A DNA stretch of 57,441 bases, taken from a virus (Duplodnaviria; Caudoviricetes). This document shows positions 1-57,441 of the stretch, piece by piece. The notes below the pieces were generated by a model. It did not search any database, was not told the DNA's origin, and saw only the letters and a program-made list of their open reading frames with translations. Each line of letters begins with the position of its first letter. Within the stretch, counting starts at the first letter, position 1. The translations under genes were made by a program, and so were the position numbers. The DNA lies in the IMG/VR virus record IMGVR_UViG_3300032267_000867, positions 1-57,441 of that record. One strand, 5' to 3'.

Positions 1-123
1 ATTCAGGCCCAGGCTGTGCCGACGCATCATCGCATCAGCCGTTAGCGGCCCGTGCTTGCGGATGATGTTTAGCGCCTTCTGAATTTTGCGCTCGTAATCG
101 GTGTCTGCGACGTGCATCCCGGC
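1..123. repeat. Terminal direct repeat, copy 1 (circular assembly overlap)
   Basis: 1-123 is identical to 57319-57441 and lies inside a coding frame, giving a circular unit of 57,318 bp. Confidence 0.95.
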
Positions 124-2217
124 GTCGCGCAGCAGGGTATCAACGCAATGCTGTGCCAGCGCCCGGCCCCAGGCGACATCGGTCACGTCGATGACCGGAT
201 TGCCCGGATCGCGCGCCACCGCCCGTATCAGGGCCAGCTTCATGGCGTTTTCCGCCAACCGCCCCGCGATGGCGGTGACGTAGGTTCCCTCGGCTTCGCG
301 CTGCTGCTGTAGCTGATCGTGGCGCATCGCCCGTCGGGCGTCGCTGGCTTCCGGTGTCTCGGGCACCATCATGACGTTGGCGGGCATATCCGCCATCATC
401 ACATCCGCCAAATTCCCCGTCCCAGCGCCCCGCGCAATCGCCTGTAAGGCGTCAATCAATGCTGGCGGCGGATCGGTCAGGATGGGTTCCTGCTCGTCCG
501 GATAGCTGCATGGCGAGACGAAAAGCAGCATCCGCGCCATCAACCCGTCGTGCAGGCTGGCCCCGGCTATGGCGTTCCAGAATTGGCCGGGCGTGGTGGT
601 CCCGTAAAAGCACGCATGGGGATCGTGGATGTCCTCGCGCGGGCGTCCCATCTTGGTCTGGTCGGCGTATTCCGTGCCCTGCCATGGCCCGCTGGCGCTG
701 CTGTAAAGCTCCTTGAGCATGGCGGCGATTTGCTTGCGGTGGCTTCCCGCCTTGTCGCTGACGATGCCGGTCAGCCAGTCACCGAATTCGTCAATCTGAA
801 ACAACATCGCGGGATGCCGCGCCAGGGCGGTGCGGAGGCCAGAACCGGATGCGATGTCGGACCCGCCCAAATACTGCGACAAGTCGGCGGCGTTCAGGCA
901 TTTTTTGATCACGCGGCGGGCGTGGTCCTTACCGGCGCCAGAATCCGCAATGCCGATGGCGTAGATGTTGGTGCGCAGATCGGTGGTGGTGCAGTAGCGT
1001 CGCCCGGCCAGCGTGCCGATTAGCGTGATCCCGGCGGCGAGAGCGAGGAAAGGCTGTGGGCTGATCGCCGTTGCCTCGCAATGCTCGACGAACATTTTCA
1101 GCGCCCCAGGCACGTCCATCAAATCCGCGCTCACCGGCAAGGGGGCTTTTTGCTTTTCGGCGCTGCGGGCGTCCAGCTTGGCCAACAATGCAGCGGCGGC
1201 GTGCGGCTGACCGTCGGGAATGGCGGGCATGCGCTCAGGCACGTCGCGCGGCTTGCGCATCCCGTCTTGGAATGCGGTGCGCAAGGTGTTTTGCGCATGG
1301 CGGAAATCTTTGCAGGCGTGGCGAATGTCCGCCAGGGCGGCGGAAAGCTCCGTGAACGCAAAACCCTCCTGCAACTCCCCCGCCGCCACCAGCCCACCGA
1401 TGGAAAACGCCGCCTTGTTCAGCGTGTGGTGCTTGCTCCCATCCCACGCCCGACGGATGGCGTCACACTCGCTGTGCAGCGCCGCCACGCCGTAATGCGT
1501 GCCACCATCGGGGTTGTGGGGCCGATGCGCCATTGGCGTATGTGCGGGCGCTGTAGGGCGTTCTGGCGAAGCCGGTGGGGTTGTGGGAAATGTGAGGTTG
1601 CCGTCTAGGTCTCCGCACAAATCAAGCGCGCGTCCTTCGATGGCGAACACCAAATGATTCTCCGCGCCATCCACAAAGCCAAAATAGTAGGATTGCGAAA
1701 GGGTGAAGCTCTCGCGCGAAAGCGCGCCAACAAAAAGCCCATTGATCCGCGCCACCATATTCGCCCGCTCATCGGGCGCGATTGGTTGCGATAGCGGCAT
1801 CAGCAACCGCCAGCGCGGTGTTGCTGGGGTATGGCTGGGCGACGTGTAGAAAATGGCGGCAACATTGGCATTCGTCAAAATTGTGCGCGCCCGATCTGGG
1901 GTGATTTGCTCCCCGTCGTAATCTACCTCAATGCCGTTCACCTGCTGGACATTGGCGTTGTTGCGGAAGCTGCCACCGCCAGAACGGTGATCGCCAAACT
2001 TTGCCAGCTTCAGCCAAGGCAAGGCGTCTTTGCTGGATGCGTGGGTTGTTTTTAACCGCTCCATAAGAGCGCGGAGGCTCATTGTTTCTTCGGTTTTTGC
2101 AGAGGCCGCAAAATTCTGGAAAAACGTGAGGCCAATTGGCTTGTCCAGGGGAGAATCCGATGGCGTAGCGCCAAGGCTCCGACTTGCCAAATAATCGCTA
2201 AAACGTGAACCAGTCAT
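1..2217 (-). CDS. Primase-helicase: AEP-type primase, helical linker, DUF3987-like P-loop domain (5' part; continues at 57318-57190, about 781 aa in total)
   Basis: Absent from the ORF track because it runs off the edge. Manual translation from ATG 2217 (TGATG overlap with the HNH stop): MTGSRFSDYL..., EVDYD and YTSPSH primase motifs, Walker A ADSGAGKD, Walker B FQIDEFG. In frame with ORF 57190..57435. Confidence 0.85.
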   Translation of the reverse strand, partial: MTGSRFSDYLASRSLGATPSDSPLDKPIGLTFFQNFAASAKTEETMSLRALMERLKTTHASSKDALPWLKLAKFGDHRSGGGSFRNNANVQQVNGIEVDYDGEQITPDRARTILTNANVAAIFYTSPSHTPATPRWRLLMPLSQPIAPDERANMVARINGLFVGALSRESFTLSQSYYFGFVDGAENHLVFAIEGRALDLCGDLDGNLTFPTTPPASPERPTAPAHTPMAHRPHNPDGGTHYGVAALHSECDAIRRAWDGSKHHTLNKAAFSIGGLVAAGELQEGFAFTELSAALADIRHACKDFRHAQNTLRTAFQDGMRKPRDVPERMPAIPDGQPHAAAALLAKLDARSAEKQKAPLPVSADLMDVPGALKMFVEHCEATAISPQPFLALAAGITLIGTLAGRRYCTTTDLRTNIYAIGIADSGAGKDHARRVIKKCLNAADLSQYLGGSDIASGSGLRTALARHPAMLFQIDEFGDWLTGIVSDKAGSHRKQIAAMLKELYSSASGPWQGTEYADQTKMGRPREDIHDPHACFYGTTTPGQFWNAIAGASLHDGLMARMLLFVSPCSYPDEQEPILTDPPPALIDALQAIARGAGTGNLADVMMADMPANVMMVPETPEASDARRAMRHDQLQQQREAEGTYVTAIAGRLAENAMKLALIRAVARDPGNPVIDVTDVAWGRALAQHCVDTLLRDAGMHVADTDYERKIQKALNIIRKHGPLTADAMMRRHSLGLN

Positions 2218-2966
2218 CACAGCAAAGCTCCTTTCGAGCGAGCCCAATCAATTGGGTCTTTCGCCTGTTTCGTTTGATTGCATCGGGCACAAAGCAATTG
2301 CAAATTGCGCGGCCAGTTTGATCCGCCTCGCGCAAGCGGCTGAATATGATCCACATGGTATCCAGGTTTGATGGAAATTCGACAATGCGCGCATTTTCCG
2401 CGTTGGGCGACAAAAATGCGCTGCACATCCCCTGCGGAATGCCGTCCCTCGGCGTTGCGTATCCTCGCACGACGCGCACGAACGATGCAGCGTGATTTTT
2501 CTGGATTAGCGGCGCGCCAAATCTTGGCGGTTTGAGCAATGTGATCTTTTTTCCGCTTTCTCCATTCTGCATTTTTAATCGCTATACGCTCTCTATTTTT
2601 TTCTGCATAAGCCTTTCGAATGGCTTGTGTTTTTTCTGGGTTGGCAGCCCGGTAAGCAACATTGGCTTTCACAATCTCATCTTTGTGTTTTTTGCGATAA
2701 TTTGCGTTATTTTTTTTGTGCTTTTCGGGGTTTTCCTCTCGCCATTTTTTTACGCGAGCAACGACTTGAGCGGTTTTTTCTTTTGCCTTTTCAGGATTTG
2801 CTGCGCGCCGTGCAGCCGTATTTTCACAGGCGCACATAAGGCATGCACCACTGATGGTATTGCGCTCACAAACATGACCGCGATGGCACAGCACATTCGT
2901 AAAATATCTTTTCAATCCATTAGCGCGCGCTTCGTTTCGGCTAATGATAAGCAACCCCTGGTTCAT
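2217..2966 (-). CDS. HNH homing endonuclease 1
   Basis: CAHC...HVDHIQPLARGGSNWPRNLQLLCARCN HNH motif; N-terminal Cys/His domain; 15-aa basic repeats in the middle. Confidence 0.9.
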   Translation of the reverse strand: MNQGLLIISRNEARANGLKRYFTNVLCHRGHVCERNTISGACLMCACENTAARRAANPEKAKEKTAQVVARVKKWREENPEKHKKNNANYRKKHKDEIVKANVAYRAANPEKTQAIRKAYAEKNRERIAIKNAEWRKRKKDHIAQTAKIWRAANPEKSRCIVRARRARIRNAEGRHSAGDVQRIFVAQRGKCAHCRISIKPGYHVDHIQPLARGGSNWPRNLQLLCARCNQTKQAKDPIDWARSKGALL

Positions 2967-3196
2967 CCGACGGTCCTGATTTTGTCCATGGCGATGTCTA
3001 TGCCCGCCCGCAGGTCGGTGAGCTTATCGACATACCCGGTGCAAATCACCTCGATAAATTGGCCCCACTGCTCGCGGCTCCACGCCGCCATATCCGTCTT
3101 GCCTAGGCTTTCGACGAATTCCCCGGCCCGGTCTGATGCCTGCATCATCGCGGCAAGCTCATGCTCATTTGCGTCAATCATTTTTCCCATTCCCAT
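2963..3196 (-). CDS. Small conserved phage protein (DUF6511-like)
   Basis: AGEFVESLGKTDMAAWSREQW pattern; ATGA overlap with the next gene; start may be 3181. Confidence 0.55.
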   Translation of the reverse strand: MGMGKMIDANEHELAAMMQASDRAGEFVESLGKTDMAAWSREQWGQFIEVICTGYVDKLTDLRAGIDIAMDKIRTVG

Positions 3197-3225
3197 TGTT
3201 GGTCAGTCAGCATGCGGCATAGCCG

Positions 3226-4803
3226 TCAAAATTTGAAGCCTGTGATTTCCACATACTTGCCCACCGGGCGCACCTGAATTTCGGTCGGCTGGCGCAGCGT
3301 GCTGGCAGCGTTGATCGCCGCTTCGCTGTTTGCTGGGATCGGCGCATCGCTGCGGCGCTTCCACCATGTCTCCGCCTTTTGGCGCGGGTAGCCGATGTGG
3401 TCAAAGCAAATCCACTCGCTGTGGATGGTCAGCCCGCAAACGTAGGTCACACGCATCGACGACGGCTTGCCCGGCTTGGCGTGCAGCGCATACGTCACGT
3501 CTTTGACCGGAATCCATTCTGGTTTGATTTGCGTGGATAGCAGCGCCCCTGTTGAAGCCTGAGTTTGCAGCTTTGAACCTTGCACCTCAAATGGCGCACC
3601 GCACTCCGCGCACTCTCGGGCCGCAATCATGTTTTCAGCCCCGCATTCAAGGCAAGCCTTCGTCGTCGGCATTTCGCCAGCGCCGGGCCTTTTCTCTTTG
3701 ACGGATACGCAATCAAGCGGACCGTGCCGTTCGATATTCCCGCCCCAATCTAAAATCAAACAATTTTCTTTGTCAGGGAATAGGCGGGTTCCACGCCCAC
3801 AAGATTGGATATAAAGCCCCGCGCTTTTCGTGGGCCGGGCCAATCCTACAAGATCGACATGGCGCGCATTGAAGCCAACGGCTAGCGCGCTCACGGAAAC
3901 CAAGCATCGAATTTCTTGCCGCTTGAACGCCTCCACAATTCTGCTGCGCTCAGCGGATGGCGTTGTGGCGAAAACGCCTTCACACGAAAAACCTCGCTCG
4001 CGAATGGCGTCGCGCAACATTGTGCAGTGGTTCACGCCGCAGCCGAAAACAATCCAGCCTCGACGCGATGCGCCCTGTGTCACCAATTCATCCGCGATTG
4101 CAGCAACGGTGCTGGGGTCCGATGCGGCAACGTCAAGTTGACCGGCAATGAAGTCACCGCCGCGCGTCCCAACGCCGCTAGTGTCAATTGCGACACTGCC
4201 TTGCTTGCTGACAGGCGGCGAAAGGAATCCTTCCTCAATGGCGTCAACGATGCTGTATTCATAAACAATTCTGGAAAAGATCGCGTCCTTGCCCTTGTGG
4301 AGCATGCCGCTATCAAGCCGAAACGCCGTAGCAGTCAGCCCCACAACGCGAAGATGACCGACGTTAATCTCTCGCACACTGCGAAAGAATTTAAGCCACA
4401 TTGTATCAGCGTCGCGCGGAATGCTCTGCGCTTCGTCCACGATAATAAGGTCAACCCGCTGTAGAAGTTCGGCCTTGCGATGTATGGACTGAATGGAGCC
4501 AAAAATGACTTGCGCGCGTGCGTCGCGGCGGTTCAGACCGGCGCTGTAGATGCCCGCTGGGCATTCCGGCCAAAGCCCGATCATTTCGGCAAAATTTTGA
4601 GCGACGAGTTCTCGGGAGTGGGTCAGGACGACGATGCGGGTGTCCGGGTATTCCGTCAGCGCCCGACGCACAAACTCGCAAATTACCAGGGCTTTGCCGG
4701 TGCCAGTAGGAAGCACCGCTAACACGTTGTCATCCGCGACAGCCAGCCCATCCCAAATGGAATTTACCGCTTTTTCTTGATAGTGACGAAGGCTGATGGT
4801 CAT
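3226..4803 (-). CDS. Superfamily 2 DNA helicase (RadD/YejH-like) with Zn finger
   Basis: LRHYQ, LPTGTGK, IIVDEAQ, GLTATAFR, QSCGRGTR, CxxC-x-CxxC. Confidence 0.9.
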   Translation of the reverse strand: MTISLRHYQEKAVNSIWDGLAVADDNVLAVLPTGTGKALVICEFVRRALTEYPDTRIVVLTHSRELVAQNFAEMIGLWPECPAGIYSAGLNRRDARAQVIFGSIQSIHRKAELLQRVDLIIVDEAQSIPRDADTMWLKFFRSVREINVGHLRVVGLTATAFRLDSGMLHKGKDAIFSRIVYEYSIVDAIEEGFLSPPVSKQGSVAIDTSGVGTRGGDFIAGQLDVAASDPSTVAAIADELVTQGASRRGWIVFGCGVNHCTMLRDAIRERGFSCEGVFATTPSAERSRIVEAFKRQEIRCLVSVSALAVGFNARHVDLVGLARPTKSAGLYIQSCGRGTRLFPDKENCLILDWGGNIERHGPLDCVSVKEKRPGAGEMPTTKACLECGAENMIAARECAECGAPFEVQGSKLQTQASTGALLSTQIKPEWIPVKDVTYALHAKPGKPSSMRVTYVCGLTIHSEWICFDHIGYPRQKAETWWKRRSDAPIPANSEAAINAASTLRQPTEIQVRPVGKYVEITGFKF

Positions 4804-5372
4804 TACACCAGCCTCCCTTCACGGCGGGCAAAATCAATCGGGTCAGCGGCACTCTTTCGCATATTGCAAGGCGCGCACAACAGTTGAAGATTGCGAGGCC
4901 AATTAGACCCACCGCGCGAAATCGGCTGGATATGATCGACGTGATACCCACCCTTGATGGAAATGCGACAATGCCCGCATTTGCCCCGTTGAGCGTCGAA
5001 GATGCGCTGCACATCGGCGGCAATATGTTGTCCCTCGGCGTTTCGCATTCTTGCGCGGCGCGCGCGTTGAATGCAGAGTTTTTTCTCTGGGTTGGCAGCA
5101 CGCCAAGCGGCGTTAATTTTCGCAACTTTATCTTTATTATTTTTGCGATAATTTGCGCGGCCTTCTTTTACTTTTTTAGGATTCGCTGCATACCATGCTT
5201 CTTTATGTTCACGGTTGCACATAAAGCACAAACGATTGGAAGTATGACGCTCGGCAACATGGCCGCGAGGGCAAGGCTTGCCCGTAAAATATTTCTTCAA
5301 CCCGTTGGCGAGCGCGTCGCCTCGGCTAATGACAGGACGGAATTCGGGTGATAAATTTGATTCAGTCATCAT
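4803..5372 (-). CDS. HNH homing endonuclease 2
   Basis: CGHC...HVDHIQPISRGGSNWPRNLQLLCAPCN; close paralogue of 2217..2966. Confidence 0.9.
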   Translation of the reverse strand: MMTESNLSPEFRPVISRGDALANGLKKYFTGKPCPRGHVAERHTSNRLCFMCNREHKEAWYAANPKKVKEGRANYRKNNKDKVAKINAAWRAANPEKKLCIQRARRARMRNAEGQHIAADVQRIFDAQRGKCGHCRISIKGGYHVDHIQPISRGGSNWPRNLQLLCAPCNMRKSAADPIDFARREGRLV

Positions 5373-5467
5373 AACCTCTGGTGTAGGTGTTGGTGGTTAG
5401 AAGCCGCCTCGGTGTTTCCAGCACCGGGCGGCTTTGTCATTTAAGCCAGAATCGTGAGCGACGGCAA
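5372..5467 (-). promoter_or_regulatory. Putative promoter and structured leader of HNH 2
   Basis: TTGCCG-N17-TTAAAT (5467-5439); hairpin AAGCCGCCCGGTG-CTGGAAA-CACCGAGGCGGCTT (5434-5401); TAACC can pair with GGTTA in the RBS. Confidence 0.45.
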
Positions 5468-5470
5468 CTC

Positions 5471-6400
5471 TCATTCCTGGGGGCCGTCCCGCCATTCCTC
5501 ACCGTCGGGCATGGTGTAGAGAACCCAAAAGTCGCCAGCGTCAATTTGCTCCCCACGCACAAAAGCGGGAATATACAGGTGCGACGCACAGCCAGCGCGC
5601 TGGTTTTCTGGCGAGATGAGCGTGACGTAACGCGCGCAGAGCCATTCCCCCTCGGGCGCGGGGGCGGAGTGCAAGCATGATCGGCAATGCCGCTCGGGCA
5701 TGGCGTCGCCATGACAGACGGCGGAGTGATCACAGAATTTGCATTCAAAATGCGTGGGGTCACTGCTGATCCGCGCGGGCGGTTCGACGCTGGCGATGAT
5801 CCTGGCGGCCTTGACGACAAGGCGCAGCGCGCATTCGGCATCGTATCGAATGCGTTCTTGATATAGCTCGTCGGTGTTTTTGTTCACCGCAAGATAGAAG
5901 GCGCGCTCGATTCCGGCGAGGTGCATGTAAACCTGCATCTGGGCGAAGTGCTGGGGCTTCGATTTTTCGACGCCATCCTTCTTGAGCGACGTGAAGGATT
6001 TTTCGCTGTGCGTTTTGAATTCGCAAACATGCCACGCCTTGGGCGCCTCGGGGAATCCAACGGCGACGCTATCCATGCTGCCACCGAAATGCCCGGAGGC
6101 GTCGCGGAGGTTGAATTGCTGACCGGTCTCCGGGTCCAGCGCCATCACCGTCACGCCAATGCGACGCAGGTCGTGGATAAAGCGGCTTTCGGCTTGGTGG
6201 CCTGTTTCGAACAGGCGCAGCATCCGTCCGGAATGATTGGCGCGCGTCGCCCACCGCCAAGAATACCAGATGGCGCGGCTGCACTCCGCACCGATCATGC
6301 TGGCCCCCAAGTGGTTGCGGTAACCGGAACCCTGCTCGGCGGCGTAGGCGTCGTAGATCGCAGAGACGGTTTTGTCCTCTGCTGGTGGTAGTGCAACCAT
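5471..6400 (-). CDS. Cas4-like PD-(D/E)xK exonuclease
   Basis: LGASMIGAECSR, GSMD...CEFKT, HFAQMQVYM, CKFCDHSAVC Cys cluster. Confidence 0.85.
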   Translation of the reverse strand: MVALPPAEDKTVSAIYDAYAAEQGSGYRNHLGASMIGAECSRAIWYSWRWATRANHSGRMLRLFETGHQAESRFIHDLRRIGVTVMALDPETGQQFNLRDASGHFGGSMDSVAVGFPEAPKAWHVCEFKTHSEKSFTSLKKDGVEKSKPQHFAQMQVYMHLAGIERAFYLAVNKNTDELYQERIRYDAECALRLVVKAARIIASVEPPARISSDPTHFECKFCDHSAVCHGDAMPERHCRSCLHSAPAPEGEWLCARYVTLISPENQRAGCASHLYIPAFVRGEQIDAGDFWVLYTMPDGEEWRDGPQE

Positions 6401-6417
6401 GTTGGTTCCCCTGCGTT

Positions 6418-6445
6418 AAAAAAAACCGGGGCGTTTCCGCCCCGG
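6418..6445 (-). terminator. Rho-independent terminator after the SSB gene
   Basis: CCGGGGCG-GAAA-CGCCCCGG followed by T8 on the minus strand. Confidence 0.85.
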
Positions 6446-6453
6446 CGCTTTGA

Positions 6454-6987
6454 TCACTTCCGCCAGGGCGGGACACCACCAGCGGCAGGCGCTGCGGGCC
6501 TGGGCGTGGAAGGCGGTGGGGCCTGCCTAGAGCTAAAGCTAGACGGTGCCTTGGCGACAGGCGCGCCGTCTCTGGCGGCGGCATAGCCCTTCACCACATT
6601 GCGACGGCGCTGCTCATCCGGCGGGAGGTCTTTGTCCCGGTTGTCCACTTCCACCGCCACGGTGATTGTCATGGGCAGGAAGTGAATTTCCTCACTATCC
6701 GAAATGTGTTGCTTGCCGATGGCCAAGCAGATGGCGGAAAGCGTGCGCAAAGCGATTTCCTGCGCGGTCGGGTTAGGATTCTTGATGTTCAGGTTGTCCC
6801 AAACCCGGCGCCCTTTGGAGGGGCCATCGATGATTTCGAGCGTCAACTGAAGCATCGTCCCGCCCTTGGCGGTTTCCTTCATCACGCTTTCGATCACCTG
6901 CGCCGTGTAATTGCCGGGCGGCAGATTGTCGCGGGGCTGTGCGGGTTCGACGCTGGTGGCGTCAAAGGTTTCACCGAGAAATGCCAT
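6454..6987 (-). CDS. DUF669-family single-stranded DNA-binding protein
   Basis: Likely start MAFLGETFDA (6987, AAGGA RBS); LPPGNY, LQLTLEIIDG, RRVWDNLN, C-terminal PPW; lies between Sak4-like and Cas4-like genes. Confidence 0.8.
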   Translation of the reverse strand: MAFLGETFDATSVEPAQPRDNLPPGNYTAQVIESVMKETAKGGTMLQLTLEIIDGPSKGRRVWDNLNIKNPNPTAQEIALRTLSAICLAIGKQHISDSEEIHFLPMTITVAVEVDNRDKDLPPDEQRRRNVVKGYAAARDGAPVAKAPSSFSSRQAPPPSTPRPAAPAAGGVPPWRK

Positions 6988-6991
6988 GGTC

Positions 6992-7768
6992 TTATTCCTT
7001 GCTGGTTGCGAAATAGGGGATGTGCTGGGCGATGGTCGGCCACATCTGTTCCGGATCATCCGGCAAAGAGATGGATTCCGGCATGCGATAGCGGTTTTTT
7101 GCGAGGTGAGACGGGCGCTCGGTGGTGTAAAGCACGCGCTGCCCACCCCCAACGCCGCGCGCCCGGCTGCTGGGGTCTTTCTTGTCGTCCTTCACGACAC
7201 TGACGCGATAATTCATAAACCACACGCAGTCGACGTGCTCCTGCACCAGGGCGCTCGCGGCCTTCTGGAGCTTGGGCGCGTAGCGGTCGTAGGCTTCCAC
7301 CTCGGGGCTTTCAAACCGTTTTGGCTCCGTATGGGCGATCATGGCGATGGTCATTTTGCGCTCGTCGCGGAGGGCGTTCAACCCGTCCAGAATTCCGCGC
7401 CATGTGTCCAGCGAGGCGGCGTAGCCCTTGCCGTAGCCGGGCTGTTCAATATCTTTCCAATTGTTCAGGCGGCACGTCTCTGCCCACACCAGCGGCTCCA
7501 GCCAGTCGAGGCTGTCCAGCACCACGGTTTCGAATTCGTGGTCCTCGCTGTAAAGCGAGGCGATGGTCTCCATCACCTCGGCGTAGCTTTTAAGCAGCCC
7601 GAAGGTGGGCATGTCGATCATGCCAAGACCGTCCTCGGTCTGGAGGATAACCGGCTTGGGCATGCCAGCACCAAGCGAGGTTTTGCCGATGCCATGCACC
7701 GCATGGAGCATGATGCGCGGCGCTTTCACCTCCGTGCTGCGGCGCAATGACGCCATTGAAATTGCCAT
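6992..7768 (-). CDS. Sak4-like AAA recombination ATPase
   Basis: Start MAISMASL (7768); HGIGKT Walker A, VVLDSLDWLE, GYGKGY, AKNRY. Confidence 0.85.
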   Translation of the reverse strand: MAISMASLRRSTEVKAPRIMLHAVHGIGKTSLGAGMPKPVILQTEDGLGMIDMPTFGLLKSYAEVMETIASLYSEDHEFETVVLDSLDWLEPLVWAETCRLNNWKDIEQPGYGKGYAASLDTWRGILDGLNALRDERKMTIAMIAHTEPKRFESPEVEAYDRYAPKLQKAASALVQEHVDCVWFMNYRVSVVKDDKKDPSSRARGVGGGQRVLYTTERPSHLAKNRYRMPESISLPDDPEQMWPTIAQHIPYFATSKE

Positions 7769-7860
7769 CTTTTTTCCTTTCCCAAAAGCACCAAAAAGCA
7801 AAGTGCAAAAATATGTTTACAACATAGGGCGCGGGGAGCGCAATAGGCCAATCGGCAATT

Positions 7861-8223
7861 TTATTTGATGGGCCGCAAAGTCAGGTAAACGGCGCCTTCG
7901 CGGGCCACATCATGCTCCACCACCAGCCGCTGGCATAGCCTGTCGTTGGTGATCGCGCCCCCGGCTTGGCAGGCGTCGAGCAACTGCTTCACGCGGTTAT
8001 CAACATCGCCGCGCATTTTTGGCAGTTCAATAATTGCTTCAAACGGCGCGGCAATCTGCTTGTGCGCACGTTGTATGGACACTTCCCAGCGCGCCGCATT
8101 TGCCCAGGTTTTGGACGCGGCGCGCTTAATCAACTTCGCGCCCGTGCGGGTGCGAATCGGCACCCACGCTTTATTGATGCTGGGCGGCAGCGGCAGAATC
8201 AGCGTGATGTCGTCATCGCTCAC
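7861..8223 (-). CDS. rusA: RusA-family Holliday junction resolvase
   Basis: LPLPPSINK, GDVDNRVKQLLDA, ITND motifs. Confidence 0.85.
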   Translation of the reverse strand: MSDDDITLILPLPPSINKAWVPIRTRTGAKLIKRAASKTWANAARWEVSIQRAHKQIAAPFEAIIELPKMRGDVDNRVKQLLDACQAGGAITNDRLCQRLVVEHDVAREGAVYLTLRPIK

Positions 8224-8456
8224 GCGGCTTCGTCGGCGGGCTTAACGACGTCAATCACCAGATCAGGGCGCACCACGCTGGGGTGAATTCCCAGCGTGTG
8301 ATGCAGGGCGGATAGCGCTTTACGCGACACACCTCGACGGCGCCAGTAATGCACGCGCTGGCGCGAATAACCCAATTTTCGCGCGACGCCCACCGTGCCA
8401 CCGGCTGCATCAATAACGTCCCGCGCTAAGGCGGCCAGATCGTAAGAGTTTTCCAT
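8220..8456 (-). CDS. Cro/YdaS-like HTH protein, probably leaderless
   Basis: IDAAGGTVGVARKLGYSRQRVHYW HTH and RPDL motif; ATG at 8456 is 6 nt after a -10 box. Confidence 0.75.
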   Translation of the reverse strand: MENSYDLAALARDVIDAAGGTVGVARKLGYSRQRVHYWRRRGVSRKALSALHHTLGIHPSVVRPDLVIDVVKPADEAA

Positions 8457-8491
8457 GCCGCGTTTGTAAACGCGGCGTTGACGCGCGGCAA
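8457..8491 (-). promoter_or_regulatory. Promoter of the Cro-like gene with overlapping palindromic operator
   Basis: TTGCCG-N17-TACAAA; perfect inverted repeat GCCGCGTTT-GT-AAACGCGGC (8457-8476) covers the -10. Confidence 0.6.
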
Positions 8492-8505
8492 GAGTGTTTT
8501 GACGC

Positions 8506-8534
8506 TTGCACGACACAAGCCGCCATGACATAAG
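8506..8534 (+). promoter_or_regulatory. Divergent plus-strand promoter
   Basis: TTGCAC-N17-CATAAG with an extended -10 TG. Confidence 0.5.
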
Positions 8535-8539
8535 ACAGG

Positions 8540-8624
8540 GCGCTCTCCTGGCGTGATGTGATCATTGTTCCTTTCCCATGATACCAACTTGCCCGCCTTG
8601 GTTCGAGCCAGGGCGGGCATTTTT
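8540..8624 (+). ncRNA. Candidate anti-Shine-Dalgarno small RNA
   Basis: Promoter upstream; loops UCUCCUG (8544-8550) and UGUUCCUUUCCC (8566-8577, closed by AUCAU/AUGAU); 13-bp terminator hairpin with G-U pairs that form only on the plus strand, then U5. Confidence 0.55.
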
Positions 8625-8976
8625 ATGGGCGGTGCAAAACCCTAATTCGCACAAACCCGACGCCGGTGATGTGCAGGCGCTTCGCGGCTTCGTGCGACAG
8701 GTCCAGAATTCTCGATGAAACGTATGGCCCCCGGTCATTGATTCGCACGACCACAGACCTATCGCGGTGCATTACCTCGACGATGGTGCCAAACGGCAGG
8801 CACCGGGAAGCTGCGGTTAAGGCGGTGCTTCGGAAAGGCTCCCCGGATGCGGTGGGGCGTCCATTGTGGCTGGCGCCATACCATGACGCCAGCCCGGTTG
8901 GTGGGCACCGTGGCGACGCCTGGGCGGCACCAGCGGCGAAGATCAGGGTGGCTAGGGCCACCCTGGCGCCACTCAT
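8623..8976 (-). CDS. rlpA: RlpA-like (DPBB) lytic transglycosylase with signal peptide
   Basis: GLASWYG, TASGEPF, LTAAS, VRINDRGPY, RILDLS; hydrophobic N-terminus ending in AQA. Confidence 0.85.
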   Translation of the reverse strand: MSGARVALATLIFAAGAAQASPRCPPTGLASWYGASHNGRPTASGEPFRSTALTAASRCLPFGTIVEVMHRDRSVVVRINDRGPYVSSRILDLSHEAAKRLHITGVGFVRIRVLHRP

Positions 8977-9176
8977 GGCGGAGCCTCCGTTACTCGGCCA
9001 ATCGTAATATTGCTCTGCGCGCGGATGTCCTTATTGCTCCAGGACCAGCATTGTCCGTCATAATCGAACACGACCCAGAGCAGATCGTGCTCGATCCCAT
9101 AATCAATCACCATTTGCGCCATGCCTTTGCCGTGCGGCGTGCGGACGGGGATGGGCGGGTTGAGTTGAGTGATCAT
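8973..9176 (-). CDS. Hypothetical phage protein
   Basis: ATGA-coupled, GGAGG RBS; QLNPPIPV...IDYGIEHDLLWVVF. Confidence 0.7.
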   Translation of the reverse strand: MITQLNPPIPVRTPHGKGMAQMVIDYGIEHDLLWVVFDYDGQCWSWSNKDIRAQSNITIGRVTEAPP

Positions 9177-9412
9177 GGCTTCACCTCCAGGGCTGCGCGG
9201 ATGCTTTCCATGGTGGCATTCCAGAGATTGGCCGTCTCAACTGCCGTAAGTTGATCCGATGCCATGCCTTCCATTGCCGCTTCGGCGTGCTGAAGCGCCT
9301 CCCGCAGCCGTTCAATTTCATTGGCTGCTGCCGTCATTACATCAGACGCCGCGTCCTCCTGCTCTCCTTTGCCGCATAATTTAAATGCCCAATATCTGAG
9401 TAGCTCGCTCAT
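9173..9412 (-). CDS. Hypothetical protein
   Basis: ATGA-coupled on both sides; AAANEIERLR coiled-coil motif common in phage accessory genes. Confidence 0.65.
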   Translation of the reverse strand: MSELLRYWAFKLCGKGEQEDAASDVMTAAANEIERLREALQHAEAAMEGMASDQLTAVETANLWNATMESIRAALEVKP

Positions 9413-9723
9413 GGCTTCACCCCCGGCGCTGCTGCGACCATGGCGCGGTATAAAGCCACGATCCCATGGCCATGCGCACTTGATGCATGTCCTGCATCAA
9501 ACATTTCCTCAGTCGGCTCTACCGGCACCACGGCCCACCCTGCCGCGCGGATGGCGGCGAGGGCGGCAGTAGTAGCGTCATCCAGCCGCCGACGCTCCAA
9601 AGCGCCCAGCCGGTTGAGGGGATTTCCGCTCATGTGTGGCGAGTTGTTCATAGAGAAATGCTTCGCCATTGCCATTGCCATCATCTCCACCAGTTCGGCT
9701 TCGTCTTTTGCTGGTTCGCTCAT
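9409..9723 (-). CDS. Hypothetical protein (Ead/Eaa-like VPVEPTEEM motif)
   Basis: Likely start MSEPAK at 9723; GWAVVPVEPTEEM...YRAMVAAAP. Confidence 0.65.
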   Translation of the reverse strand: MSEPAKDEAELVEMMAMAMAKHFSMNNSPHMSGNPLNRLGALERRRLDDATTAALAAIRAAGWAVVPVEPTEEMFDAGHASSAHGHGIVALYRAMVAAAPGVKP

Positions 9724-10100
9724 TCCACAATCCCCCAATGGCTGATGCTTGCAGGTTCTGCTGTCCCCGGCTCCCACCAGCGCAGCATGGCGCGGATGGC
9801 GCGGGGGAGTTCCATGTCGCGTTCGTACCGGCGCATTTCATTCGGGTATTCGTCTCGATAAGGATACGAGCCGCTGGCATTTTCCGCCAATTCCTCGACA
9901 GCCTCCTCCATCAGAGGGCGCACCTGCTCAAGCCTCACACGCATCGCCTGCAACATCTGCATATGCTCGCGCAGGCTGCTGCTGGCACCCTCGATGTAAT
10001 TGGCGGCGTCGTTCAGCAGAGCCTGATTGTGGGACACATAAAACCCCGCCATAAAGCGCAGGCCGTCGATCATCTCGGGGACGGTTCGCATCTTGTTCAT
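9720..10100 (-). CDS. Hypothetical protein
   Basis: Likely start MNKMRT at 10100; ATGA overlaps on both sides. Confidence 0.6.
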   Translation of the reverse strand: MNKMRTVPEMIDGLRFMAGFYVSHNQALLNDAANYIEGASSSLREHMQMLQAMRVRLEQVRPLMEEAVEELAENASGSYPYRDEYPNEMRRYERDMELPRAIRAMLRWWEPGTAEPASISHWGIVE

Positions 10101-10360
10101 ACCCCCGCCTCGATCCGCATGGCGCTGGCCAAATAGTGTTTGGCGAGCACCTCGCGCCCATATGCCATATGCTCTGCGGCGATGGCCTGTAGCATCACGG
10201 AGACGTGAGCATCCAGCGCCGCCGGAATTCCGGGGTGGCAATGCCCAACGCGTGCGATGGTCATGGCGATCTTGGTGGCCTCGTCGCGCATTTCCTCGGC
10301 GCATTTGAGGTAGCGGGCATCGACGGACGTGACAGCCATTTTCTGAAGATTCTCCATCAC
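10097..10360 (-). CDS. Hypothetical protein
   Basis: Tightly coupled ORF in the minus-strand operon. Confidence 0.55.
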   Translation of the reverse strand: MMENLQKMAVTSVDARYLKCAEEMRDEATKIAMTIARVGHCHPGIPAALDAHVSVMLQAIAAEHMAYGREVLAKHYLASAMRIEAGV

Positions 10361-10563
10361 AAAAACCCCACGACCATCTTAATGTATTGCAGATCGTGCC
10401 GGGCGGCGTCGTCGTCGCCGTTGGAACGGTGGGTGAGGTATTCCGCCACCGTAGCCAGCACCTCGCGGGCCACTTCGGGATTGGCGGGCGTTTCGCGGCT
10501 GATTTGTTTGACGCGCTGCGCCATTTCCAAATCCACCAGCTTGATGGGTAGGGGGTTATCCAT
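10357..10563 (-). CDS. Hypothetical protein
   Basis: Likely start MDNPLP at 10563 with GGAAGGA RBS. Confidence 0.55.
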   Translation of the reverse strand: MDNPLPIKLVDLEMAQRVKQISRETPANPEVAREVLATVAEYLTHRSNGDDDAARHDLQYIKMVVGFL

Positions 10564-10840
10564 GTGTTTCGTCCTTCCGTGATGTTGCGAGGTAGATAGC
10601 CTTGCCGCCCGCACCCAGGCGGCTTTTCCGGTAGAATTCAATTGGGCCATAGAGCGCGCATTTGATTTGCAGGTTGCGCATCATGGCCATGGCCGACTGC
10701 CTCCATGTTCTGGGGCGCTCGGCTTTGGTGAGGTAGATCGCGTCGGCCAGCGCCTCCAAAGGCACTTCCTCGCCGCACCGCGCGGCGAGGAATTTAACCG
10801 CGCGAGCTTCGTGCGGCGTGAAGTGCAGGTCGAGTTTCAT
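10556..10840 (-). CDS. Winged-helix DNA-binding protein (OmpR C-terminal-like)
   Basis: FTPHEARAVKFLAARCGEEVPLEALADAIY resembles effector wHTH domains. Confidence 0.55.
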   Translation of the reverse strand: MKLDLHFTPHEARAVKFLAARCGEEVPLEALADAIYLTKAERPRTWRQSAMAMMRNLQIKCALYGPIEFYRKSRLGAGGKAIYLATSRKDETHG

Positions 10841-10868
10841 TTAAAACTTTCCAAAAATGCGAGGGGTT

Positions 10869-10893
10869 CCCCCGACTTTCGTCGGGGGTTTTT
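10869..10893 (+). terminator. Hairpin with plus-strand T-tract (antisense terminator or minus-strand stabiliser)
   Basis: CCCCCGAC-TTTC-GTCGGGGG-TTTTT; GAAA loop on the minus strand. Confidence 0.55.
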
Positions 10894-10895
10894 GC

Positions 10896-11240
10896 TCAAA
10901 AGTTGTAATCGTAAAATTTGACCGGCTTGTCGCCCAGCGAGTAGCGATTGTCGTGGGCGTCATACCACTGACTATCGCGGCGCAGGCGGATGCGGATAAC
11001 CTTGCGTTCCAAGTCGCTGCTGATGAACCACTTCTGGTCGCGCTGGTTTACCACCGTGCCGAAGAACCCACCGGGCACAAAGTCCATTTTCCAAGAATCG
11101 TCGCGGTCGGCCTTCATCGCGCGGATTTCGATGGTCTTGGGGCTGATCTGGCGGATAACTTCGTAGGGGTTCACATCGCTGTAGCCGAGCTTGTTGGCGT
11201 AGGGGGCGACGGTCATGGTGGTGTTGGTTGCGGTGGTCAT
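10896..11240 (-). CDS. Hypothetical phage protein with its own promoter
   Basis: AGAGAAAGGA RBS; YSDVNPYEVIR...C-terminal FYDYNF. Confidence 0.75.
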   Translation of the reverse strand: MTTATNTTMTVAPYANKLGYSDVNPYEVIRQISPKTIEIRAMKADRDDSWKMDFVPGGFFGTVVNQRDQKWFISSDLERKVIRIRLRRDSQWYDAHDNRYSLGDKPVKFYDYNF

Positions 11241-11247
11241 TGGGTGG

Positions 11248-11318
11248 GTTCCTTTCTCTCAGGCGTCGTTGCCTGGAGATTTTATAAACCCACCCCGGAA
11301 AAAAGAAAATAGCCTTTC
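11248..11318 (-). promoter_or_regulatory. Early-type promoter-hairpin-RBS cassette
   Basis: 20-mer GAAAGGCTATTTTCTTTTTT identical to 54764-54783; TATAAA -10; CAGGC/GCCTG hairpin; GAAAGGAAC RBS. Confidence 0.6.
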
Positions 11319-11362
11319 CGCCTAAATCGGAAGATTTTTTTGACAAAAATGCAGGGACGGGT

Positions 11363-11584
11363 TCAGCCGTCGTCCGGCATCAACACGTTGCCGATTTTGA
11401 CATAAAGACCCATGGCCACCGCAGATGACGGCGGCACGCTGGCGTAGCCAATTTGTTTCGCCGTTTCGTAAACGATCATCATCACGGTGGGATTGCGTGA
11501 CAACACCTCTTCCAACGCCTTTCGCGCGGAAGCTGCAATCAGGCAATTGTCAGGGTCAATCTTTTCGATCTTCTCGCTCTTCAC
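11363..11584 (-). CDS. Hypothetical protein
   Basis: GTGA-coupled to the phosphoesterase gene. Confidence 0.6.
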   Translation of the reverse strand: MKSEKIEKIDPDNCLIAASARKALEEVLSRNPTVMMIVYETAKQIGYASVPPSSAVAMGLYVKIGNVLMPDDG

Positions 11585-12594
11585 GCGGAACGTCCCGCTT
11601 TGACGCGAATGCGCGGCTTACCGGCTAATTGCTGGCCGCGAAACCACGCGACCCCATTTACAATTTCGCACAATTCTGGCGGCATAAGCTCTCCGTCCTT
11701 CCATGTTAAAACGGCAAAGCCGGGATTCCAAAGTCTGGTATTGCCTTGCATGTAGCCAAAACATGGCCATGCTGGATCAGCCAACATGCCAATCTGCACG
11801 CCATATCGGCGCCCGCGCATATCGACCATTGGTTTCACTTCCAACGAGTGCGTATCGCCGGAAACAAAAGAAACGCCTGCTTTGACCGCGTTATTCCATC
11901 CCGCATGAATTCCGCCGTGGAACCTGTGCATCACAACGGAGTCGTTCAAATCCAGTCGATGACACATTTTCCAATCTGGAAATTGCCCGGCGAAGTCAAA
12001 TCCATCCACGCCTTCAAACATAGCAGCATTTAACGCTAAATATTTATCGAACCGATCATCATGATTGCCGCGCACCCAAAATCTCAACGCGCGCGGCGCT
12101 AGTCCCATAATATCGTCGAGATGCTGTTTGGCCGCGCTTAGTTCTTCTTTGACTTTGACGCGACGATTCCACCCCAGCGGGTCATGGCGCGATGGTTCGC
12201 CCATATCCACCAAATCGCCCACACTCAGCAAAATATCGGGCTGCACCAGAGGAATGGCGCGCAATAGCGCTTCATGCGCTAAGCTGCGGGGCTGTGACAG
12301 CGACGTCCAATGCGCATCGCTAAAAGCCACCGCAACGGCGTTTAAATGGTTGATTTTTAACGTCAATTCGCATTCCGGTGGATTATCCGGATCATACGCC
12401 ACCGCCATCGCCTTGTGCGCTTTGCGCACATCGGGCTTGTTGAAACGACTGAGCGCCGCTTCGTATTGATTTGCAGCGGTTTTATTGCTCATCGGCGGTA
12501 TAAATGACCGCGCCGCTGCCGTCACATTGCCGTGCAGCATCACCGCGTTATAGACTGGTTCTATGTCGCTCCACTGGTAAGCGGGCTGTGCCAT
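11581..12594 (-). CDS. Calcineurin-like metallophosphoesterase
   Basis: SDAH, GDLVD, GNHDDR, VMH and GDTH metal-binding motifs. Confidence 0.85.
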   Translation of the reverse strand: MAQPAYQWSDIEPVYNAVMLHGNVTAAARSFIPPMSNKTAANQYEAALSRFNKPDVRKAHKAMAVAYDPDNPPECELTLKINHLNAVAVAFSDAHWTSLSQPRSLAHEALLRAIPLVQPDILLSVGDLVDMGEPSRHDPLGWNRRVKVKEELSAAKQHLDDIMGLAPRALRFWVRGNHDDRFDKYLALNAAMFEGVDGFDFAGQFPDWKMCHRLDLNDSVVMHRFHGGIHAGWNNAVKAGVSFVSGDTHSLEVKPMVDMRGRRYGVQIGMLADPAWPCFGYMQGNTRLWNPGFAVLTWKDGELMPPELCEIVNGVAWFRGQQLAGKPRIRVKAGRSA

Positions 12595-12606
12595 GGTTGA
12601 TAATCC

Positions 12607-13149
12607 TCATTTTGCAGGGGTTTCATCCAGAGCAGCCTTTGCTTTTGTCCACCGTGCAATGCGATCATCCCGCCCATTAAATCCGCCATTCACTCTGCGG
12701 GTGATGTCATCAAACCGTCCAGCGTCGGCTAACTCATTTAATTTTCTGTCGTTCCACCACCACGCGGCGCTTGTTCCAGCACCTTCCGCCGTTTCCAGCC
12801 ACGCGCAAAACACGTCCAACGCCATGTCAGGCTTCAGCGCATCCCGCGCCGCCGTTGTGTTTGCACGCCCTGTTATTTGAATGGCTCCACGGCCCCGAAA
12901 ACGCAGACCGTCGCCTTTCTCCGTGTTGCCCAGGTCGCGCCGCCCCTCATACTTCGCCTGCGCTTCCGTCGGCCCCCATATTTCTCGGGTGAATTTTCCG
13001 CCGCCACTCTCGTGTCCAACCTGCGCCAAAAAGGCGGCGATCCGGTCCTTGGTGTCGATGCCATACGTCGGGCAGGCGGCGGCGAAAGACGCTGCCCAGG
13101 CATCCGGATACACCCAGCCCAGTTGCTTCATCAGCGCCGTGGTGATCAT
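12607..13149 (-). CDS. Endolysin, glycoside hydrolase family 19
   Basis: Start MITTAL at 13149; FLAQVGHESGG, YEGRRDLGN, FRGRGAIQITGRAN, VNGGFNG. Confidence 0.9.
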   Translation of the reverse strand: MITTALMKQLGWVYPDAWAASFAAACPTYGIDTKDRIAAFLAQVGHESGGGKFTREIWGPTEAQAKYEGRRDLGNTEKGDGLRFRGRGAIQITGRANTTAARDALKPDMALDVFCAWLETAEGAGTSAAWWWNDRKLNELADAGRFDDITRRVNGGFNGRDDRIARWTKAKAALDETPAK

Positions 13150-13661
13150 TTTTGCAGCCGCTGAATGATGCCGTCCTTGGCCCGGCTGCCAGCCGAAGAG
13201 CCGAAATAGTAGGTGATCACACCGCCCCATGCGCTACCCAGTGCCCCCAGCATAACAAGCAACGCTTCCGACGCGCCATTGGACGGCAACCCGAATTTCA
13301 GCATCCAGAACAACACGCCGAAATAGCCCGTCGTCACAAGCCCGGCCAGCACCTTTGGCGCCCAGTCGTGAGTTTTGATTTCCCGGTTTCGTGCGCTGTT
13401 TCGATCTTCGCCAGCAAGGCGTTCCAGGTCGATGTCCAACTCCCGCATGTGGATCAGGAATTCCTGCTCCGCCTTTTTGAGCGCGAGAAGCTGCTCCGGG
13501 GTGGCGTTTTGCATCGCCGCCGCTATCTGCTCCTCCGATCCATCGGGACGCCCTAGGACGGCGTTGCTCACGGCGGTGACGGCCATGCCCGCTAGCGGGC
13601 CACCTAGCGCCGTGGCAATGGATGGCGCCACGGTGCGGATGATGTTCAGGATTTTGTCCAT
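13146..13661 (-). CDS. Holin (3TM / GTA-holin-like)
   Basis: VAPSIATALGGPLAG, two C-terminal TM segments, YYFGSSAGS; directly upstream of the endolysin. Confidence 0.75.
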   Translation of the reverse strand: MDKILNIIRTVAPSIATALGGPLAGMAVTAVSNAVLGRPDGSEEQIAAAMQNATPEQLLALKKAEQEFLIHMRELDIDLERLAGEDRNSARNREIKTHDWAPKVLAGLVTTGYFGVLFWMLKFGLPSNGASEALLVMLGALGSAWGGVITYYFGSSAGSRAKDGIIQRLQK

Positions 13662-13663
13662 GG

Positions 13664-15355
13664 TCAGTCCTCCATGTAGAATTTTAGATTGGTCTTCAGC
13701 CGCTCGTCGTCCGGTGCCAAGGCCAGCGCCAATTGCCCTTGTTCAATGGCGACTGACTTCATGCCTAAGCGATACGCTGCAATAGCAGCATGGTCATGCG
13801 GTTGCGCGCCCCAAACTGCGGGATCAGATGAAAATGTGATGACTTTGATTGTGATCGCCAGCGCCCGCATGGCGTAGGCGAAGGATTCCGCCCACCGGCC
13901 CTGCCGGTAACACAACACCGAAAGCTCGCACCAAGGCTCCCGGGTGTTGGGTTCCTCCAGCGAAGCCAGTTGGAATTCCTTCTCCGCCTTGGCCTGCTCG
14001 CCCAATTGCCAATAGCATCGGCCCCGGGTCCGATAGGCAAAAGATCGGTTGTTTGGCCATTTGGCGCTGGGCATGGCGAGATAATGCGCGAAGGCGTCCA
14101 CGCATTCCTGATGCTGCGCGTGATAGTAAAGCTCGCGGGCGTAGTAAAATGCGCTGCGCTCACAGTTCGTGTCCTCGTCCCGCGCCGCCTTCAGCATGTC
14201 CAGGTATTGACCACGGCTTTTGGTCGGGTCGGGCAGGTGCTTCATCAACAGCTTGTCGGTGTCCACCCACGCCTCTGTAATGCGCTTATCCGCCGTGATG
14301 TATTCGTGGCAGAGATACGCCCACCGATAGCCGTGGCGGGAGTGAATTTTCTCGTTCTGGAAAATCAGCCCTTGGCCGCAGTCAAACGGGTAGCGCATCC
14401 GCGTCGTCTCGCCCAACTGCCAGAGGCGTTCTATTTCCTCTCGCCAGCCGGGTTCCAACACCTCATCCAGATCGACGCTGACACACACGTCGATGTCGGC
14501 AGGCACCAGGGCTAAGGCGGCGTTGCGTGCCACGTCGAACCGCCAGGGCCGCACGGAGATGGTATGCACCAGCGCGCCGCACCTCACGGCCAGTTCCGCC
14601 GTCTCATCCGTGCTGCCGGTGTCGGCAATCACGATGGCGTCGGCGTCCCGGGCGGCTTCGCAAAAGCGTTCTACAAATTGTGCCTCATTTTTGGCGATAG
14701 CGTAAACAGCGATTTTCAAGGGTGGCCTCGTTATCAAGCCCCAGCGCGTGGCGTATTGGGGGCGGTTTGCGACGATCCATGGCCGCGCCTCGTCGATGTG
14801 GCGCTGGTTGTCGTGCCCGATGGTGGACGATCCGACGTGATGCACATAGGCACGCGACACAAAATGCTGATAGCCCAGCGCCGAAAGGTCGGCGCACTGC
14901 ACGTCGTCCGAATACCAGTTGATTGGCGGAAACGGTGCGGCTTCAAAAGCCTCACGACTAATCCAAGCCAAGATGGGCGAGACGGCCTCAACCTCCACCG
15001 GGTCGGGATTCCGCATATGGTGAATGTTCTGGCAGTAGCGCACGGAGTCGGATCGCGCGGCGACAAGGCCAAGGCGCGGCACCGTAGCGCGCAGGGTGGC
15101 TACATCCTCCATCAGCACGCGGATGGTCGAGGGGTTCAAAACGATGTCGTCGTTGGCAATCAGGATTTCGTCGTGCGTCTCAAATGCTTTTTGCATTGCA
15201 TAATTGTATGCGGCGCCGAAATTGCCGTGGCCGGTGCGGAAGACCTGCAATTCGGTTTGTAGCGCGCCGTAGGCGTGGACGCTCTCGCGCATCACGGTCA
15301 GCGGCGAAGGCCCGGAGCCTTCAAGCCGCGTCGTACAAACTACCAGCGGAATCAC
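13664..15355 (-). CDS. Tandem GT2-GT2 glycosyltransferase with TPR repeats
   Basis: Domain 1: ILIANDDI, WYSDD, VHHVGS. Domain 2: YAIAKNE, ADTGSTD, WRFDVARN, VDLDE. C-terminal TPR-like helices. Confidence 0.85.
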   Translation of the reverse strand: MIPLVVCTTRLEGSGPSPLTVMRESVHAYGALQTELQVFRTGHGNFGAAYNYAMQKAFETHDEILIANDDIVLNPSTIRVLMEDVATLRATVPRLGLVAARSDSVRYCQNIHHMRNPDPVEVEAVSPILAWISREAFEAAPFPPINWYSDDVQCADLSALGYQHFVSRAYVHHVGSSTIGHDNQRHIDEARPWIVANRPQYATRWGLITRPPLKIAVYAIAKNEAQFVERFCEAARDADAIVIADTGSTDETAELAVRCGALVHTISVRPWRFDVARNAALALVPADIDVCVSVDLDEVLEPGWREEIERLWQLGETTRMRYPFDCGQGLIFQNEKIHSRHGYRWAYLCHEYITADKRITEAWVDTDKLLMKHLPDPTKSRGQYLDMLKAARDEDTNCERSAFYYARELYYHAQHQECVDAFAHYLAMPSAKWPNNRSFAYRTRGRCYWQLGEQAKAEKEFQLASLEEPNTREPWCELSVLCYRQGRWAESFAYAMRALAITIKVITFSSDPAVWGAQPHDHAAIAAYRLGMKSVAIEQGQLALALAPDDERLKTNLKFYMED

Positions 15356-15585
15356 TTATCGGCTTTCTTATCCAGCTTTTCAAAGATCGCCTTCAGCATG
15401 TCTTTCATTTCGCCAATGTCCTGGCGGTAATCGGACTTGCTGACATAAGAGACATGCATCTCGCGCTCAAGCCTGATCAGGCTTTCCTTCAACGATCCAA
15501 TAGCGTCCCAGACTGTCTTGAGTAACCAGCCGAAGCCGGCCACCCCAAGAGACATCATGGCGTTGAAAATGTCTTGCTGGCTCAT
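15352..15585 (-). CDS. Small single-TM membrane protein (possible lysis accessory)
   Basis: Start MSQQDIF at 15585; N-terminal TM segment plus coiled coil, YVSKSDY. Confidence 0.6.
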   Translation of the reverse strand: MSQQDIFNAMMSLGVAGFGWLLKTVWDAIGSLKESLIRLEREMHVSYVSKSDYRQDIGEMKDMLKAIFEKLDKKADK

Positions 15586-16052
15586 TTTAGCATCTCCGGC
15601 CAAATAATATCCCAGGGAAACCCCGGTTGAGACGGCACGTCTCGCAGAGCTTGCCTGTAGGTGGCAACGTCGAAGTCGAGGCCGTTGCCTTCCTCGAGGG
15701 CCTTGATCACGCGCCAGTCGGTGGCGGCGAGGCGGGCATTGCGATCTGCCCGAACCGAAGCCGCTTGCTGGTCGGTCATGGCGTCAATCTCGGCCTGCGG
15801 GATGGCTTCGACAGCCCACTGCTGAATCCAAGATTGCCCGTCATACAACGGGGCAATCTCAACCATGCGCTGCGTCAAAACATCAACCATCGGCTGAGCC
15901 GAGTAATGGACCGGGAACACGTTCCATTCGGCCAGACTGGCAGGCGACAGAATGCCATTCGGGAAACTTGTCGAAGGGGTGTCCCGCATCAGATCAGTCT
16001 GCGTGTAAGGATACGCAACAATCTGATTGTCGATGGCTTTGACGTAGAGCAT
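15582..16052 (-). CDS. Tail fibre assembly chaperone
   Basis: VRADRNARLAATDW...YRQALRDVPSQPGFPWDIIWP. Confidence 0.85.
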   Translation of the reverse strand: MLYVKAIDNQIVAYPYTQTDLMRDTPSTSFPNGILSPASLAEWNVFPVHYSAQPMVDVLTQRMVEIAPLYDGQSWIQQWAVEAIPQAEIDAMTDQQAASVRADRNARLAATDWRVIKALEEGNGLDFDVATYRQALRDVPSQPGFPWDIIWPEMLK

Positions 16053-16053
16053 C

Positions 16054-16323
16054 TTAGTCTCCTAGTTGCTGCTTCAGCACCGCCAGCATCACCTTGGCCT
16101 TCTTCTGCTCTAGCCGCTCAGAGGCGAGAAGGCCAGTCAACTGATCGACAAAGCCAGACAGTTCAGCGCGGTCAATGCTGTTCATGGCGGCGATGGTTGC
16201 CAGCGCCAGCGTGTAGTTGTCGATGTTGATCTGGTAATGCATCACCTCTTGCTCGCGGGCTTCAAGGTTGACGGCGAGGATTTCCTCGCGGGTCTTCGGG
16301 GTTTCTTTAGTGGTATCGGTCAC
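16054..16323 (-). CDS. Hypothetical coiled-coil protein
   Basis: AGGAG RBS, GTG start; helical. Confidence 0.65.
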   Translation of the reverse strand: MTDTTKETPKTREEILAVNLEAREQEVMHYQINIDNYTLALATIAAMNSIDRAELSGFVDQLTGLLASERLEQKKAKVMLAVLKQQLGD

Positions 16324-16332
16324 TTATCTCTC

Positions 16333-18380
16333 CTAAGTGATTGTGTTGAAGGCTACGCCAAGGCCGCTGCCTGCCGGCAAGGTGCTTGGGTTTGCATATT
16401 TCGTTCCAAAACCAGAACTAGACCAAGGGTATGCGGTTACATACGGGCTTGTGTTGTGGGCAAAAGCAATACTTGCTCCATCTAAACTAAAAGCAACGTC
16501 AAACGTAGTACCGGTAGGTGAAGTGGCTGGATCAGAATATTTAGTTCCAAATCCCGACCCTGACCAAGAATAAACCGAAACATATGGCGCAGTGCTAGAT
16601 TGGGCAATAGCAATTGCAGAACTGCTTGGATTAAATGCTACGCCATCCCCTGTACCAGTCGGTAATGTGGCCGGATCAGAATACTTGGTTCCAAACCCAG
16701 AACCGGACCATGGGTATGTTGATACAAATGGCGTTGATGAATGTGCTACAGCAATTGAAATCCCATCGGGACTAAACGCCACGTCATTTCCTTGGCCTGT
16801 TGGTAAAGTTGCTGGATTAGAGTATTTAGTCCCGAACCCAGAACCTGACCACGGATAGGCTGATATAAATGGTGTAGTGGCGTGAGCAACAGCAATTGCC
16901 GCGCTACTAGGGCTAAACGCCACACCATATCCGGTGCTGGCAGGAAGGGTGGCGGGGTTAGAGTATTTGGTGCCAAAGCCGCTTGATGACCATGGATATG
17001 CTGTCACATATGGCGATGTGACATGCGCCACAGCAACCGAAGCCCCATCTGGGCTGAACGCCACGCCATCTCCATTGCCTGTTGGTAAGGTGGCAGCGTT
17101 GGCGTATTTGGTGCCAAAGCCGCTTGAAGACCACGGATATGCCGTCACAAATGGCGTTGTGGTATGGGAAACAGCAATTGCCGAGCGATTTGGGCTAAAT
17201 GCTACGCCGCTTCCCTGACCTGTTGGCAACGTCACCGGATTGGCATATTTTGATCCAAACCCACTAGAAGACCATTGATACACCGACACATACGGCGTTG
17301 TTTGGTGAGAAACAGCAATCTGCTGAACCGGAAACCCGCCGGATGTGAAGGCGACGGCATAACCATCGCTACTCACGGCAGTTGATGGATTGGCGTATTT
17401 CGCCCCGAAGCCGCTTGAGGACCACGCATAGACTGCGATGTTGGGGCTGGTACTATGCGCCACAGCAAGGGCTGTAGCGTCTCCGCTAAAAGCAACGCCG
17501 AGCCCCGTGCTGGTGGGAAGCGTGGATGGGTTTGCGTATTTGGTTCCAAAGCCGCTTGATGACCATGGATACGCATATATATATGGTGTTGCGTTTGTTG
17601 TCACAGCAATAGCGTCGTTGTTAGGGCTGAAAGCCACGCCATTTCCATTAAATCCACCCGGCAGAGTTGCAGGGTCAGAGTATTTAGTTCCAAACCCAGA
17701 ACCTGACCATGGGTATGCTGTTATGTATGGGCTGTCATCGTGCGCGACAGCTATTGCGGTTCCAGAAGGACTGAATGCGACGCTTCTGCCAGTGTTTGTT
17801 GGCAAAGTTGCAGGGTCAGAGTATTTAGTTCCAAAGCCAGAGCCTGACCATTGGTAAGCTAAAATGTAGGGACTGGAACCATTTGCAACAGCAATTGCAG
17901 AGCCGTTTGGGCTGAATGCAACGCCAGAGCTACTGTTTGTTGGCAAAGTTGCAGGGTCAGAGTATTTAGTTCCAAAACCAGAACCTGACCATGGGTATGC
18001 TGTTATGTAGGGGCTGCTGATGTGGGCTACGGCAATTGCAGAGCCATCAGGACTAAATGCGACGCCCCGAACGTCGTCTACCGGCAACGTCGCTGGATTA
18101 AAATATTTAACTCCATAACCATTACCTGACCACGGATACGCATAAATATAAGGGCTTGAGTCTGTACCCACAGCAATTGCCGATCCAGTCGGGCTGAAAG
18201 TTACAGAAAAATTAGTTCCAGCAGGAGAAGCGGTGGGATTAGTATACCTTGCTCCAAACCCACTGGCATTGGTCCACGGATACGCAAAAACGCCCGTCGT
18301 ACTGCCACACACAGCAATCGCCCGAGACGCCACTAGGTTTGGCGTGAAGCCTGCGACCTGAGTTGTATTCGCGCTAAACA

Positions 18381-18381
<1 letters not shown>
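16333..18381 (-). CDS. Double 7-bladed beta-propeller, putative fibre-tip adhesin
   Basis: Start MFSANT at 18381 (TAATG overlap); 14 repeats of ~45 aa, VAFSPxGxAIAVAHxxxPYxxAYPWSxSGFGTKYxxPATLP. Confidence 0.8.
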
Positions 18382-20960
<2,579 letters not shown>

Positions 20961-21455
20961 TCAGCCCCATACCCAGTTGCCCAGGTCGTTTTCCAATCGC
21001 CAGAAGCCCCTACCGTTTTCTAGCACAATCATAGCCCATGTGGCTATCTCCCCGAAGCCAGGATCGGGCGCAACAGGAAACGGACCCACTGCGTATTCTC
21101 GGCTGATCGGCAAGTTGACCACCCAAGAATAGTCGCGCCCTAGCAACGTGTTCACGCTGATGCGGACCCTGTAGAGCCGCCCCGGAACGCCGCCTGTGAA
21201 ATCCATCCGAATAATGCCGAGGTCCATCGACACATAAGAAATGGCCAGTTCGCCCGCGCCGGAAGGTGCTACGCTAATTTGAAGGCTGGAAATTTCATCG
21301 CCGCTTCGATAGATCGCGGCCACCGCGTCCAGATAATAATCAAGCTGCTGATTGGCCTCGCCCATCGGCCATTGCAAATAAATACGTCCGCTGGGATTTA
21401 TCGTGACCATTCTGGCCACGAATGGGGTGACATTAAATGGGGATGGATTGGGCAT
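20961..21455 (-). CDS. Fibre-tail adaptor protein
   Basis: LDYYLD...GGVPGRLYRV; paralogue of 23106..23504; Trp-rich C-terminus. Confidence 0.6.
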   Translation of the reverse strand: MPNPSPFNVTPFVARMVTINPSGRIYLQWPMGEANQQLDYYLDAVAAIYRSGDEISSLQISVAPSGAGELAISYVSMDLGIIRMDFTGGVPGRLYRVRISVNTLLGRDYSWVVNLPISREYAVGPFPVAPDPGFGEIATWAMIVLENGRGFWRLENDLGNWVWG

Positions 21456-21456
21456 T

Positions 21457-22443
21457 TTACCAGCCGACGGCGATGTAGCTTTGAGTCGCAGCTACGTTAG
21501 AGAGCCATTCGCTTCCATTCCAATACACAGCCCACCCTTGATAGCTGCTGGCAGTTTTACCGGAAACAGCGTGAAGGGTGGGGCGCCCGCTCCCCCAAGT
21601 AGGGCTGTTGGCCGAGCCTTCGCAAACCACCACCTGAAAGCATGCGTTAGGGAAGGGCGCGTTGAAAGTGACTGTGTTGGGGCTGTTCGCAATGTCAATA
21701 TTGCCCCACTTGATGATGAGGCCGCTTGGCAACGTGGCGGTGCCCGGAGTGGAAATGAGCGTGGCCGGGAATTGCCCTAAATTCACCGCATTAGCGTTGG
21801 AGACGGCGGAAGCCACGCTGAATAGCTGCGCAGCGGAACCTGCCAAATTGGCTTTCGTTGCGGCGATACCCTGCACAAAAGCCGTGGTGGACAACCGCGT
21901 TGAATTGTCGGTCGAGGTCTGCGTGGTAGCGGTTGGGTTGCCGGTGAAAGCTGGGCTGTTCAGCGGGGCTTGAGCAGCCCAGGACGCCGTTGCAGCATTG
22001 CCTGAACCTGTGCAAATCCAAACAAGATTGTTGCTGCTATCCCAAACCATAGAAGGAGGCAGCCCAGCAGCAGAAGCTGCGCCAGCCACGTTGCCATTTG
22101 GGTTGCCTGCATAGACAACCATTTGAGATAGGGCATTGAGCGTGCCTTTAGTGATCAAGTTTTGAATGATAGAACCGGAAGCCCAGCTTTGTGGGTCGGT
22201 TCCTTCTTGAGCGCGTTGAATTGTAAATGTGTCGCCGGAGACCGCCGTCACTTTAACAATCTCAGGGTTTACGCCCGGGGTTGGGGTCGCGGGCGAAAGC
22301 GTCGCCAAAAAATATTGATATGCGGAATTTGGCACCGGGAATTCCGCGCCCGTCCCGGCGGAAAGCGTGACCGAGGTTGCGTTGTAGGCGATGGCGCCTA
22401 CCGTGACGGAAGACGCATTGTTTGCCCAGAGAAGCTGGCTCAT
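21457..22443 (-). CDS. Tail fibre protein
   Basis: EIVKVT...[19 protein letters not shown]...TTAFV, and C-terminal [10 protein letters not shown] fibre motifs. Confidence 0.8.
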
Positions 22444-22694
22444 TTTGCCCTCATCGGAACGCAGTTAGGAACGGTTTTGCCGTCCTTTTCTTTAGTGCCA
22501 AATGCTTCATAGCCCGCCCAACAGGGTTTTCCTGCCCGCACGGAATCCATATAGGAATGGATGGCATCAGGCTTTGGTGCGCCAGCGGTGCGCAGCGCGA
22601 TGGCTACCGCCTGCTTCTGCGGCTTACCGGCTTCCATCTCGCGCTTGATGTTGCGCGAAATGGTCTCTTGGCTTTTGCCTTTTTCAAGTGGCAT
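22440..22694 (-). CDS. Small basic protein, putative internal virion protein
   Basis: [16 protein letters not shown]...KQAVAIAL fused to a CWAGY...[11 protein letters not shown] motif. Confidence 0.65.
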
Positions 22695-22700
22695 GGCGGT

Positions 22701-23093
22701 TCACCACGAAAATGCTGTGAAAAGATGGCCAGATGTCGCGGCATTCGCCTTGAGCGTGACGCCGGTCGCTAGGGCCGGGAGCGAGTAAGACGCCCCAGGC
22801 ACCAAGGTAAGCGTGCCGCCGTTGGCTGCCGCGTCGGTTGATCCGGGCGTGCCGACGAAGCTGATGTAAAGATTCTCAACCGGGTCGATGTCCTGCGCCG
22901 CGACGCTTGCGGGGTTGGAAATCGTGCCGCCCGAAATCGGGCCGGTCAGCACCGTGACCGCCGTGCCGCCCGTGGTGATGGTAGTGACGGGCGCGACGAC
23001 GGGCGTGTAGCCAGCGCCGTCATTGCCGGGCGCAATCCACACCGGAATGGCAGCCGCCGGGTTGCTCTGGTCATTGGGGTAGGATTGCGACAT
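22701..23093 (-). CDS. Hypothetical virion protein
   Basis: GAGG RBS; beta-rich A/G/T composition; in the structural module. Confidence 0.6.
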   Translation of the reverse strand: MSQSYPNDQSNPAAAIPVWIAPGNDGAGYTPVVAPVTTITTGGTAVTVLTGPISGGTISNPASVAAQDIDPVENLYISFVGTPGSTDAAANGGTLTLVPGASYSLPALATGVTLKANAATSGHLFTAFSW

Positions 23094-23105
23094 CGGTTGA
23101 ACCTC

Positions 23106-23504
23106 TCAGGTCGAAATGGGAGTGCTATAATATGGCGATGGCGGCGGGCCGGGCGGAACCACTAAGGTGTTATAGCTGATTAGCAAGTCGATGAAGAACG
23201 AGAATTCACGCCCCGATACACAATATACCTTGACGTTGACGCTATATAAGCGCCCCACGACACCGTTCGCCAGCCAAACCGCCACTACGCCATTGGCGTA
23301 GGTGATTTCATTTGCCGCTAGTTCCCCATCGCCCGACGGCGCGACGGAAGCAGTGGCATAATCCACCGTGTCCTCCGCGTCGGCCAGGACGGCGGAAATG
23401 TCCAGCGAATAATCCAGGCTGTCATCAGGCTCCGAAACCGGCCAGACATACCTAGGCTGCCAGGGCGGAACGATGCTGAGCAATCTGTTATCCGAAACGA
23501 TCAT
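23106..23504 (-). CDS. Fibre-tail adaptor protein (paralogue)
   Basis: LDYSLDISAVL...NGVVGRLYSV. Confidence 0.6.
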   Translation of the reverse strand: MIVSDNRLLSIVPPWQPRYVWPVSEPDDSLDYSLDISAVLADAEDTVDYATASVAPSGDGELAANEITYANGVVAVWLANGVVGRLYSVNVKVYCVSGREFSFFIDLLISYNTLVVPPGPPPSPYYSTPIST

Positions 23505-23650
23505 TCAGGCGCGGCCAATTGCTGATCGCCTTGCGCCTTGATGGCAGCAATAGCGTCAGCGGATTTGTAGAAAGGCAGTTCGCCCAGCAGCGCGAGAAGC
23601 TGGTTGACCTGTCCAACGGTGAAGGTGAGCGTGATTTGCTTGTCGTCCAT
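23501..23650 (-). CDS. Small protein after the tailspike (49 aa, not in ORF track)
   Basis: MDDKQITLTFTVGQVNQLLALLGELPFYKSADAIAAIKAQGDQQLAAPE; GAGGA RBS, ATGA overlap. Confidence 0.7.
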   Translation of the reverse strand: MDDKQITLTFTVGQVNQLLALLGELPFYKSADAIAAIKAQGDQQLAAPE

Positions 23651-23664
23651 TTTGTCCTCTTGGA

Positions 23665-27801
<4,137 letters not shown>

Positions 27802-27810
27802 TGATGCACC

Positions 27811-28515
27811 TCAAACTGGATCGTTGTTCCAAGTCACGAGAGCCGTGCTTGTGTTTTCCCAGTCAACGATGGCGTTGCTGGTGTTTTCCCAGTCCACCGT
27901 CGTCCCGGGATCGTATGTCGTAAAATTAGACGTGTATTGAAATGGCGTTTCCGCCGCCCCGCTTGCGATGGCGGCGATGAGAATGTCAGCTTGCGGCGAA
28001 GCGGGCATGGTGATGTTCACGTTGTTGCCAGCCGAGAACGTCACGCCAATGTCGTAGGTTTGGGTTATGACCGGAGAAATTCCGTCCGCGCCATATAGGA
28101 AACGAACAATCCGGCGCTTAAGCCAGGATATGTTGAAAACTTTCCCGTCGCCCTTATAAAAATGCCACGTCAGCAGCCGCTTATAAATGTCGTCGGTGGT
28201 GTTGTAGTTTGAGGCTGCGGTTGATTCCTGCGTGTTCAGCGGAACGAAGAAATCGGGACCGTAGGTGTTGACCGGGCCAATCACGCTTGCCGCAACTGCC
28301 GGAATTGTTGGGCGAGGATATCCGTAAACGCCGCGCCCCACCCAGTCGAGCAGCGCGCCGGAAAGTTTGGTGTAGACCGGCAGATTAAGCTGGTTGAAGG
28401 TGTTGACGTAGCTTTGCGTGATTTGGTTGTAGGACGCCACGAAGGCTTGCAGATCGTCATCGTCCGCGTATTGCGTGTAGAGATATGACGGAATGGTTTT
28501 TTGCAACGTGGTCAT
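27811..28515 (-). CDS. Baseplate wedge protein (DUF2612-like)
   Basis: GALLDWVGRGVYG, TDDIYKRLL; follows the baseplate J gene. Confidence 0.7.
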   Translation of the reverse strand: MTTLQKTIPSYLYTQYADDDDLQAFVASYNQITQSYVNTFNQLNLPVYTKLSGALLDWVGRGVYGYPRPTIPAVAASVIGPVNTYGPDFFVPLNTQESTAASNYNTTDDIYKRLLTWHFYKGDGKVFNISWLKRRIVRFLYGADGISPVITQTYDIGVTFSAGNNVNITMPASPQADILIAAIASGAAETPFQYTSNFTTYDPGTTVDWENTSNAIVDWENTSTALVTWNNDPV

Positions 28516-28521
28516 GTGGCG

Positions 28522-29943
28522 TCACCCCTGCACGATGCTGATGGCGGTGACGTTGGTTAGGAAATAGCTTTCGGGATCGCCCGCGATGATGCCCGTGCCC
28601 GCATCCGGAGCTGTTAACACACCGTCGATGGTAACGGCGAACACCATACGAGTGAGGAAAGCGGTCGGCAAAATGGACGCGGTCGCAATCTGATAGGCGT
28701 TTTGCAATTCAAACAGGTTCATCGGAGCGCCTACCGCGATGCTGTTGATGTAGTTTGCTAGCGCCGTCGCGCCCAGCGCGGCCATGGACGAAGCCGAAAC
28801 GCTGTTCAGGGAATTTGTGTTCCACGTCAGCGACACCTCCACGTTTTGCGCGGGAGGAACCACGAACGGGATGGAATAGGTGTTTGGATAGTCGTTGATC
28901 GTGATAACTTGATTGCGCGCGTTCGGGGTCAGAACGCCGCCGCCCGTGTATGTGGTCCCGGTAGCATTGAACACTACGCTGAAAGTGGTGTTGCTGATCC
29001 GTGTCACACTAAGTGTTTGATTTATGCCCGTTATTCCGCCCGTTCCAGTCACCCCACTAATTGTAGTGGTATCGCCGGTTGTCAATCCGTGGTTGAGGTC
29101 GGTTGTTATCACGGCGGGAGACGTAGCCGAGATTGCAGAGATTGACATCGTGGAACCAACGAGGTTGCTGATATCAAAAAGCGCCGTGTAGATGGCGTAA
29201 GCCACTTGATACGGATCGCCGCCGCCCACAATGATTTCCCAGGACGAGCCGCTTGGCACGATGGAAATAAGCCGGGGCTGCACGCCCGGGACGTTGGCCA
29301 GCAGCGTCTTGAGATAGCGCGGCATGCCCTGCGATGCCGCCAGACCGGCTTGCAGCACCTGAGCGCGATAGCTCTCCACCGACTGCGCACCTGCGCTGGG
29401 CGTGCCCGGCAGGGGGTTAGTGACCGTCAAGGTGATCGTTGATGGAACCGAGCTTGCCAGCGCCGTCACGGTGTTGGCCGGAACCGCCCAGGAACCCGCC
29501 GTGGTGGCGAGGCAGTAGAGCGACGGAGTTACGCCGCCCGCACCGATGATGCCGCCATCCTGCACGGCGTATTGATATGTGCCGTCGGAAACCACGAAGC
29601 CAATCGGAATGATGAAGCCGGGCGTGCCGGTGAACACCACATAGACGGATGTGTTGGTAGCCTGCCCCTGCTGCACGCCATAAATCTGGCCGAGTTGGTT
29701 CAAAATGAATTGGTTGGCGCCGTATGGCGTGACGGAATTCACCAGTTCGACCAAGGCCGAATTGCAAAGCAGAATCGCCGCCACGTCCGTGCTGCTGATG
29801 TCTTCGATCAGCGTGCCAGGAAGGTTTGCAGTGTAGCCGGGGTTGGTCGCCACGACGTTGGCGATAAGTTGAGCATGCACCTCCGCTGGGACGGCGGGGA
29901 TCATCCCAGCCGGGCCGAGAACGATGGGGATGGTTCCGCTCAT
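28522..29943 (-). CDS. Baseplate J/gp47-like protein
   Basis: LNQLGQIYG, FTGTPGFIIP, ESYRAQV; position in module. Confidence 0.8.
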   Translation of the reverse strand: MSGTIPIVLGPAGMIPAVPAEVHAQLIANVVATNPGYTANLPGTLIEDISSTDVAAILLCNSALVELVNSVTPYGANQFILNQLGQIYGVQQGQATNTSVYVVFTGTPGFIIPIGFVVSDGTYQYAVQDGGIIGAGGVTPSLYCLATTAGSWAVPANTVTALASSVPSTITLTVTNPLPGTPSAGAQSVESYRAQVLQAGLAASQGMPRYLKTLLANVPGVQPRLISIVPSGSSWEIIVGGGDPYQVAYAIYTALFDISNLVGSTMSISAISATSPAVITTDLNHGLTTGDTTTISGVTGTGGITGINQTLSVTRISNTTFSVVFNATGTTYTGGGVLTPNARNQVITINDYPNTYSIPFVVPPAQNVEVSLTWNTNSLNSVSASSMAALGATALANYINSIAVGAPMNLFELQNAYQIATASILPTAFLTRMVFAVTIDGVLTAPDAGTGIIAGDPESYFLTNVTAISIVQG

Positions 29944-30275
29944 ACCGGCACACTCATAGCCATTTTGACACCCTGGTTGTTCGTCACACTGACATTATAC
30001 GTCGGCGTGGTGGATTGCACTTTGGTGATTTGCAGCGCGGCGAAATAGGGCGAGAACCGCTGCTGCATTAGCGCGACATAAAAATCGGGGAATATTTGCT
30101 GCAACACGCTTTGCTGCGCTGGAATTCCCCAATTGCCCCAAAAGGGGCTTTCGTTAATGCTCAGTTTCAAGCACTGCACCAGCGCCGTCACATACACATA
30201 GTCGTTTTGCCCATCGGCGGAGGTCTGCACCTCCATCCATTGGTTGGTTTTCGGATCGCGCCCATACACCCGCAT
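29940..30275 (-). CDS. Baseplate wedge / sheath initiator (gp25/gp46-like)
   Basis: LKLSINESPFWGNWGIP; synteny. Confidence 0.65.
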   Translation of the reverse strand: MRVYGRDPKTNQWMEVQTSADGQNDYVYVTALVQCLKLSINESPFWGNWGIPAQQSVLQQIFPDFYVALMQQRFSPYFAALQITKVQSTTPTYNVSVTNNQGVKMAMSVPV

Positions 30276-30871
30276 CAGACGACGTTGCCCGTGTTAGAAC
30301 CGCCCGACTGCACGCCGCTGTGTTTGTGGGTCAGGAAGACCCGGCCATCAATCTTCACTCCGCCGCTATCAATCACGATTGAGTGCCCCCCGCAGGAAAG
30401 AGTGATGGACGATGGCGTTAGGGTTATCACGCTTGCACCGCTGTCGTCCTTGATGACGCAACCGTTTGGCCCTGTGATATTATAGGCGTTTGCGTCCACC
30501 GTTGGGAAGGACGTATTTGCGAGTGGAAAGAATACCAAGGCCGAAAGGTTGGGCGGTGGCTGGTTATAGGTCGCCGTGCCAGTGCCAAGCCCCGTAATGC
30601 CGTCGAGGTAGGCGTCAGCCGACATCACGAAGCCCTTGTCGCCCACCTGGGTCGGCGGGCGAGCGTAGCGTGAAATCGCTTGCGGCACCTCAATTTGCGG
30701 AAACGTGATCGGGCCGTTGAGTTCAAAATTGACCGTCACCATGCCCTTGTTCACCGCCACCACCGAAACCGGCAGCGCCTGTCCAAGCTGCTGGATTTGT
30801 GCGTCGATTTCGGTGCGGGTGTAATTGACGATGCCGCGAGCGAAAGGCGTGGTTTGTGAGTTATTGGCCAT
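30275..30871 (-). CDS. Baseplate central spike (gpV/gp138-like)
   Basis: OB-fold-like N-terminus, beta repeats, C-terminal THKHSGVQSG HxH apex. Confidence 0.8.
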   Translation of the reverse strand: MANNSQTTPFARGIVNYTRTEIDAQIQQLGQALPVSVVAVNKGMVTVNFELNGPITFPQIEVPQAISRYARPPTQVGDKGFVMSADAYLDGITGLGTGTATYNQPPPNLSALVFFPLANTSFPTVDANAYNITGPNGCVIKDDSGASVITLTPSSITLSCGGHSIVIDSGGVKIDGRVFLTHKHSGVQSGGSNTGNVV

Positions 30872-30886
30872 GAGCCGCCTTCGCAG

Positions 30887-31963
30887 TCATTGGTTTGGTC
30901 CTTGAACGCCGCCAGCGGCGGTTGGAATGAACGAGCAGGTCACAACCGTAACCCACGAATTTGCATCGGGCTGCCGGAAGTTTCCGACGTGTCGAAGCTC
31001 AATAATGTTAAATGTGCCTTGCTGCGTGGATTGAAAGCGATAAGGAATTGGAACCGTCGGATCGCCCGGTTGAATGCCGTAAAAACGGCCTTTTGGCAAT
31101 GTGATTTCAAATCCAACTTGCAAATCGGCTCGCATTGGGCATTTAAATTGAATTGTGTTTGGCTGAATCCATGTTGGCTGGCCAATCAAATCCAAATACG
31201 AAATATCAACCCGCTTGATGGTTGTTGTTCCGTCATAAACAAGCACGCCATTATTTGGCGTAATGGTCATGTTTACGCCAGGATAATTTTCGGTCGTCAC
31301 AAGCTGCTTTGATAGCGTTTTAATTGTTTGAGCAAATTCGGAAAAAGAACGCGATACAAAATTGCGCGGCCCCGAAGAAAGAATGGTGCTTATGCGAATT
31401 TCGCGTGTGAAATTAGGCAATGCTGCGGCCAGCGTGTTTTCTATAGCCACTCTCATGCTCATGCCTACAGGCATGTTAAAATGAAAATCAATTGGGGCGG
31501 TTGGGGAGCCAAGCGGGGGCGCTGTATTATTGGTGGCCGCTGTTGGCTGTTGCGCAGCCGTTGTGGCTGTTCGCGTTTGCGTTGGCGGGCTTCCTGGCGA
31601 TATGACCAAATTCATGGTCATATTAGTGCCAATCCAATTTCCGTAAGACTGCAAAATATAACCGTTGATGATTGGTCCAGATTGTTTTTCTGAAGCTTGC
31701 GTGGCCAGCGGCAAGCCGGGCTTAAACCCAGCTTGAACGGAAATAAGTTTGTTATTCAAGTTGTTGGCGTTGCTGATATTTTTAATGGGAATGCCCCATA
31801 TTTCCATCATTGCCGCGCCAAGGGGTATTGCAAGAGCAGTAACCGGCACATCAAAAACCACATTGAGCGCGCCCGGGTCATTTTTACCGTTGAACCAGCT
31901 TGTGTATATTTGCTTTTTGTCTGCGTTCGTGGGGTCAGTAATGGTGATTTCATAGAACCTCAC
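30887..31963 (-). CDS. Baseplate hub protein
   Basis: VQAGF...GPIING, DLIGQPTW, HVGNFRQPD; synteny. Confidence 0.7.
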   Translation of the reverse strand: MRFYEITITDPTNADKKQIYTSWFNGKNDPGALNVVFDVPVTALAIPLGAAMMEIWGIPIKNISNANNLNNKLISVQAGFKPGLPLATQASEKQSGPIINGYILQSYGNWIGTNMTMNLVISPGSPPTQTRTATTAAQQPTAATNNTAPPLGSPTAPIDFHFNMPVGMSMRVAIENTLAAALPNFTREIRISTILSSGPRNFVSRSFSEFAQTIKTLSKQLVTTENYPGVNMTITPNNGVLVYDGTTTIKRVDISYLDLIGQPTWIQPNTIQFKCPMRADLQVGFEITLPKGRFYGIQPGDPTVPIPYRFQSTQQGTFNIIELRHVGNFRQPDANSWVTVVTCSFIPTAAGGVQGPNQ

Positions 31964-32451
31964 GGCGTCACCTCAAACACTCTATTTTGCGGGCGATAAA
32001 TGAGTGTGGATGTCGTGAAATAACCCGCCGCAAGGTTAATGTTGTATTGCACCGATCCGAGCGTGGAGACTTCCCCGGGAAAGGAATTCAGAGGGAACGT
32101 GAATTGCGTGTCGTTGATGATCTTGCAAGCAAACGTGCCGTTGTAGGCATCCGGCGCCATGCCCGAAAGAGTGAGGTTGATGATAGAGCCGACTTTATGC
32201 TCATGAGGTGTTGCGACAGTGATGGTCGCATTGTTCGGTTCCCACGTTGCAGCTTGCACGTTGATGCCAGCGGGCGAACCAATAAGCGGAAGCGAGAAAA
32301 CAAGGTTGCCGCCAAGCGTTCTGCACGTCACATAATACCGCTGGCCGAAAAGAGACCACGGAATAGTGATGATGTAGGTGGTGCCATCCAAAGTAGGTTG
32401 GAAGGTAAAGACTTGCGTGTTGGACGGCGTGAATTCCGTATAGGTGGTCAT
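31960..32451 (-). CDS. Baseplate plug-like protein with inserted beta domain
   Basis: FTFQPTLDG, WSLFGQRYY, NLAAGYF. Confidence 0.6.
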   Translation of the reverse strand: MTTYTEFTPSNTQVFTFQPTLDGTTYIITIPWSLFGQRYYVTCRTLGGNLVFSLPLIGSPAGINVQAATWEPNNATITVATPHEHKVGSIINLTLSGMAPDAYNGTFACKIINDTQFTFPLNSFPGEVSTLGSVQYNINLAAGYFTTSTLIYRPQNRVFEVTP

Positions 32452-33158
32452 TGGTTCGGTCCTTGGACGCCAGCAGGTAGATTGGTGCCCTGAGAAGCCG
32501 GGACGGATGTTGATGGAACACCGCCAGGGGTTGCGTTCAACGATCCGTCGGACGGCAATTGGCTTGTCGCGTTGCTCATGAACGTATTTTGTGCGGCTTC
32601 AGCTTCTTGTAGCGTAATGAGGGGCTGCACAAAATCCCATTGCCATGTGTTTTGCGGAATCGGGCTGTCGCCACCACTGACATCCGTGAGGCCCGTCAGG
32701 ATGCAATTGGTATAAAAGCCTGCTGGGGTTGCGACGATGTATGTTCCGCCCAGGTTTGCGTGATCCTTGAGCTTGGATTGAAGCAGCACCATCGTGGCCA
32801 GTTTCGCCGTATGGCCACCCGACTTGTTGACCGGGATAGACATTTTCATGGAAATGGTAAGCGGCTCACTGATGATCGCGTTTGCCGCTACCGACTGGTT
32901 GGCGAAAGGATACTGGCCAATAGCAAAATTAGCCAACTTGCCCCCTGGAACAGGGGAGAAGTGCGCAAAAAACCTATCGGGGTTAAACGGGCTTTTACCA
33001 GCCAAGACGGTAACGAGAAGATTTGGGCCTTCCGTCAAAATGATAATGGGCATCATGCCGCCAGGAAAATTGCTGGCGATGCCTTGCACCAAAATGATTG
33101 GCGTAAGCTGGAACCCGATCTGATAAATGGACCGGCCAATGGTGTCGAGAATGCTCAT
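32448..33158 (-). CDS. Tail tube initiator / baseplate protein
   Basis: Directly after the tape measure gene; YPFANQSVAANA, VATPAGFY, WDFVQPL. Confidence 0.6.
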   Translation of the reverse strand: MSILDTIGRSIYQIGFQLTPIILVQGIASNFPGGMMPIIILTEGPNLLVTVLAGKSPFNPDRFFAHFSPVPGGKLANFAIGQYPFANQSVAANAIISEPLTISMKMSIPVNKSGGHTAKLATMVLLQSKLKDHANLGGTYIVATPAGFYTNCILTGLTDVSGGDSPIPQNTWQWDFVQPLITLQEAEAAQNTFMSNATSQLPSDGSLNATPGGVPSTSVPASQGTNLPAGVQGPNQ

Positions 33159-35107
33159 CCGTAATACCCCGGAGCGCCGAGCGAAGCCGACGTGTTAATG
33201 ATGTTGCCGCCCGTGTTGTCGTTGATAACTATATGAACCGCCTGCCCAGGGCGAGCCGAAAGCACCTGCCTTCCAGGCTGTCCTTCACCACCGGTAAACT
33301 GTCCGGAAAAACGATCCCGCCATTGGCCTGCCGTCAGATTTTGCAAGTAAGGATTTGCAGCAATAGCATCCGCGCTGAGCAATTGGCTCATCGGCATATT
33401 GCCCGGAGCATGCATTACCGCTGCACCTCCAGAAGCACCAAAATGCCAGCCTGCGTAAAGCGCGAGGTTAGATGGAGAAACGCCTGCGCGCTGCAATGCG
33501 GGCGCAAGATCAAATTGCGCATGCGCTTCCGCCATCTGGCGCGAAAAGAGAGGGTCGGTGCGCAGCGCAAGGATTTGCTCATTTGACAATCCGGCAATGC
33601 GCGAACCGCCAAACCGCTTTGCAACACTAAGCCACGTTGCCGCCGTAAATTGATGCGCGCCCGTAGCCGAGGAAAGCGGATTGCGAGCATTAGGATTGCC
33701 GCCGCTTTCAGCGCGCGTCATTTGGTCGATGAAAGAGCCGCCGCCAGATTCTTTGCCTTGAAGGTCTTTGGGGTCTGGAATATCGCTGTTATCATACAAT
33801 CGAAAACGATGAGACCCTACGCGCGGCGGCCCTTCTCCGGGCCGGGGGTTAATACGGGGCTGCTCTCTGCTTGGCCTATCACCTTCGGGCGCGGTTTCCA
33901 CCCGGCCCAACATGCCCATTATCCAATCATAAAGGCGCCCCAAAGCCTTGAATGGCATGGACAGATATTCGATGAACGTAAGCACTGAAACAGCCGCATC
34001 TTTCATGCGGGTCGCCATTACGCCAACTTGCTCAATAAATTCAGCAAGTGCAGATTTAGTTTCATCTGTCGATAGAGTTCTTGCAAAATTGTTAATCCAA
34101 GTTGCAAATGAATTTAACCCTTCACGAAAGGTTGGGCTATTTAATGCTGATTTTGCAAGATTAGTGAAAGCTTCAACTATGTTGGCAAGAGGTTCGCGAA
34201 GCGAAGTCAGCCTTTCAATTAAGGTTGTTTTAAGCGCCTCTCCTGCGGTTCTGAGCCGTTCAAGAAAATCTTGATAGCCTCGATTTGTCTCGTTACTTCC
34301 GCCAATTGTTATTGCGTTTCTTGAGAGCGAGGTGCTAAGGCCCGCTAGTTCTTGCTCCGACATTCCGCCAAGCTGGCGAAGTTGCGACATAGAAAGGCCA
34401 AATTCGGTCAGCCCATATGATTGCGCCAAAGTGCCGCGAAGATTTTCCGGAATAGACAAATAGCGCGCACGAATGGCGCTTAAGGTTTGCGGCAAAAGCT
34501 CAAACGGATTTTTGTTGGTAATGTCTTCGTTGCTGATACCGAGCATTTGAAGCCGGTGTCTTTGACGCAGATCGTTTTGCATATCTGCGATGCTGGAAAG
34601 CGTTGGTTCTGCGCCTCCGATCCGCTCATAGGTGATGTTTGCCGCCTGAAGCTGGCCGGGCGTAATGCCAAGCCCCATTGATCTTGTGCGTTGTTGGCTG
34701 GCAGAACGCGCAAGTGCCTCAAAGCCAAACAGCCCCGTTCCGCCAGACAGCAACCCAAAAACGCTGGTTAAGGTGCTGAATTTAAGCAGGGATAGGGTTA
34801 TATCTTTCATGCCGCCCGCGATGCGCGTTGTAGCGCGGGCAACGTCAGTCAGCGAATAGCCAGTCTTTTCAACCTCGCGCCGCATTTTTTCTTGCGCTTT
34901 GGTTTGCTTTTCGATGATGTCAACCTGACGGCTCATAATGTCCGTCATTTCTTCGATAGCAGAGCCGGATTTGTTGATGGATTTGTTTGCGGCGTCCCAA
35001 GCACCGGGCAGCTTTTTTAAGGCTGTTTGATACTTGGCAAACATCTCCATAAACGCCTTGAAGGCGTCGTCGTTCACATCGACATCAATGATGCTTTTGA
35101 CCGCCAT
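33155..35107 (-). CDS. Tape measure protein with C-terminal lytic transglycosylase domain
   Basis: Helical N-terminal two thirds; AESGGNPNARNPLSSATGAHQF, YAGWHFG. Confidence 0.8.
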   Translation of the reverse strand: MAVKSIIDVDVNDDAFKAFMEMFAKYQTALKKLPGAWDAANKSINKSGSAIEEMTDIMSRQVDIIEKQTKAQEKMRREVEKTGYSLTDVARATTRIAGGMKDITLSLLKFSTLTSVFGLLSGGTGLFGFEALARSASQQRTRSMGLGITPGQLQAANITYERIGGAEPTLSSIADMQNDLRQRHRLQMLGISNEDITNKNPFELLPQTLSAIRARYLSIPENLRGTLAQSYGLTEFGLSMSQLRQLGGMSEQELAGLSTSLSRNAITIGGSNETNRGYQDFLERLRTAGEALKTTLIERLTSLREPLANIVEAFTNLAKSALNSPTFREGLNSFATWINNFARTLSTDETKSALAEFIEQVGVMATRMKDAAVSVLTFIEYLSMPFKALGRLYDWIMGMLGRVETAPEGDRPSREQPRINPRPGEGPPRVGSHRFRLYDNSDIPDPKDLQGKESGGGSFIDQMTRAESGGNPNARNPLSSATGAHQFTAATWLSVAKRFGGSRIAGLSNEQILALRTDPLFSRQMAEAHAQFDLAPALQRAGVSPSNLALYAGWHFGASGGAAVMHAPGNMPMSQLLSADAIAANPYLQNLTAGQWRDRFSGQFTGGEGQPGRQVLSARPGQAVHIVINDNTGGNIINTSASLGAPGYYG

Positions 35108-35419
35108 TCAACCCATTCCTATCCGTTTCAGCGCCGTGGAAAAATGGCGCTGGCGAAACTCAGAGACGGAATCCCACCGCCAATCATCCACATGCTTGCC
35201 GAAGAAATCATAAAATCCTTCTCCGGCCACCCACCCTAATGCGGCACTGACGAGGTGATCGTCGGCGTCTCCGAAGTCTCTTCCGTTGTCGATATCGGCA
35301 ATGATGCGGCGTATTCCGTAGAGTTCAACAATGTGGTCGATGCTCCCCACAAACGCATCCTCTCCAGAACGGGGCCGATCTCGGTCTTCCGGGACATGGC
35401 AGAGGCGCAGATAAAAAAA
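35108..35419 (-). CDS. -1 frame extension of the tail assembly chaperone (G-T-like), or a small separate gene
   Basis: Open -1 frame from T-TTT-TTT (35419-35413) to a TGA abutting the tape measure ATG. Confidence 0.5.
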   Translation of the reverse strand, partial: FFYLRLCHVPEDRDRPRSGEDAFVGSIDHIVELYGIRRIIADIDNGRDFGDADDHLVSAALGWVAGEGFYDFFGKHVDDWRWDSVSEFRQRHFSTALKRIGMG

Positions 35420-35805
35420 GTTATCAGTCCTTCTACCTCCGCAATGTCTTCCTCGTCCATTGCTTTCCGATCGATGGCATCTTGGAGGGGCATCGTCACC
35501 CACCCTGACGTGCTAGGAATCACCACGCTTGATAGCCGACGAATTTCGGCCATGAAGCCATTGTTGATCCCGTCGCGCCCCTCCCAAACGCCCGCGTCCT
35601 GGGCAATTTTCTTAAGCACCAGTGCCGCCACGCGCGGGCCAGAAACAAAGCTCAACCCCTCGCTGATCAAAGTGGCAAATGTTTTGGCGATAATCATGTG
35701 GTATCGTTCAAAAACCTCACGCGCGAGCGGCGTGCTATGCACGAAGATCGTGCCTTCGTCGGTTTCGACTTCTATCACCAAATTTAGTTTTTTATTGATC
35801 TTCAC
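35236..35805 (-). CDS. Tail assembly chaperone
   Basis: Between tube and tape measure genes; AAGGA RBS, GTG start. Confidence 0.7.
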   Translation of the reverse strand: MKINKKLNLVIEVETDEGTIFVHSTPLAREVFERYHMIIAKTFATLISEGLSFVSGPRVAALVLKKIAQDAGVWEGRDGINNGFMAEIRRLSSVVIPSTSGWVTMPLQDAIDRKAMDEEDIAEVEGLITFFICASAMSRKTEIGPVLERMRLWGASTTLLNSTEYAASLPISTTEETSETPTITSSVPH

Positions 35806-35822
35806 TTTGCGTTATCCTTCGC

Positions 35823-35892
35823 GTCCAAGGGGTAGGATGCAGCAGGCAGGTGGACTACTCCTGCTTTTCGGACCGTCGCCCTAGCTGCACCC
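35823..35892 (-). ncRNA. Candidate structured RNA (three-way junction with possible pseudoknot)
   Basis: P1 GGGUGCAGC/GCUGCAUCC, P2 GGGC/GUCC, GAAAA linker, P3 GCAGG/CCUGC; loop GUCCA is complementary to downstream UGGAC. Confidence 0.5.
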
Positions 35893-35898
35893 GTTCGA

Positions 35899-36345
35899 TT
35901 AAACCAGATTCCAGAGGTTGTTGTTGATCTGGTAGTAGCCGCTGACGGTGACGGAATAGCTCGCGTCCTCGCCTGCGAAATTTAACTCACGCACATTCTG
36001 AATGGCGCAGTTGTTGAAGGTGTAAGCCGGAAGCGACGTGGTGTCGGGCGTCACCGTGATGTCGCCAATCGTGCTCAACGCCTGACGCTGCGCCTCCCAG
36101 AGAGCCGCAAGGTTCTGCGTCTTGAGCAGCGAAATGGTCACCGTCACCATCTGATAGGGAAACGGCGAGGTGATGGTGCCCGTCATCGTCGGGATCATCG
36201 TCGTCGTTTCGCCCTCAAAGGCGATGGCGATGCCAGGGCGCCCCAGGAAGGGCGCCGTGACTTGCAGGGCCGGATAGTCCGGAATGACCACGCTGCCCCG
36301 TAACCGGTTGAGCGTGCCCTGAGCGACTTGTGGATTAGCTGCCAT
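35899..36345 (-). CDS. Tail tube protein
   Basis: 148 aa directly after the sheath gene; strong AGGAG RBS. Confidence 0.75.
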   Translation of the reverse strand: MAANPQVAQGTLNRLRGSVVIPDYPALQVTAPFLGRPGIAIAFEGETTTMIPTMTGTITSPFPYQMVTVTISLLKTQNLAALWEAQRQALSTIGDITVTPDTTSLPAYTFNNCAIQNVRELNFAGEDASYSVTVSGYYQINNNLWNLV

Positions 36346-36361
36346 GGTTGTTTTCTCCTAC

Positions 36362-37972
36362 TCAGCCGCCAGCCGGGAACGACGAGACGTTGACGTAAAA
36401 CACGATCTGGATGAAGCCGCGCTGCGGCGTGTAGGTGACCGAGAGGCCGCGATAGATGCCCGCAGGGTAATCCGCCGGATTCTGCGAGACGTAGGTCACG
36501 AACGGCACCGCGTTAACCGTGATGGGCGCGAGCGCGAGGCCAAAAGAGATGGCGTTGCGCATAACGGTCTGCGCCACCGCCTGAAGCCGGTTGATGCCGT
36601 TCTGGTCGTAATACAGCGGGTTCTGGGAGTTGTTCGAACCGTTGATCACCGCATTAGAAATGGTGATGTCCATGTTGATCTGCACCCAGTCCACCGAATA
36701 CCAATAAGTGGCATCGTGGGCGTCCATCATGGTGCCCCAGAGCAGGATGGTGTTGCTGATGCCACCTTCCGCGCCAGTGCCCACGACGTTGACGCTTTCG
36801 TTCTTGAGCGTGGTCAGCAGAGCGTTGTTGCCGCGCGTCGGGAACGGCGTCACGCCGTAAAGATACTTGAAGGCGAACGGTGCAACGAGGTTCGCTGCGC
36901 TGGGTTCGTAAGCCAGGAAGTTCCAGAAGGCGGAAACAACCGTGAATTCCGTAACCGGAGCGCCCGCGTTGCCATACAGGCTGGCCTTGAGGCTGCCGGT
37001 AACGGTAAGCGCGCCAGGGTCAACCGCCTTATAGGCGGTGATGTCCACGCCATTCGCCACAACGGCTTGGTATGTGCCGTTGTAAGCCGAAGGCGTGCAA
37101 CCCACGATGGTGAACCAGTCGCCCTTAGAAATGCCGCTGGTGTTAAGGGTCGTGAACGTGATGGCGCCCGAGGTCCAAACTGCGCCGATCAGTTCGTTTG
37201 CGCCGTAGGTGCCGAATTGCGGCGACTCAATCAGCGTAAACGCGCACTTCATCAAGTTGGTGTAGCTGTTGTAGGTGGCCAGCGTGGTCGTGATGAAGAA
37301 ATAGGTGCGCGCCGTGGTGGATTCGAATTCCGCCAGCAAAGCCAGGAAATCCGCGTTGCCATCCCACTGTTTCGGCACAACGTAGGCGTAGAAGTAGCCT
37401 TCCGCGCCGGGCGTGTAGTCGCTGTTGGGGTTGGCCTGGATGTATGCGGCCAGCGCGGCCACACCGTCTTCCGTATTGCCCGGCCCAAGCTCCAGCACAT
37501 AGCAGGACAAGCCAGAACCCTGGGCAAAGAACGTGTTGCTCATCGCGGTAAGCTGGATCGCGCTTTGCGGAACGTATGTGCCGCCCGTGCCCGAAGCCAA
37601 AATCAATTCCTGGCCCAGGTTGTAGGTGTATTGCGTCGTGCTGGTGATGGTGCAGAGGTAGGTGCCGTTATAAGCCGACGGTCCAAGCCCACCGTCGGTG
37701 ATGCCAGCCATCGTCAAGACGATCTGACTGCCAACGGTATAGCCATGCGGCGAAACCGTCGTGGCTGTCACAAGCGCTCCGGCCACCACCACCTGATCCA
37801 GCGGGGCGGGCGCAGTCAAGATTGCCGTGAGATCGGCTTCTTGCGTGATGAGCGTTGCGGTGCCCGGGCTAGTGGTCGTCCCACCTTGGGAAATCAGCGC
37901 GCCCGTCTTTTGCAGAGTGGCGGGCGCTGCGCCAACCGTCTGCGTCACATTTACTTGAACAATGGTTGGCAT
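36362..37972 (-). CDS. Tail sheath protein (DUF3383-like, contractile tail)
   Basis: IVQVNVT N-terminus, YWYSVDWVQI, PLYYDQNGI, YPAGIYRG. Confidence 0.8.
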   Translation of the reverse strand: MPTIVQVNVTQTVGAAPATLQKTGALISQGGTTTSPGTATLITQEADLTAILTAPAPLDQVVVAGALVTATTVSPHGYTVGSQIVLTMAGITDGGLGPSAYNGTYLCTITSTTQYTYNLGQELILASGTGGTYVPQSAIQLTAMSNTFFAQGSGLSCYVLELGPGNTEDGVAALAAYIQANPNSDYTPGAEGYFYAYVVPKQWDGNADFLALLAEFESTTARTYFFITTTLATYNSYTNLMKCAFTLIESPQFGTYGANELIGAVWTSGAITFTTLNTSGISKGDWFTIVGCTPSAYNGTYQAVVANGVDITAYKAVDPGALTVTGSLKASLYGNAGAPVTEFTVVSAFWNFLAYEPSAANLVAPFAFKYLYGVTPFPTRGNNALLTTLKNESVNVVGTGAEGGISNTILLWGTMMDAHDATYWYSVDWVQINMDITISNAVINGSNNSQNPLYYDQNGINRLQAVAQTVMRNAISFGLALAPITVNAVPFVTYVSQNPADYPAGIYRGLSVTYTPQRGFIQIVFYVNVSSFPAGG

Positions 37973-38006
37973 TGAATTCTCCTAGGTAGGACGATGCTGC
38001 GACGGC

Positions 38007-38396
38007 TTAGGTGTAGGTCACAAGCACACGCGGCGAGCCAGCGCCCGGGACCGCCGAGCAAACGATGCCCACCGAGCATGGAACGCTGATGTCGAACACC
38101 GCACCGGCAATGTTGTTCGTGCCGTTGTAGGGCAGGGTGAACACCTGATTGGCGGTCGTCGCGGCACCGGTGGTGGCGCAATTGTTGAACGTGAAAGCGC
38201 CCGAGGTGGTGCCAGGGGCCAAGATCACGATGCGCGCGATGCGGCCAGCAGACGCCTTGATGACGGCGGCGGCGGTGATGTTGAGCGCAGCCGAGGCGGC
38301 GTTGGCAACCACCTGCACGCCCTGGGCGTCCATATACTGGGGCTTGGCAACGCCGCTGGCGACGCCGGGGAAAACTTGGTTCGGGCTTTGGGGCAT
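38007..38396 (-). CDS. Hypothetical virion protein
   Basis: AGGAG RBS; LNITAAAVIKASAGRI beta-sandwich-like sequence. Confidence 0.65.
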   Translation of the reverse strand: MPQSPNQVFPGVASGVAKPQYMDAQGVQVVANAASAALNITAAAVIKASAGRIARIVILAPGTTSGAFTFNNCATTGAATTANQVFTLPYNGTNNIAGAVFDISVPCSVGIVCSAVPGAGSPRVLVTYT

Positions 38397-38408
38397 GGGA
38401 AACTCCTG

Positions 38409-39362
38409 TTATGCAGCGGTTGGATACGGTGAAACTTCATACTGCACGATGCAGCTTTCGATAAGCTGGCGCGCAATATCGTTGATGCGGGTCTGATAAT
38501 AGCTCACATCAAACTCGATTGTCTTCTTCATTGCGATGGCCTGAAGCTCCATTTGGCCACGCTTTTCGTCGCGCATGATGGGCATGCTCATAATGCCCAG
38601 CGCATCAGTATCGACACTGAATTGGTTCACCGTGTCGATCCAGTCTTGAGCTTGCGCGTTGTTGTAGCCGTATAGGGTCACGCGGACGTGATCCGTGGCA
38701 AGCTGATAATGCGATCCGTTGACCGTCAATCGCGGCGCGGCCTGGATGGCGTTTGTGCGGCCCGGTTCGATATGCACCACGCCGTAAGGCGGGCTGATGT
38801 TCGCGGGCACAAGATATGACGGGTAAAGCAAAATGTTCGGATTGTATGGCGCAAGCCAAATTGGCGAATAAGTCTGGATCGTCAGCCACGCGGGCAGGCT
38901 GTTGGAGACGATAGGTTCCGAGGCCAGCAGCGTGTAAAGATTCTCAACAAGCTGCGAAGCCAGGGCGGAATAGACCGCATCACCCTCATAATGATTGACG
39001 CCCGCTTGCGTGTAGCGATTGCCGCGTCGCGCAAAGGCGAAGCGAATGCCATCGAAGGTGGCGATCCAGAGGGTTTGCGGGTCAACGACGTTGAATTCGG
39101 AGATTTCGTCAGTGGTGGTGAACACCACCTTGTTGATCGAAACCGTCTCATCTTCACGCTGCGTGCGCCCTACCGAATAGTGGAACGAACCCGCGATTTC
39201 GATGCTTTCACCCGCCAACCAGAAAACGTAGCCGTCAATCGGCAAAATTCGCTTTATGTATTTCGTGAAACGGATTGTCTCGCCAGCCGAGAGCGACTGA
39301 ATGCCCGCTTGCAAGGCGTCGCGGAGTGGCAAGTTGGCGAGGGTTTCATCGACGGTTGCCAT
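38409..39362 (-). CDS. Neck / tail-terminator protein
   Basis: Start MATVDE at 39362; ILPIDGYVFW, VRVTLYG, FDVSYYQ; synteny. Confidence 0.6.
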   Translation of the reverse strand: MATVDETLANLPLRDALQAGIQSLSAGETIRFTKYIKRILPIDGYVFWLAGESIEIAGSFHYSVGRTQREDETVSINKVVFTTTDEISEFNVVDPQTLWIATFDGIRFAFARRGNRYTQAGVNHYEGDAVYSALASQLVENLYTLLASEPIVSNSLPAWLTIQTYSPIWLAPYNPNILLYPSYLVPANISPPYGVVHIEPGRTNAIQAAPRLTVNGSHYQLATDHVRVTLYGYNNAQAQDWIDTVNQFSVDTDALGIMSMPIMRDEKRGQMELQAIAMKKTIEFDVSYYQTRINDIARQLIESCIVQYEVSPYPTAA

Positions 39363-39811
39363 CAGGTAAACCAAGCCTTCATGCTGGCTTCATAAAGCCC
39401 CGTGTCGATGAAAGATGGGCGCGGAGCGCGCTTCACCTTTTTGCCGCCCTTGATGTTCTTGTATCGCGGGTTTTTGAACCGATGGCTTACGCCATCAAGC
39501 GCGGCCTGCGTTGGAACGCCGGGAATTCCCAGGCTTTCCATTTCTTTGCTGTCGAGGAAATGCCGGAACGCCGCTTCAATTTCGCCCGTGGCACCGCCAA
39601 AGGGGTCGATGTTTTCAACCGGTGCGCCCATGTCCAATGCGTCAATTGCACCCTGAATGGACCGCTCAAGCGCGCCGATTACCTCATCGACGCGGCTTTC
39701 AAAAAACACCTCCATGACATGATATTTGTCTTCAAGGATTTCGGCCACCATGCCGGTGGTTGCGCCGTCGTCATAGGGCTGGTCGATAACGCCGAGGTGC
39801 AGGGTCGTCAT
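39362..39811 (-). CDS. Neck / tail completion protein
   Basis: LHLGV...RPSFIDTGLY motif. Confidence 0.7.
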   Translation of the reverse strand: MTTLHLGVIDQPYDDGATTGMVAEILEDKYHVMEVFFESRVDEVIGALERSIQGAIDALDMGAPVENIDPFGGATGEIEAAFRHFLDSKEMESLGIPGVPTQAALDGVSHRFKNPRYKNIKGGKKVKRAPRPSFIDTGLYEASMKAWFT

Positions 39812-40278
39812 GCCACGCCCCACATCGTGCCGTAGGTCTGCGCATACGCCAGATATTGACGCCCCCAGGGGGTTTTGACGTTCTGCAATTGCGAAAGCGT
39901 CAGCGCCTGCAAGGCTTCCGGAACCGCAAGGCTGTCGCTGGTGCCGCTATCGGAGGCGGAGGTCACGACGCCTGCGGCGAAGGCGTTGAGGCCATACGCT
40001 TTGCGCAGATCGGCAAAGTAGGTGCGGCCCGGCTGGTCCTGAGCGTAGTTAATGAGGTTGTCGCCAGCCAGATTGTAAACCGCCTGCTCATAGATGCTGG
40101 TTTGAACCGGCGCCATGCTAGGCGTTGCCACCACCGCCAGCGCGGGGTTTACGATCATCAGTGCAACGGAAAACGCCCACCCGATTGAAGGGCTATTGAT
40201 CGGCAAATACAACGGGTTGATACCCATCACATTCGTGACGAAGTCCTGAAAGCCTTCTAGGGTGGGCGCATTGTTCAT
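39808..40278 (-). CDS. Head-tail adaptor (DUF4054-like)
   Basis: AVYNLAGD, GVVTSASD, KTPWGRQYL. Confidence 0.7.
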   Translation of the reverse strand: MNNAPTLEGFQDFVTNVMGINPLYLPINSPSIGWAFSVALMIVNPALAVVATPSMAPVQTSIYEQAVYNLAGDNLINYAQDQPGRTYFADLRKAYGLNAFAAGVVTSASDSGTSDSLAVPEALQALTLSQLQNVKTPWGRQYLAYAQTYGTMWGVA

Positions 40279-40790
40279 GCTGCTTTTCTCGGTCGTCCAC
40301 GACGCGGAGGCTCGCCGGTGCCTTCTCGGGTTACGCTGACGGTTTCGTTCAAGCCGGGTTCGGTGCTGCCGTTCTGCTGCACCACCTCAAGCTCAAGATT
40401 CTCGACGCGCACAGCGCCTTCCGTGGCGCGTTCGATGGCGTTGTGCAGGGCGGCGGCGGAGAGCTTGCGCGCCTCCTGGCTTTCGCGTTCCAGCACGCCG
40501 GAATTATGCTCGTCGGCCTGCATGATCTTCTCGACAACAATCGGCTTGTCGAAACGGTAGCACAGCCCGACGAAAGGCTTACGTCGGTCAATGTCAGCCA
40601 CATCAACGAGGCCATAAATGGCGTGCTGATCGACGATGGCTTTCACAATCTCAAGCGCGGAATTCGGTTGGTAAACCACGATCTGCGAACCGGGCGCAAT
40701 TTGCTGGCGCCGAATGGAGGTTTCCTCCGGAATTCGGTAGATGAAATCGTGTTTCTGCTTTGAGCAGTTGGCGACGTAAAGGGTGGGCAT
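40275..40790 (-). CDS. Hypothetical protein downstream of the capsid gene
   Basis: Start MPTLYVAN at 40790 with GAGGA RBS; C-terminal RRGRPRK. Confidence 0.7.
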   Translation of the reverse strand: MPTLYVANCSKQKHDFIYRIPEETSIRRQQIAPGSQIVVYQPNSALEIVKAIVDQHAIYGLVDVADIDRRKPFVGLCYRFDKPIVVEKIMQADEHNSGVLERESQEARKLSAAALHNAIERATEGAVRVENLELEVVQQNGSTEPGLNETVSVTREGTGEPPRRGRPRKAA

Positions 40791-40844
40791 GTTATCCTCT
40801 GGGTCCAATGGAAACCGCACGGGGTCCAGCCGCACGGCAAGGTA

Positions 40845-40878
40845 GCCATGGCGCGGAGCCGAAGCCCCGCGCCATAAC
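40845..40878 (-). terminator. Strong hairpin after the major capsid gene (attenuator/stabiliser; no U-tract)
   Basis: GTTATGGCGCGGGGC-TTCG-GCTCCGCGCCATGGC. Confidence 0.6.
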
Positions 40879-40883
40879 CGAGC

Positions 40884-41906
40884 TTACTGGTACTGCATCG
40901 ACACGATGGCGATGGCTTCCGGACGCACACCCCAGCCGGAGGTCACGCGCAGTTCGGAAAGCACGTCAATCGCGCCGCCCGCAAGCGGGGTCGGGATTTC
41001 GCGCGGTGCCGCCATGTCGCAATACTGGAGCGTGCAAGCGGCGAGGCCGGGCGAAAGGTCAGCGAAGGCGTTGGTGTTGATCTTGTTCGCCTTGGGCTTT
41101 TCAACTTCAGGCAGAATGATCAACACGGCGTCAGTGCCACCGGCGCCCTTGCCGATCAGCGTGTCGTCGTAGCACCAGAGGATCTCGTCTTCGTTCATCT
41201 CACCGACGGCCTTGACCACACCGGCAGTGGACAGCGTGCCAGCGCCAGCGCGCTGGAATTGCGTCACCTGCACGATGTCCTGATACTCAAAGGCGCCCAG
41301 GATGCGCTGCGGGCCAAGCACCACGATGCGATGGCCAATGCCAAGCTGCATGGTGCGGGTCTTCAGGGCGGACACCTGCGAGAGCAGGAAGAACGCCATC
41401 TGGCCGTTGTCGTAGGTGACGACGGTGTTGTTGCCGTTGGAATCCGCAGGCAGGTTGACGCTAGTGGCGCCGCTGGTGTTCAGCAAGCCTTCGCCCTGGG
41501 CACCGTTGAAGCCATACAGCAGAGCAGAGCGCATAAGCTGGAAGTGGCCCTGGCGCATGCCAAGGCGCTGAGCCTCGACGATGCTTACGCCCCACTGCGA
41601 CATGGCAGCGGTGTCGTGGTGGTCATATTCAGCACGGACCCGCTGGAGGTAGGTCGGGGTGCTGATCTGACGCGCCACAACGCTGACGCTGGGGAGCGAG
41701 TTGTAACCGCTCTGGCCAGCCGCCGTAATGGTGCGAATGTCGAAGGCGTCGATATAGACGTAGAGATCGCCTTCGCCCAGGCGGACCTGGGGGTTGCCAC
41801 CGGCCAGAGCGTCGAACGCGCCCGAAGCCTGATTGTATTGCAACAGCTTCTCCGGCACCATGTAGTGCGGAGAAACCATTACGCGGGACGGGGTGATATT
41901 CGCCAT
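40884..41906 (-). CDS. Major capsid protein
   Basis: 340 aa after scaffold and decoration genes; LLYG...GEGLLN, GWGVRPEA; followed by a strong hairpin. Confidence 0.8.
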   Translation of the reverse strand: MANITPSRVMVSPHYMVPEKLLQYNQASGAFDALAGGNPQVRLGEGDLYVYIDAFDIRTITAAGQSGYNSLPSVSVVARQISTPTYLQRVRAEYDHHDTAAMSQWGVSIVEAQRLGMRQGHFQLMRSALLYGFNGAQGEGLLNTSGATSVNLPADSNGNNTVVTYDNGQMAFFLLSQVSALKTRTMQLGIGHRIVVLGPQRILGAFEYQDIVQVTQFQRAGAGTLSTAGVVKAVGEMNEDEILWCYDDTLIGKGAGGTDAVLIILPEVEKPKANKINTNAFADLSPGLAACTLQYCDMAAPREIPTPLAGGAIDVLSELRVTSGWGVRPEAIAIVSMQYQ

Positions 41907-41918
41907 TGCAGCGGCTCC

Positions 41919-42824
41919 TTAAATCTGAATGAGCGCGGCGGTGCCGCTGTTGTTCCAGTTGGCGACGTTGTTCACCGGGTCCCAGACAACGGTCTTGCTG
42001 TTGCCCGACTGAACGCGGAGAACCTTGCACGGCAGCGCGCCCTGCAACTCAACAATCGTAATGGTGCCGCCCAGCGTGCCCCAAACCGAAGCATCACCCG
42101 GCAGCAAGAACGTGAAGTTCTGGTTGTTGGTGAAGGTGTTGACCGTCTGCGTCGTGTTGATGGCGGAAACCAAACCGGTGCCGGTGTTGGTTACGCCTGC
42201 GAGAGTGAAGCTGTCGCCCACGCCAGCAACCGGGGTTGCCACGGAGGCCACAACCGCAACCTGACCGCCGTTAGTGGCGGACCAAGTGAGCGAAGTCACA
42301 GCGTAGGTGGCCGAAGCGGAGGCCACGAGGCACTGGGCGTTCAAGTCCCAATACACCGCCTGCGCGATGCTGTTGTTCACAAGGCTCGCGGCAAGCGAAG
42401 GATCGCAAGCCACGGCGATGCGAGCGCCGCTGTTCAGCGGGAAGTAAGGCACCGTCATGCCGCCAGCGGCGGTCGGGACGTTGCTCTGGGGCCAGGACAC
42501 CCAAGCGGTCGCTTGGTTGAACGTGGAGAAGCCAATAAGCTGCTTCGCGGCGCCCGCGCTGAGCGTGGTGGCGCGGCCAACGATGGGGCCAAGTTCAGGA
42601 CCAACCGACGTGCTGTTGCCAGCCAGGGCCGGGACGTTGGCGTAAACGCCCACGCCGCCCCACATCGGATAGCTCTCGTTGGTCGCCAGCAGACCACCGG
42701 CAAGTGCATAGCGCACCGCCGGATCGTCCATGGCAACACCCTGGACGAGGCCGTAGGACTGAGTGCTGAAACCACCAATGTTGGTGGTGGTCAGCATCGG
42801 GTTAAAAGAGACTGAATTTGCCAT
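41919..42824 (-). CDS. Capsid decoration/cement protein
   Basis: Between protease/scaffold and capsid genes; PMWGGVGV; beta-rich. Confidence 0.7.
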   Translation of the reverse strand: MANSVSFNPMLTTTNIGGFSTQSYGLVQGVAMDDPAVRYALAGGLLATNESYPMWGGVGVYANVPALAGNSTSVGPELGPIVGRATTLSAGAAKQLIGFSTFNQATAWVSWPQSNVPTAAGGMTVPYFPLNSGARIAVACDPSLAASLVNNSIAQAVYWDLNAQCLVASASATYAVTSLTWSATNGGQVAVVASVATPVAGVGDSFTLAGVTNTGTGLVSAINTTQTVNTFTNNQNFTFLLPGDASVWGTLGGTITIVELQGALPCKVLRVQSGNSKTVVWDPVNNVANWNNSGTAALIQI

Positions 42825-42836
42825 GATGCTCTATCC

Positions 42837-44681
42837 TTAGTGCATAGCGTTGCGACGGAAGAACGGCTTTGCGATTGCGCGCGGAGCCGTCCGGAATTCG
42901 CCCATCCATGCGCTAGGCTCACCGACGAATTCAGTGATCACGCGGTCGGCGGCGTCACGCTTCTTGATCGCGCGGAGGCTGCCAGCCGAGACACCAACCG
43001 GGCTGCGAGCAGCGGCAGTGGCGTCGGCGTAGATGGCGGCTTCCGCGATGTCGAGCGCGTTCTCAGGCAGGTCACGCAGCGGAACCGACTTCCAGGCTTC
43101 GCTGTGGCTCTGCATGCCCTTCGCCAGACGGATGCGGTAGGCGGGGGCCGTCTCACCCTGGAGCGGGGCGGGGGCGCGCTCACCGAATGCGCTGTAAACG
43201 CTATCGGCGCGGGCCTGATAGTCGGCCATCGCCGCGTAATCCGCATCGCTCATGCTCTTCGGCATCTGGCCGATGAGAGCGGAGAGGCGGCGGATTTCGG
43301 CAGCGACGTGCGCTTCGTTGGCGGAGCGACGCGCGCTGTCGGCCTTCATGTCGTCATCGGCTTTCTTGAGGGCTTCCGGCATTTCAGCGTCGGCCATCAG
43401 CTTCGGCGGCATAGCGCCACCGGCGCGAACCATCGCAGGCTCTTCGACTTCAAGCTCAACATTGTCGGCCATGTCGTCGTCATCGTCGTCAGCGGCCTTC
43501 GCCATCTGAGCGGCCTTGAGGTCCGCCATGGAATCCAGTCGGCCCTTCATTTCCTGATGAGCCTCGTGCATTTTGTCCATGCGGCTGCACAGGGCGTCAA
43601 TGCCCATCAGCAGCTTGTCGAGGTTGGCGCCGTCAGCGTCCGCACGCTTTTCAGCGCCTTCCATTTCTTTCTCAACTTCAGCCATAATATTACCTCCGGA
43701 GGTTGTTTCAATGGTTTCGGGCAGTTCGACTCCGGCGGGAGGACCGCCCTTGTCCCATACACCCTCTTCGCAAATAGCAAGGTGGTCTAATAGACTGGGT
43801 TTGCCTTCTATCAGAAGATTAGACCCGTCCTCAAGCCTTTCCTGCACGTTGCCATCCGTTTGACGGAACACAACGGCAGGTGAGGTCGAGAGTTGCTTCG
43901 ACGCCATTTGCATGGCGGCTTCGTCATCGTAGATTTTGGCAATTCCCCAGACTTCTTCGCCCTGGATATAGGGCAAGAGAATGGTGCCGATGACGCGATT
44001 GATGAATTCTTTGCTGTCCAGCTTGCCCGCTTTTGGATGCTCCCAGATCACGGGAAGCCCGTTGCAGCGGTCAAGAAAATGCTGGTTAAGGTAGTTTTCC
44101 GGCTTACGGTAAACGTATTCGTCAATCTTGCTGCGGTAGGCGGTGCCGGTGCCGGTAATGCGCAGCGCGAATAACCACACGTTTTCGTAGTGCTGCGGGC
44201 TGACAAGATCGCCCTTCATGATTGCCCGCGCCACCCCAAGCTCGTCCATTGACAGCTTTTCCAAAGCGACGCGGGCGCCCGGGTGCAGCGGTGTGCGGGG
44301 AGAATTAACGCTGCACCAAGCGAATGACGTATGCTCGCCGTTCAGCAGCGGATCGAAGCGGCCTTCGACGCGCTGCAAGAACGTCGTGTAATCCACCGGA
44401 TCGCCAATTGGCGGCACGGGGTTAACGTCGGCGGGTTGCTCCTCGCCGGGCGGGAATTGATTGTCACTGATGCGCCGCGCCCAAACGCGGCGGGGGCCGG
44501 GCGGGCAGAAGCCTAGCTCCTCCTCGCACTCGCGCACCGCCGTTTGTTCAGGCGTCTCGTCGCCTTTCTGTTCGCCGCCAGGAAAGCACCATGCACCGGG
44601 CCAATCGCCGCCGGGGCCGCGCTTCAACAGAAGCACCTCGCCTGCGTCGTTCAGAAACATGATGCCAGCGGCTTTGATCAC
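42837..44681 (-). CDS. Nudix hydrolase fused to DUF2213-type prohead protease and scaffold
   Basis: Nudix box GGEQKGDETPEQTAVRECEEELG; GLPVIWEHP, LSTSPAV, LDHLAIC; acidic helical C-terminus. Confidence 0.8.
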   Translation of the reverse strand: MIKAAGIMFLNDAGEVLLLKRGPGGDWPGAWCFPGGEQKGDETPEQTAVRECEEELGFCPPGPRRVWARRISDNQFPPGEEQPADVNPVPPIGDPVDYTTFLQRVEGRFDPLLNGEHTSFAWCSVNSPRTPLHPGARVALEKLSMDELGVARAIMKGDLVSPQHYENVWLFALRITGTGTAYRSKIDEYVYRKPENYLNQHFLDRCNGLPVIWEHPKAGKLDSKEFINRVIGTILLPYIQGEEVWGIAKIYDDEAAMQMASKQLSTSPAVVFRQTDGNVQERLEDGSNLLIEGKPSLLDHLAICEEGVWDKGGPPAGVELPETIETTSGGNIMAEVEKEMEGAEKRADADGANLDKLLMGIDALCSRMDKMHEAHQEMKGRLDSMADLKAAQMAKAADDDDDDMADNVELEVEEPAMVRAGGAMPPKLMADAEMPEALKKADDDMKADSARRSANEAHVAAEIRRLSALIGQMPKSMSDADYAAMADYQARADSVYSAFGERAPAPLQGETAPAYRIRLAKGMQSHSEAWKSVPLRDLPENALDIAEAAIYADATAAARSPVGVSAGSLRAIKKRDAADRVITEFVGEPSAWMGEFRTAPRAIAKPFFRRNAMH

Positions 44682-44793
44682 TTGTTGCCTTTGGTCGCGC
44701 TTTTGCCCGCGCCGGAAGGCGCGGAGCCGCCATCATTATGGGCGGTCGAGTTCATGCACGCAATGGTTTTATGGAAATCAAGTTTTTTTATCA

Positions 44794-45084
44794 CTAGCAG
44801 CCCCAGCGGCGGAGAGATTTGTTGATGCGGCTGTCCGGATCATGCGCGGCTTCGCTGCCGGTGTTTTTCTTTTTCATGCCCTTCATGCGGGCGCAGAAGG
44901 ATTTGTGCCTGCGGTTTTTTGGGTCTTTGGTGGGAGCGCGGAGCGTGCCACCGGTTTCTTTGTGATACGCCTCGCGCCCGGCTTCGGTCAGCCCACCCGC
45001 TTTTGATTTCAGGGGTTTCGCTTCGGCGTCGTGGCGTGCCAGGGTCTGCTGAATTCGGGAAACAGCGTCGGCTATGGTTTTCAC
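44794..45084 (-). CDS. Small basic protein (DUF6321-like), putative internal head protein
   Basis: GTG at 45084 (GTGA overlap); GGLTEAGR...SFCARMKG...SRINKSLRRWGC. Confidence 0.7.
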   Translation of the reverse strand: MKTIADAVSRIQQTLARHDAEAKPLKSKAGGLTEAGREAYHKETGGTLRAPTKDPKNRRHKSFCARMKGMKKKNTGSEAAHDPDSRINKSLRRWGC

Positions 45085-45884
45085 TTGCTTGATTCCTCCA
45101 GCTTCGCCTTGCCCTTTTCGGTCAGCATGTTGTCGGGCAAATAACGGGGGCTGTAGATGTAGCGATACCAGCACCGGCAAAACACCTCTTCGCCGGGCTG
45201 GGTGATGTCATCGGTGTAGCCCGCTGGCCCGCACTTCATCAAGCCAGATTTCATGGCCCAGTTGCCGCGCATGGTGTAGACCTGCCGATCCCGCTCCTTG
45301 TGGTCCTTGCGGTAATTGTAACCTTTTTGACGCCAATGCGAATGCCACTCGCCTGCGATGGCGCCGCCGTCCGTCGCTAGGATTTCGGAGATGGACGCCA
45401 CCAGCTTGTGGCCCTGGTCGATGATCACGCGGCGTTCCTCAAACGGAAGCTGCTTGAGCGATTTCTTGATGTCGCCCTTGGTTTCGTTCTTGTCCACCAC
45501 GTCAGAGCCACCTTGCGGGATGGACGTTGACCAGCCGCTAAAGCGTTGCAAGGTTTTCTGGATCGCCGCCTCGCGGTTGAGGCGGATAAGCTGAGCGCTG
45601 GCCATAATGCGCCTGTCGAGTTCGGTGCGTAGCTTTGGTTTGATCTGGTCCAGGGTAAAACGCGACACGCCCGGGTTGAGTTTAAGAATCGCGCCCTTGT
45701 CAACATAGCGCGCGTAAACGCTGGCCAGGGATGCGCGCAAGGTGCGTTCCATCACCGCCGTTGGTGTCAGGGACCGTTCCGCCGCTTGCTTAATCAGCAC
45801 CAGCCATTGATCGACGCGCAGCGGGTCATAACCGTTGTCGGTGATGTCACGCACGGCGGCAGTGATGGTCTCGTAGAAATTCAC
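45081..45884 (-). CDS. MuF / SPP1 gp7-like head morphogenesis protein
   Basis: IIDQGHK, YNYRKDH, PGEEVFCRC. Confidence 0.8.
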   Translation of the reverse strand: MNFYETITAAVRDITDNGYDPLRVDQWLVLIKQAAERSLTPTAVMERTLRASLASVYARYVDKGAILKLNPGVSRFTLDQIKPKLRTELDRRIMASAQLIRLNREAAIQKTLQRFSGWSTSIPQGGSDVVDKNETKGDIKKSLKQLPFEERRVIIDQGHKLVASISEILATDGGAIAGEWHSHWRQKGYNYRKDHKERDRQVYTMRGNWAMKSGLMKCGPAGYTDDITQPGEEVFCRCWYRYIYSPRYLPDNMLTEKGKAKLEESSK

Positions 45885-46096
45885 TGCCCGAGTTCCTCAA
45901 TGCGCTGGCTTAGGTCCGCGATGGTTTCGATAGCCCGCGCGACTTTTGTCTCAATGTCATTAAGCTCAATACCGTAGGACGACGCCATGCGGATGTCTTC
46001 CAAATCCTGCAACGCCAGCAGCACTTTGGCGCGCAGTTCATCCGCCGCCTTTCGGCACGCGGCGACATCTCGCAAATGGCTGATTATCTCATCCAT
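45881..46096 (-). CDS. Hypothetical coiled-coil protein
   Basis: Fills the portal-MuF gap with tight coupling. Confidence 0.6.
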   Translation of the reverse strand: MDEIISHLRDVAACRKAADELRAKVLLALQDLEDIRMASSYGIELNDIETKVARAIETIADLSQRIEELGQ

Positions 46097-47509
46097 TCAG
46101 ATGCGCTCGGGCCTTGGTGCGTGCATGGTGGGTTCCTCCGCCTGCTGGGGCGGCTCGTATTGTGCCAGCGCCTCATAATCCAGCACCAACGGCTGCGGGA
46201 ATAGCGTCTTGTTTTCGCCGCTGCTGTCGATTGCCCATTCGATCAACCGCGCCTTGTTGTCGGGGTCCATCATCGGCATCAGCACCTGCATCATCGAAAT
46301 GATGGCTTTCTGCCGCACGTCCTCGGCTTTGGTGTCGGCTTCCGGGTCTTTCAGCAGGCTTGGCCATGTGGCCACAAAGCCGTTTTTCCAGCGGTAGAAA
46401 GCGTCGGTGTAGGAAACGTCCTGATACTCGGGGAAGTCGGCCTGGATGGTGGCGTAGAAATCTGGATTCCAAGCGCGACGCATCACCACCGCATCGAAAA
46501 AATCGTAAGCTGGCTCCAGCCATTCGCGGATGCCGTCGATATAGCGCGCGATGTTTTTGGCGTCCTCGGTGCCCTCGCCAAAGCCCGCCACCATCGTCTC
46601 GTTGTCCAACAGCTTGGCGGGCATGTCGGCAGCGGTGGCGATGTTTTTGAGGATGTTGGTGCGGGCGAAGGTTCCGGCGCCGTCGATGTTTTGCAGGTTG
46701 AGGCTTTCGACGCTTTCGGTCAGGTCGATAGACATGACGTTATTGGTTTGCGCGTCTTTGAGCAGTTGGCGCTTGATGCCCGCCATACGCTGCATGGCGT
46801 TGTCGATGATCGAACCGGGAGCCTTCAGCTTGGCAATGATCAGCCCCGCCTTTCGCGCCACCATGTCGTCCGTCACCATTGTGCTGACGAAGGATTTCAA
46901 CGGGTATAGGGCGCGCTGGAACACGGATCGGCCAACGTAGCCGAATGCGCTGGTGGTGTATTCGATATACACCGGCTGCTCATTCATCAGCACGACGGAA
47001 CGGCTTCGATGGTAGGGTTTGCCTGCAACTGTGATTGCCGCTGACTTCAGGAAGTCTGGCGCATTCGGGTCCTGATTGAGCACAAGAGACCCAGCTGTGT
47101 TCAGAGGGTCAAGGATGTTGAAATAGAGCTTTAGGTCGCCCAGGCGGTCGAGAGGCAATTCAGCTTCGCTGTCCACACCATCTGCGCCGATAATGATGGA
47201 GCCAACGCCGTATATGCGGGCGATGCTGCCGAGTTGGGCGATGTATTTGTCGGCGTGGACGCGCTTCCATTCGGTCTCAAAAGCCTCGCGCACGCGGGTT
47301 TCGGGAGCGTTCTGAATGCTGATTTGCCGCGCCTGCGATTGCGCCATAGCGATGGGCGCATCAACCATTTTCCGGCCCAGCGGGTGATAGCTGTAGATTG
47401 TTTTGCAAAGCTGGTAGCTGACATCGGAACCGGGAATCAGTTCGTCGGCCATCAGCAGGGTTTGCAGCGATCCGCCAAGGTTGGCGCCGGTGACGGTAAT
47501 CGTGGACAT
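46097..47509 (-). CDS. Portal protein (DUF1073-like)
   Basis: After TerL; ARIYG, GRSVFQ, IATAADMP...GF...D. Confidence 0.85.
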   Translation of the reverse strand: MSTITVTGANLGGSLQTLLMADELIPGSDVSYQLCKTIYSYHPLGRKMVDAPIAMAQSQARQISIQNAPETRVREAFETEWKRVHADKYIAQLGSIARIYGVGSIIIGADGVDSEAELPLDRLGDLKLYFNILDPLNTAGSLVLNQDPNAPDFLKSAAITVAGKPYHRSRSVVLMNEQPVYIEYTTSAFGYVGRSVFQRALYPLKSFVSTMVTDDMVARKAGLIIAKLKAPGSIIDNAMQRMAGIKRQLLKDAQTNNVMSIDLTESVESLNLQNIDGAGTFARTNILKNIATAADMPAKLLDNETMVAGFGEGTEDAKNIARYIDGIREWLEPAYDFFDAVVMRRAWNPDFYATIQADFPEYQDVSYTDAFYRWKNGFVATWPSLLKDPEADTKAEDVRQKAIISMMQVLMPMMDPDNKARLIEWAIDSSGENKTLFPQPLVLDYEALAQYEPPQQAEEPTMHAPRPERI

Positions 47510-47689
47510 TTAATCTACGCCTTTTTCGGACAGCCGCCGGTGAGCGGTGAGGTGGTCTTCAAACGGGCCGGATGGCGGAATGCTGACGGCAACCCGCGCC
47601 ATGGCCAACGCAGCGCGAAGCGCATACGCGGGCACGTCGTAGCCGTGCTTTGCAAGAGCGACGGAGAGCATTTGAACCGCGTCGGCCAT
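47510..47689 (-). CDS. Hypothetical protein (59 aa, not in ORF track)
   Basis: MADAVQMLSV...RLSEKGVD; TGATG overlap with the TerL stop; stop abuts the portal ATG. Confidence 0.6.
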   Translation of the reverse strand: MADAVQMLSVALAKHGYDVPAYALRAALAMARVAVSIPPSGPFEDHLTAHRRLSEKGVD

Positions 47690-48981
47690 CAGAATCCCTC
47701 TTGGTTGCCTAGTGCGATAGCGATGGAATAGCAGAATGCGTCGAGCAGGTCATCTTCGCCCATGTCTTTGACGCCCAGGGTGAACGTCAAAACCTGTTGC
47801 ATAAGGTGGTTTCTCGTCGCGCCCTTGTATATCATCGTTTTTTCGTAGGCGTGGCGAGAAAATTTCACTTTGCCTTGATGGACGTAGCCGGAAACGGAAA
47901 TGGCGCGTTCCGCCTTGCCCAGGCTGGTCAACTTGCTGTCGATGCTGTGGGTATTCCAGCCGCGTCGGACACCCTGTTGCAGCAGCACCATGCCGGATGC
48001 CTTGTCCTCAATCCAGACGCCCAGGTTGCCGATCTGCGCGCCACATTGGGCTGAGAATTCCTCTAGCCGGGCGAAGATGCTGGGAAGCCAATGCTCCAGC
48101 AGCGCGCCTTCAATTTGGCAGACTTCATAGTCGAGGATGATCAATTCCGGCTTCATGCCGTATGCGCCACGGGCGCAAAAAATGACGGCGGTGCCGTCAT
48201 TGTCTTTGCCGGTTTTGGTGGCGGTATCAACGACGGCGAACACGCCAGCGCACTGCGTTGGGTATTCCACCGGGGCGCCGTCAGCGAGCAGGTTTTCCAG
48301 CTTGAAGAATTGGGTGCCAGACCAATCCACGAATTCCGCAAGGTATTCCTGTTTCCACACCATTGGCGGGCGTTCCGCCTCAAGCCGCACCAACTCCTCT
48401 TGCGGCATGTAGGGGTTGCTGGCCGTGGGGGCGTGGAATTCGACAAAGCCGTGTTCTGGCTCGTTGCAGATGCGCCAGAAGAAATTGTCGGGATCGACGC
48501 CGTTCGCGTTGCTCAGGGCCGTCGCCGTGCCCTTGTAGTCGAGCAGCGTGGGCTGGATGGCGCGGTTCCAAATGTCCATCATGTTCGGCTTGGTGAACGC
48601 AGCCTCGTCGATATAGACATCGTGATATTTCCGAGACCGGCCCGCGCTTTCGTTTTCCAGGGTCCAAAATTCAATCCGCCCCCCGGTGATGCAGCGAATG
48701 ACGCCTTCGGTTTTGTTGTGCGATTTCACCACCGGGCGGAGCATGTCGAGCAGTTCGTCGTAGATTTCGGTTTGGTATTTATACGCCGGGACGAAATATC
48801 CTTGAATGCGGCCCTTCATAATCCGGTCGCCCGCCATGGTCTTGGCCATGCTGGTTTTGCCCCAGCGACGCCCGCAGCGGATCGCGCGAAATCGCGCGGG
48901 CTTGCCGTTGACGTCAAGCATTTTAAACGCGCCAACCTGCCCGGTGTGTAGTTCGGGCAGCTTCACGACAATTTCAGACAT
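47689..48981 (-). CDS. terL: Terminase large subunit
   Basis: CGRRWGKT Walker A, VYIDEAA Walker B, VVDTA...D and DDLLDA nuclease motifs. Confidence 0.93.
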   Translation of the reverse strand: MSEIVVKLPELHTGQVGAFKMLDVNGKPARFRAIRCGRRWGKTSMAKTMAGDRIMKGRIQGYFVPAYKYQTEIYDELLDMLRPVVKSHNKTEGVIRCITGGRIEFWTLENESAGRSRKYHDVYIDEAAFTKPNMMDIWNRAIQPTLLDYKGTATALSNANGVDPDNFFWRICNEPEHGFVEFHAPTASNPYMPQEELVRLEAERPPMVWKQEYLAEFVDWSGTQFFKLENLLADGAPVEYPTQCAGVFAVVDTATKTGKDNDGTAVIFCARGAYGMKPELIILDYEVCQIEGALLEHWLPSIFARLEEFSAQCGAQIGNLGVWIEDKASGMVLLQQGVRRGWNTHSIDSKLTSLGKAERAISVSGYVHQGKVKFSRHAYEKTMIYKGATRNHLMQQVLTFTLGVKDMGEDDLLDAFCYSIAIALGNQEGF

Positions 48982-49327
48982 CCGGCAGACCGCCGATCAC
49001 CTTGATGGTCAACCCTTTTTCCGCGTCTTCCATGGGCGCAACGTCTCGCCATCCGGCGCGGCACTTGAGCCAGAATATCGTTGCGCTGACGGATGACGGC
49101 CCGTCGCCCATCGCTTTATTCCACAAATTTTGCGTCATGGCGGTGTTAGCTTTGATCGCTCCAACATCCATTTCATCGCGGAAATATTTGCGCATGGTTT
49201 TGGGGTCGATACCCAAAACACGCGCAATGTCGGAATATGTAATGCCATAGCCGATCATGGTTTCCACCATGGCTCGGTCTTTATCAGTTGGTTGATAGGG
49301 TGGCCTTCCTCCGGGGTGTTTGGTCAT
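48974..49327 (-). CDS. terS: Terminase small subunit
   Basis: Start MTKHPGGRP; HTH IARVLGIDPKTMRKYF; ATIFWLKCRAGW; overlaps TerL. Confidence 0.8.
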   Translation of the reverse strand: MTKHPGGRPPYQPTDKDRAMVETMIGYGITYSDIARVLGIDPKTMRKYFRDEMDVGAIKANTAMTQNLWNKAMGDGPSSVSATIFWLKCRAGWRDVAPMEDAEKGLTIKVIGGLPDV

Positions 49328-49403
49328 TTGCAATAATTTTCCAGGGTCCGCGTCAAAAGTAAGCGGCGAATGATACCCGATCAACCCCGGCGAGCAAAAG
49401 CCT

Positions 49404-49526
49404 TTATCGCTTGTCCCACCGCTTGGTATCCGTTTCGCGCCATTGCACCGCCAGGGTTATGCAGGCGCCGATGACGGCGCCCACACATCCGGCGATCAGC
49501 GCGCCCCAAAAAAAATCCAGTGTCAT
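49404..49526 (-). CDS. Small membrane protein (40 aa, not in ORF track)
   Basis: MTLDFFWGALIAGCVGAVIGACITLAVQWRETDTKRWDKR; GAGG RBS, ATGA overlap. Confidence 0.55.
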   Translation of the reverse strand: MTLDFFWGALIAGCVGAVIGACITLAVQWRETDTKRWDKR

Positions 49527-49738
49527 TGTTTCGTTTCCTCTTGATGCAAAGTGCCGTGAGCAAATTCGATGATTTCGTCGAGGCCAGACATAACTTCGGT
49601 CATCGCCAAGCGAAGAGCGTCGCGCTCTTCTCGGAGTTGGTCCCTCTCGTTGAGAAGGGCCAGCAGGTGGCCCTTCTCAACCATCACGATAAGCGGGCCT
49701 TGATCCACGATGGCCCGGAATTCCTCGTCGTTCATCAC
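49523..49738 (-). CDS. Hypothetical protein
   Basis: Coupled to the methyltransferase stop; coiled coil. Confidence 0.6.
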   Translation of the reverse strand: MMNDEEFRAIVDQGPLIVMVEKGHLLALLNERDQLREERDALRLAMTEVMSGLDEIIEFAHGTLHQEETKQ

Positions 49739-50628
49739 GCCACCGCCATATCGTCAAACAGATCGACTGCGCCAGCTTCGCTTGCGTCAAGATTCCGGCA
49801 AGCCTGCCGCCAATAGGTTTCCTTGAGTTCAACGCCCACAAACTTGCGGCGGGCGCGCAAAGCACCGAAACCTTCCGATCCAATCCCCATAAACGGAGAT
49901 AGCACCACGTCGCCCGGGTTGCTCCACATGCGCAACGCACGTTCAATCACGTCGAGTTGCAGCGGGCACAAATGCCGCTCGTCGCCCATTTCCTTGGCGG
50001 CGGCGGTGTTGAGCGTGCGGGTTTGATTGACCGTCATCCAAACCGGGCTGGCGATTTCCTGCCAGAGCGGCAGCGGGAATTCGCTTGGCGTATGCTTGAT
50101 CGGTGAAGCGTTCACGCCCGGCTTGCGGAACACCAGCAGGTAATCCGGCATGCCTTGGCGACTGCGGCTGCTATCGGCCTGCAACGTCTTGTAGAGCAGC
50201 CCGTGAGCCTTGGTGCGGGTCATTTCCACCACCGGGCACTTCCAGATGGTCACACGACTATGCAGCACCCATCCGGCTTCCATGTGAGTTCGGATGATGT
50301 CACCGGAGAAATCCTTAATCCCAATTTCTCCGTCGATCCACGCGCGCATCGGCAGATCGGAACAATGCACCGCGCTCAACCGGCCCGGTTTTGTGATCCG
50401 GAATTTCTCCGCCACCTCAAACGCATAATGCTTAGCGAATTCGCCATCCGTGGCGCTATTGCCCATGTCAGCGGCGCTGCTGCTGTAAATGAACAAATTC
50501 CCGAATGGCGGCGAATAGACCGAAAAATCCACGGAAGCGTCCGGAAGCTGCCGCAAAACATCCACGCAATCGCCGTGGTAGGCGACGTAGCCGTCGCCAT
50601 GCGCCTCGTTCAAGCACTGAATAGCCAT
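49735..50628 (-). CDS. DNA methyltransferase, beta class (N4-C/N6-A)
   Basis: GDC, catalytic SPPF, H.CPLQ, SPFMGIGS SAM-binding motif, GVEL. Confidence 0.9.
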   Translation of the reverse strand: MAIQCLNEAHGDGYVAYHGDCVDVLRQLPDASVDFSVYSPPFGNLFIYSSSAADMGNSATDGEFAKHYAFEVAEKFRITKPGRLSAVHCSDLPMRAWIDGEIGIKDFSGDIIRTHMEAGWVLHSRVTIWKCPVVEMTRTKAHGLLYKTLQADSSRSRQGMPDYLLVFRKPGVNASPIKHTPSEFPLPLWQEIASPVWMTVNQTRTLNTAAAKEMGDERHLCPLQLDVIERALRMWSNPGDVVLSPFMGIGSEGFGALRARRKFVGVELKETYWRQACRNLDASEAGAVDLFDDMAVA

Positions 50629-51992
50629 GATGGTATCTTTCCCTTGTGGTTAGGTTGATATTTTACGCGGGTTTCCGATTTTTGACCAGCCCGCTTCATC
50701 GCGGAAGCCATGGCGCGCTTCATTTTTGAGTGATCCGCGCTCTTGCGGTCGATCACGCGGCCAATCTGGTCTTCGCCTTCCGCCACGATCAAATGGCAGT
50801 CCACCGGTCGGGCTTGACCAAAGCGCCAGCATCGACGCACTGCCTGATACCATGCCTCGTAGCTAAAGCTGCGCCCGGCGAAAATCATCACGTTGCAATG
50901 CTGCCAGTTCATGCCAAAGCCCGCGACGGATGGCTTGGTGATCAGCACCCGGGCGGTGCCCGTGGCAAACGCCGTCAACCGATCTTCTTTTTGCCGGGCA
51001 TCCATGCTGCCGCGCACCTCGACGGCATCGGGAATCGCAGCACGCAATGCGTCGGCTTCATAATCGGTGTCGCACCACAACAGGCACGCGCCTTCGGTAG
51101 GCACAAGGCTGGCGCACATTGCGGCGCGGGCGTCGGCGGTTTGACGTTTAACGTCATGCAACGTAGTCGCGCTTACCTCCAGCGAGAATAGGGCGCCAGC
51201 GGGCGCGCGAACATCGCCCGCCGCCTTGTGGCGGAGGACGTTAAGCGGAGGCAGGATATATTCGCTGGCGTCGTGGCCCAGGTCCGCAGGCGTCTCTGCC
51301 ATCCGCGCCCACGACGCCATCCAATCCCAGAATTCTTGCTCGGCGTGTCGCTTGATCCGCCATTTCTGGCTGGCCTGTTCGGTGTCGTTGATAAAGAATC
51401 TGGTCAGCATCTCGGTGGACGACATGATGCCGAGAAACTCGGCGTGATTGCCAAGTTCCATGTGATCGTTTGGGGCTGGCGTTGCGGTTGCCGCCATGCG
51501 GAAACGCGCGCCGCTGAATGCCTCGATCAGACTGCGCGTGGTTTTGCCGGTAAAACTTTTTAGGATTGAGCTTTCGTCGAGAGCCACAGCACCAAACGCG
51601 GAGGGGTTCAGCGCATCAAGCATGTCGTAGTTGCAAACGTTGATGCCGGGACCGGCTTCGGATTGGCTGCGGATTTGCCGGGCTTGATACCCAAACCGAT
51701 CCGCCTCGCGGACGATCTGCGCTGCGACGGCAAGCGGCGTTAAAATCAGCGCCATGCCGTTGGTGGCAGCGGCGGCGTGGTGGCACCATTCAAGCTGAGT
51801 GAGTGTCTTTCCCAAGCCAGTGTCCAGAAAGCAGCCCCACCGGCCTTGGCGCAGCCCAAACGCCACGCAATCGGCTTGGTGCGGCTTAAGGGCCGGGTTG
51901 AGCTGCGGCACCACGTCCAGCCCGGAAGCGTGCGGGCGCGGCGCTTTGCTGGCCAAAAATTTTAGATATGTGGAGTTATCTCCATCGCTCAT
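50610..51992 (-). CDS. SNF2-like helicase/ATPase
   Basis: LDTGLGKT, LDESSILK, TATPAPND, QAVRRCWRFGQ. Confidence 0.88.
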   Translation of the reverse strand: MSDGDNSTYLKFLASKAPRPHASGLDVVPQLNPALKPHQADCVAFGLRQGRWGCFLDTGLGKTLTQLEWCHHAAAATNGMALILTPLAVAAQIVREADRFGYQARQIRSQSEAGPGINVCNYDMLDALNPSAFGAVALDESSILKSFTGKTTRSLIEAFSGARFRMAATATPAPNDHMELGNHAEFLGIMSSTEMLTRFFINDTEQASQKWRIKRHAEQEFWDWMASWARMAETPADLGHDASEYILPPLNVLRHKAAGDVRAPAGALFSLEVSATTLHDVKRQTADARAAMCASLVPTEGACLLWCDTDYEADALRAAIPDAVEVRGSMDARQKEDRLTAFATGTARVLITKPSVAGFGMNWQHCNVMIFAGRSFSYEAWYQAVRRCWRFGQARPVDCHLIVAEGEDQIGRVIDRKSADHSKMKRAMASAMKRAGQKSETRVKYQPNHKGKIPSWLFSA

Positions 51993-52064
51993 TGTGATTT
52001 CCTTTCCTGATGGGCCAATGGCCCATCGCTTTTTTACGGGATAATGTTTTTTGACGATAGGGGA

Positions 52065-53645
52065 TCACTCCCCGTCGCGCTTCTTTTTCTCAACCGTCAC
52101 ATGCACCAGGGTTTCCTGGGCGCGAGTGGCTGCAACATACATTAGGTTGCGCTCCTGGCCCTTCTGCCAATCTTGACGGGCGTAGAAGCTGGGTTGGTAG
52201 GCGTTGGCGCCCCACCAGATCACGCGCGGCCATTCCCGGCCCTTGCTTTTGTGGATGGTCGAAAGCGTGACCACCTTGGGGCGCTCGCCTGCGGGCGTGT
52301 CGCCAAACAGCTTGTTGATGGCAATCTCGACGCTGGAGATGTGCGCATCGTCGGGAAGCACGCTCATGATTTCAAACAGCGTGCTGGTTTGGTCCGCGAT
52401 TTTGTCGGCTTGTGCGTCCTGGCCGCGATCCGTGGCGCGGGCGATTTCCGCCCGTGACCACCGGCCCAGGCGGTCGCGCAGGTCTTCCACCGTGGTGGCG
52501 GTCTTCCACTTTTTGGCCAGCTTGATGAGGCCCAAGCCAATGTCGCGGCCCTCAATGATGCAGCCCTTGCCGCGCCGGATGAGGCTATAGGCGATTTCGA
52601 CCAGCGGCGCGGTGTTGCGGCAGAGGATTGCGTCGTTGGCGGTCAGCGTGACGTAGGTTGCCTCCCAGAATACTTTTTCGTCGATCCGCTTAACGCTGCC
52701 CTGGGCGGCGTTGGCGGCGGGCTGGATGTGCTGCACCCATTGGCGGGCTTCGGCCACCACCGCCTTGGGGCAGCGGTAGGAAACGGTCAGCGGCAGGGTG
52801 ATGGCGGAGAATTCGTCGCGGATGAGGCCAAGGCTATCGGAATCCGCGCCGGTGAAGCCGTAGATGGCTTGCGCGGGGTCGCCCACCGCAACCAAACGGC
52901 CACCGGGCGCGAGCAACTTGCTGGCCAGGGCGCGGCGGGTGGCGTTGGTGTCCTGCGCTTCGTCGATCAGCACCCAGTCAAACGGGCGGATGGTCAGGTT
53001 GCGCTGAATGGGCAGGTAAACCATGTCGTCGAAGTCAATCATTTCGTCGGCCATGTCGTTGCTGACGGTCAGCAATTCGGCGGCGGCGTCGATGCCCTCG
53101 CCAAGCGCGTAGCCATCGGGCAGCAGTTCGGCAATGGCGTGATGGGCGATCATGTCTTCCCATGCCTTGGTGTCGGCGATGCTGACCATCGCGCCGATGC
53201 CCGCCTGCTTGGCCATAGATGCCGTTTTGATGGCAAAGCTGTGCATGTCCATCGGCAGGCGCCTGTTTTGCGTCATGCGCTTGGCGATGGTGATCAACTT
53301 CTTGCCGTCTACCTTGGTTCGGGGGCAGATGGTGCGCAGGGCGGAAAAGCCAAAGCTATGCACCGTGCCGATGCGCACTCGGGCGCCGAGGTTGAGCGGC
53401 GCGGCCTTGATTGCAATCTCCTCCGCAATTTTCTTGTTGTAAGCCATGAAAGCCACGTCGCCGTTGGTGCGGTCGAGCAGGTTGATAAGGGTGGTGGTCT
53501 TGCCCGCACCTGCGACGGCTTCGATGACCGCGCTGCCGGTGCCATTGCTGGTCCAGTCATAAACCGCAATTTGCTGGGGCGAAGGTTGGTGCTTGGCTGC
53601 GGGAGCGGCCTGGGTGGCGGCGATGCGGGTGGGAAGCGGTGCCAT
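52065..53645 (-). CDS. UvrD/REP superfamily 1 helicase
   Basis: AVAGAGKT, IDEAQD, VGDPAQAIYGF, STIHKSKGRE, YVAATRA. Confidence 0.92.
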   Translation of the reverse strand: MAPLPTRIAATQAAPAAKHQPSPQQIAVYDWTSNGTGSAVIEAVAGAGKTTTLINLLDRTNGDVAFMAYNKKIAEEIAIKAAPLNLGARVRIGTVHSFGFSALRTICPRTKVDGKKLITIAKRMTQNRRLPMDMHSFAIKTASMAKQAGIGAMVSIADTKAWEDMIAHHAIAELLPDGYALGEGIDAAAELLTVSNDMADEMIDFDDMVYLPIQRNLTIRPFDWVLIDEAQDTNATRRALASKLLAPGGRLVAVGDPAQAIYGFTGADSDSLGLIRDEFSAITLPLTVSYRCPKAVVAEARQWVQHIQPAANAAQGSVKRIDEKVFWEATYVTLTANDAILCRNTAPLVEIAYSLIRRGKGCIIEGRDIGLGLIKLAKKWKTATTVEDLRDRLGRWSRAEIARATDRGQDAQADKIADQTSTLFEIMSVLPDDAHISSVEIAINKLFGDTPAGERPKVVTLSTIHKSKGREWPRVIWWGANAYQPSFYARQDWQKGQERNLMYVAATRAQETLVHVTVEKKKRDGE

Positions 53646-53651
53646 TTTTTA

Positions 53652-53718
53652 GTTCCTTTCTCTGCGGGGCATCATCGCCCCGCCCGATTTTTTTACAGGG
53701 TTTTTTTTACCGCGCCAA
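53652..53718 (-). promoter_or_regulatory. Promoter-hairpin-RBS cassette
   Basis: TTGGCG-N17-TAAAAA; GCGGGGC-GATGAT-GCCCCGC; AGAGAAAGGAAC. Confidence 0.65.
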
Positions 53719-53807
53719 CCCCCTTGTCCAATATTTTTTTGACGGGCGCGGATTTTTTAGGTGGGAAATACTTAACCGGATTCCGGTTAATTTTTGACGG
53801 CTTGCCG

Positions 53808-53897
53808 TCAGAGGTAGGCGTGGAGCAAATGGTTCACGCCCCAGGTGTATGCGGCCAAAAATGCGATGGCCAAAATGGTTCGGATCGTGCCGCGCAT
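53808..53897 (-). CDS. Small hydrophobic peptide (29 aa)
   Basis: MRGTIRTILAIAFLAAYTWGVNHLLHAYL; GAAAGGAA RBS. Confidence 0.5.
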   Translation of the reverse strand: MRGTIRTILAIAFLAAYTWGVNHLLHAYL

Positions 53898-53911
53898 TTG
53901 ATTGATTCCTT

Positions 53912-54205
53912 TCAGGCGATAATGGCGAAGGCGGAAGCGACGCTGGACACGCTGCCTGCTCCTGAGAGCGCATCGCTTGCAGCCCCGTAAAGATCGCCGC
54001 GCCCAATGTGGCCGCAGAACGAAACCACCCACCCATCTGCGTCAGTGCGGGCGATGACGGTCTTGCCGTCGGCTTCGACGCGGAGCAGGCGATGCCCGTT
54101 CATCTCGACCACCACCAGGGTTCCAAAGGTTCCGGAATCTGTCCCATCCCGCAAAAAGCAGTTGATGATGGTCTCGATTTTTTCAGCGGTGTTGATGTTG
54201 AACAT
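53912..54205 (-). CDS. Hypothetical early protein downstream of the hammerhead
   Basis: AGAGAAAGGA RBS. Confidence 0.7.
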   Translation of the reverse strand: MFNINTAEKIETIINCFLRDGTDSGTFGTLVVVEMNGHRLLRVEADGKTVIARTDADGWVVSFCGHIGRGDLYGAASDALSGAGSVSSVASAFAIIA

Positions 54206-54222
54206 TTTGAATTCCTTTCTCT

Positions 54223-54288
54223 GGCTGGCTCATCAGCGCCGGGTTGCCGCCCGGCGGACCATTGGGGCCGAGGCCCCTAGGTTTCGCC
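54223..54288 (-). ncRNA. Hammerhead ribozyme, type II
   Basis: GGC-GAAA-CC...G-GUC^-CGCCGGG-CGGCAA-CCCGGCG-CUGAUGA-GCC: complete catalytic core, three stems, GUC cleavage triplet, and a possible loop I / 3' tail pseudoknot (GGC/GCC). Confidence 0.9.
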
Positions 54289-54699
54289 TTAAAAATATGA
54301 TTGCATCATCGGGGAAAGGTCGTCGATGTTTCCGCCGTTGCGGAGGTAATCCATGGCCGGGGCGATCTCGGCGGCTTCGAAGGCGCTGTAAGCCTCTGAA
54401 CCATAAACCGGGGCGCCTTCGTTCCAGCGATCCCGATCCAGCTTGCCGCCCGCCTTGAGATGAGCATCCACCCGATCCGCCAGAGCCTGCGCCTTATCCT
54501 GCGCGCCTTCGACGCGGCGATAAAACCGCTCGCCATCTTCGTGGCAAGCCAGGGCCACGCTGGGAAATGAAACCTCGTGACGGAAGCGACGGCCCTTAGC
54601 GGTTTGAACCTCAACAAAAAACCGCTCGTGATATTCGGGTTCGGGAAAGTCAAAAGATGGAACCGCGAAAAGATCGGAAACCACTGAAACTTCAACCAT
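54289..54699 (-). CDS. Hypothetical early protein
   Basis: GGAGAG RBS, own promoter; PVYGSEAY motif. Confidence 0.75.
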   Translation of the reverse strand: MVEVSVVSDLFAVPSFDFPEPEYHERFFVEVQTAKGRRFRHEVSFPSVALACHEDGERFYRRVEGAQDKAQALADRVDAHLKAGGKLDRDRWNEGAPVYGSEAYSAFEAAEIAPAMDYLRNGGNIDDLSPMMQSYF

Positions 54700-54702
54700 T
54701 TT

Positions 54703-54783
54703 CTCTCTCCGTTTCTCTGCGGCGCCTCATCGCGCCGTCAAAAATGTTTTAACGGGTTTCCTCAAAAAAGAAAATAGCCTTTC
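54703..54783 (-). promoter_or_regulatory. Promoter-hairpin-RBS cassette
   Basis: 20-mer shared with 11299-11318; TAAAAC -10; CGGCGC-GATGAG-GCGCCG hairpin. Confidence 0.6.
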
Positions 54784-54798
54784 GCCAATTTTCTTGAT

Positions 54799-55464
54799 TT
54801 ATTTTCGCATCCGGCCCCGCACCATCGTAAGCAGTTCCAGCTTGGTTTTGTTCCGCAGGGAATTTTGAAGCGATGCCACAGCGCGCTCCTCCGCTTCCGT
54901 CATGTTCAAGCCAAGCCTGGGCAGGCGGGGCTTTTCGACCATCTCAATCGCGCACTGCACCGCCTCGCGGGGCTGATAGACAATTGGCTTCAACTCCCCG
55001 GCGTCGCGGGCGTTGTTGCACAAGCGTTCGATGGCGCCTTTGCTCCGCCCCATTTTCTGTCCGATGGCGGGATATGAGAATCCGCGCTTGCGCAGTCCCA
55101 GGATGACCGTTCGTTCTTCGTCGGTGATAGGCTTGAGGTTTCGAGTCAAGATGTTTTGTACCTCGCCTTTGACGATCATGCGGGCGCGAACGTGCCCAAC
55201 GAGGCGGGCCGACACTCCCAGGTTTGCGGCGATCACCACCGGCATTTCGGTGGGGCTGTTGCGGATGGCTTCGTAAATTTCCGGATGCGCGATTCCGCTT
55301 TTGTCTGAGATGCTTTTCACGACGCCTGCTTTGATCATTCGGGCGCGAACGTGCCCGACGGTTTTGGCGGAAAACCCTAGGCGTGCCGCCATGGAGGCGG
55401 GCAATTCGTTCGGGCAGCGCCGAATTTCGTCATAGATTTCGGGATATTTGAGGGGCGTGGTCAT
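54799..55464 (-). CDS. Multi-HTH DNA-binding protein
   Basis: Two ~55-aa repeats (PEIY.....VGHVRARM) plus a third HTH, FSYPAIGQKMGRSKGAI. Confidence 0.7.
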   Translation of the reverse strand: MTTPLKYPEIYDEIRRCPNELPASMAARLGFSAKTVGHVRARMIKAGVVKSISDKSGIAHPEIYEAIRNSPTEMPVVIAANLGVSARLVGHVRARMIVKGEVQNILTRNLKPITDEERTVILGLRKRGFSYPAIGQKMGRSKGAIERLCNNARDAGELKPIVYQPREAVQCAIEMVEKPRLPRLGLNMTEAEERAVASLQNSLRNKTKLELLTMVRGRMRK

Positions 55465-55673
55465 TGGGAATTCTTTTTGCGTGGGTCGGGAATGAAGGTG
55501 GGCGGCGGGTTGGCTGCGCGGGCGATAAGCCAGTGCAGCAGGGGCGGCGGTGGCCGGGCGCTACCATTTATCCACCGACGGAACGCACTCTTGCTGCGTC
55601 CGGTCGCTTTAGCCAACCACGCCACCGATACTCCGGTGGCGTCGAGGGCGTCGCGAAATTCCTGGCCGCTCAT
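55461..55673 (-). CDS. Small HTH protein
   Basis: FRDALDATGVSVAWLAKATGRSKSAFRRWING. Confidence 0.7.
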   Translation of the reverse strand: MSGQEFRDALDATGVSVAWLAKATGRSKSAFRRWINGSARPPPPLLHWLIARAANPPPTFIPDPRKKNSQ

Positions 55674-55987
55674 TCTGCGGCTCCTTCCAGGGCGTCGATG
55701 ATGCTCTGCACGTCGATGTCATCCAGGGCGCTGATCAGGTCGTCAATGCCACTGGTGGCTTCCGCCATGTTGCTGATGGCGGATTCCATGGCTTGGCCAC
55801 GGTCATTGGCCTGCGCGCCTTCGGAGAGCGCGCCGAAAGCATCTTGCTCTTCGTCGCAAGCGGTCTCGATTTCGTCGCGCAGGTTGGAAAGCTCGTCGGT
55901 CAACGCCTTCACATCCTCGATTTCCTCCATGATTTCGGACAGGCGCTTGGTCACTGCGCCCAGAATTTTGCGGCGTGCTTTGTTCAT
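55670..55987 (-). CDS. Acidic helical phage protein
   Basis: Start MNKARRK at 55987, GGAG RBS; DEEQDAF...RGQAM. Confidence 0.75.
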   Translation of the reverse strand: MNKARRKILGAVTKRLSEIMEEIEDVKALTDELSNLRDEIETACDEEQDAFGALSEGAQANDRGQAMESAISNMAEATSGIDDLISALDDIDVQSIIDALEGAAE

Positions 55988-56076
55988 TTTCTTTCTCCAT
56001 GTTGCCGGGCGGTTGATTCCACCCGGTCGCTTGATGCGCCTCCGTGTGGGGCGGCGCATCCGGTGACCGGTCGGGG

Positions 56077-56280
56077 TTAGTGGCGGGGCTGGCGGCGGGG
56101 CGGGCCTTCGGGCAGCCCCAGCACGTCCCACTCGCGGGTGGGGCGGGCGTAGGCGACGTAGCCCATGCGCTCGGTGGCTTCCGCCATGGTGTTGGCGGCT
56201 TCCAGCGTGGCGACGGGAAGGCACTTCCGCCATTCGCCCGCCTGGGTTCCGCCGATGTAGTAGATCACGGTGTAGGTCAT
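56077..56280 (-). CDS. Hypothetical early protein
   Basis: Start MTYTVIYYIGG at 56280, AAGGA RBS. Confidence 0.65.
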   Translation of the reverse strand: MTYTVIYYIGGTQAGEWRKCLPVATLEAANTMAEATERMGYVAYARPTREWDVLGLPEGPPRRQPRH

Positions 56281-56284
56281 CGCT

Positions 56285-56434
56285 TTACGCATCCTTCTTT
56301 TTGGGAGTGGTCAGGAGCAGCCCGTTGCGCTCAAGCCACGCTTTGCGGTTGGCCAGCATCTGGTCGATGGTGGTCGGCATCTTGCTGATGGCGGCTTCGA
56401 CTTCGGCCTTGGTCATTGTGTGCTTCATGCTCAT
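56285..56434 (-). CDS. Hypothetical early protein (49 aa)
   Basis: Start MSMKHT at 56434 after a GGAAAGGAAC RBS. Confidence 0.6.
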   Translation of the reverse strand: MSMKHTMTKAEVEAAISKMPTTIDQMLANRKAWLERNGLLLTTPKKKDA

Positions 56435-56441
56435 CGTCCTA

Positions 56442-56513
56442 GTTCCTTTCCTGCGGCGGTCGGTTGATCCCGCCGCCTGCACCCTTTTTAATGCTCATCA
56501 AAAAACGATGCAA
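56442..56513 (-). promoter_or_regulatory. Promoter-hairpin-RBS cassette
   Basis: TTGCAT-N17-TAAAAA; GCGGCGG/CCGCCGC hairpin; GGAAAGGAAC. Confidence 0.7.
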
Positions 56514-56631
56514 CCCAAAAAGCGCCCATAGGACAAATTATTTTACAATCGCCAGGAACGCCACCAGAGGCCCGCCAGCGGCTTTAAGGCGTTCTCAAGG
56601 GATCATCTGCCGCCCAGGCTCCAGACCGCCT

Positions 56632-56907
56632 TCAGCGGTCATAGATGGTTGGATACATGCCCACCTTCTCGGCAATCCACACACCAAGGATGGTGCCTGC
56701 AACATCTCTGTCAGCCGGTTCAAAGCACGACACATAAGCATCAATCGCGTTCGCCAGCATGCTGCCGACAAATGCGTTCGAGTCATCCTCCCCAAACAAA
56801 TCAAAGGCTGCACTTGCGGCCCTATACATCGCCTCGTGAACCCTCTCCCTTTCCGGTGATGCCATCCGGAGTTTGGATTCCAGCCGTGATCGTGTTTCTG
56901 CGTCCAT
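56632..56907 (-). CDS. Hypothetical protein
   Basis: AGGAGAG RBS. Confidence 0.65.
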   Translation of the reverse strand: MDAETRSRLESKLRMASPERERVHEAMYRAASAAFDLFGEDDSNAFVGSMLANAIDAYVSCFEPADRDVAGTILGVWIAEKVGMYPTIYDR

Positions 56908-56937
56908 TTTCTCTCTCCTGTAAAAAAAACATTGACT

Positions 56938-57182
56938 TGCTAAATTGCTTGCTAAGTTAGGTGGGGGCTAAGTGCTTGTGCTTGCTTGCTTTTTTCTCTA
57001 ATTTAACAACTTAACAATTTAGCATAAGGGGGGGGGGTAAACCGGAACCATCGCGCGTGATGGAAATCATGTGACACGCGATACGTATAAACCCCTTCCA
57101 TATGCTAAATTGCTAAATTGCTAAACCGAGTGTTTTCAAGCACTTACCAGTGCTAAGTTAGGCAATTTAGCATTGCTAAATT
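56938..57182. repeat. Putative replication origin with TGCTAA(A/G)T 8-mer iterons
   Basis: Copies at 56938, 56950, 57103, 57111, 57119, 57151 and 57174; inverted copies at 57016 and 57164 plus degenerate ones at 57000 and 57008; AT-rich; directly downstream of the primase-helicase. Confidence 0.7.
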
Positions 57183-57189
57183 CAATCCA

Positions 57190-57441
57190 TCAATCGGCAA
57201 ATGATGTCGATAGCTGGTATTTGATGGTTTTGGGTCCGGGCTTGTTTTTGTCCGACTCCACCGCCACCACCTTGCCCATCCGGACTAGATCGTCCAGCAC
57301 CTCGGCGCGCTCTTTGGGATTCAGGCCCAGGCTGTGCCGACGCATCATCGCATCAGCCGTTAGCGGCCCGTGCTTGCGGATGATGTTTAGCGCCTTCTGA
57401 ATTTTGCGCTCGTAATCGGTGTCTGCGACGTGCATCCCGGC
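57190..57441 (-). CDS. Primase-helicase, C-terminal wHTH-like part
   Basis: Same frame as 2217..1 across the circular junction; stop at 57190. Confidence 0.8.
   Translation of the reverse strand, partial: AGMHVADTDYERKIQKALNIIRKHGPLTADAMMRRHSLGLNPKERAEVLDDLVRMGKVVAVESDKNKPGPKTIKYQLSTSFAD
57319..57441. repeat. Terminal direct repeat, copy 2
   Basis: Identical to 1-123. Confidence 0.95.

Follow-up and report, generated by a model that had tools for sequence, protein, structure and literature searches.

Few phage regulatory RNAs are known to us, and most of those were described in a few model phages that infect enteric bacteria. The CI RNA of phage P4 has exposed loops that pair around the ribosome-binding site (RBS) and has a role in immunity. 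The c4 RNA arises by processing of the leader of the very operon under its control, and it acts on specific sites within that transcript. This study was concerned with a predicted small RNA that would be encoded opposite a Cro-like gene of an uncultivated phage.

The sar RNA of P22 is 68/69 nt long and the OOP RNA of lambda is 77 nt long (PMC12197685). As far as the excerpted text of that source goes, sar is a small phage RNA that runs against the direction of the surrounding genes and blocks translation by pairing with an RBS, which is the action predicted for the RNA here. However, sar lies exactly opposite the ant gene, its target, with full complementarity (PMC12197685), whereas the best predicted target here lies 0.8 kb away and offers 9-11 contiguous pairs. 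The OOP RNA is described there as an RNA of similar size with its own promoter and terminator, situated opposite the rightward early operon and near cro; it is a cis-acting RNA that covers the 3' end of cII (PMC12197685), unlike the RNA here, which overlaps no conserved gene. The c4 RNA of P1 and P7, in the excerpt, likewise has exposed loops that pair around the RBS and a role in immunity (PMC12197685). For an RNA that takes over the role of a repressor, we regard c4 and P4 CI as the nearest precedent, although the RNA here had no Rfam match to them at gathering score or at E-values up to 10.

The alphaproteobacterial AbcR, cuckoo/CcsR and NfeR1 RNAs, in the excerpts that describe them, carry unpaired CU-rich motifs that pair with several Shine-Dalgarno regions. 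These RNAs are chromosomal and have at least two repeated hairpin loops, whereas the present RNA belongs to a phage and the hairpin around its motif is not conserved; in addition, the AbcR and cuckoo models of Rfam gave no match to it. The locus also resembles the cI/cro region of lambda in its putative back-to-back promoters, operator-like symmetry, position at a late/early boundary and single predicted leaderless transcript. It differs in that the partner of cro is a predicted RNA and not a repressor protein, and in that no integrase was found. The leaderless transcript of lambda is that of cI, while the one predicted here is that of cro.

Genome Layout

The window, by which is meant the whole stretch of DNA that was analysed (57,441 nt), has its control interval at the junction of the late genes and the early or replication genes. 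The late genes end with a DPBB/RlpA-like gene, which ends at 8623. The tail sheath gene is at 36362-37972 and helicase-family genes are at 52065-53645 and 50610-51992, as assigned from PHROGs, and a Sak4-like AAA_24 ATPase gene occupies 6992-7768 on the minus strand (Pfam AAA_24, 4.6e-48). Gene calling was crude; the starts at 54205, 11240 and 53897 were added manually and 8531 was omitted.

The original prediction described an otherwise all-minus genome with no CI and no integrase, and both descriptions were borne out. None of the five longest plus-strand ORFs matched a PHROG family, while all five minus-strand ORFs tested alongside did. Pfam models for tyrosine integrase, serine recombinase, S24 peptidase and HTH_3 had no match in the genome; PF01381 and PF00717 were without a match anywhere in it, and no plus-strand gene was found. 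The divergent HTH_3 and/or S24 repressor gene of a lambda-type CI/Cro protein switch was not found at the locus. An invertible cassette was ruled out, with no inverted repeats at the flanks and no serine recombinase.

The Cro-like Gene and the Putative Divergent Promoters

The Cro/YdaS-like helix-turn-helix gene (78 aa) is located on the minus strand at 8220-8456, and a RusA gene is next. Its true start is the ATG at 8456; a stop codon is found 18 codons upstream in three relatives. The protein matches a PHROG DNA-binding protein (1.1e-07) and scores 24.1 bits against Pfam YdaS_toxin (PF15943), below the cut-off of 30. Its best PDB profile match, 1rzs ("Regulatory protein cro"), is weak (E = 0.37). 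Pairs in the L005 clade show 12-22 synonymous versus 0-6 non-synonymous codon differences in this gene.

The putative cro promoter (minus strand, 8463-8491) has a -35 box TTGCCG at 8491-8486, a spacer of 17 nt and a -10 box TACAAA at 8468-8463, and contains the operator-like GTCAAC-N5-GTTTAC (8482-8466). The ATG of cro comes 6 nt after the -10 box, which implies a leaderless mRNA given the predicted transcription start. In all 13 aligned sequences, including the distant L102, the -10 box TACAA[ATG] is positioned 6-7 nt before the ATG with no purine-rich Shine-Dalgarno, and the geometry of the promoter is kept in every relative, L102 again included. The cro mRNA appears to be leaderless and to arise from a back-to-back promoter.

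The plus-strand sequence TTGCAC-N17-CATAAG, from which the small RNA would be transcribed, was present as proposed. This putative promoter (8506-8534) has its -35 box TTGCAC at 8506-8511 and its -10 box CATAAG at 8529-8534, with a 17-nt spacer and TG at -15/-14. It is weak against the sigma-70 consensus (3/6 at -35 and 4/6 at -10, with the final T of the -10 missing), and a consensus scan of 7000-10000 called no promoters. All ten distinct relatives keep both hexamers, the TG and a spacing of 17 nt, while the sequence of the spacer varies. The conserved pattern (TTGCAY, 14 nt, TG, 1 nt, [CG]ATA[AC][AG]) has a single occurrence across both strands of the window.

The putative cro and small-RNA promoters, both of host type, are back to back, and their -35 boxes form an inverted repeat. 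These conserved blocks could be a protein operator instead.

Terminator, Fold and Conservation of the Predicted RNA

A terminator scan called an intrinsic terminator at 8590-8624 on the plus strand. Its stem (8590-8619) has 13 pairs, nine of them G-C, and is followed by TTTTTAT, so that the G+C-rich stem-loop and immediate U-run of a Rho-independent terminator are found on this strand. The hairpin alone gives -26.0 on the plus strand versus -19.0 on the minus strand, and it is more stable on the plus strand in all ten distinct sequences. All ten carry 5-9 U behind the stem; the run is directly adjacent to it in five and separated from it by CA in the other five. The earlier claim that the G-U pairs of this hairpin work only on the plus strand is true: among the relatives, 87 of 90 stem cells are paired on the plus strand (15 by wobble) versus 72 of 90 on the minus strand (none by wobble). 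One pair of the stem has changed on both sides across relatives. As an internal control, reading of the sequence places the wobble pair of the Sak4 leader hairpin on the minus strand. The scan also reported plus-strand terminators at 53664-53683 and 52008-52028, both at real early leaders, and a search with the family pattern found no plus-strand promoter upstream of either hairpin.

The predicted non-coding RNA (plus strand, 8540-8626; about 80-87 nt) is delimited by its fold, terminator and conservation. It would begin at G8540-G8542 and end in the U-run at 8620-8624. A look for sequencing runs that carry 5000-12000 gave eight DNA runs and none on record as RNA. For 8536-8626, folding gives -34.2 kcal/mol (z = -2.78) on the plus strand and -29.6 kcal/mol (z = -1.97) on the minus strand. 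Model R1 scores 77 bits on positions 8541-8627 of the window. Membership in an Rfam family was defined as a covariance-model score at or above the gathering score of that family. The Rfam 15 scan of the whole window, in a release that presumably includes the C4, sar, DicF, AbcR and cuckoo models, found only int-alpA and Hammerhead_II, both outside the locus. With E-values up to 10, the region 8150-8750 gave seven matches, all of 12-15 bits against cut-offs of 35-75.

The candidate seed is the GUUCCUUUCC block at 8567-8576 on the plus strand. In the window clade it lies in the loop UGUUCCUUUCCC (8566-8577), which is closed by AUCAU (8561-8565) and AUGAU (8578-8582) in both the minimum-energy and the centroid structures. 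The hairpin was originally predicted to be what exposes the loop. This holds for the folds of the window clade, to which the hairpin is limited, but in the other clade the hairpin is absent and the block is plainly unpaired. Within the block, a single long run, UUCCUUUCC, does not vary (9 columns; in total 14 of the 55 columns are invariant; permutation P < 1e-5), and none of the ten distinct sequences pairs it in the minimum-energy fold. With this conserved unpaired block and no conserved ORF on either strand, the predicted RNA has in these respects the features expected of a trans-acting base-pairing small RNA. The 5'-proximal CUCUCC motif (plus strand, 8543-8548) is in nine of the ten sequences and absent from L009. 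In L005, L006, L008 and L009, which have another gene upstream, the module still accompanies cro.

Coding alternatives were considered at the same place. A plus-strand ORF at 8578-8718 was rejected; it would cross the terminator, and its ATG is missing in the L005 clade. The minus-strand ORF of 51 aa (8410-8565), which lies behind the RBS-like motif, had been named beforehand as the reading that could overturn the RNA, and it was judged not to be a gene. Its ATG comes 2 nt after GGAAAGGAA in the window clade, versus 6-9 nt after the GGA core in real genes. An ATG follows the motif in five of seven lineages (7-8 nt after GGAAAGGAA in the L005 clade); a start codon is missing from the other two, L092 and L009, and L007 uses a different frame. 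Each pair shows 0-1 synonymous versus 1-27 non-synonymous codon differences. With starts lost and nearly all codon differences changing the residue, the ORF fails as a conserved gene.

The comparative evidence favours a real, conserved plus-strand small-RNA gene, divergent from the Cro-like gene. The conserved promoter geometry, block and terminator support this part of the original prediction, in which a non-coding RNA is transcribed divergently from the Cro-like gene, on the plus strand, at the cI-equivalent boundary.

Distribution among Relatives

A blastn search of 7600-9200 against the phages collection gave no match, and the cultured relatives recovered at the protein level were all distant (Sak4 at most 54% identity, Cro 41%). 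The promoter plus motif pattern was found in 19 stretches of viral contigs, seven of which were family members already in hand; the other 12 were inspected and judged to be chance. The same pattern was found in 103 stretches of genome contigs. Among the roughly 80 listed, one was the L092 contig, and the remaining listed stretches were set aside as non-members on record titles alone. A Sak4 profile search recovered 80 loci at 48-60% identity, except for L240 at 98% (a fragment without the 5' end of the gene). Almost all of these loci have ordinary, translationally coupled RBSs and thus give no further covariation data. Model R1, run over 77 sources (447 kb), matched only the window and L102. 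The latter, which is distant, has a same-strand terminator at the equivalent position, just upstream of the cro promoter.

The Sak4-like Gene as the Predicted Target

The leader of the Sak4-like gene (minus strand, 7769-7806) consists of a hairpin at 7806-7788, UUUU and UGGGAAAGGAA at 7784-7774, with the ATG (7768) 6 nt farther on. Duplex energies of the full-length RNA with 45-nt leaders were dropped as uninformative, shuffled RNAs being nearly as good, and a 14-nt seed test was used. The Sak4-like leader ranks first of 80 at -17.5 kcal/mol with 11 contiguous pairs. In all lineages 9-11 contiguous pairs are kept, and the cognate duplexes of RNA and leader range from -15.5 to -18.4 kcal/mol.

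One base of the Sak4 leader, that 5' of GGAAAGGA, varies between G and A, and the RNA carries C or U to match. Motif and Sak4 RBS alike read GGGAAAGGA in the window, L002 and L003, in L092 and in L007; they read AGGAAAGGA in L104, which does not differ from L005 over the RNA region, and in L006, L008/L106 and L009. This covariation concerns one position in seven lineages and one or two events: the maximum-likelihood tree requires two joint changes, and a tree with one change is not rejected (AU p = 0.23). When five lineages were re-paired, six of 120 combinations were as good as the cognate one, a permutation p of 0.05 that ignores phylogeny. The RNA and the Sak4 site are 0.8 kb apart, and gene conversion could also explain covariation between them.

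The predicted RNA probably damps translation of the Sak4-like recombination gene, its best candidate target. The minus-strand promoter would give a leaderless mRNA that starts at the ATG of the 78-aa Cro/YdaS-like protein, with RusA next, and the plus-strand promoter would give a non-coding RNA (about 80-87 nt) whose transcription stops at the strong intrinsic terminator. The unpaired, invariant UUCCUUUCC would then serve as a base-pairing seed over the Sak4-like Shine-Dalgarno region, 0.8 kb away, and the pairing would lower translation of this recombination or replication gene. Other early genes whose leaders share this Shine-Dalgarno class may be affected more weakly and incidentally. We infer the production of the RNA, its start site and its pairing partner from the observed sequence features and their conservation, and we hold the full reading, in which the RNA is made and its seed covers the Sak4-like Shine-Dalgarno and lowers translation, with slightly less than even confidence.

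Alternative Explanations

An unlikely alternative in the manner of sar and OOP (PMC12197685, excerpted text) is that the RNA acts in cis on late read-through from 8623 toward cro, and that its resemblance to an RBS antisense is a by-product. Either full complementarity would lead to cleavage of the transcript or converging transcription would insulate the early promoter, details that we consider no likelier than the reading as a whole. Read-through is likely, as the minus-strand hairpin is weaker and has no U-run, and the same-strand terminator of L102 upstream of its cro promoter suggests that insulation matters there. The RBS-like motif that would be overlapped has no conserved ORF behind it. 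However, insulation leaves unexplained both the 9-nt invariant block amid drifting neighbours and the tracking of the Sak4 RBS by this block.

It is also improbable that there is no functional plus-strand RNA and that the block is a minus-strand element in a read-through or locally started mRNA. Such an element might be, each with a similarly low chance, an early-type leader for a short ORF whose peptide is irrelevant, a standby site for ribosomes or a GGA site bound by a protein; that leader would then, no more probably, include the A-run. The layout of a hairpin plus GGAAAGGAA does equal that of the real early leaders at 56452, 53662, 52008, 11258 and 7783, two of these leaders also have plus-strand terminators (53664-53683 and 52008-52028), and the ATG of the L005 clade, 7-8 nt after GGAAAGGAA, is within the range of real genes. 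Several observations argue otherwise. First, L092 and L009 are without a start codon and the spacing in the window clade is 2 nt. Secondly, the wobble asymmetry of 15 to 0 favours the plus strand, and the U-run abuts the stem in five of ten sequences and follows CA in five. Third, on reading of the alignment, no -35 box was noticed upstream of the A-run, which in four lineages is without the T of a -10. Lastly, the conserved geometry of the plus-strand promoter is left unexplained.

The original prediction went further and had one trans-acting RNA cover many early or replication RBSs, replacing CI as a switch or immunity factor, which we consider quite unlikely. The RNA does occupy the cI-equivalent site, in a genome without an integrase, an S24 repressor or an HTH_3 protein. 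The seven RBS matches to the seed claimed for early genes are all real and at exactly the coordinates given (7774-7784, 11248-11256, 51999-52007, 53652-53660, 53906-53913, 54212-54219 and 56442-56451); each has at least 8 contiguous nt, is 12-18 nt before an ATG and lies in an early region. Enrichment of the match stood as a count, with eight occurrences of GAAAGGAA on the minus strand, this locus included, versus 0.78 expected from base composition (200 shuffles: mean 0.85, maximum 4). However, a motif antisense to an RBS always resembles a multi-target regulator, and target counts therefore need a control that is antisense to any RBS. In the 14-nt test, 11 of the 80 leaders pair with the seed at -11 kcal/mol or better. 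A flat shuffle of the seed reaches this number in 5% of 500 trials, but pseudo-seeds antisense to typical RBSs match a median of 11.5 leaders, and 56% of them equal or beat the 11 of the seed. As a yardstick only, a 16S rRNA 3' tail used as a pseudo-seed matches 12 of 80.

The contrast between early and late leaders at this energy (10/39 versus 1/41; Fisher p = 0.003) follows from the use of GAAAGGAA as a Shine-Dalgarno by early genes. GAAAGGAA is the phage's own early Shine-Dalgarno class, and the seed is the antisense of that class. In addition, L009, the most distant relative compared, keeps 6 nt of the UvrD-like site and 7 nt of the 54205 site, so that two of the sites checked are not kept there. 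With pseudo-seeds matching equally well and these two sites not kept, co-ordinated silencing through at least seven RBSs is unsupported. As to the matches proposed for a second loop, CAGGAGAG is the RBS of the ORF that starts at 56907, and AGGAGA precedes the sheath gene and the next downstream ORF (the tube gene in the original prediction), but AGGAGA overall is not enriched, with nine seen versus 15 expected.

Very unlikely, finally, is an RNA, divergent from a leaderless cro, that would run the early/late decision of an integrase-less, CI-less phage in place of a repressor, mimicking the ribosomal anti-Shine-Dalgarno tail and titrating all early leaders, with their common hairpin plus GGAAAGGAA design, so as to shut early and replication translation or exclude superinfecting relatives.

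Significance

The RNA would be a new family from uncultivated freshwater phages, and a new variant on the known phage RNAs that block an RBS. It would be a seed-type, trans-acting RNA at the site of a lambdoid repressor gene, beside a cro that appears to be leaderless. Provided that the RNA is made, the locus offers a compact, testable example of RNA control over a phage recombination or replication gene.

Genome setting

The virus record is complete (57,441 bp, terminal repeats present), and all recognisable genes in the window are on the minus strand. None of the five longest plus-strand ORFs had a PHROG family match; in the same search, five minus-strand ORFs matched terminase, portal, major head protein, helicase and an unnamed family. 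In minus-strand reading order, small early genes and two helicases (57-49 kb) are followed by packaging, head, sheath and tail genes, then by small genes and a DPBB/RlpA-like gene (8976-8623), a gap of 166 nt, a Cro/YdaS-like gene (8456-8220), RusA, the Sak4-like AAA_24 ATPase and further replication genes. Thus, the locus of the predicted plus-strand RNA (8540-8626) lies at the boundary between late genes and early or replication genes. Searches of the window for a tyrosine integrase, a serine recombinase, an S24 peptidase and an HTH_3 protein were all empty, which agrees with the original prediction of a phage without CI or integrase. An int-alpA RNA motif (RF02996; 49.6 bits, cut-off 35.8) is present in this integrase-less genome at 35822-35891 on the minus strand, adjoining the end of ORF 35899-36345, which comes after the sheath gene.

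A candidate small-RNA gene beside cro

Cro-like protein searches yielded relatives (58-100% identity) on viral and metagenome contigs and on one MAG contig, and 13 sequences were aligned. The module was present in 12 of the 13, which gave 10 distinct RNA-region sequences. All but L102, the most distant Cro relative, share on the minus strand an A-run beside the hairpin, AAGTT, GGAAAGGAAC, TCTTAT[GC]TCA, GTGCAAGC, ACTCTTGC, GTCAAC and GTTTACAA, followed by the cro ATG. The module goes with cro and not with the RlpA-like gene, because the upstream gene differs in four relatives (L005, L006, L008 and L009). On the plus strand, the conserved blocks can be read as a putative promoter, RNA and terminator, and the comparison of relatives indicates that the small-RNA gene is probably real.

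The predicted promoter hexamers (TTGCAC, 17 nt, CATAAG) are present at 8506-8534 on the plus strand; a sigma-70 consensus scan of 7000-10000 did not call them. Across relatives the pattern is TTGCAY, 14 nt, TG, one base and [CG]ATA[AC][AG], with constant spacing and a variable spacer sequence, and it was found once in the genome. The predicted terminator was recovered by a scan at 8590-8619, followed by TTTTT. In all 10 distinct sequences the plus-strand version of its hairpin is 2-9 kcal/mol more stable than the minus-strand one, and 5-9 U come after the stem, either at once or past CA. Over 10 consensus pairs in nine sequences, 87 of 90 cells are paired on the plus strand, 15 of them as G-U wobble, and 72 of 90 on the minus strand, with no wobble; one pair is altered on both sides among relatives. 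In the Sak4 leader hairpin, which must act in mRNA and served as a control, the wobble pair forms on the minus strand.

The plus-strand fold of 8536-8626 has an energy of -34.2 kcal/mol (z = -2.78). Between promoter and terminator 14 of 55 columns are invariant (permutation P < 1e-5), and the sole long invariant run, TTCCTTTCC (9 columns), is unpaired in every predicted fold. The proposed exposure of UGUUCCUUUCCC in an AUCAU/AUGAU loop holds in the window's clade, and the stem is absent outside it; the seed is thus predicted to be loop-exposed in that clade only and single-stranded in all relatives. No Rfam family matched the RNA region, and the predicted RNA is outside every described RNA family. 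Its predicted mode of action resembles that of sar, OOP and c4 as reviewed in PMC12197685; it would differ from these in its short seed and trans-type action, and in taking the cI position in a phage that has neither CI nor integrase.

A model of the predicted RNA (R1) also matched L102 (Cro 58% identical) at 1398-1464 (+; 31.8 bits), on cro's own strand and directly upstream of the cro promoter. A CU-rich stretch, AAACUU and a terminator occur in this match, but the UUCCUUUCC block is missing from it; the match may represent an inverted homologue or only the upstream gene's terminator. L092, a near-complete relative (contig of 58,913 bp, Cro 91% identical), is binned in a MAG named Candidatus Limnocylindrus, which is either a hint of the host or a misbinned phage contig.

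A putative cro promoter

The cro start is the ATG at 8456, and a stop codon occurs 18 codons upstream in three relatives. No Shine-Dalgarno sequence precedes this ATG in the window or in any of the 13 aligned sequences. The minus strand carries TTGCCG, 17 nt and TACAAA upstream of cro (region 8454-8491), with TACAAA 6 nt before the ATG, and this geometry is the same in all 13 aligned sequences, L102 included; judged from the sequence, the cro mRNA appears to be leaderless. Together with the putative -35 box of the plus-strand promoter, that of cro makes an inverted repeat (GCAAG, 12 nt, CTTGC), and a putative operator, GTCAAC-N5-GTTTAC, overlaps the spacer and -10 of the cro promoter. A 14-nt inverted repeat (8452-8481, 86% complementary) covers the cro start codon and promoter -10; its flanks vary among relatives, with the symmetry partly retained. 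The cultured homologues nearest to the Cro-like protein (8223-8456, minus strand) are 'transcriptional regulators' from Klebsiella phage records (41% identity), which account for 238 of the 241 matching records.

Sak4 as the leading candidate target

A 14-nt seed was compared with 80 leaders (-25 to +6) at a threshold of -11 kcal/mol. The Sak4 leader (7769-7806, minus strand) topped the ranking (-17.5 kcal/mol, 11 contiguous pairs), and 9-11 pairs are retained in every lineage. At the RNA locus and at the Sak4 RBS alike, the base directly 5' of GGAAAGGA is G in the window/L002/L003, L092 and L007, and A in L104 (whose RNA region is identical to that of L005), L006, L008/L106 and L009. Since the sites change in step, a C-G pair would become U-A. 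The ML tree of the cro-to-Sak4 region needs two joint changes; an AU test does not reject a tree with a single change (p = 0.23). The mean duplex energy is -17.3 kcal/mol for cognate pairs and -15.6 for non-cognate ones. When five lineages were re-paired in a permutation that ignores phylogeny, 6 of the 120 combinations did as well as the true pairing. Gene conversion is a possible source of the joint change, because the two sites are 0.8 kb apart. This covariation, at one position only, is suggestive but no proof. The RNA may repress Sak4 translation, a tentative reading to which we give somewhat less than even chances. Among cultured phages, Sak4 has its closest homologues in two Synechococcus phages (54% identity).

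Alternative explanations

The conserved block could instead be a minus-strand element with no functional plus-strand RNA, which we regard as unlikely. Early genes have a common minus-strand leader module (56452-56520, 53662-53700, 52008-52045, 11258-11300 and 7783-7843) consisting of a -10-like TAAAAA or TAAACA, a hairpin and [AG]GAAAGGAA[CT], with the ATG 5-9 nt further on; three leaders (56513, the UvrD-like gene and Sak4) also have a TTG-type box, 17-18 nt further upstream. The RNA locus resembles these leaders on the minus strand, and plus-strand terminators are also called at two of them (53664-53683 and 52008-52028). However, at the other early leaders the A-run belongs to the -10-like TAAAAA, and no minus-strand -35 box was noticed at the RNA locus; early-leader stems are short, versus 11-13 pairs in its terminator stem; and no plus-strand promoter was found at the two early-leader terminators, the pattern being confined to the RNA locus. 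In the relative L115, the UvrD-like leader retains the design with a different hairpin sequence. A plus-strand RNA could also act in cis, as an insulator or antisense, for which we hold a similarly low expectation.

The original prediction took RBS complementarity as a sign of co-ordinated early silencing. Its seven RBS matches are real (7774-7784, 11248-11256, 51999-52007, 53652-53660, 53906-53913, 54212-54219 and 56442-56451), each 12-18 nt before an ATG, and the minus strand has 8 copies of GAAAGGAA, versus 0.78 expected. The seed reached the threshold at 11 of 80 leaders, 10 of 39 early and 1 of 41 late (Fisher p = 0.003). A control cancels this contrast: the antisense of each gene's own RBS region matches a median of 11.5 other leaders, versus 11 for the seed, and 56% of such pseudo-seeds equal or better the real one. 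In 5% of 500 trials, shuffled seeds matched at least as many leaders as the real seed. Early genes share the leader design, and thus an RNA antisense to one such leader matches the rest. In the L009 lineage, complementarity is down to 6 nt at the UvrD-like RBS and 7 nt at the 54205 RBS. The second motif, CUCUCC, does match RBSs of the AGGAGA type, but AGGAGA itself shows no enrichment (9 occurrences versus 15 expected). Co-ordinated silencing is not supported by the complementarity, and a global switch is improbable.

The reading of GGGAAAGGAACAATG as the mere RBS and start of a 51-aa minus-strand ORF at 8565, raised in the original prediction itself and checked across relatives, is contradicted by spacing (ATG 2 nt past GGAAAGGAA in the window clade; 6-9 nt past the GGA core in real genes), starts (L092 and L009 have none within 14 nt), frame (shifted in L007; products of 25, 51 or 90 aa) and codon differences (0-1 synonymous and 1-27 non-synonymous per pair; 12-22 and 0-6 for cro in L005-clade pairs).

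A hammerhead ribozyme at an early leader

At 54219-54289 on the minus strand, Rfam identifies a type II hammerhead ribozyme (RF02276; 39.4 bits, cut-off 37) whose end coincides with the RBS GAGAAAGGAAT of a 97-aa ORF starting at 54205. Self-cleavage would give the early mRNA of 54205 a ribozyme-derived 5' end.

Follow-up and report, generated by a model that had tools for sequence, protein, structure and literature searches.

The window, the whole 57,441-nt stretch analyzed here, corresponds to a virus record of 57.4 kb that is complete and carries direct repeats at its termini. The long open reading frames (ORFs), which were taken as genes, all lie on the minus strand. In its structural genes the virus is similar to contractile-tailed phages, and its portal is only about 50% identical to those of the nearest named phages. 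The part from 57.4 kb down to ~49 kb contains small ORFs and genes for a methyltransferase, helicases and helix-turn-helix proteins. As this part also precedes the terminase gene, it can reasonably be called the "early region". Three consecutive ORFs of this region, of 136, 97 and 29 aa, are considered here (Table 1), the last of them hydrophobic and preceded by its own Shine-Dalgarno sequence. Comparison with PHROG, Pfam and PADLOC gave no family for the ORFs of 136 and 97 aa, and a search of viral contigs gave no relative of the 136-aa protein. At the DNA level, the part of the window between 53000 and 55500 had no match among named phage records. The stop codon of the 136-aa ORF is followed by a gap of 83 nt, taken up by a putative type II hammerhead ribozyme and by the Shine-Dalgarno sequence of the 97-aa gene.

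Table 1. Features of the predicted hammerhead and its surroundings; positions are those of the window.
Feature	Position	Strand	Remark
Leader of the 136-aa ORF	54700..54737	-	GC hairpin CGGCGC/GCGCCG, then AGAGAAACGGAGAG
136-aa ORF (upstream)	54289..54699	-	ORF listing; no family match
TAA stop of the 136-aa ORF	54291-54289	-	Abuts the predicted ribozyme; read from sequence
Predicted type II hammerhead ribozyme	54219..54289	-	Span matched by Rfam RF02276, with all 66 model positions (1-66) covered
Stem II, 5' strand GGC	54288-54286	-	Pairs with GCC 54229-54227
Core strand GAAA	54285-54282	-	
Stem III hairpin	54282-54258	-	Sequence and fold
Predicted scissile bond, C17 (54257) / C1.1 (54256)	54256..54257	-	Sequence; GUC^ position from the Rfam alignment
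Stem I hairpin, 7 bp	54256-54250, 54243-54237	-	CGCCGGG with CCCGGCG; loop CGGCAA 54249-54244
Catalytic core CUGAUGA	54236-54230	-	Sequence and Rfam alignment
Stem II, 3' strand GCC	54229-54227	-	Then A, then GCC 54225-54223
Pseudoknot partner GCC	54225-54223	-	Complementary to loop I GGC 54248-54246
Shine-Dalgarno AGAGAAAGGAA of the 97-aa gene	54222-54212	-	Kept along with the ribozyme in relatives
ATG of the 97-aa ORF	54205-54203	-	
97-aa ORF (downstream)	53912..54205	-	ORF listing; no family match
29-aa hydrophobic ORF	53808..53897	-	Own GAAAGGAAT Shine-Dalgarno at 53913-53905
Leader of the helicase gene	53653..53683	-	Hairpin GCGGGGC/GCCCCGC, then AGAGAAAGGAA; architecture compared earlier with the ribozyme product
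Shine-Dalgarno 5' ends of recurring leaders	11257, 52007, 53661, 54718, 56451	-	

The original prediction, made by reading the sequence, had placed a type II hammerhead between a stop codon and the next ribosome-binding site, and had put forward a covariance search with the Rfam type II hammerhead model as a check. The stop and start codons that enclose the element were confirmed in the sequence. The covariance search matched RF02276 (Hammerhead_II) over the full length of the model with 39.4 bits, above the gathering score of 37. The corresponding E-value, 1.5e-4, is that of a search of the whole window, on both strands, with 4227 Rfam families; when Hammerhead_II was searched as a single family, the window gave E = 3.4e-8, and the same single-family search had no match in 14 control genomes. 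A permissive Rfam scan (E up to 1) returned no second ribozyme in the window. A chance match was rejected in view of the Rfam score and E-values and because the element is conserved in relatives, as described below.

All the features needed for self-cleavage are present in the sequence. The core strand C3-U4-G5-A6-N7-G8-A9 is read as CUGAUGA, and G12-A13-A14, the A15.1-U16.1 pair (A54282-U54258), C54257 at H17 and the G10.1-C11.1 pair (G54229 with C54286) are all found; the core is thus complete, as had been claimed, both by direct reading and in the Rfam alignment. Three helices surround it: stem I with 7 bp, stem II with 3 bp and stem III with 3 bp + 5 bp. In stem III, the pairs A54282-U54258, C54281-G54259 and C54280-G54260 are separated by a 2x3 internal loop from GGGGC/GCCCC, which is closed by the loop CUCG. 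Stems I and III each end in a loop and stem II is open, which is the type II topology, according to both the order of the elements and the Rfam alignment. The predicted cleavage site, between 54257 and 54256, is correctly placed with respect to sequence and alignment. The GGC of loop I and the GCC of the 3' tail, proposed to pair with each other, are indeed complementary, giving a pseudoknot of three pairs, all of them G-C; four or more pairs are found in most members of the class according to Perreault et al. (2011; PMC3088659). The minimum free energy calculated for the 96 nt is unremarkable (z = -1.28; an equal or better fold is reached by 18 of 200 shuffles), so that the support for the element comes from the covariance model and the relatives and not from its stability. 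The element is very probably a type II hammerhead ribozyme. It is an ordinary example of an already described ribozyme class, at its usual phage location, and not a new kind of element.

Natural type II hammerheads of bacteria and prophages, with a pseudoknot between loop I and the 3' tail, were described by Perreault et al. (2011; PMC3088659). In that description, arrays of hammerheads flank single prophage genes, cleavage occurs in vitro and in E. coli, and long phage transcripts are proposed to be processed into gene-length mRNAs. The window copy shares with the RF02276 class the core, the topology and the setting among co-directional small genes of phage origin, and its predicted pseudoknot likewise joins loop I to the 3' tail. 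The differences are matters of detail: this pseudoknot has only 3 bp, stem III contains a 2x3 internal loop, and stem II is one nucleotide longer than the model consensus. In Desulfovibrio vulgaris, in vivo cleavage is reported for three type II hammerheads located close to phage-like genes (Olzog et al. 2021; PMC8782182). These are of the same type as the window copy and, as described there, also lie beside hypothetical and phage-like genes; two of them are close together, as in many of the phage loci found here. They belong, however, to chromosomal prophage-like loci and their cleavage is proven, whereas the window copy, for which cleavage is predicted, comes from the genome of a free phage that has terminal repeats. 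The idea that the cut releases a separate mRNA whose stability is its own is plausible, but it is the hypothesis already published for the class and not new here. As restated in a 2019 review (PMC6765202), processing into messages of differing stability is unproven, and the role of thousands of hammerheads from bacteria and phages is open; no later functional study of phage hammerheads was found in the open-access literature.

The surroundings of this class were surveyed in viral contigs with a pattern in which only the core, stem II and the tail were fixed, stems I and III being left free. It gave 120 matches in 84 stretches, corresponding to 98 unique copies, often with two to five per phage; the copies are not independent of one another, as 23 of 92 downstream genes share one PHROG family. 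In 69/98 copies, the stop codon of an ORF (minimum length 40 aa) is located 0-15 nt upstream, compared with 187/1960 random positions in the same loci. A Shine-Dalgarno sequence with a start codon lies at most 40 nt downstream in 84/98 copies (409/1960 random positions), at a median distance of 21 nt, and 60 of the 98 copies have both the upstream stop and the downstream Shine-Dalgarno sequence with start. The stop codon is often very close: it ends 0-5 nt before GGCGAAAC in 52 of the 98 copies, the distance being 0 nt in the window.

The two stems that the pattern had left free are nevertheless formed in most of the copies. At least 5 consecutive pairs are possible in stem I for 89 of 102 distinct copies (141/5100 shuffles), and at least 4 consecutive pairs in stem III for 81 of the 102 (168/5100 shuffles); the stem I arms are of 39 different sequences. 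A pseudoknot of at least 4 pairs is found in 79/102 copies, against 1450/5100 shuffled loops; in 23/102, the best pseudoknot has 3 bp. The flanking genes are small: those that follow have a median length of 97 aa, and among 93 complete ORFs, 84 do not exceed 150 aa. Only 4/92 downstream proteins fall in a PHROG family with a named function (one DNA ligase, two tail proteins and one anti-restriction protein), the others belonging to families of unknown function or to none, and no function shared among the 92 emerged from the PHROG comparison. The window copy is a typical member of a large phage class. The densest groups seen in the survey comprise four or five type II hammerheads within 1.3-4.2 kb, on the contigs L087 (5006-9186), L025 (12628-13933) and L062 (2558-4514); each copy in these groups sits between small genes, and stem I is nearly identical within one phage.

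Closer relatives of the window, a small set of contigs, were gathered by searches with the neighboring helicase and with the 97-aa protein. The hammerhead lies in a hypervariable slot between a conserved leader (about 54800-54697) and a pre-helicase region (about 53800-53600). When 53600-54800 of the window was compared with L002, L003, L004, L007 and L098, five different gene contents were found in this slot. In the window it holds the 136-aa ORF, the hammerhead, the 97-aa ORF and the 29-aa ORF. L003 has a 65-aa ORF, a hammerhead (42.5 bits) and a 29-aa ORF, and lacks the 97-aa gene; a homologue of the 29-aa ORF of the window thus comes directly after the ribozyme. In L004 and L007, the slot contains two unrelated genes without a hammerhead. 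In L098 it is empty, and a hammerhead (42.8 bits) is found ~2.5 kb further upstream, between ORFs of 121 and 90 aa. In L002 (= L008), only the 5' half of the hammerhead is left: ~30 nt are deleted, CUGAUGA is gone, and an extended upstream ORF overlaps the remnant. The 97-aa gene is kept there together with its Shine-Dalgarno sequence, its product being 88% identical to that of the window. Another relative, complete at 59.8 kb and bounded by terminal repeats, lacks a hammerhead altogether. L098 (58,913 bases) is a near-complete relative, with a 94% identical helicase, placed in a genome bin labeled Candidatus Limnocylindrus; as this contig is as long as the whole phage, the host assignment is doubtful and may be a binning accident.

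The three intact copies (window, L003 and L098) are 92-94% identical over ~80 nt, which correspond to the ribozyme and the Shine-Dalgarno sequence, and their flanks are unrelated; the homology of the window with L003 and L098 stops at about 54211-54213. Changes between the window and the other two are confined to loops and unpaired positions, the core being intact in all three. The stem III hairpin is also kept in L003, L098 and the L002 remnant. The pseudoknot has 3 bp in the window copy, whereas L003 and L098 have one of 5 bp. Direct repeats of GAAAGGAAT lie on either side of the 97-aa gene, and L003 looks like the product of a deletion between them. Five more copies came from a metagenome scan with the 5' half of this lineage, in which only those remnants that keep the 5' half could be caught: among them, one is intact, one has a changed core and two (L106 and L107) are without the 3' half. 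The contig L109 carries two copies 545 nt apart, at 818-892 and 1363-1430. The first is the intact one just mentioned (44.6 bits), and its pseudoknot, GGUU:AACC, is compensatory relative to GGC:GCC; the second has CCGAAGA where the CUGANGA core is expected. The ribozyme is thus conserved as an RNA, yet accessory and relocatable in this phage group. It is regarded as accessory, and not essential, because its position varies, because it is half deleted in L002 and because it is absent from the complete relative.

The preferred reading of the locus, to which a probability of roughly 0.6 is given, is that a genuine hammerhead is part of a small replaceable early cassette (leader, 136-aa ORF, hammerhead, 97-aa ORF and 29-aa ORF) and that its cut uncouples the mRNAs. 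The RNA would fold during transcription, with stems I and III as hairpins, stem II as an open helix of 3 bp and loop I joined to the 3' tail in the pseudoknot. It would then cut itself between C54257 and C54256, presumably co-transcriptionally, as expected from its class. As the topology and the folds suggest, the stem III hairpin, bearing a 2',3'-cyclic phosphate, would form the 3' end of the upstream mRNA. The stem I hairpin would give the downstream mRNA a 5'-OH start, and the Shine-Dalgarno sequence, left free, would come 14 nt after this hairpin. One transcript would in this way give two hairpin-capped mRNAs, whose stability and translation would be uncoupled. When the predicted products are folded, stem III is found at the 3' end of one and stem I at the 5' end of the other, and the Shine-Dalgarno sequence is unpaired. 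The expected start of the 3' product, a 7-bp GC hairpin and then the ribosome-binding site, is reproduced in these model folds as stem I followed by AGAGAAAGGAA.

Terminal hairpins protect bacterial mRNAs from end-dependent RNases, so that two separately stabilized mRNAs are a reasonable reading of the product folds. The effect of the 5'-OH end, for its part, depends on the RNases of the host. On the whole of this analysis, the window copy likely cleaves in vivo; that the benefit lies in uncoupling the fate of the mRNAs is about an even call. The short pseudoknot and the loss of the ribozyme in relatives count against a strong role. In addition, the L002 sequence, in which the 97-aa gene has kept its Shine-Dalgarno sequence despite the half-deleted hammerhead, weakens the reading that the ribozyme is essential.

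Several known systems resemble parts of this arrangement. The glmS ribozyme of Gram-positive bacteria cuts itself within the leader of an mRNA, and the resulting 5'-OH decides the fate of the downstream message. This ribozyme requires a metabolite cofactor and its 5'-OH product is degraded, cleavage therefore turning expression off. At the phage locus, on the contrary, no ligand is implied, and the 5' end is in a hairpin that is expected to protect the message. RiboJ is a synthetic insulator that goes back to the hammerhead of a satellite RNA. It is positioned ahead of a ribosome-binding site; once the upstream RNA has been cut off, a hairpin remains and the ribosome-binding site is free. The predicted products of the window copy would share this outcome, but RiboJ is engineered and has another topology, whereas the window copy is natural and lies between two cistrons. 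In T4-type phages, cassettes of promoters and stem-loops have been proposed to shuffle early genes. As in the modules seen here, in which a hairpin or hammerhead is followed by a Shine-Dalgarno sequence, short conserved elements flank variable early genes and mark mosaic junctions. The T4-type elements are promoters with hairpins and without a ribozyme, unlike the hammerhead module.

Another explanation is that the ~80-nt linker of hammerhead and Shine-Dalgarno sequence, which may well cleave, is mainly a passenger that spreads among early cassettes by short-homology recombination with little or no benefit. The same ribozyme is indeed met between unrelated pairs of ORFs (136/97 aa in the window, 65/29 aa in L003 and 121/90 aa in L098), and at another place of the early region in the last of these. 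The GAAAGGAAT repeats around the 97-aa gene, with L003 as the apparent deletion product, and the remnants or absence in other relatives fit this explanation as well. Against it stand the intact catalytic core of all three full copies, which differ in loops only, and the compensatory pseudoknot change of the first L109 copy. Class-wide, the stems co-vary and the pseudoknot is kept, a sign that selection acts on the way the RNA folds and not just on the DNA as a linker. A mere passenger is considered unlikely.

The window copy could also be slow or decaying, on its way to loss and without a present role. It scores lowest of the three intact copies, and its pseudoknot is down to 3 bp; in one type II construct, cleavage was measured to be ~20-fold slower when the pseudoknot was cut down from 6 to 4 bp, and >100-fold slower when only 2 bp were left (Perreault et al. 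2011; PMC3088659). Decay can be seen elsewhere, in the missing 3' halves of L002, L106 and L107 and in the altered core of the second L109 copy. The window copy, on the contrary, has all core positions and the three stems intact. Its 3-bp pseudoknot is shared as the best pairing by nearly a quarter of the class copies (23/102), and its three pairs are all G-C. Such a state of decay is quite improbable for the window copy. That a terminating ribosome would unfold stems II and III, so that the RNA would be cut only when the upstream cistron is untranslated, is the least probable of the alternatives and very unlikely: the closeness of the stop codon to GGCGAAAC, with no nucleotide between them in the window, and the narrow range of the downstream Shine-Dalgarno distance agree with it, but such tight spacing may only reflect the compactness of phage genomes.

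A broader and rather speculative proposal, to which only a low probability is given, is that the unit under selection is a portable module of stop codon, hammerhead and Shine-Dalgarno sequence, which would yield two hairpin-protected products by a translation-gated cut and would be moved between early-gene cassettes by recombination at its Shine-Dalgarno sequence. Owing to the type II topology, each product would receive one protective terminal hairpin, the upstream mRNA having stem III at its 3' end and the downstream mRNA stem I at its 5' end; translation of the upstream gene would control the cut because the stop codon abuts stem II. If true, this would be a natural mobile intercistronic insulator, by which phages could plug in new early genes with predictable expression. 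The window copy adds no new principle. It is a compact natural test case, with a single ribozyme in a small early cassette, for which the relatives supply natural variants: the same ribozyme between other genes, relocated, half deleted or absent. The class figures, a stop codon a few nt upstream and a start codon ~21 nt downstream, give the processing hypothesis a concrete, testable form.

The original prediction had further likened the 5' end of the ribozyme product to that made by the early promoters of this phage. Recurring leaders, at least five in the window, consist of an A-rich run, a GC-rich hairpin and (A/G)GAAAGGAA, or a close variant, 1-2 nt further on. The part of the comparison concerning a GC hairpin followed by a Shine-Dalgarno sequence of the GAAAGGAA type therefore stands. 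The spacing between the two differs, with 14 nt in the predicted ribozyme product versus 1-2 nt in the leaders, and the putative early promoters were not picked up by a scan for sigma-70-type promoters in 51900-57441 (0 sites). In the same interval, 6 terminator-like sites were counted, versus 8.2 expected. Two of the leaders (53664-53683 and 52008-52028) read on the plus strand as terminator-like hairpins followed by a T run.

The ribosome-binding site of the 97-aa gene had also been named as the target of a candidate sRNA. With up to 2 mismatches, the complement of its Shine-Dalgarno sequence occurs at 11 sites versus 7.7 expected, a number reached by 20 of 100 shuffles and thus no excess over chance. 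None of these complements lies within an evident non-coding transcript, and those on the plus strand are nothing but Shine-Dalgarno sequences read from the other strand. Among known RNAs, an int-alpA RNA (Rfam RF02996) has a full-length match at 35822-35891 (minus strand) with 49.6 bits, compared with a cut-off of 35.8. It follows a 148-aa ORF after the tail sheath gene and precedes the tape-measure region, and is thus located in the structural module, with no adjoining integrase. As an sRNA directed at the ribosome-binding site it was rejected, as it holds no Shine-Dalgarno complement. The F6 TB sRNA family has a sub-threshold match at 30584-30639 (minus strand; 33.7 bits versus 46, E 0.029), probably due to chance. 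Exact copies of ATTTAGCA number six in the window (1.1 expected by chance), and every one of them, on one strand or the other, falls within the same 244 nt (56938-57181), between the first two ORFs where the early region has its left end, in what looks like an operator or iteron array.
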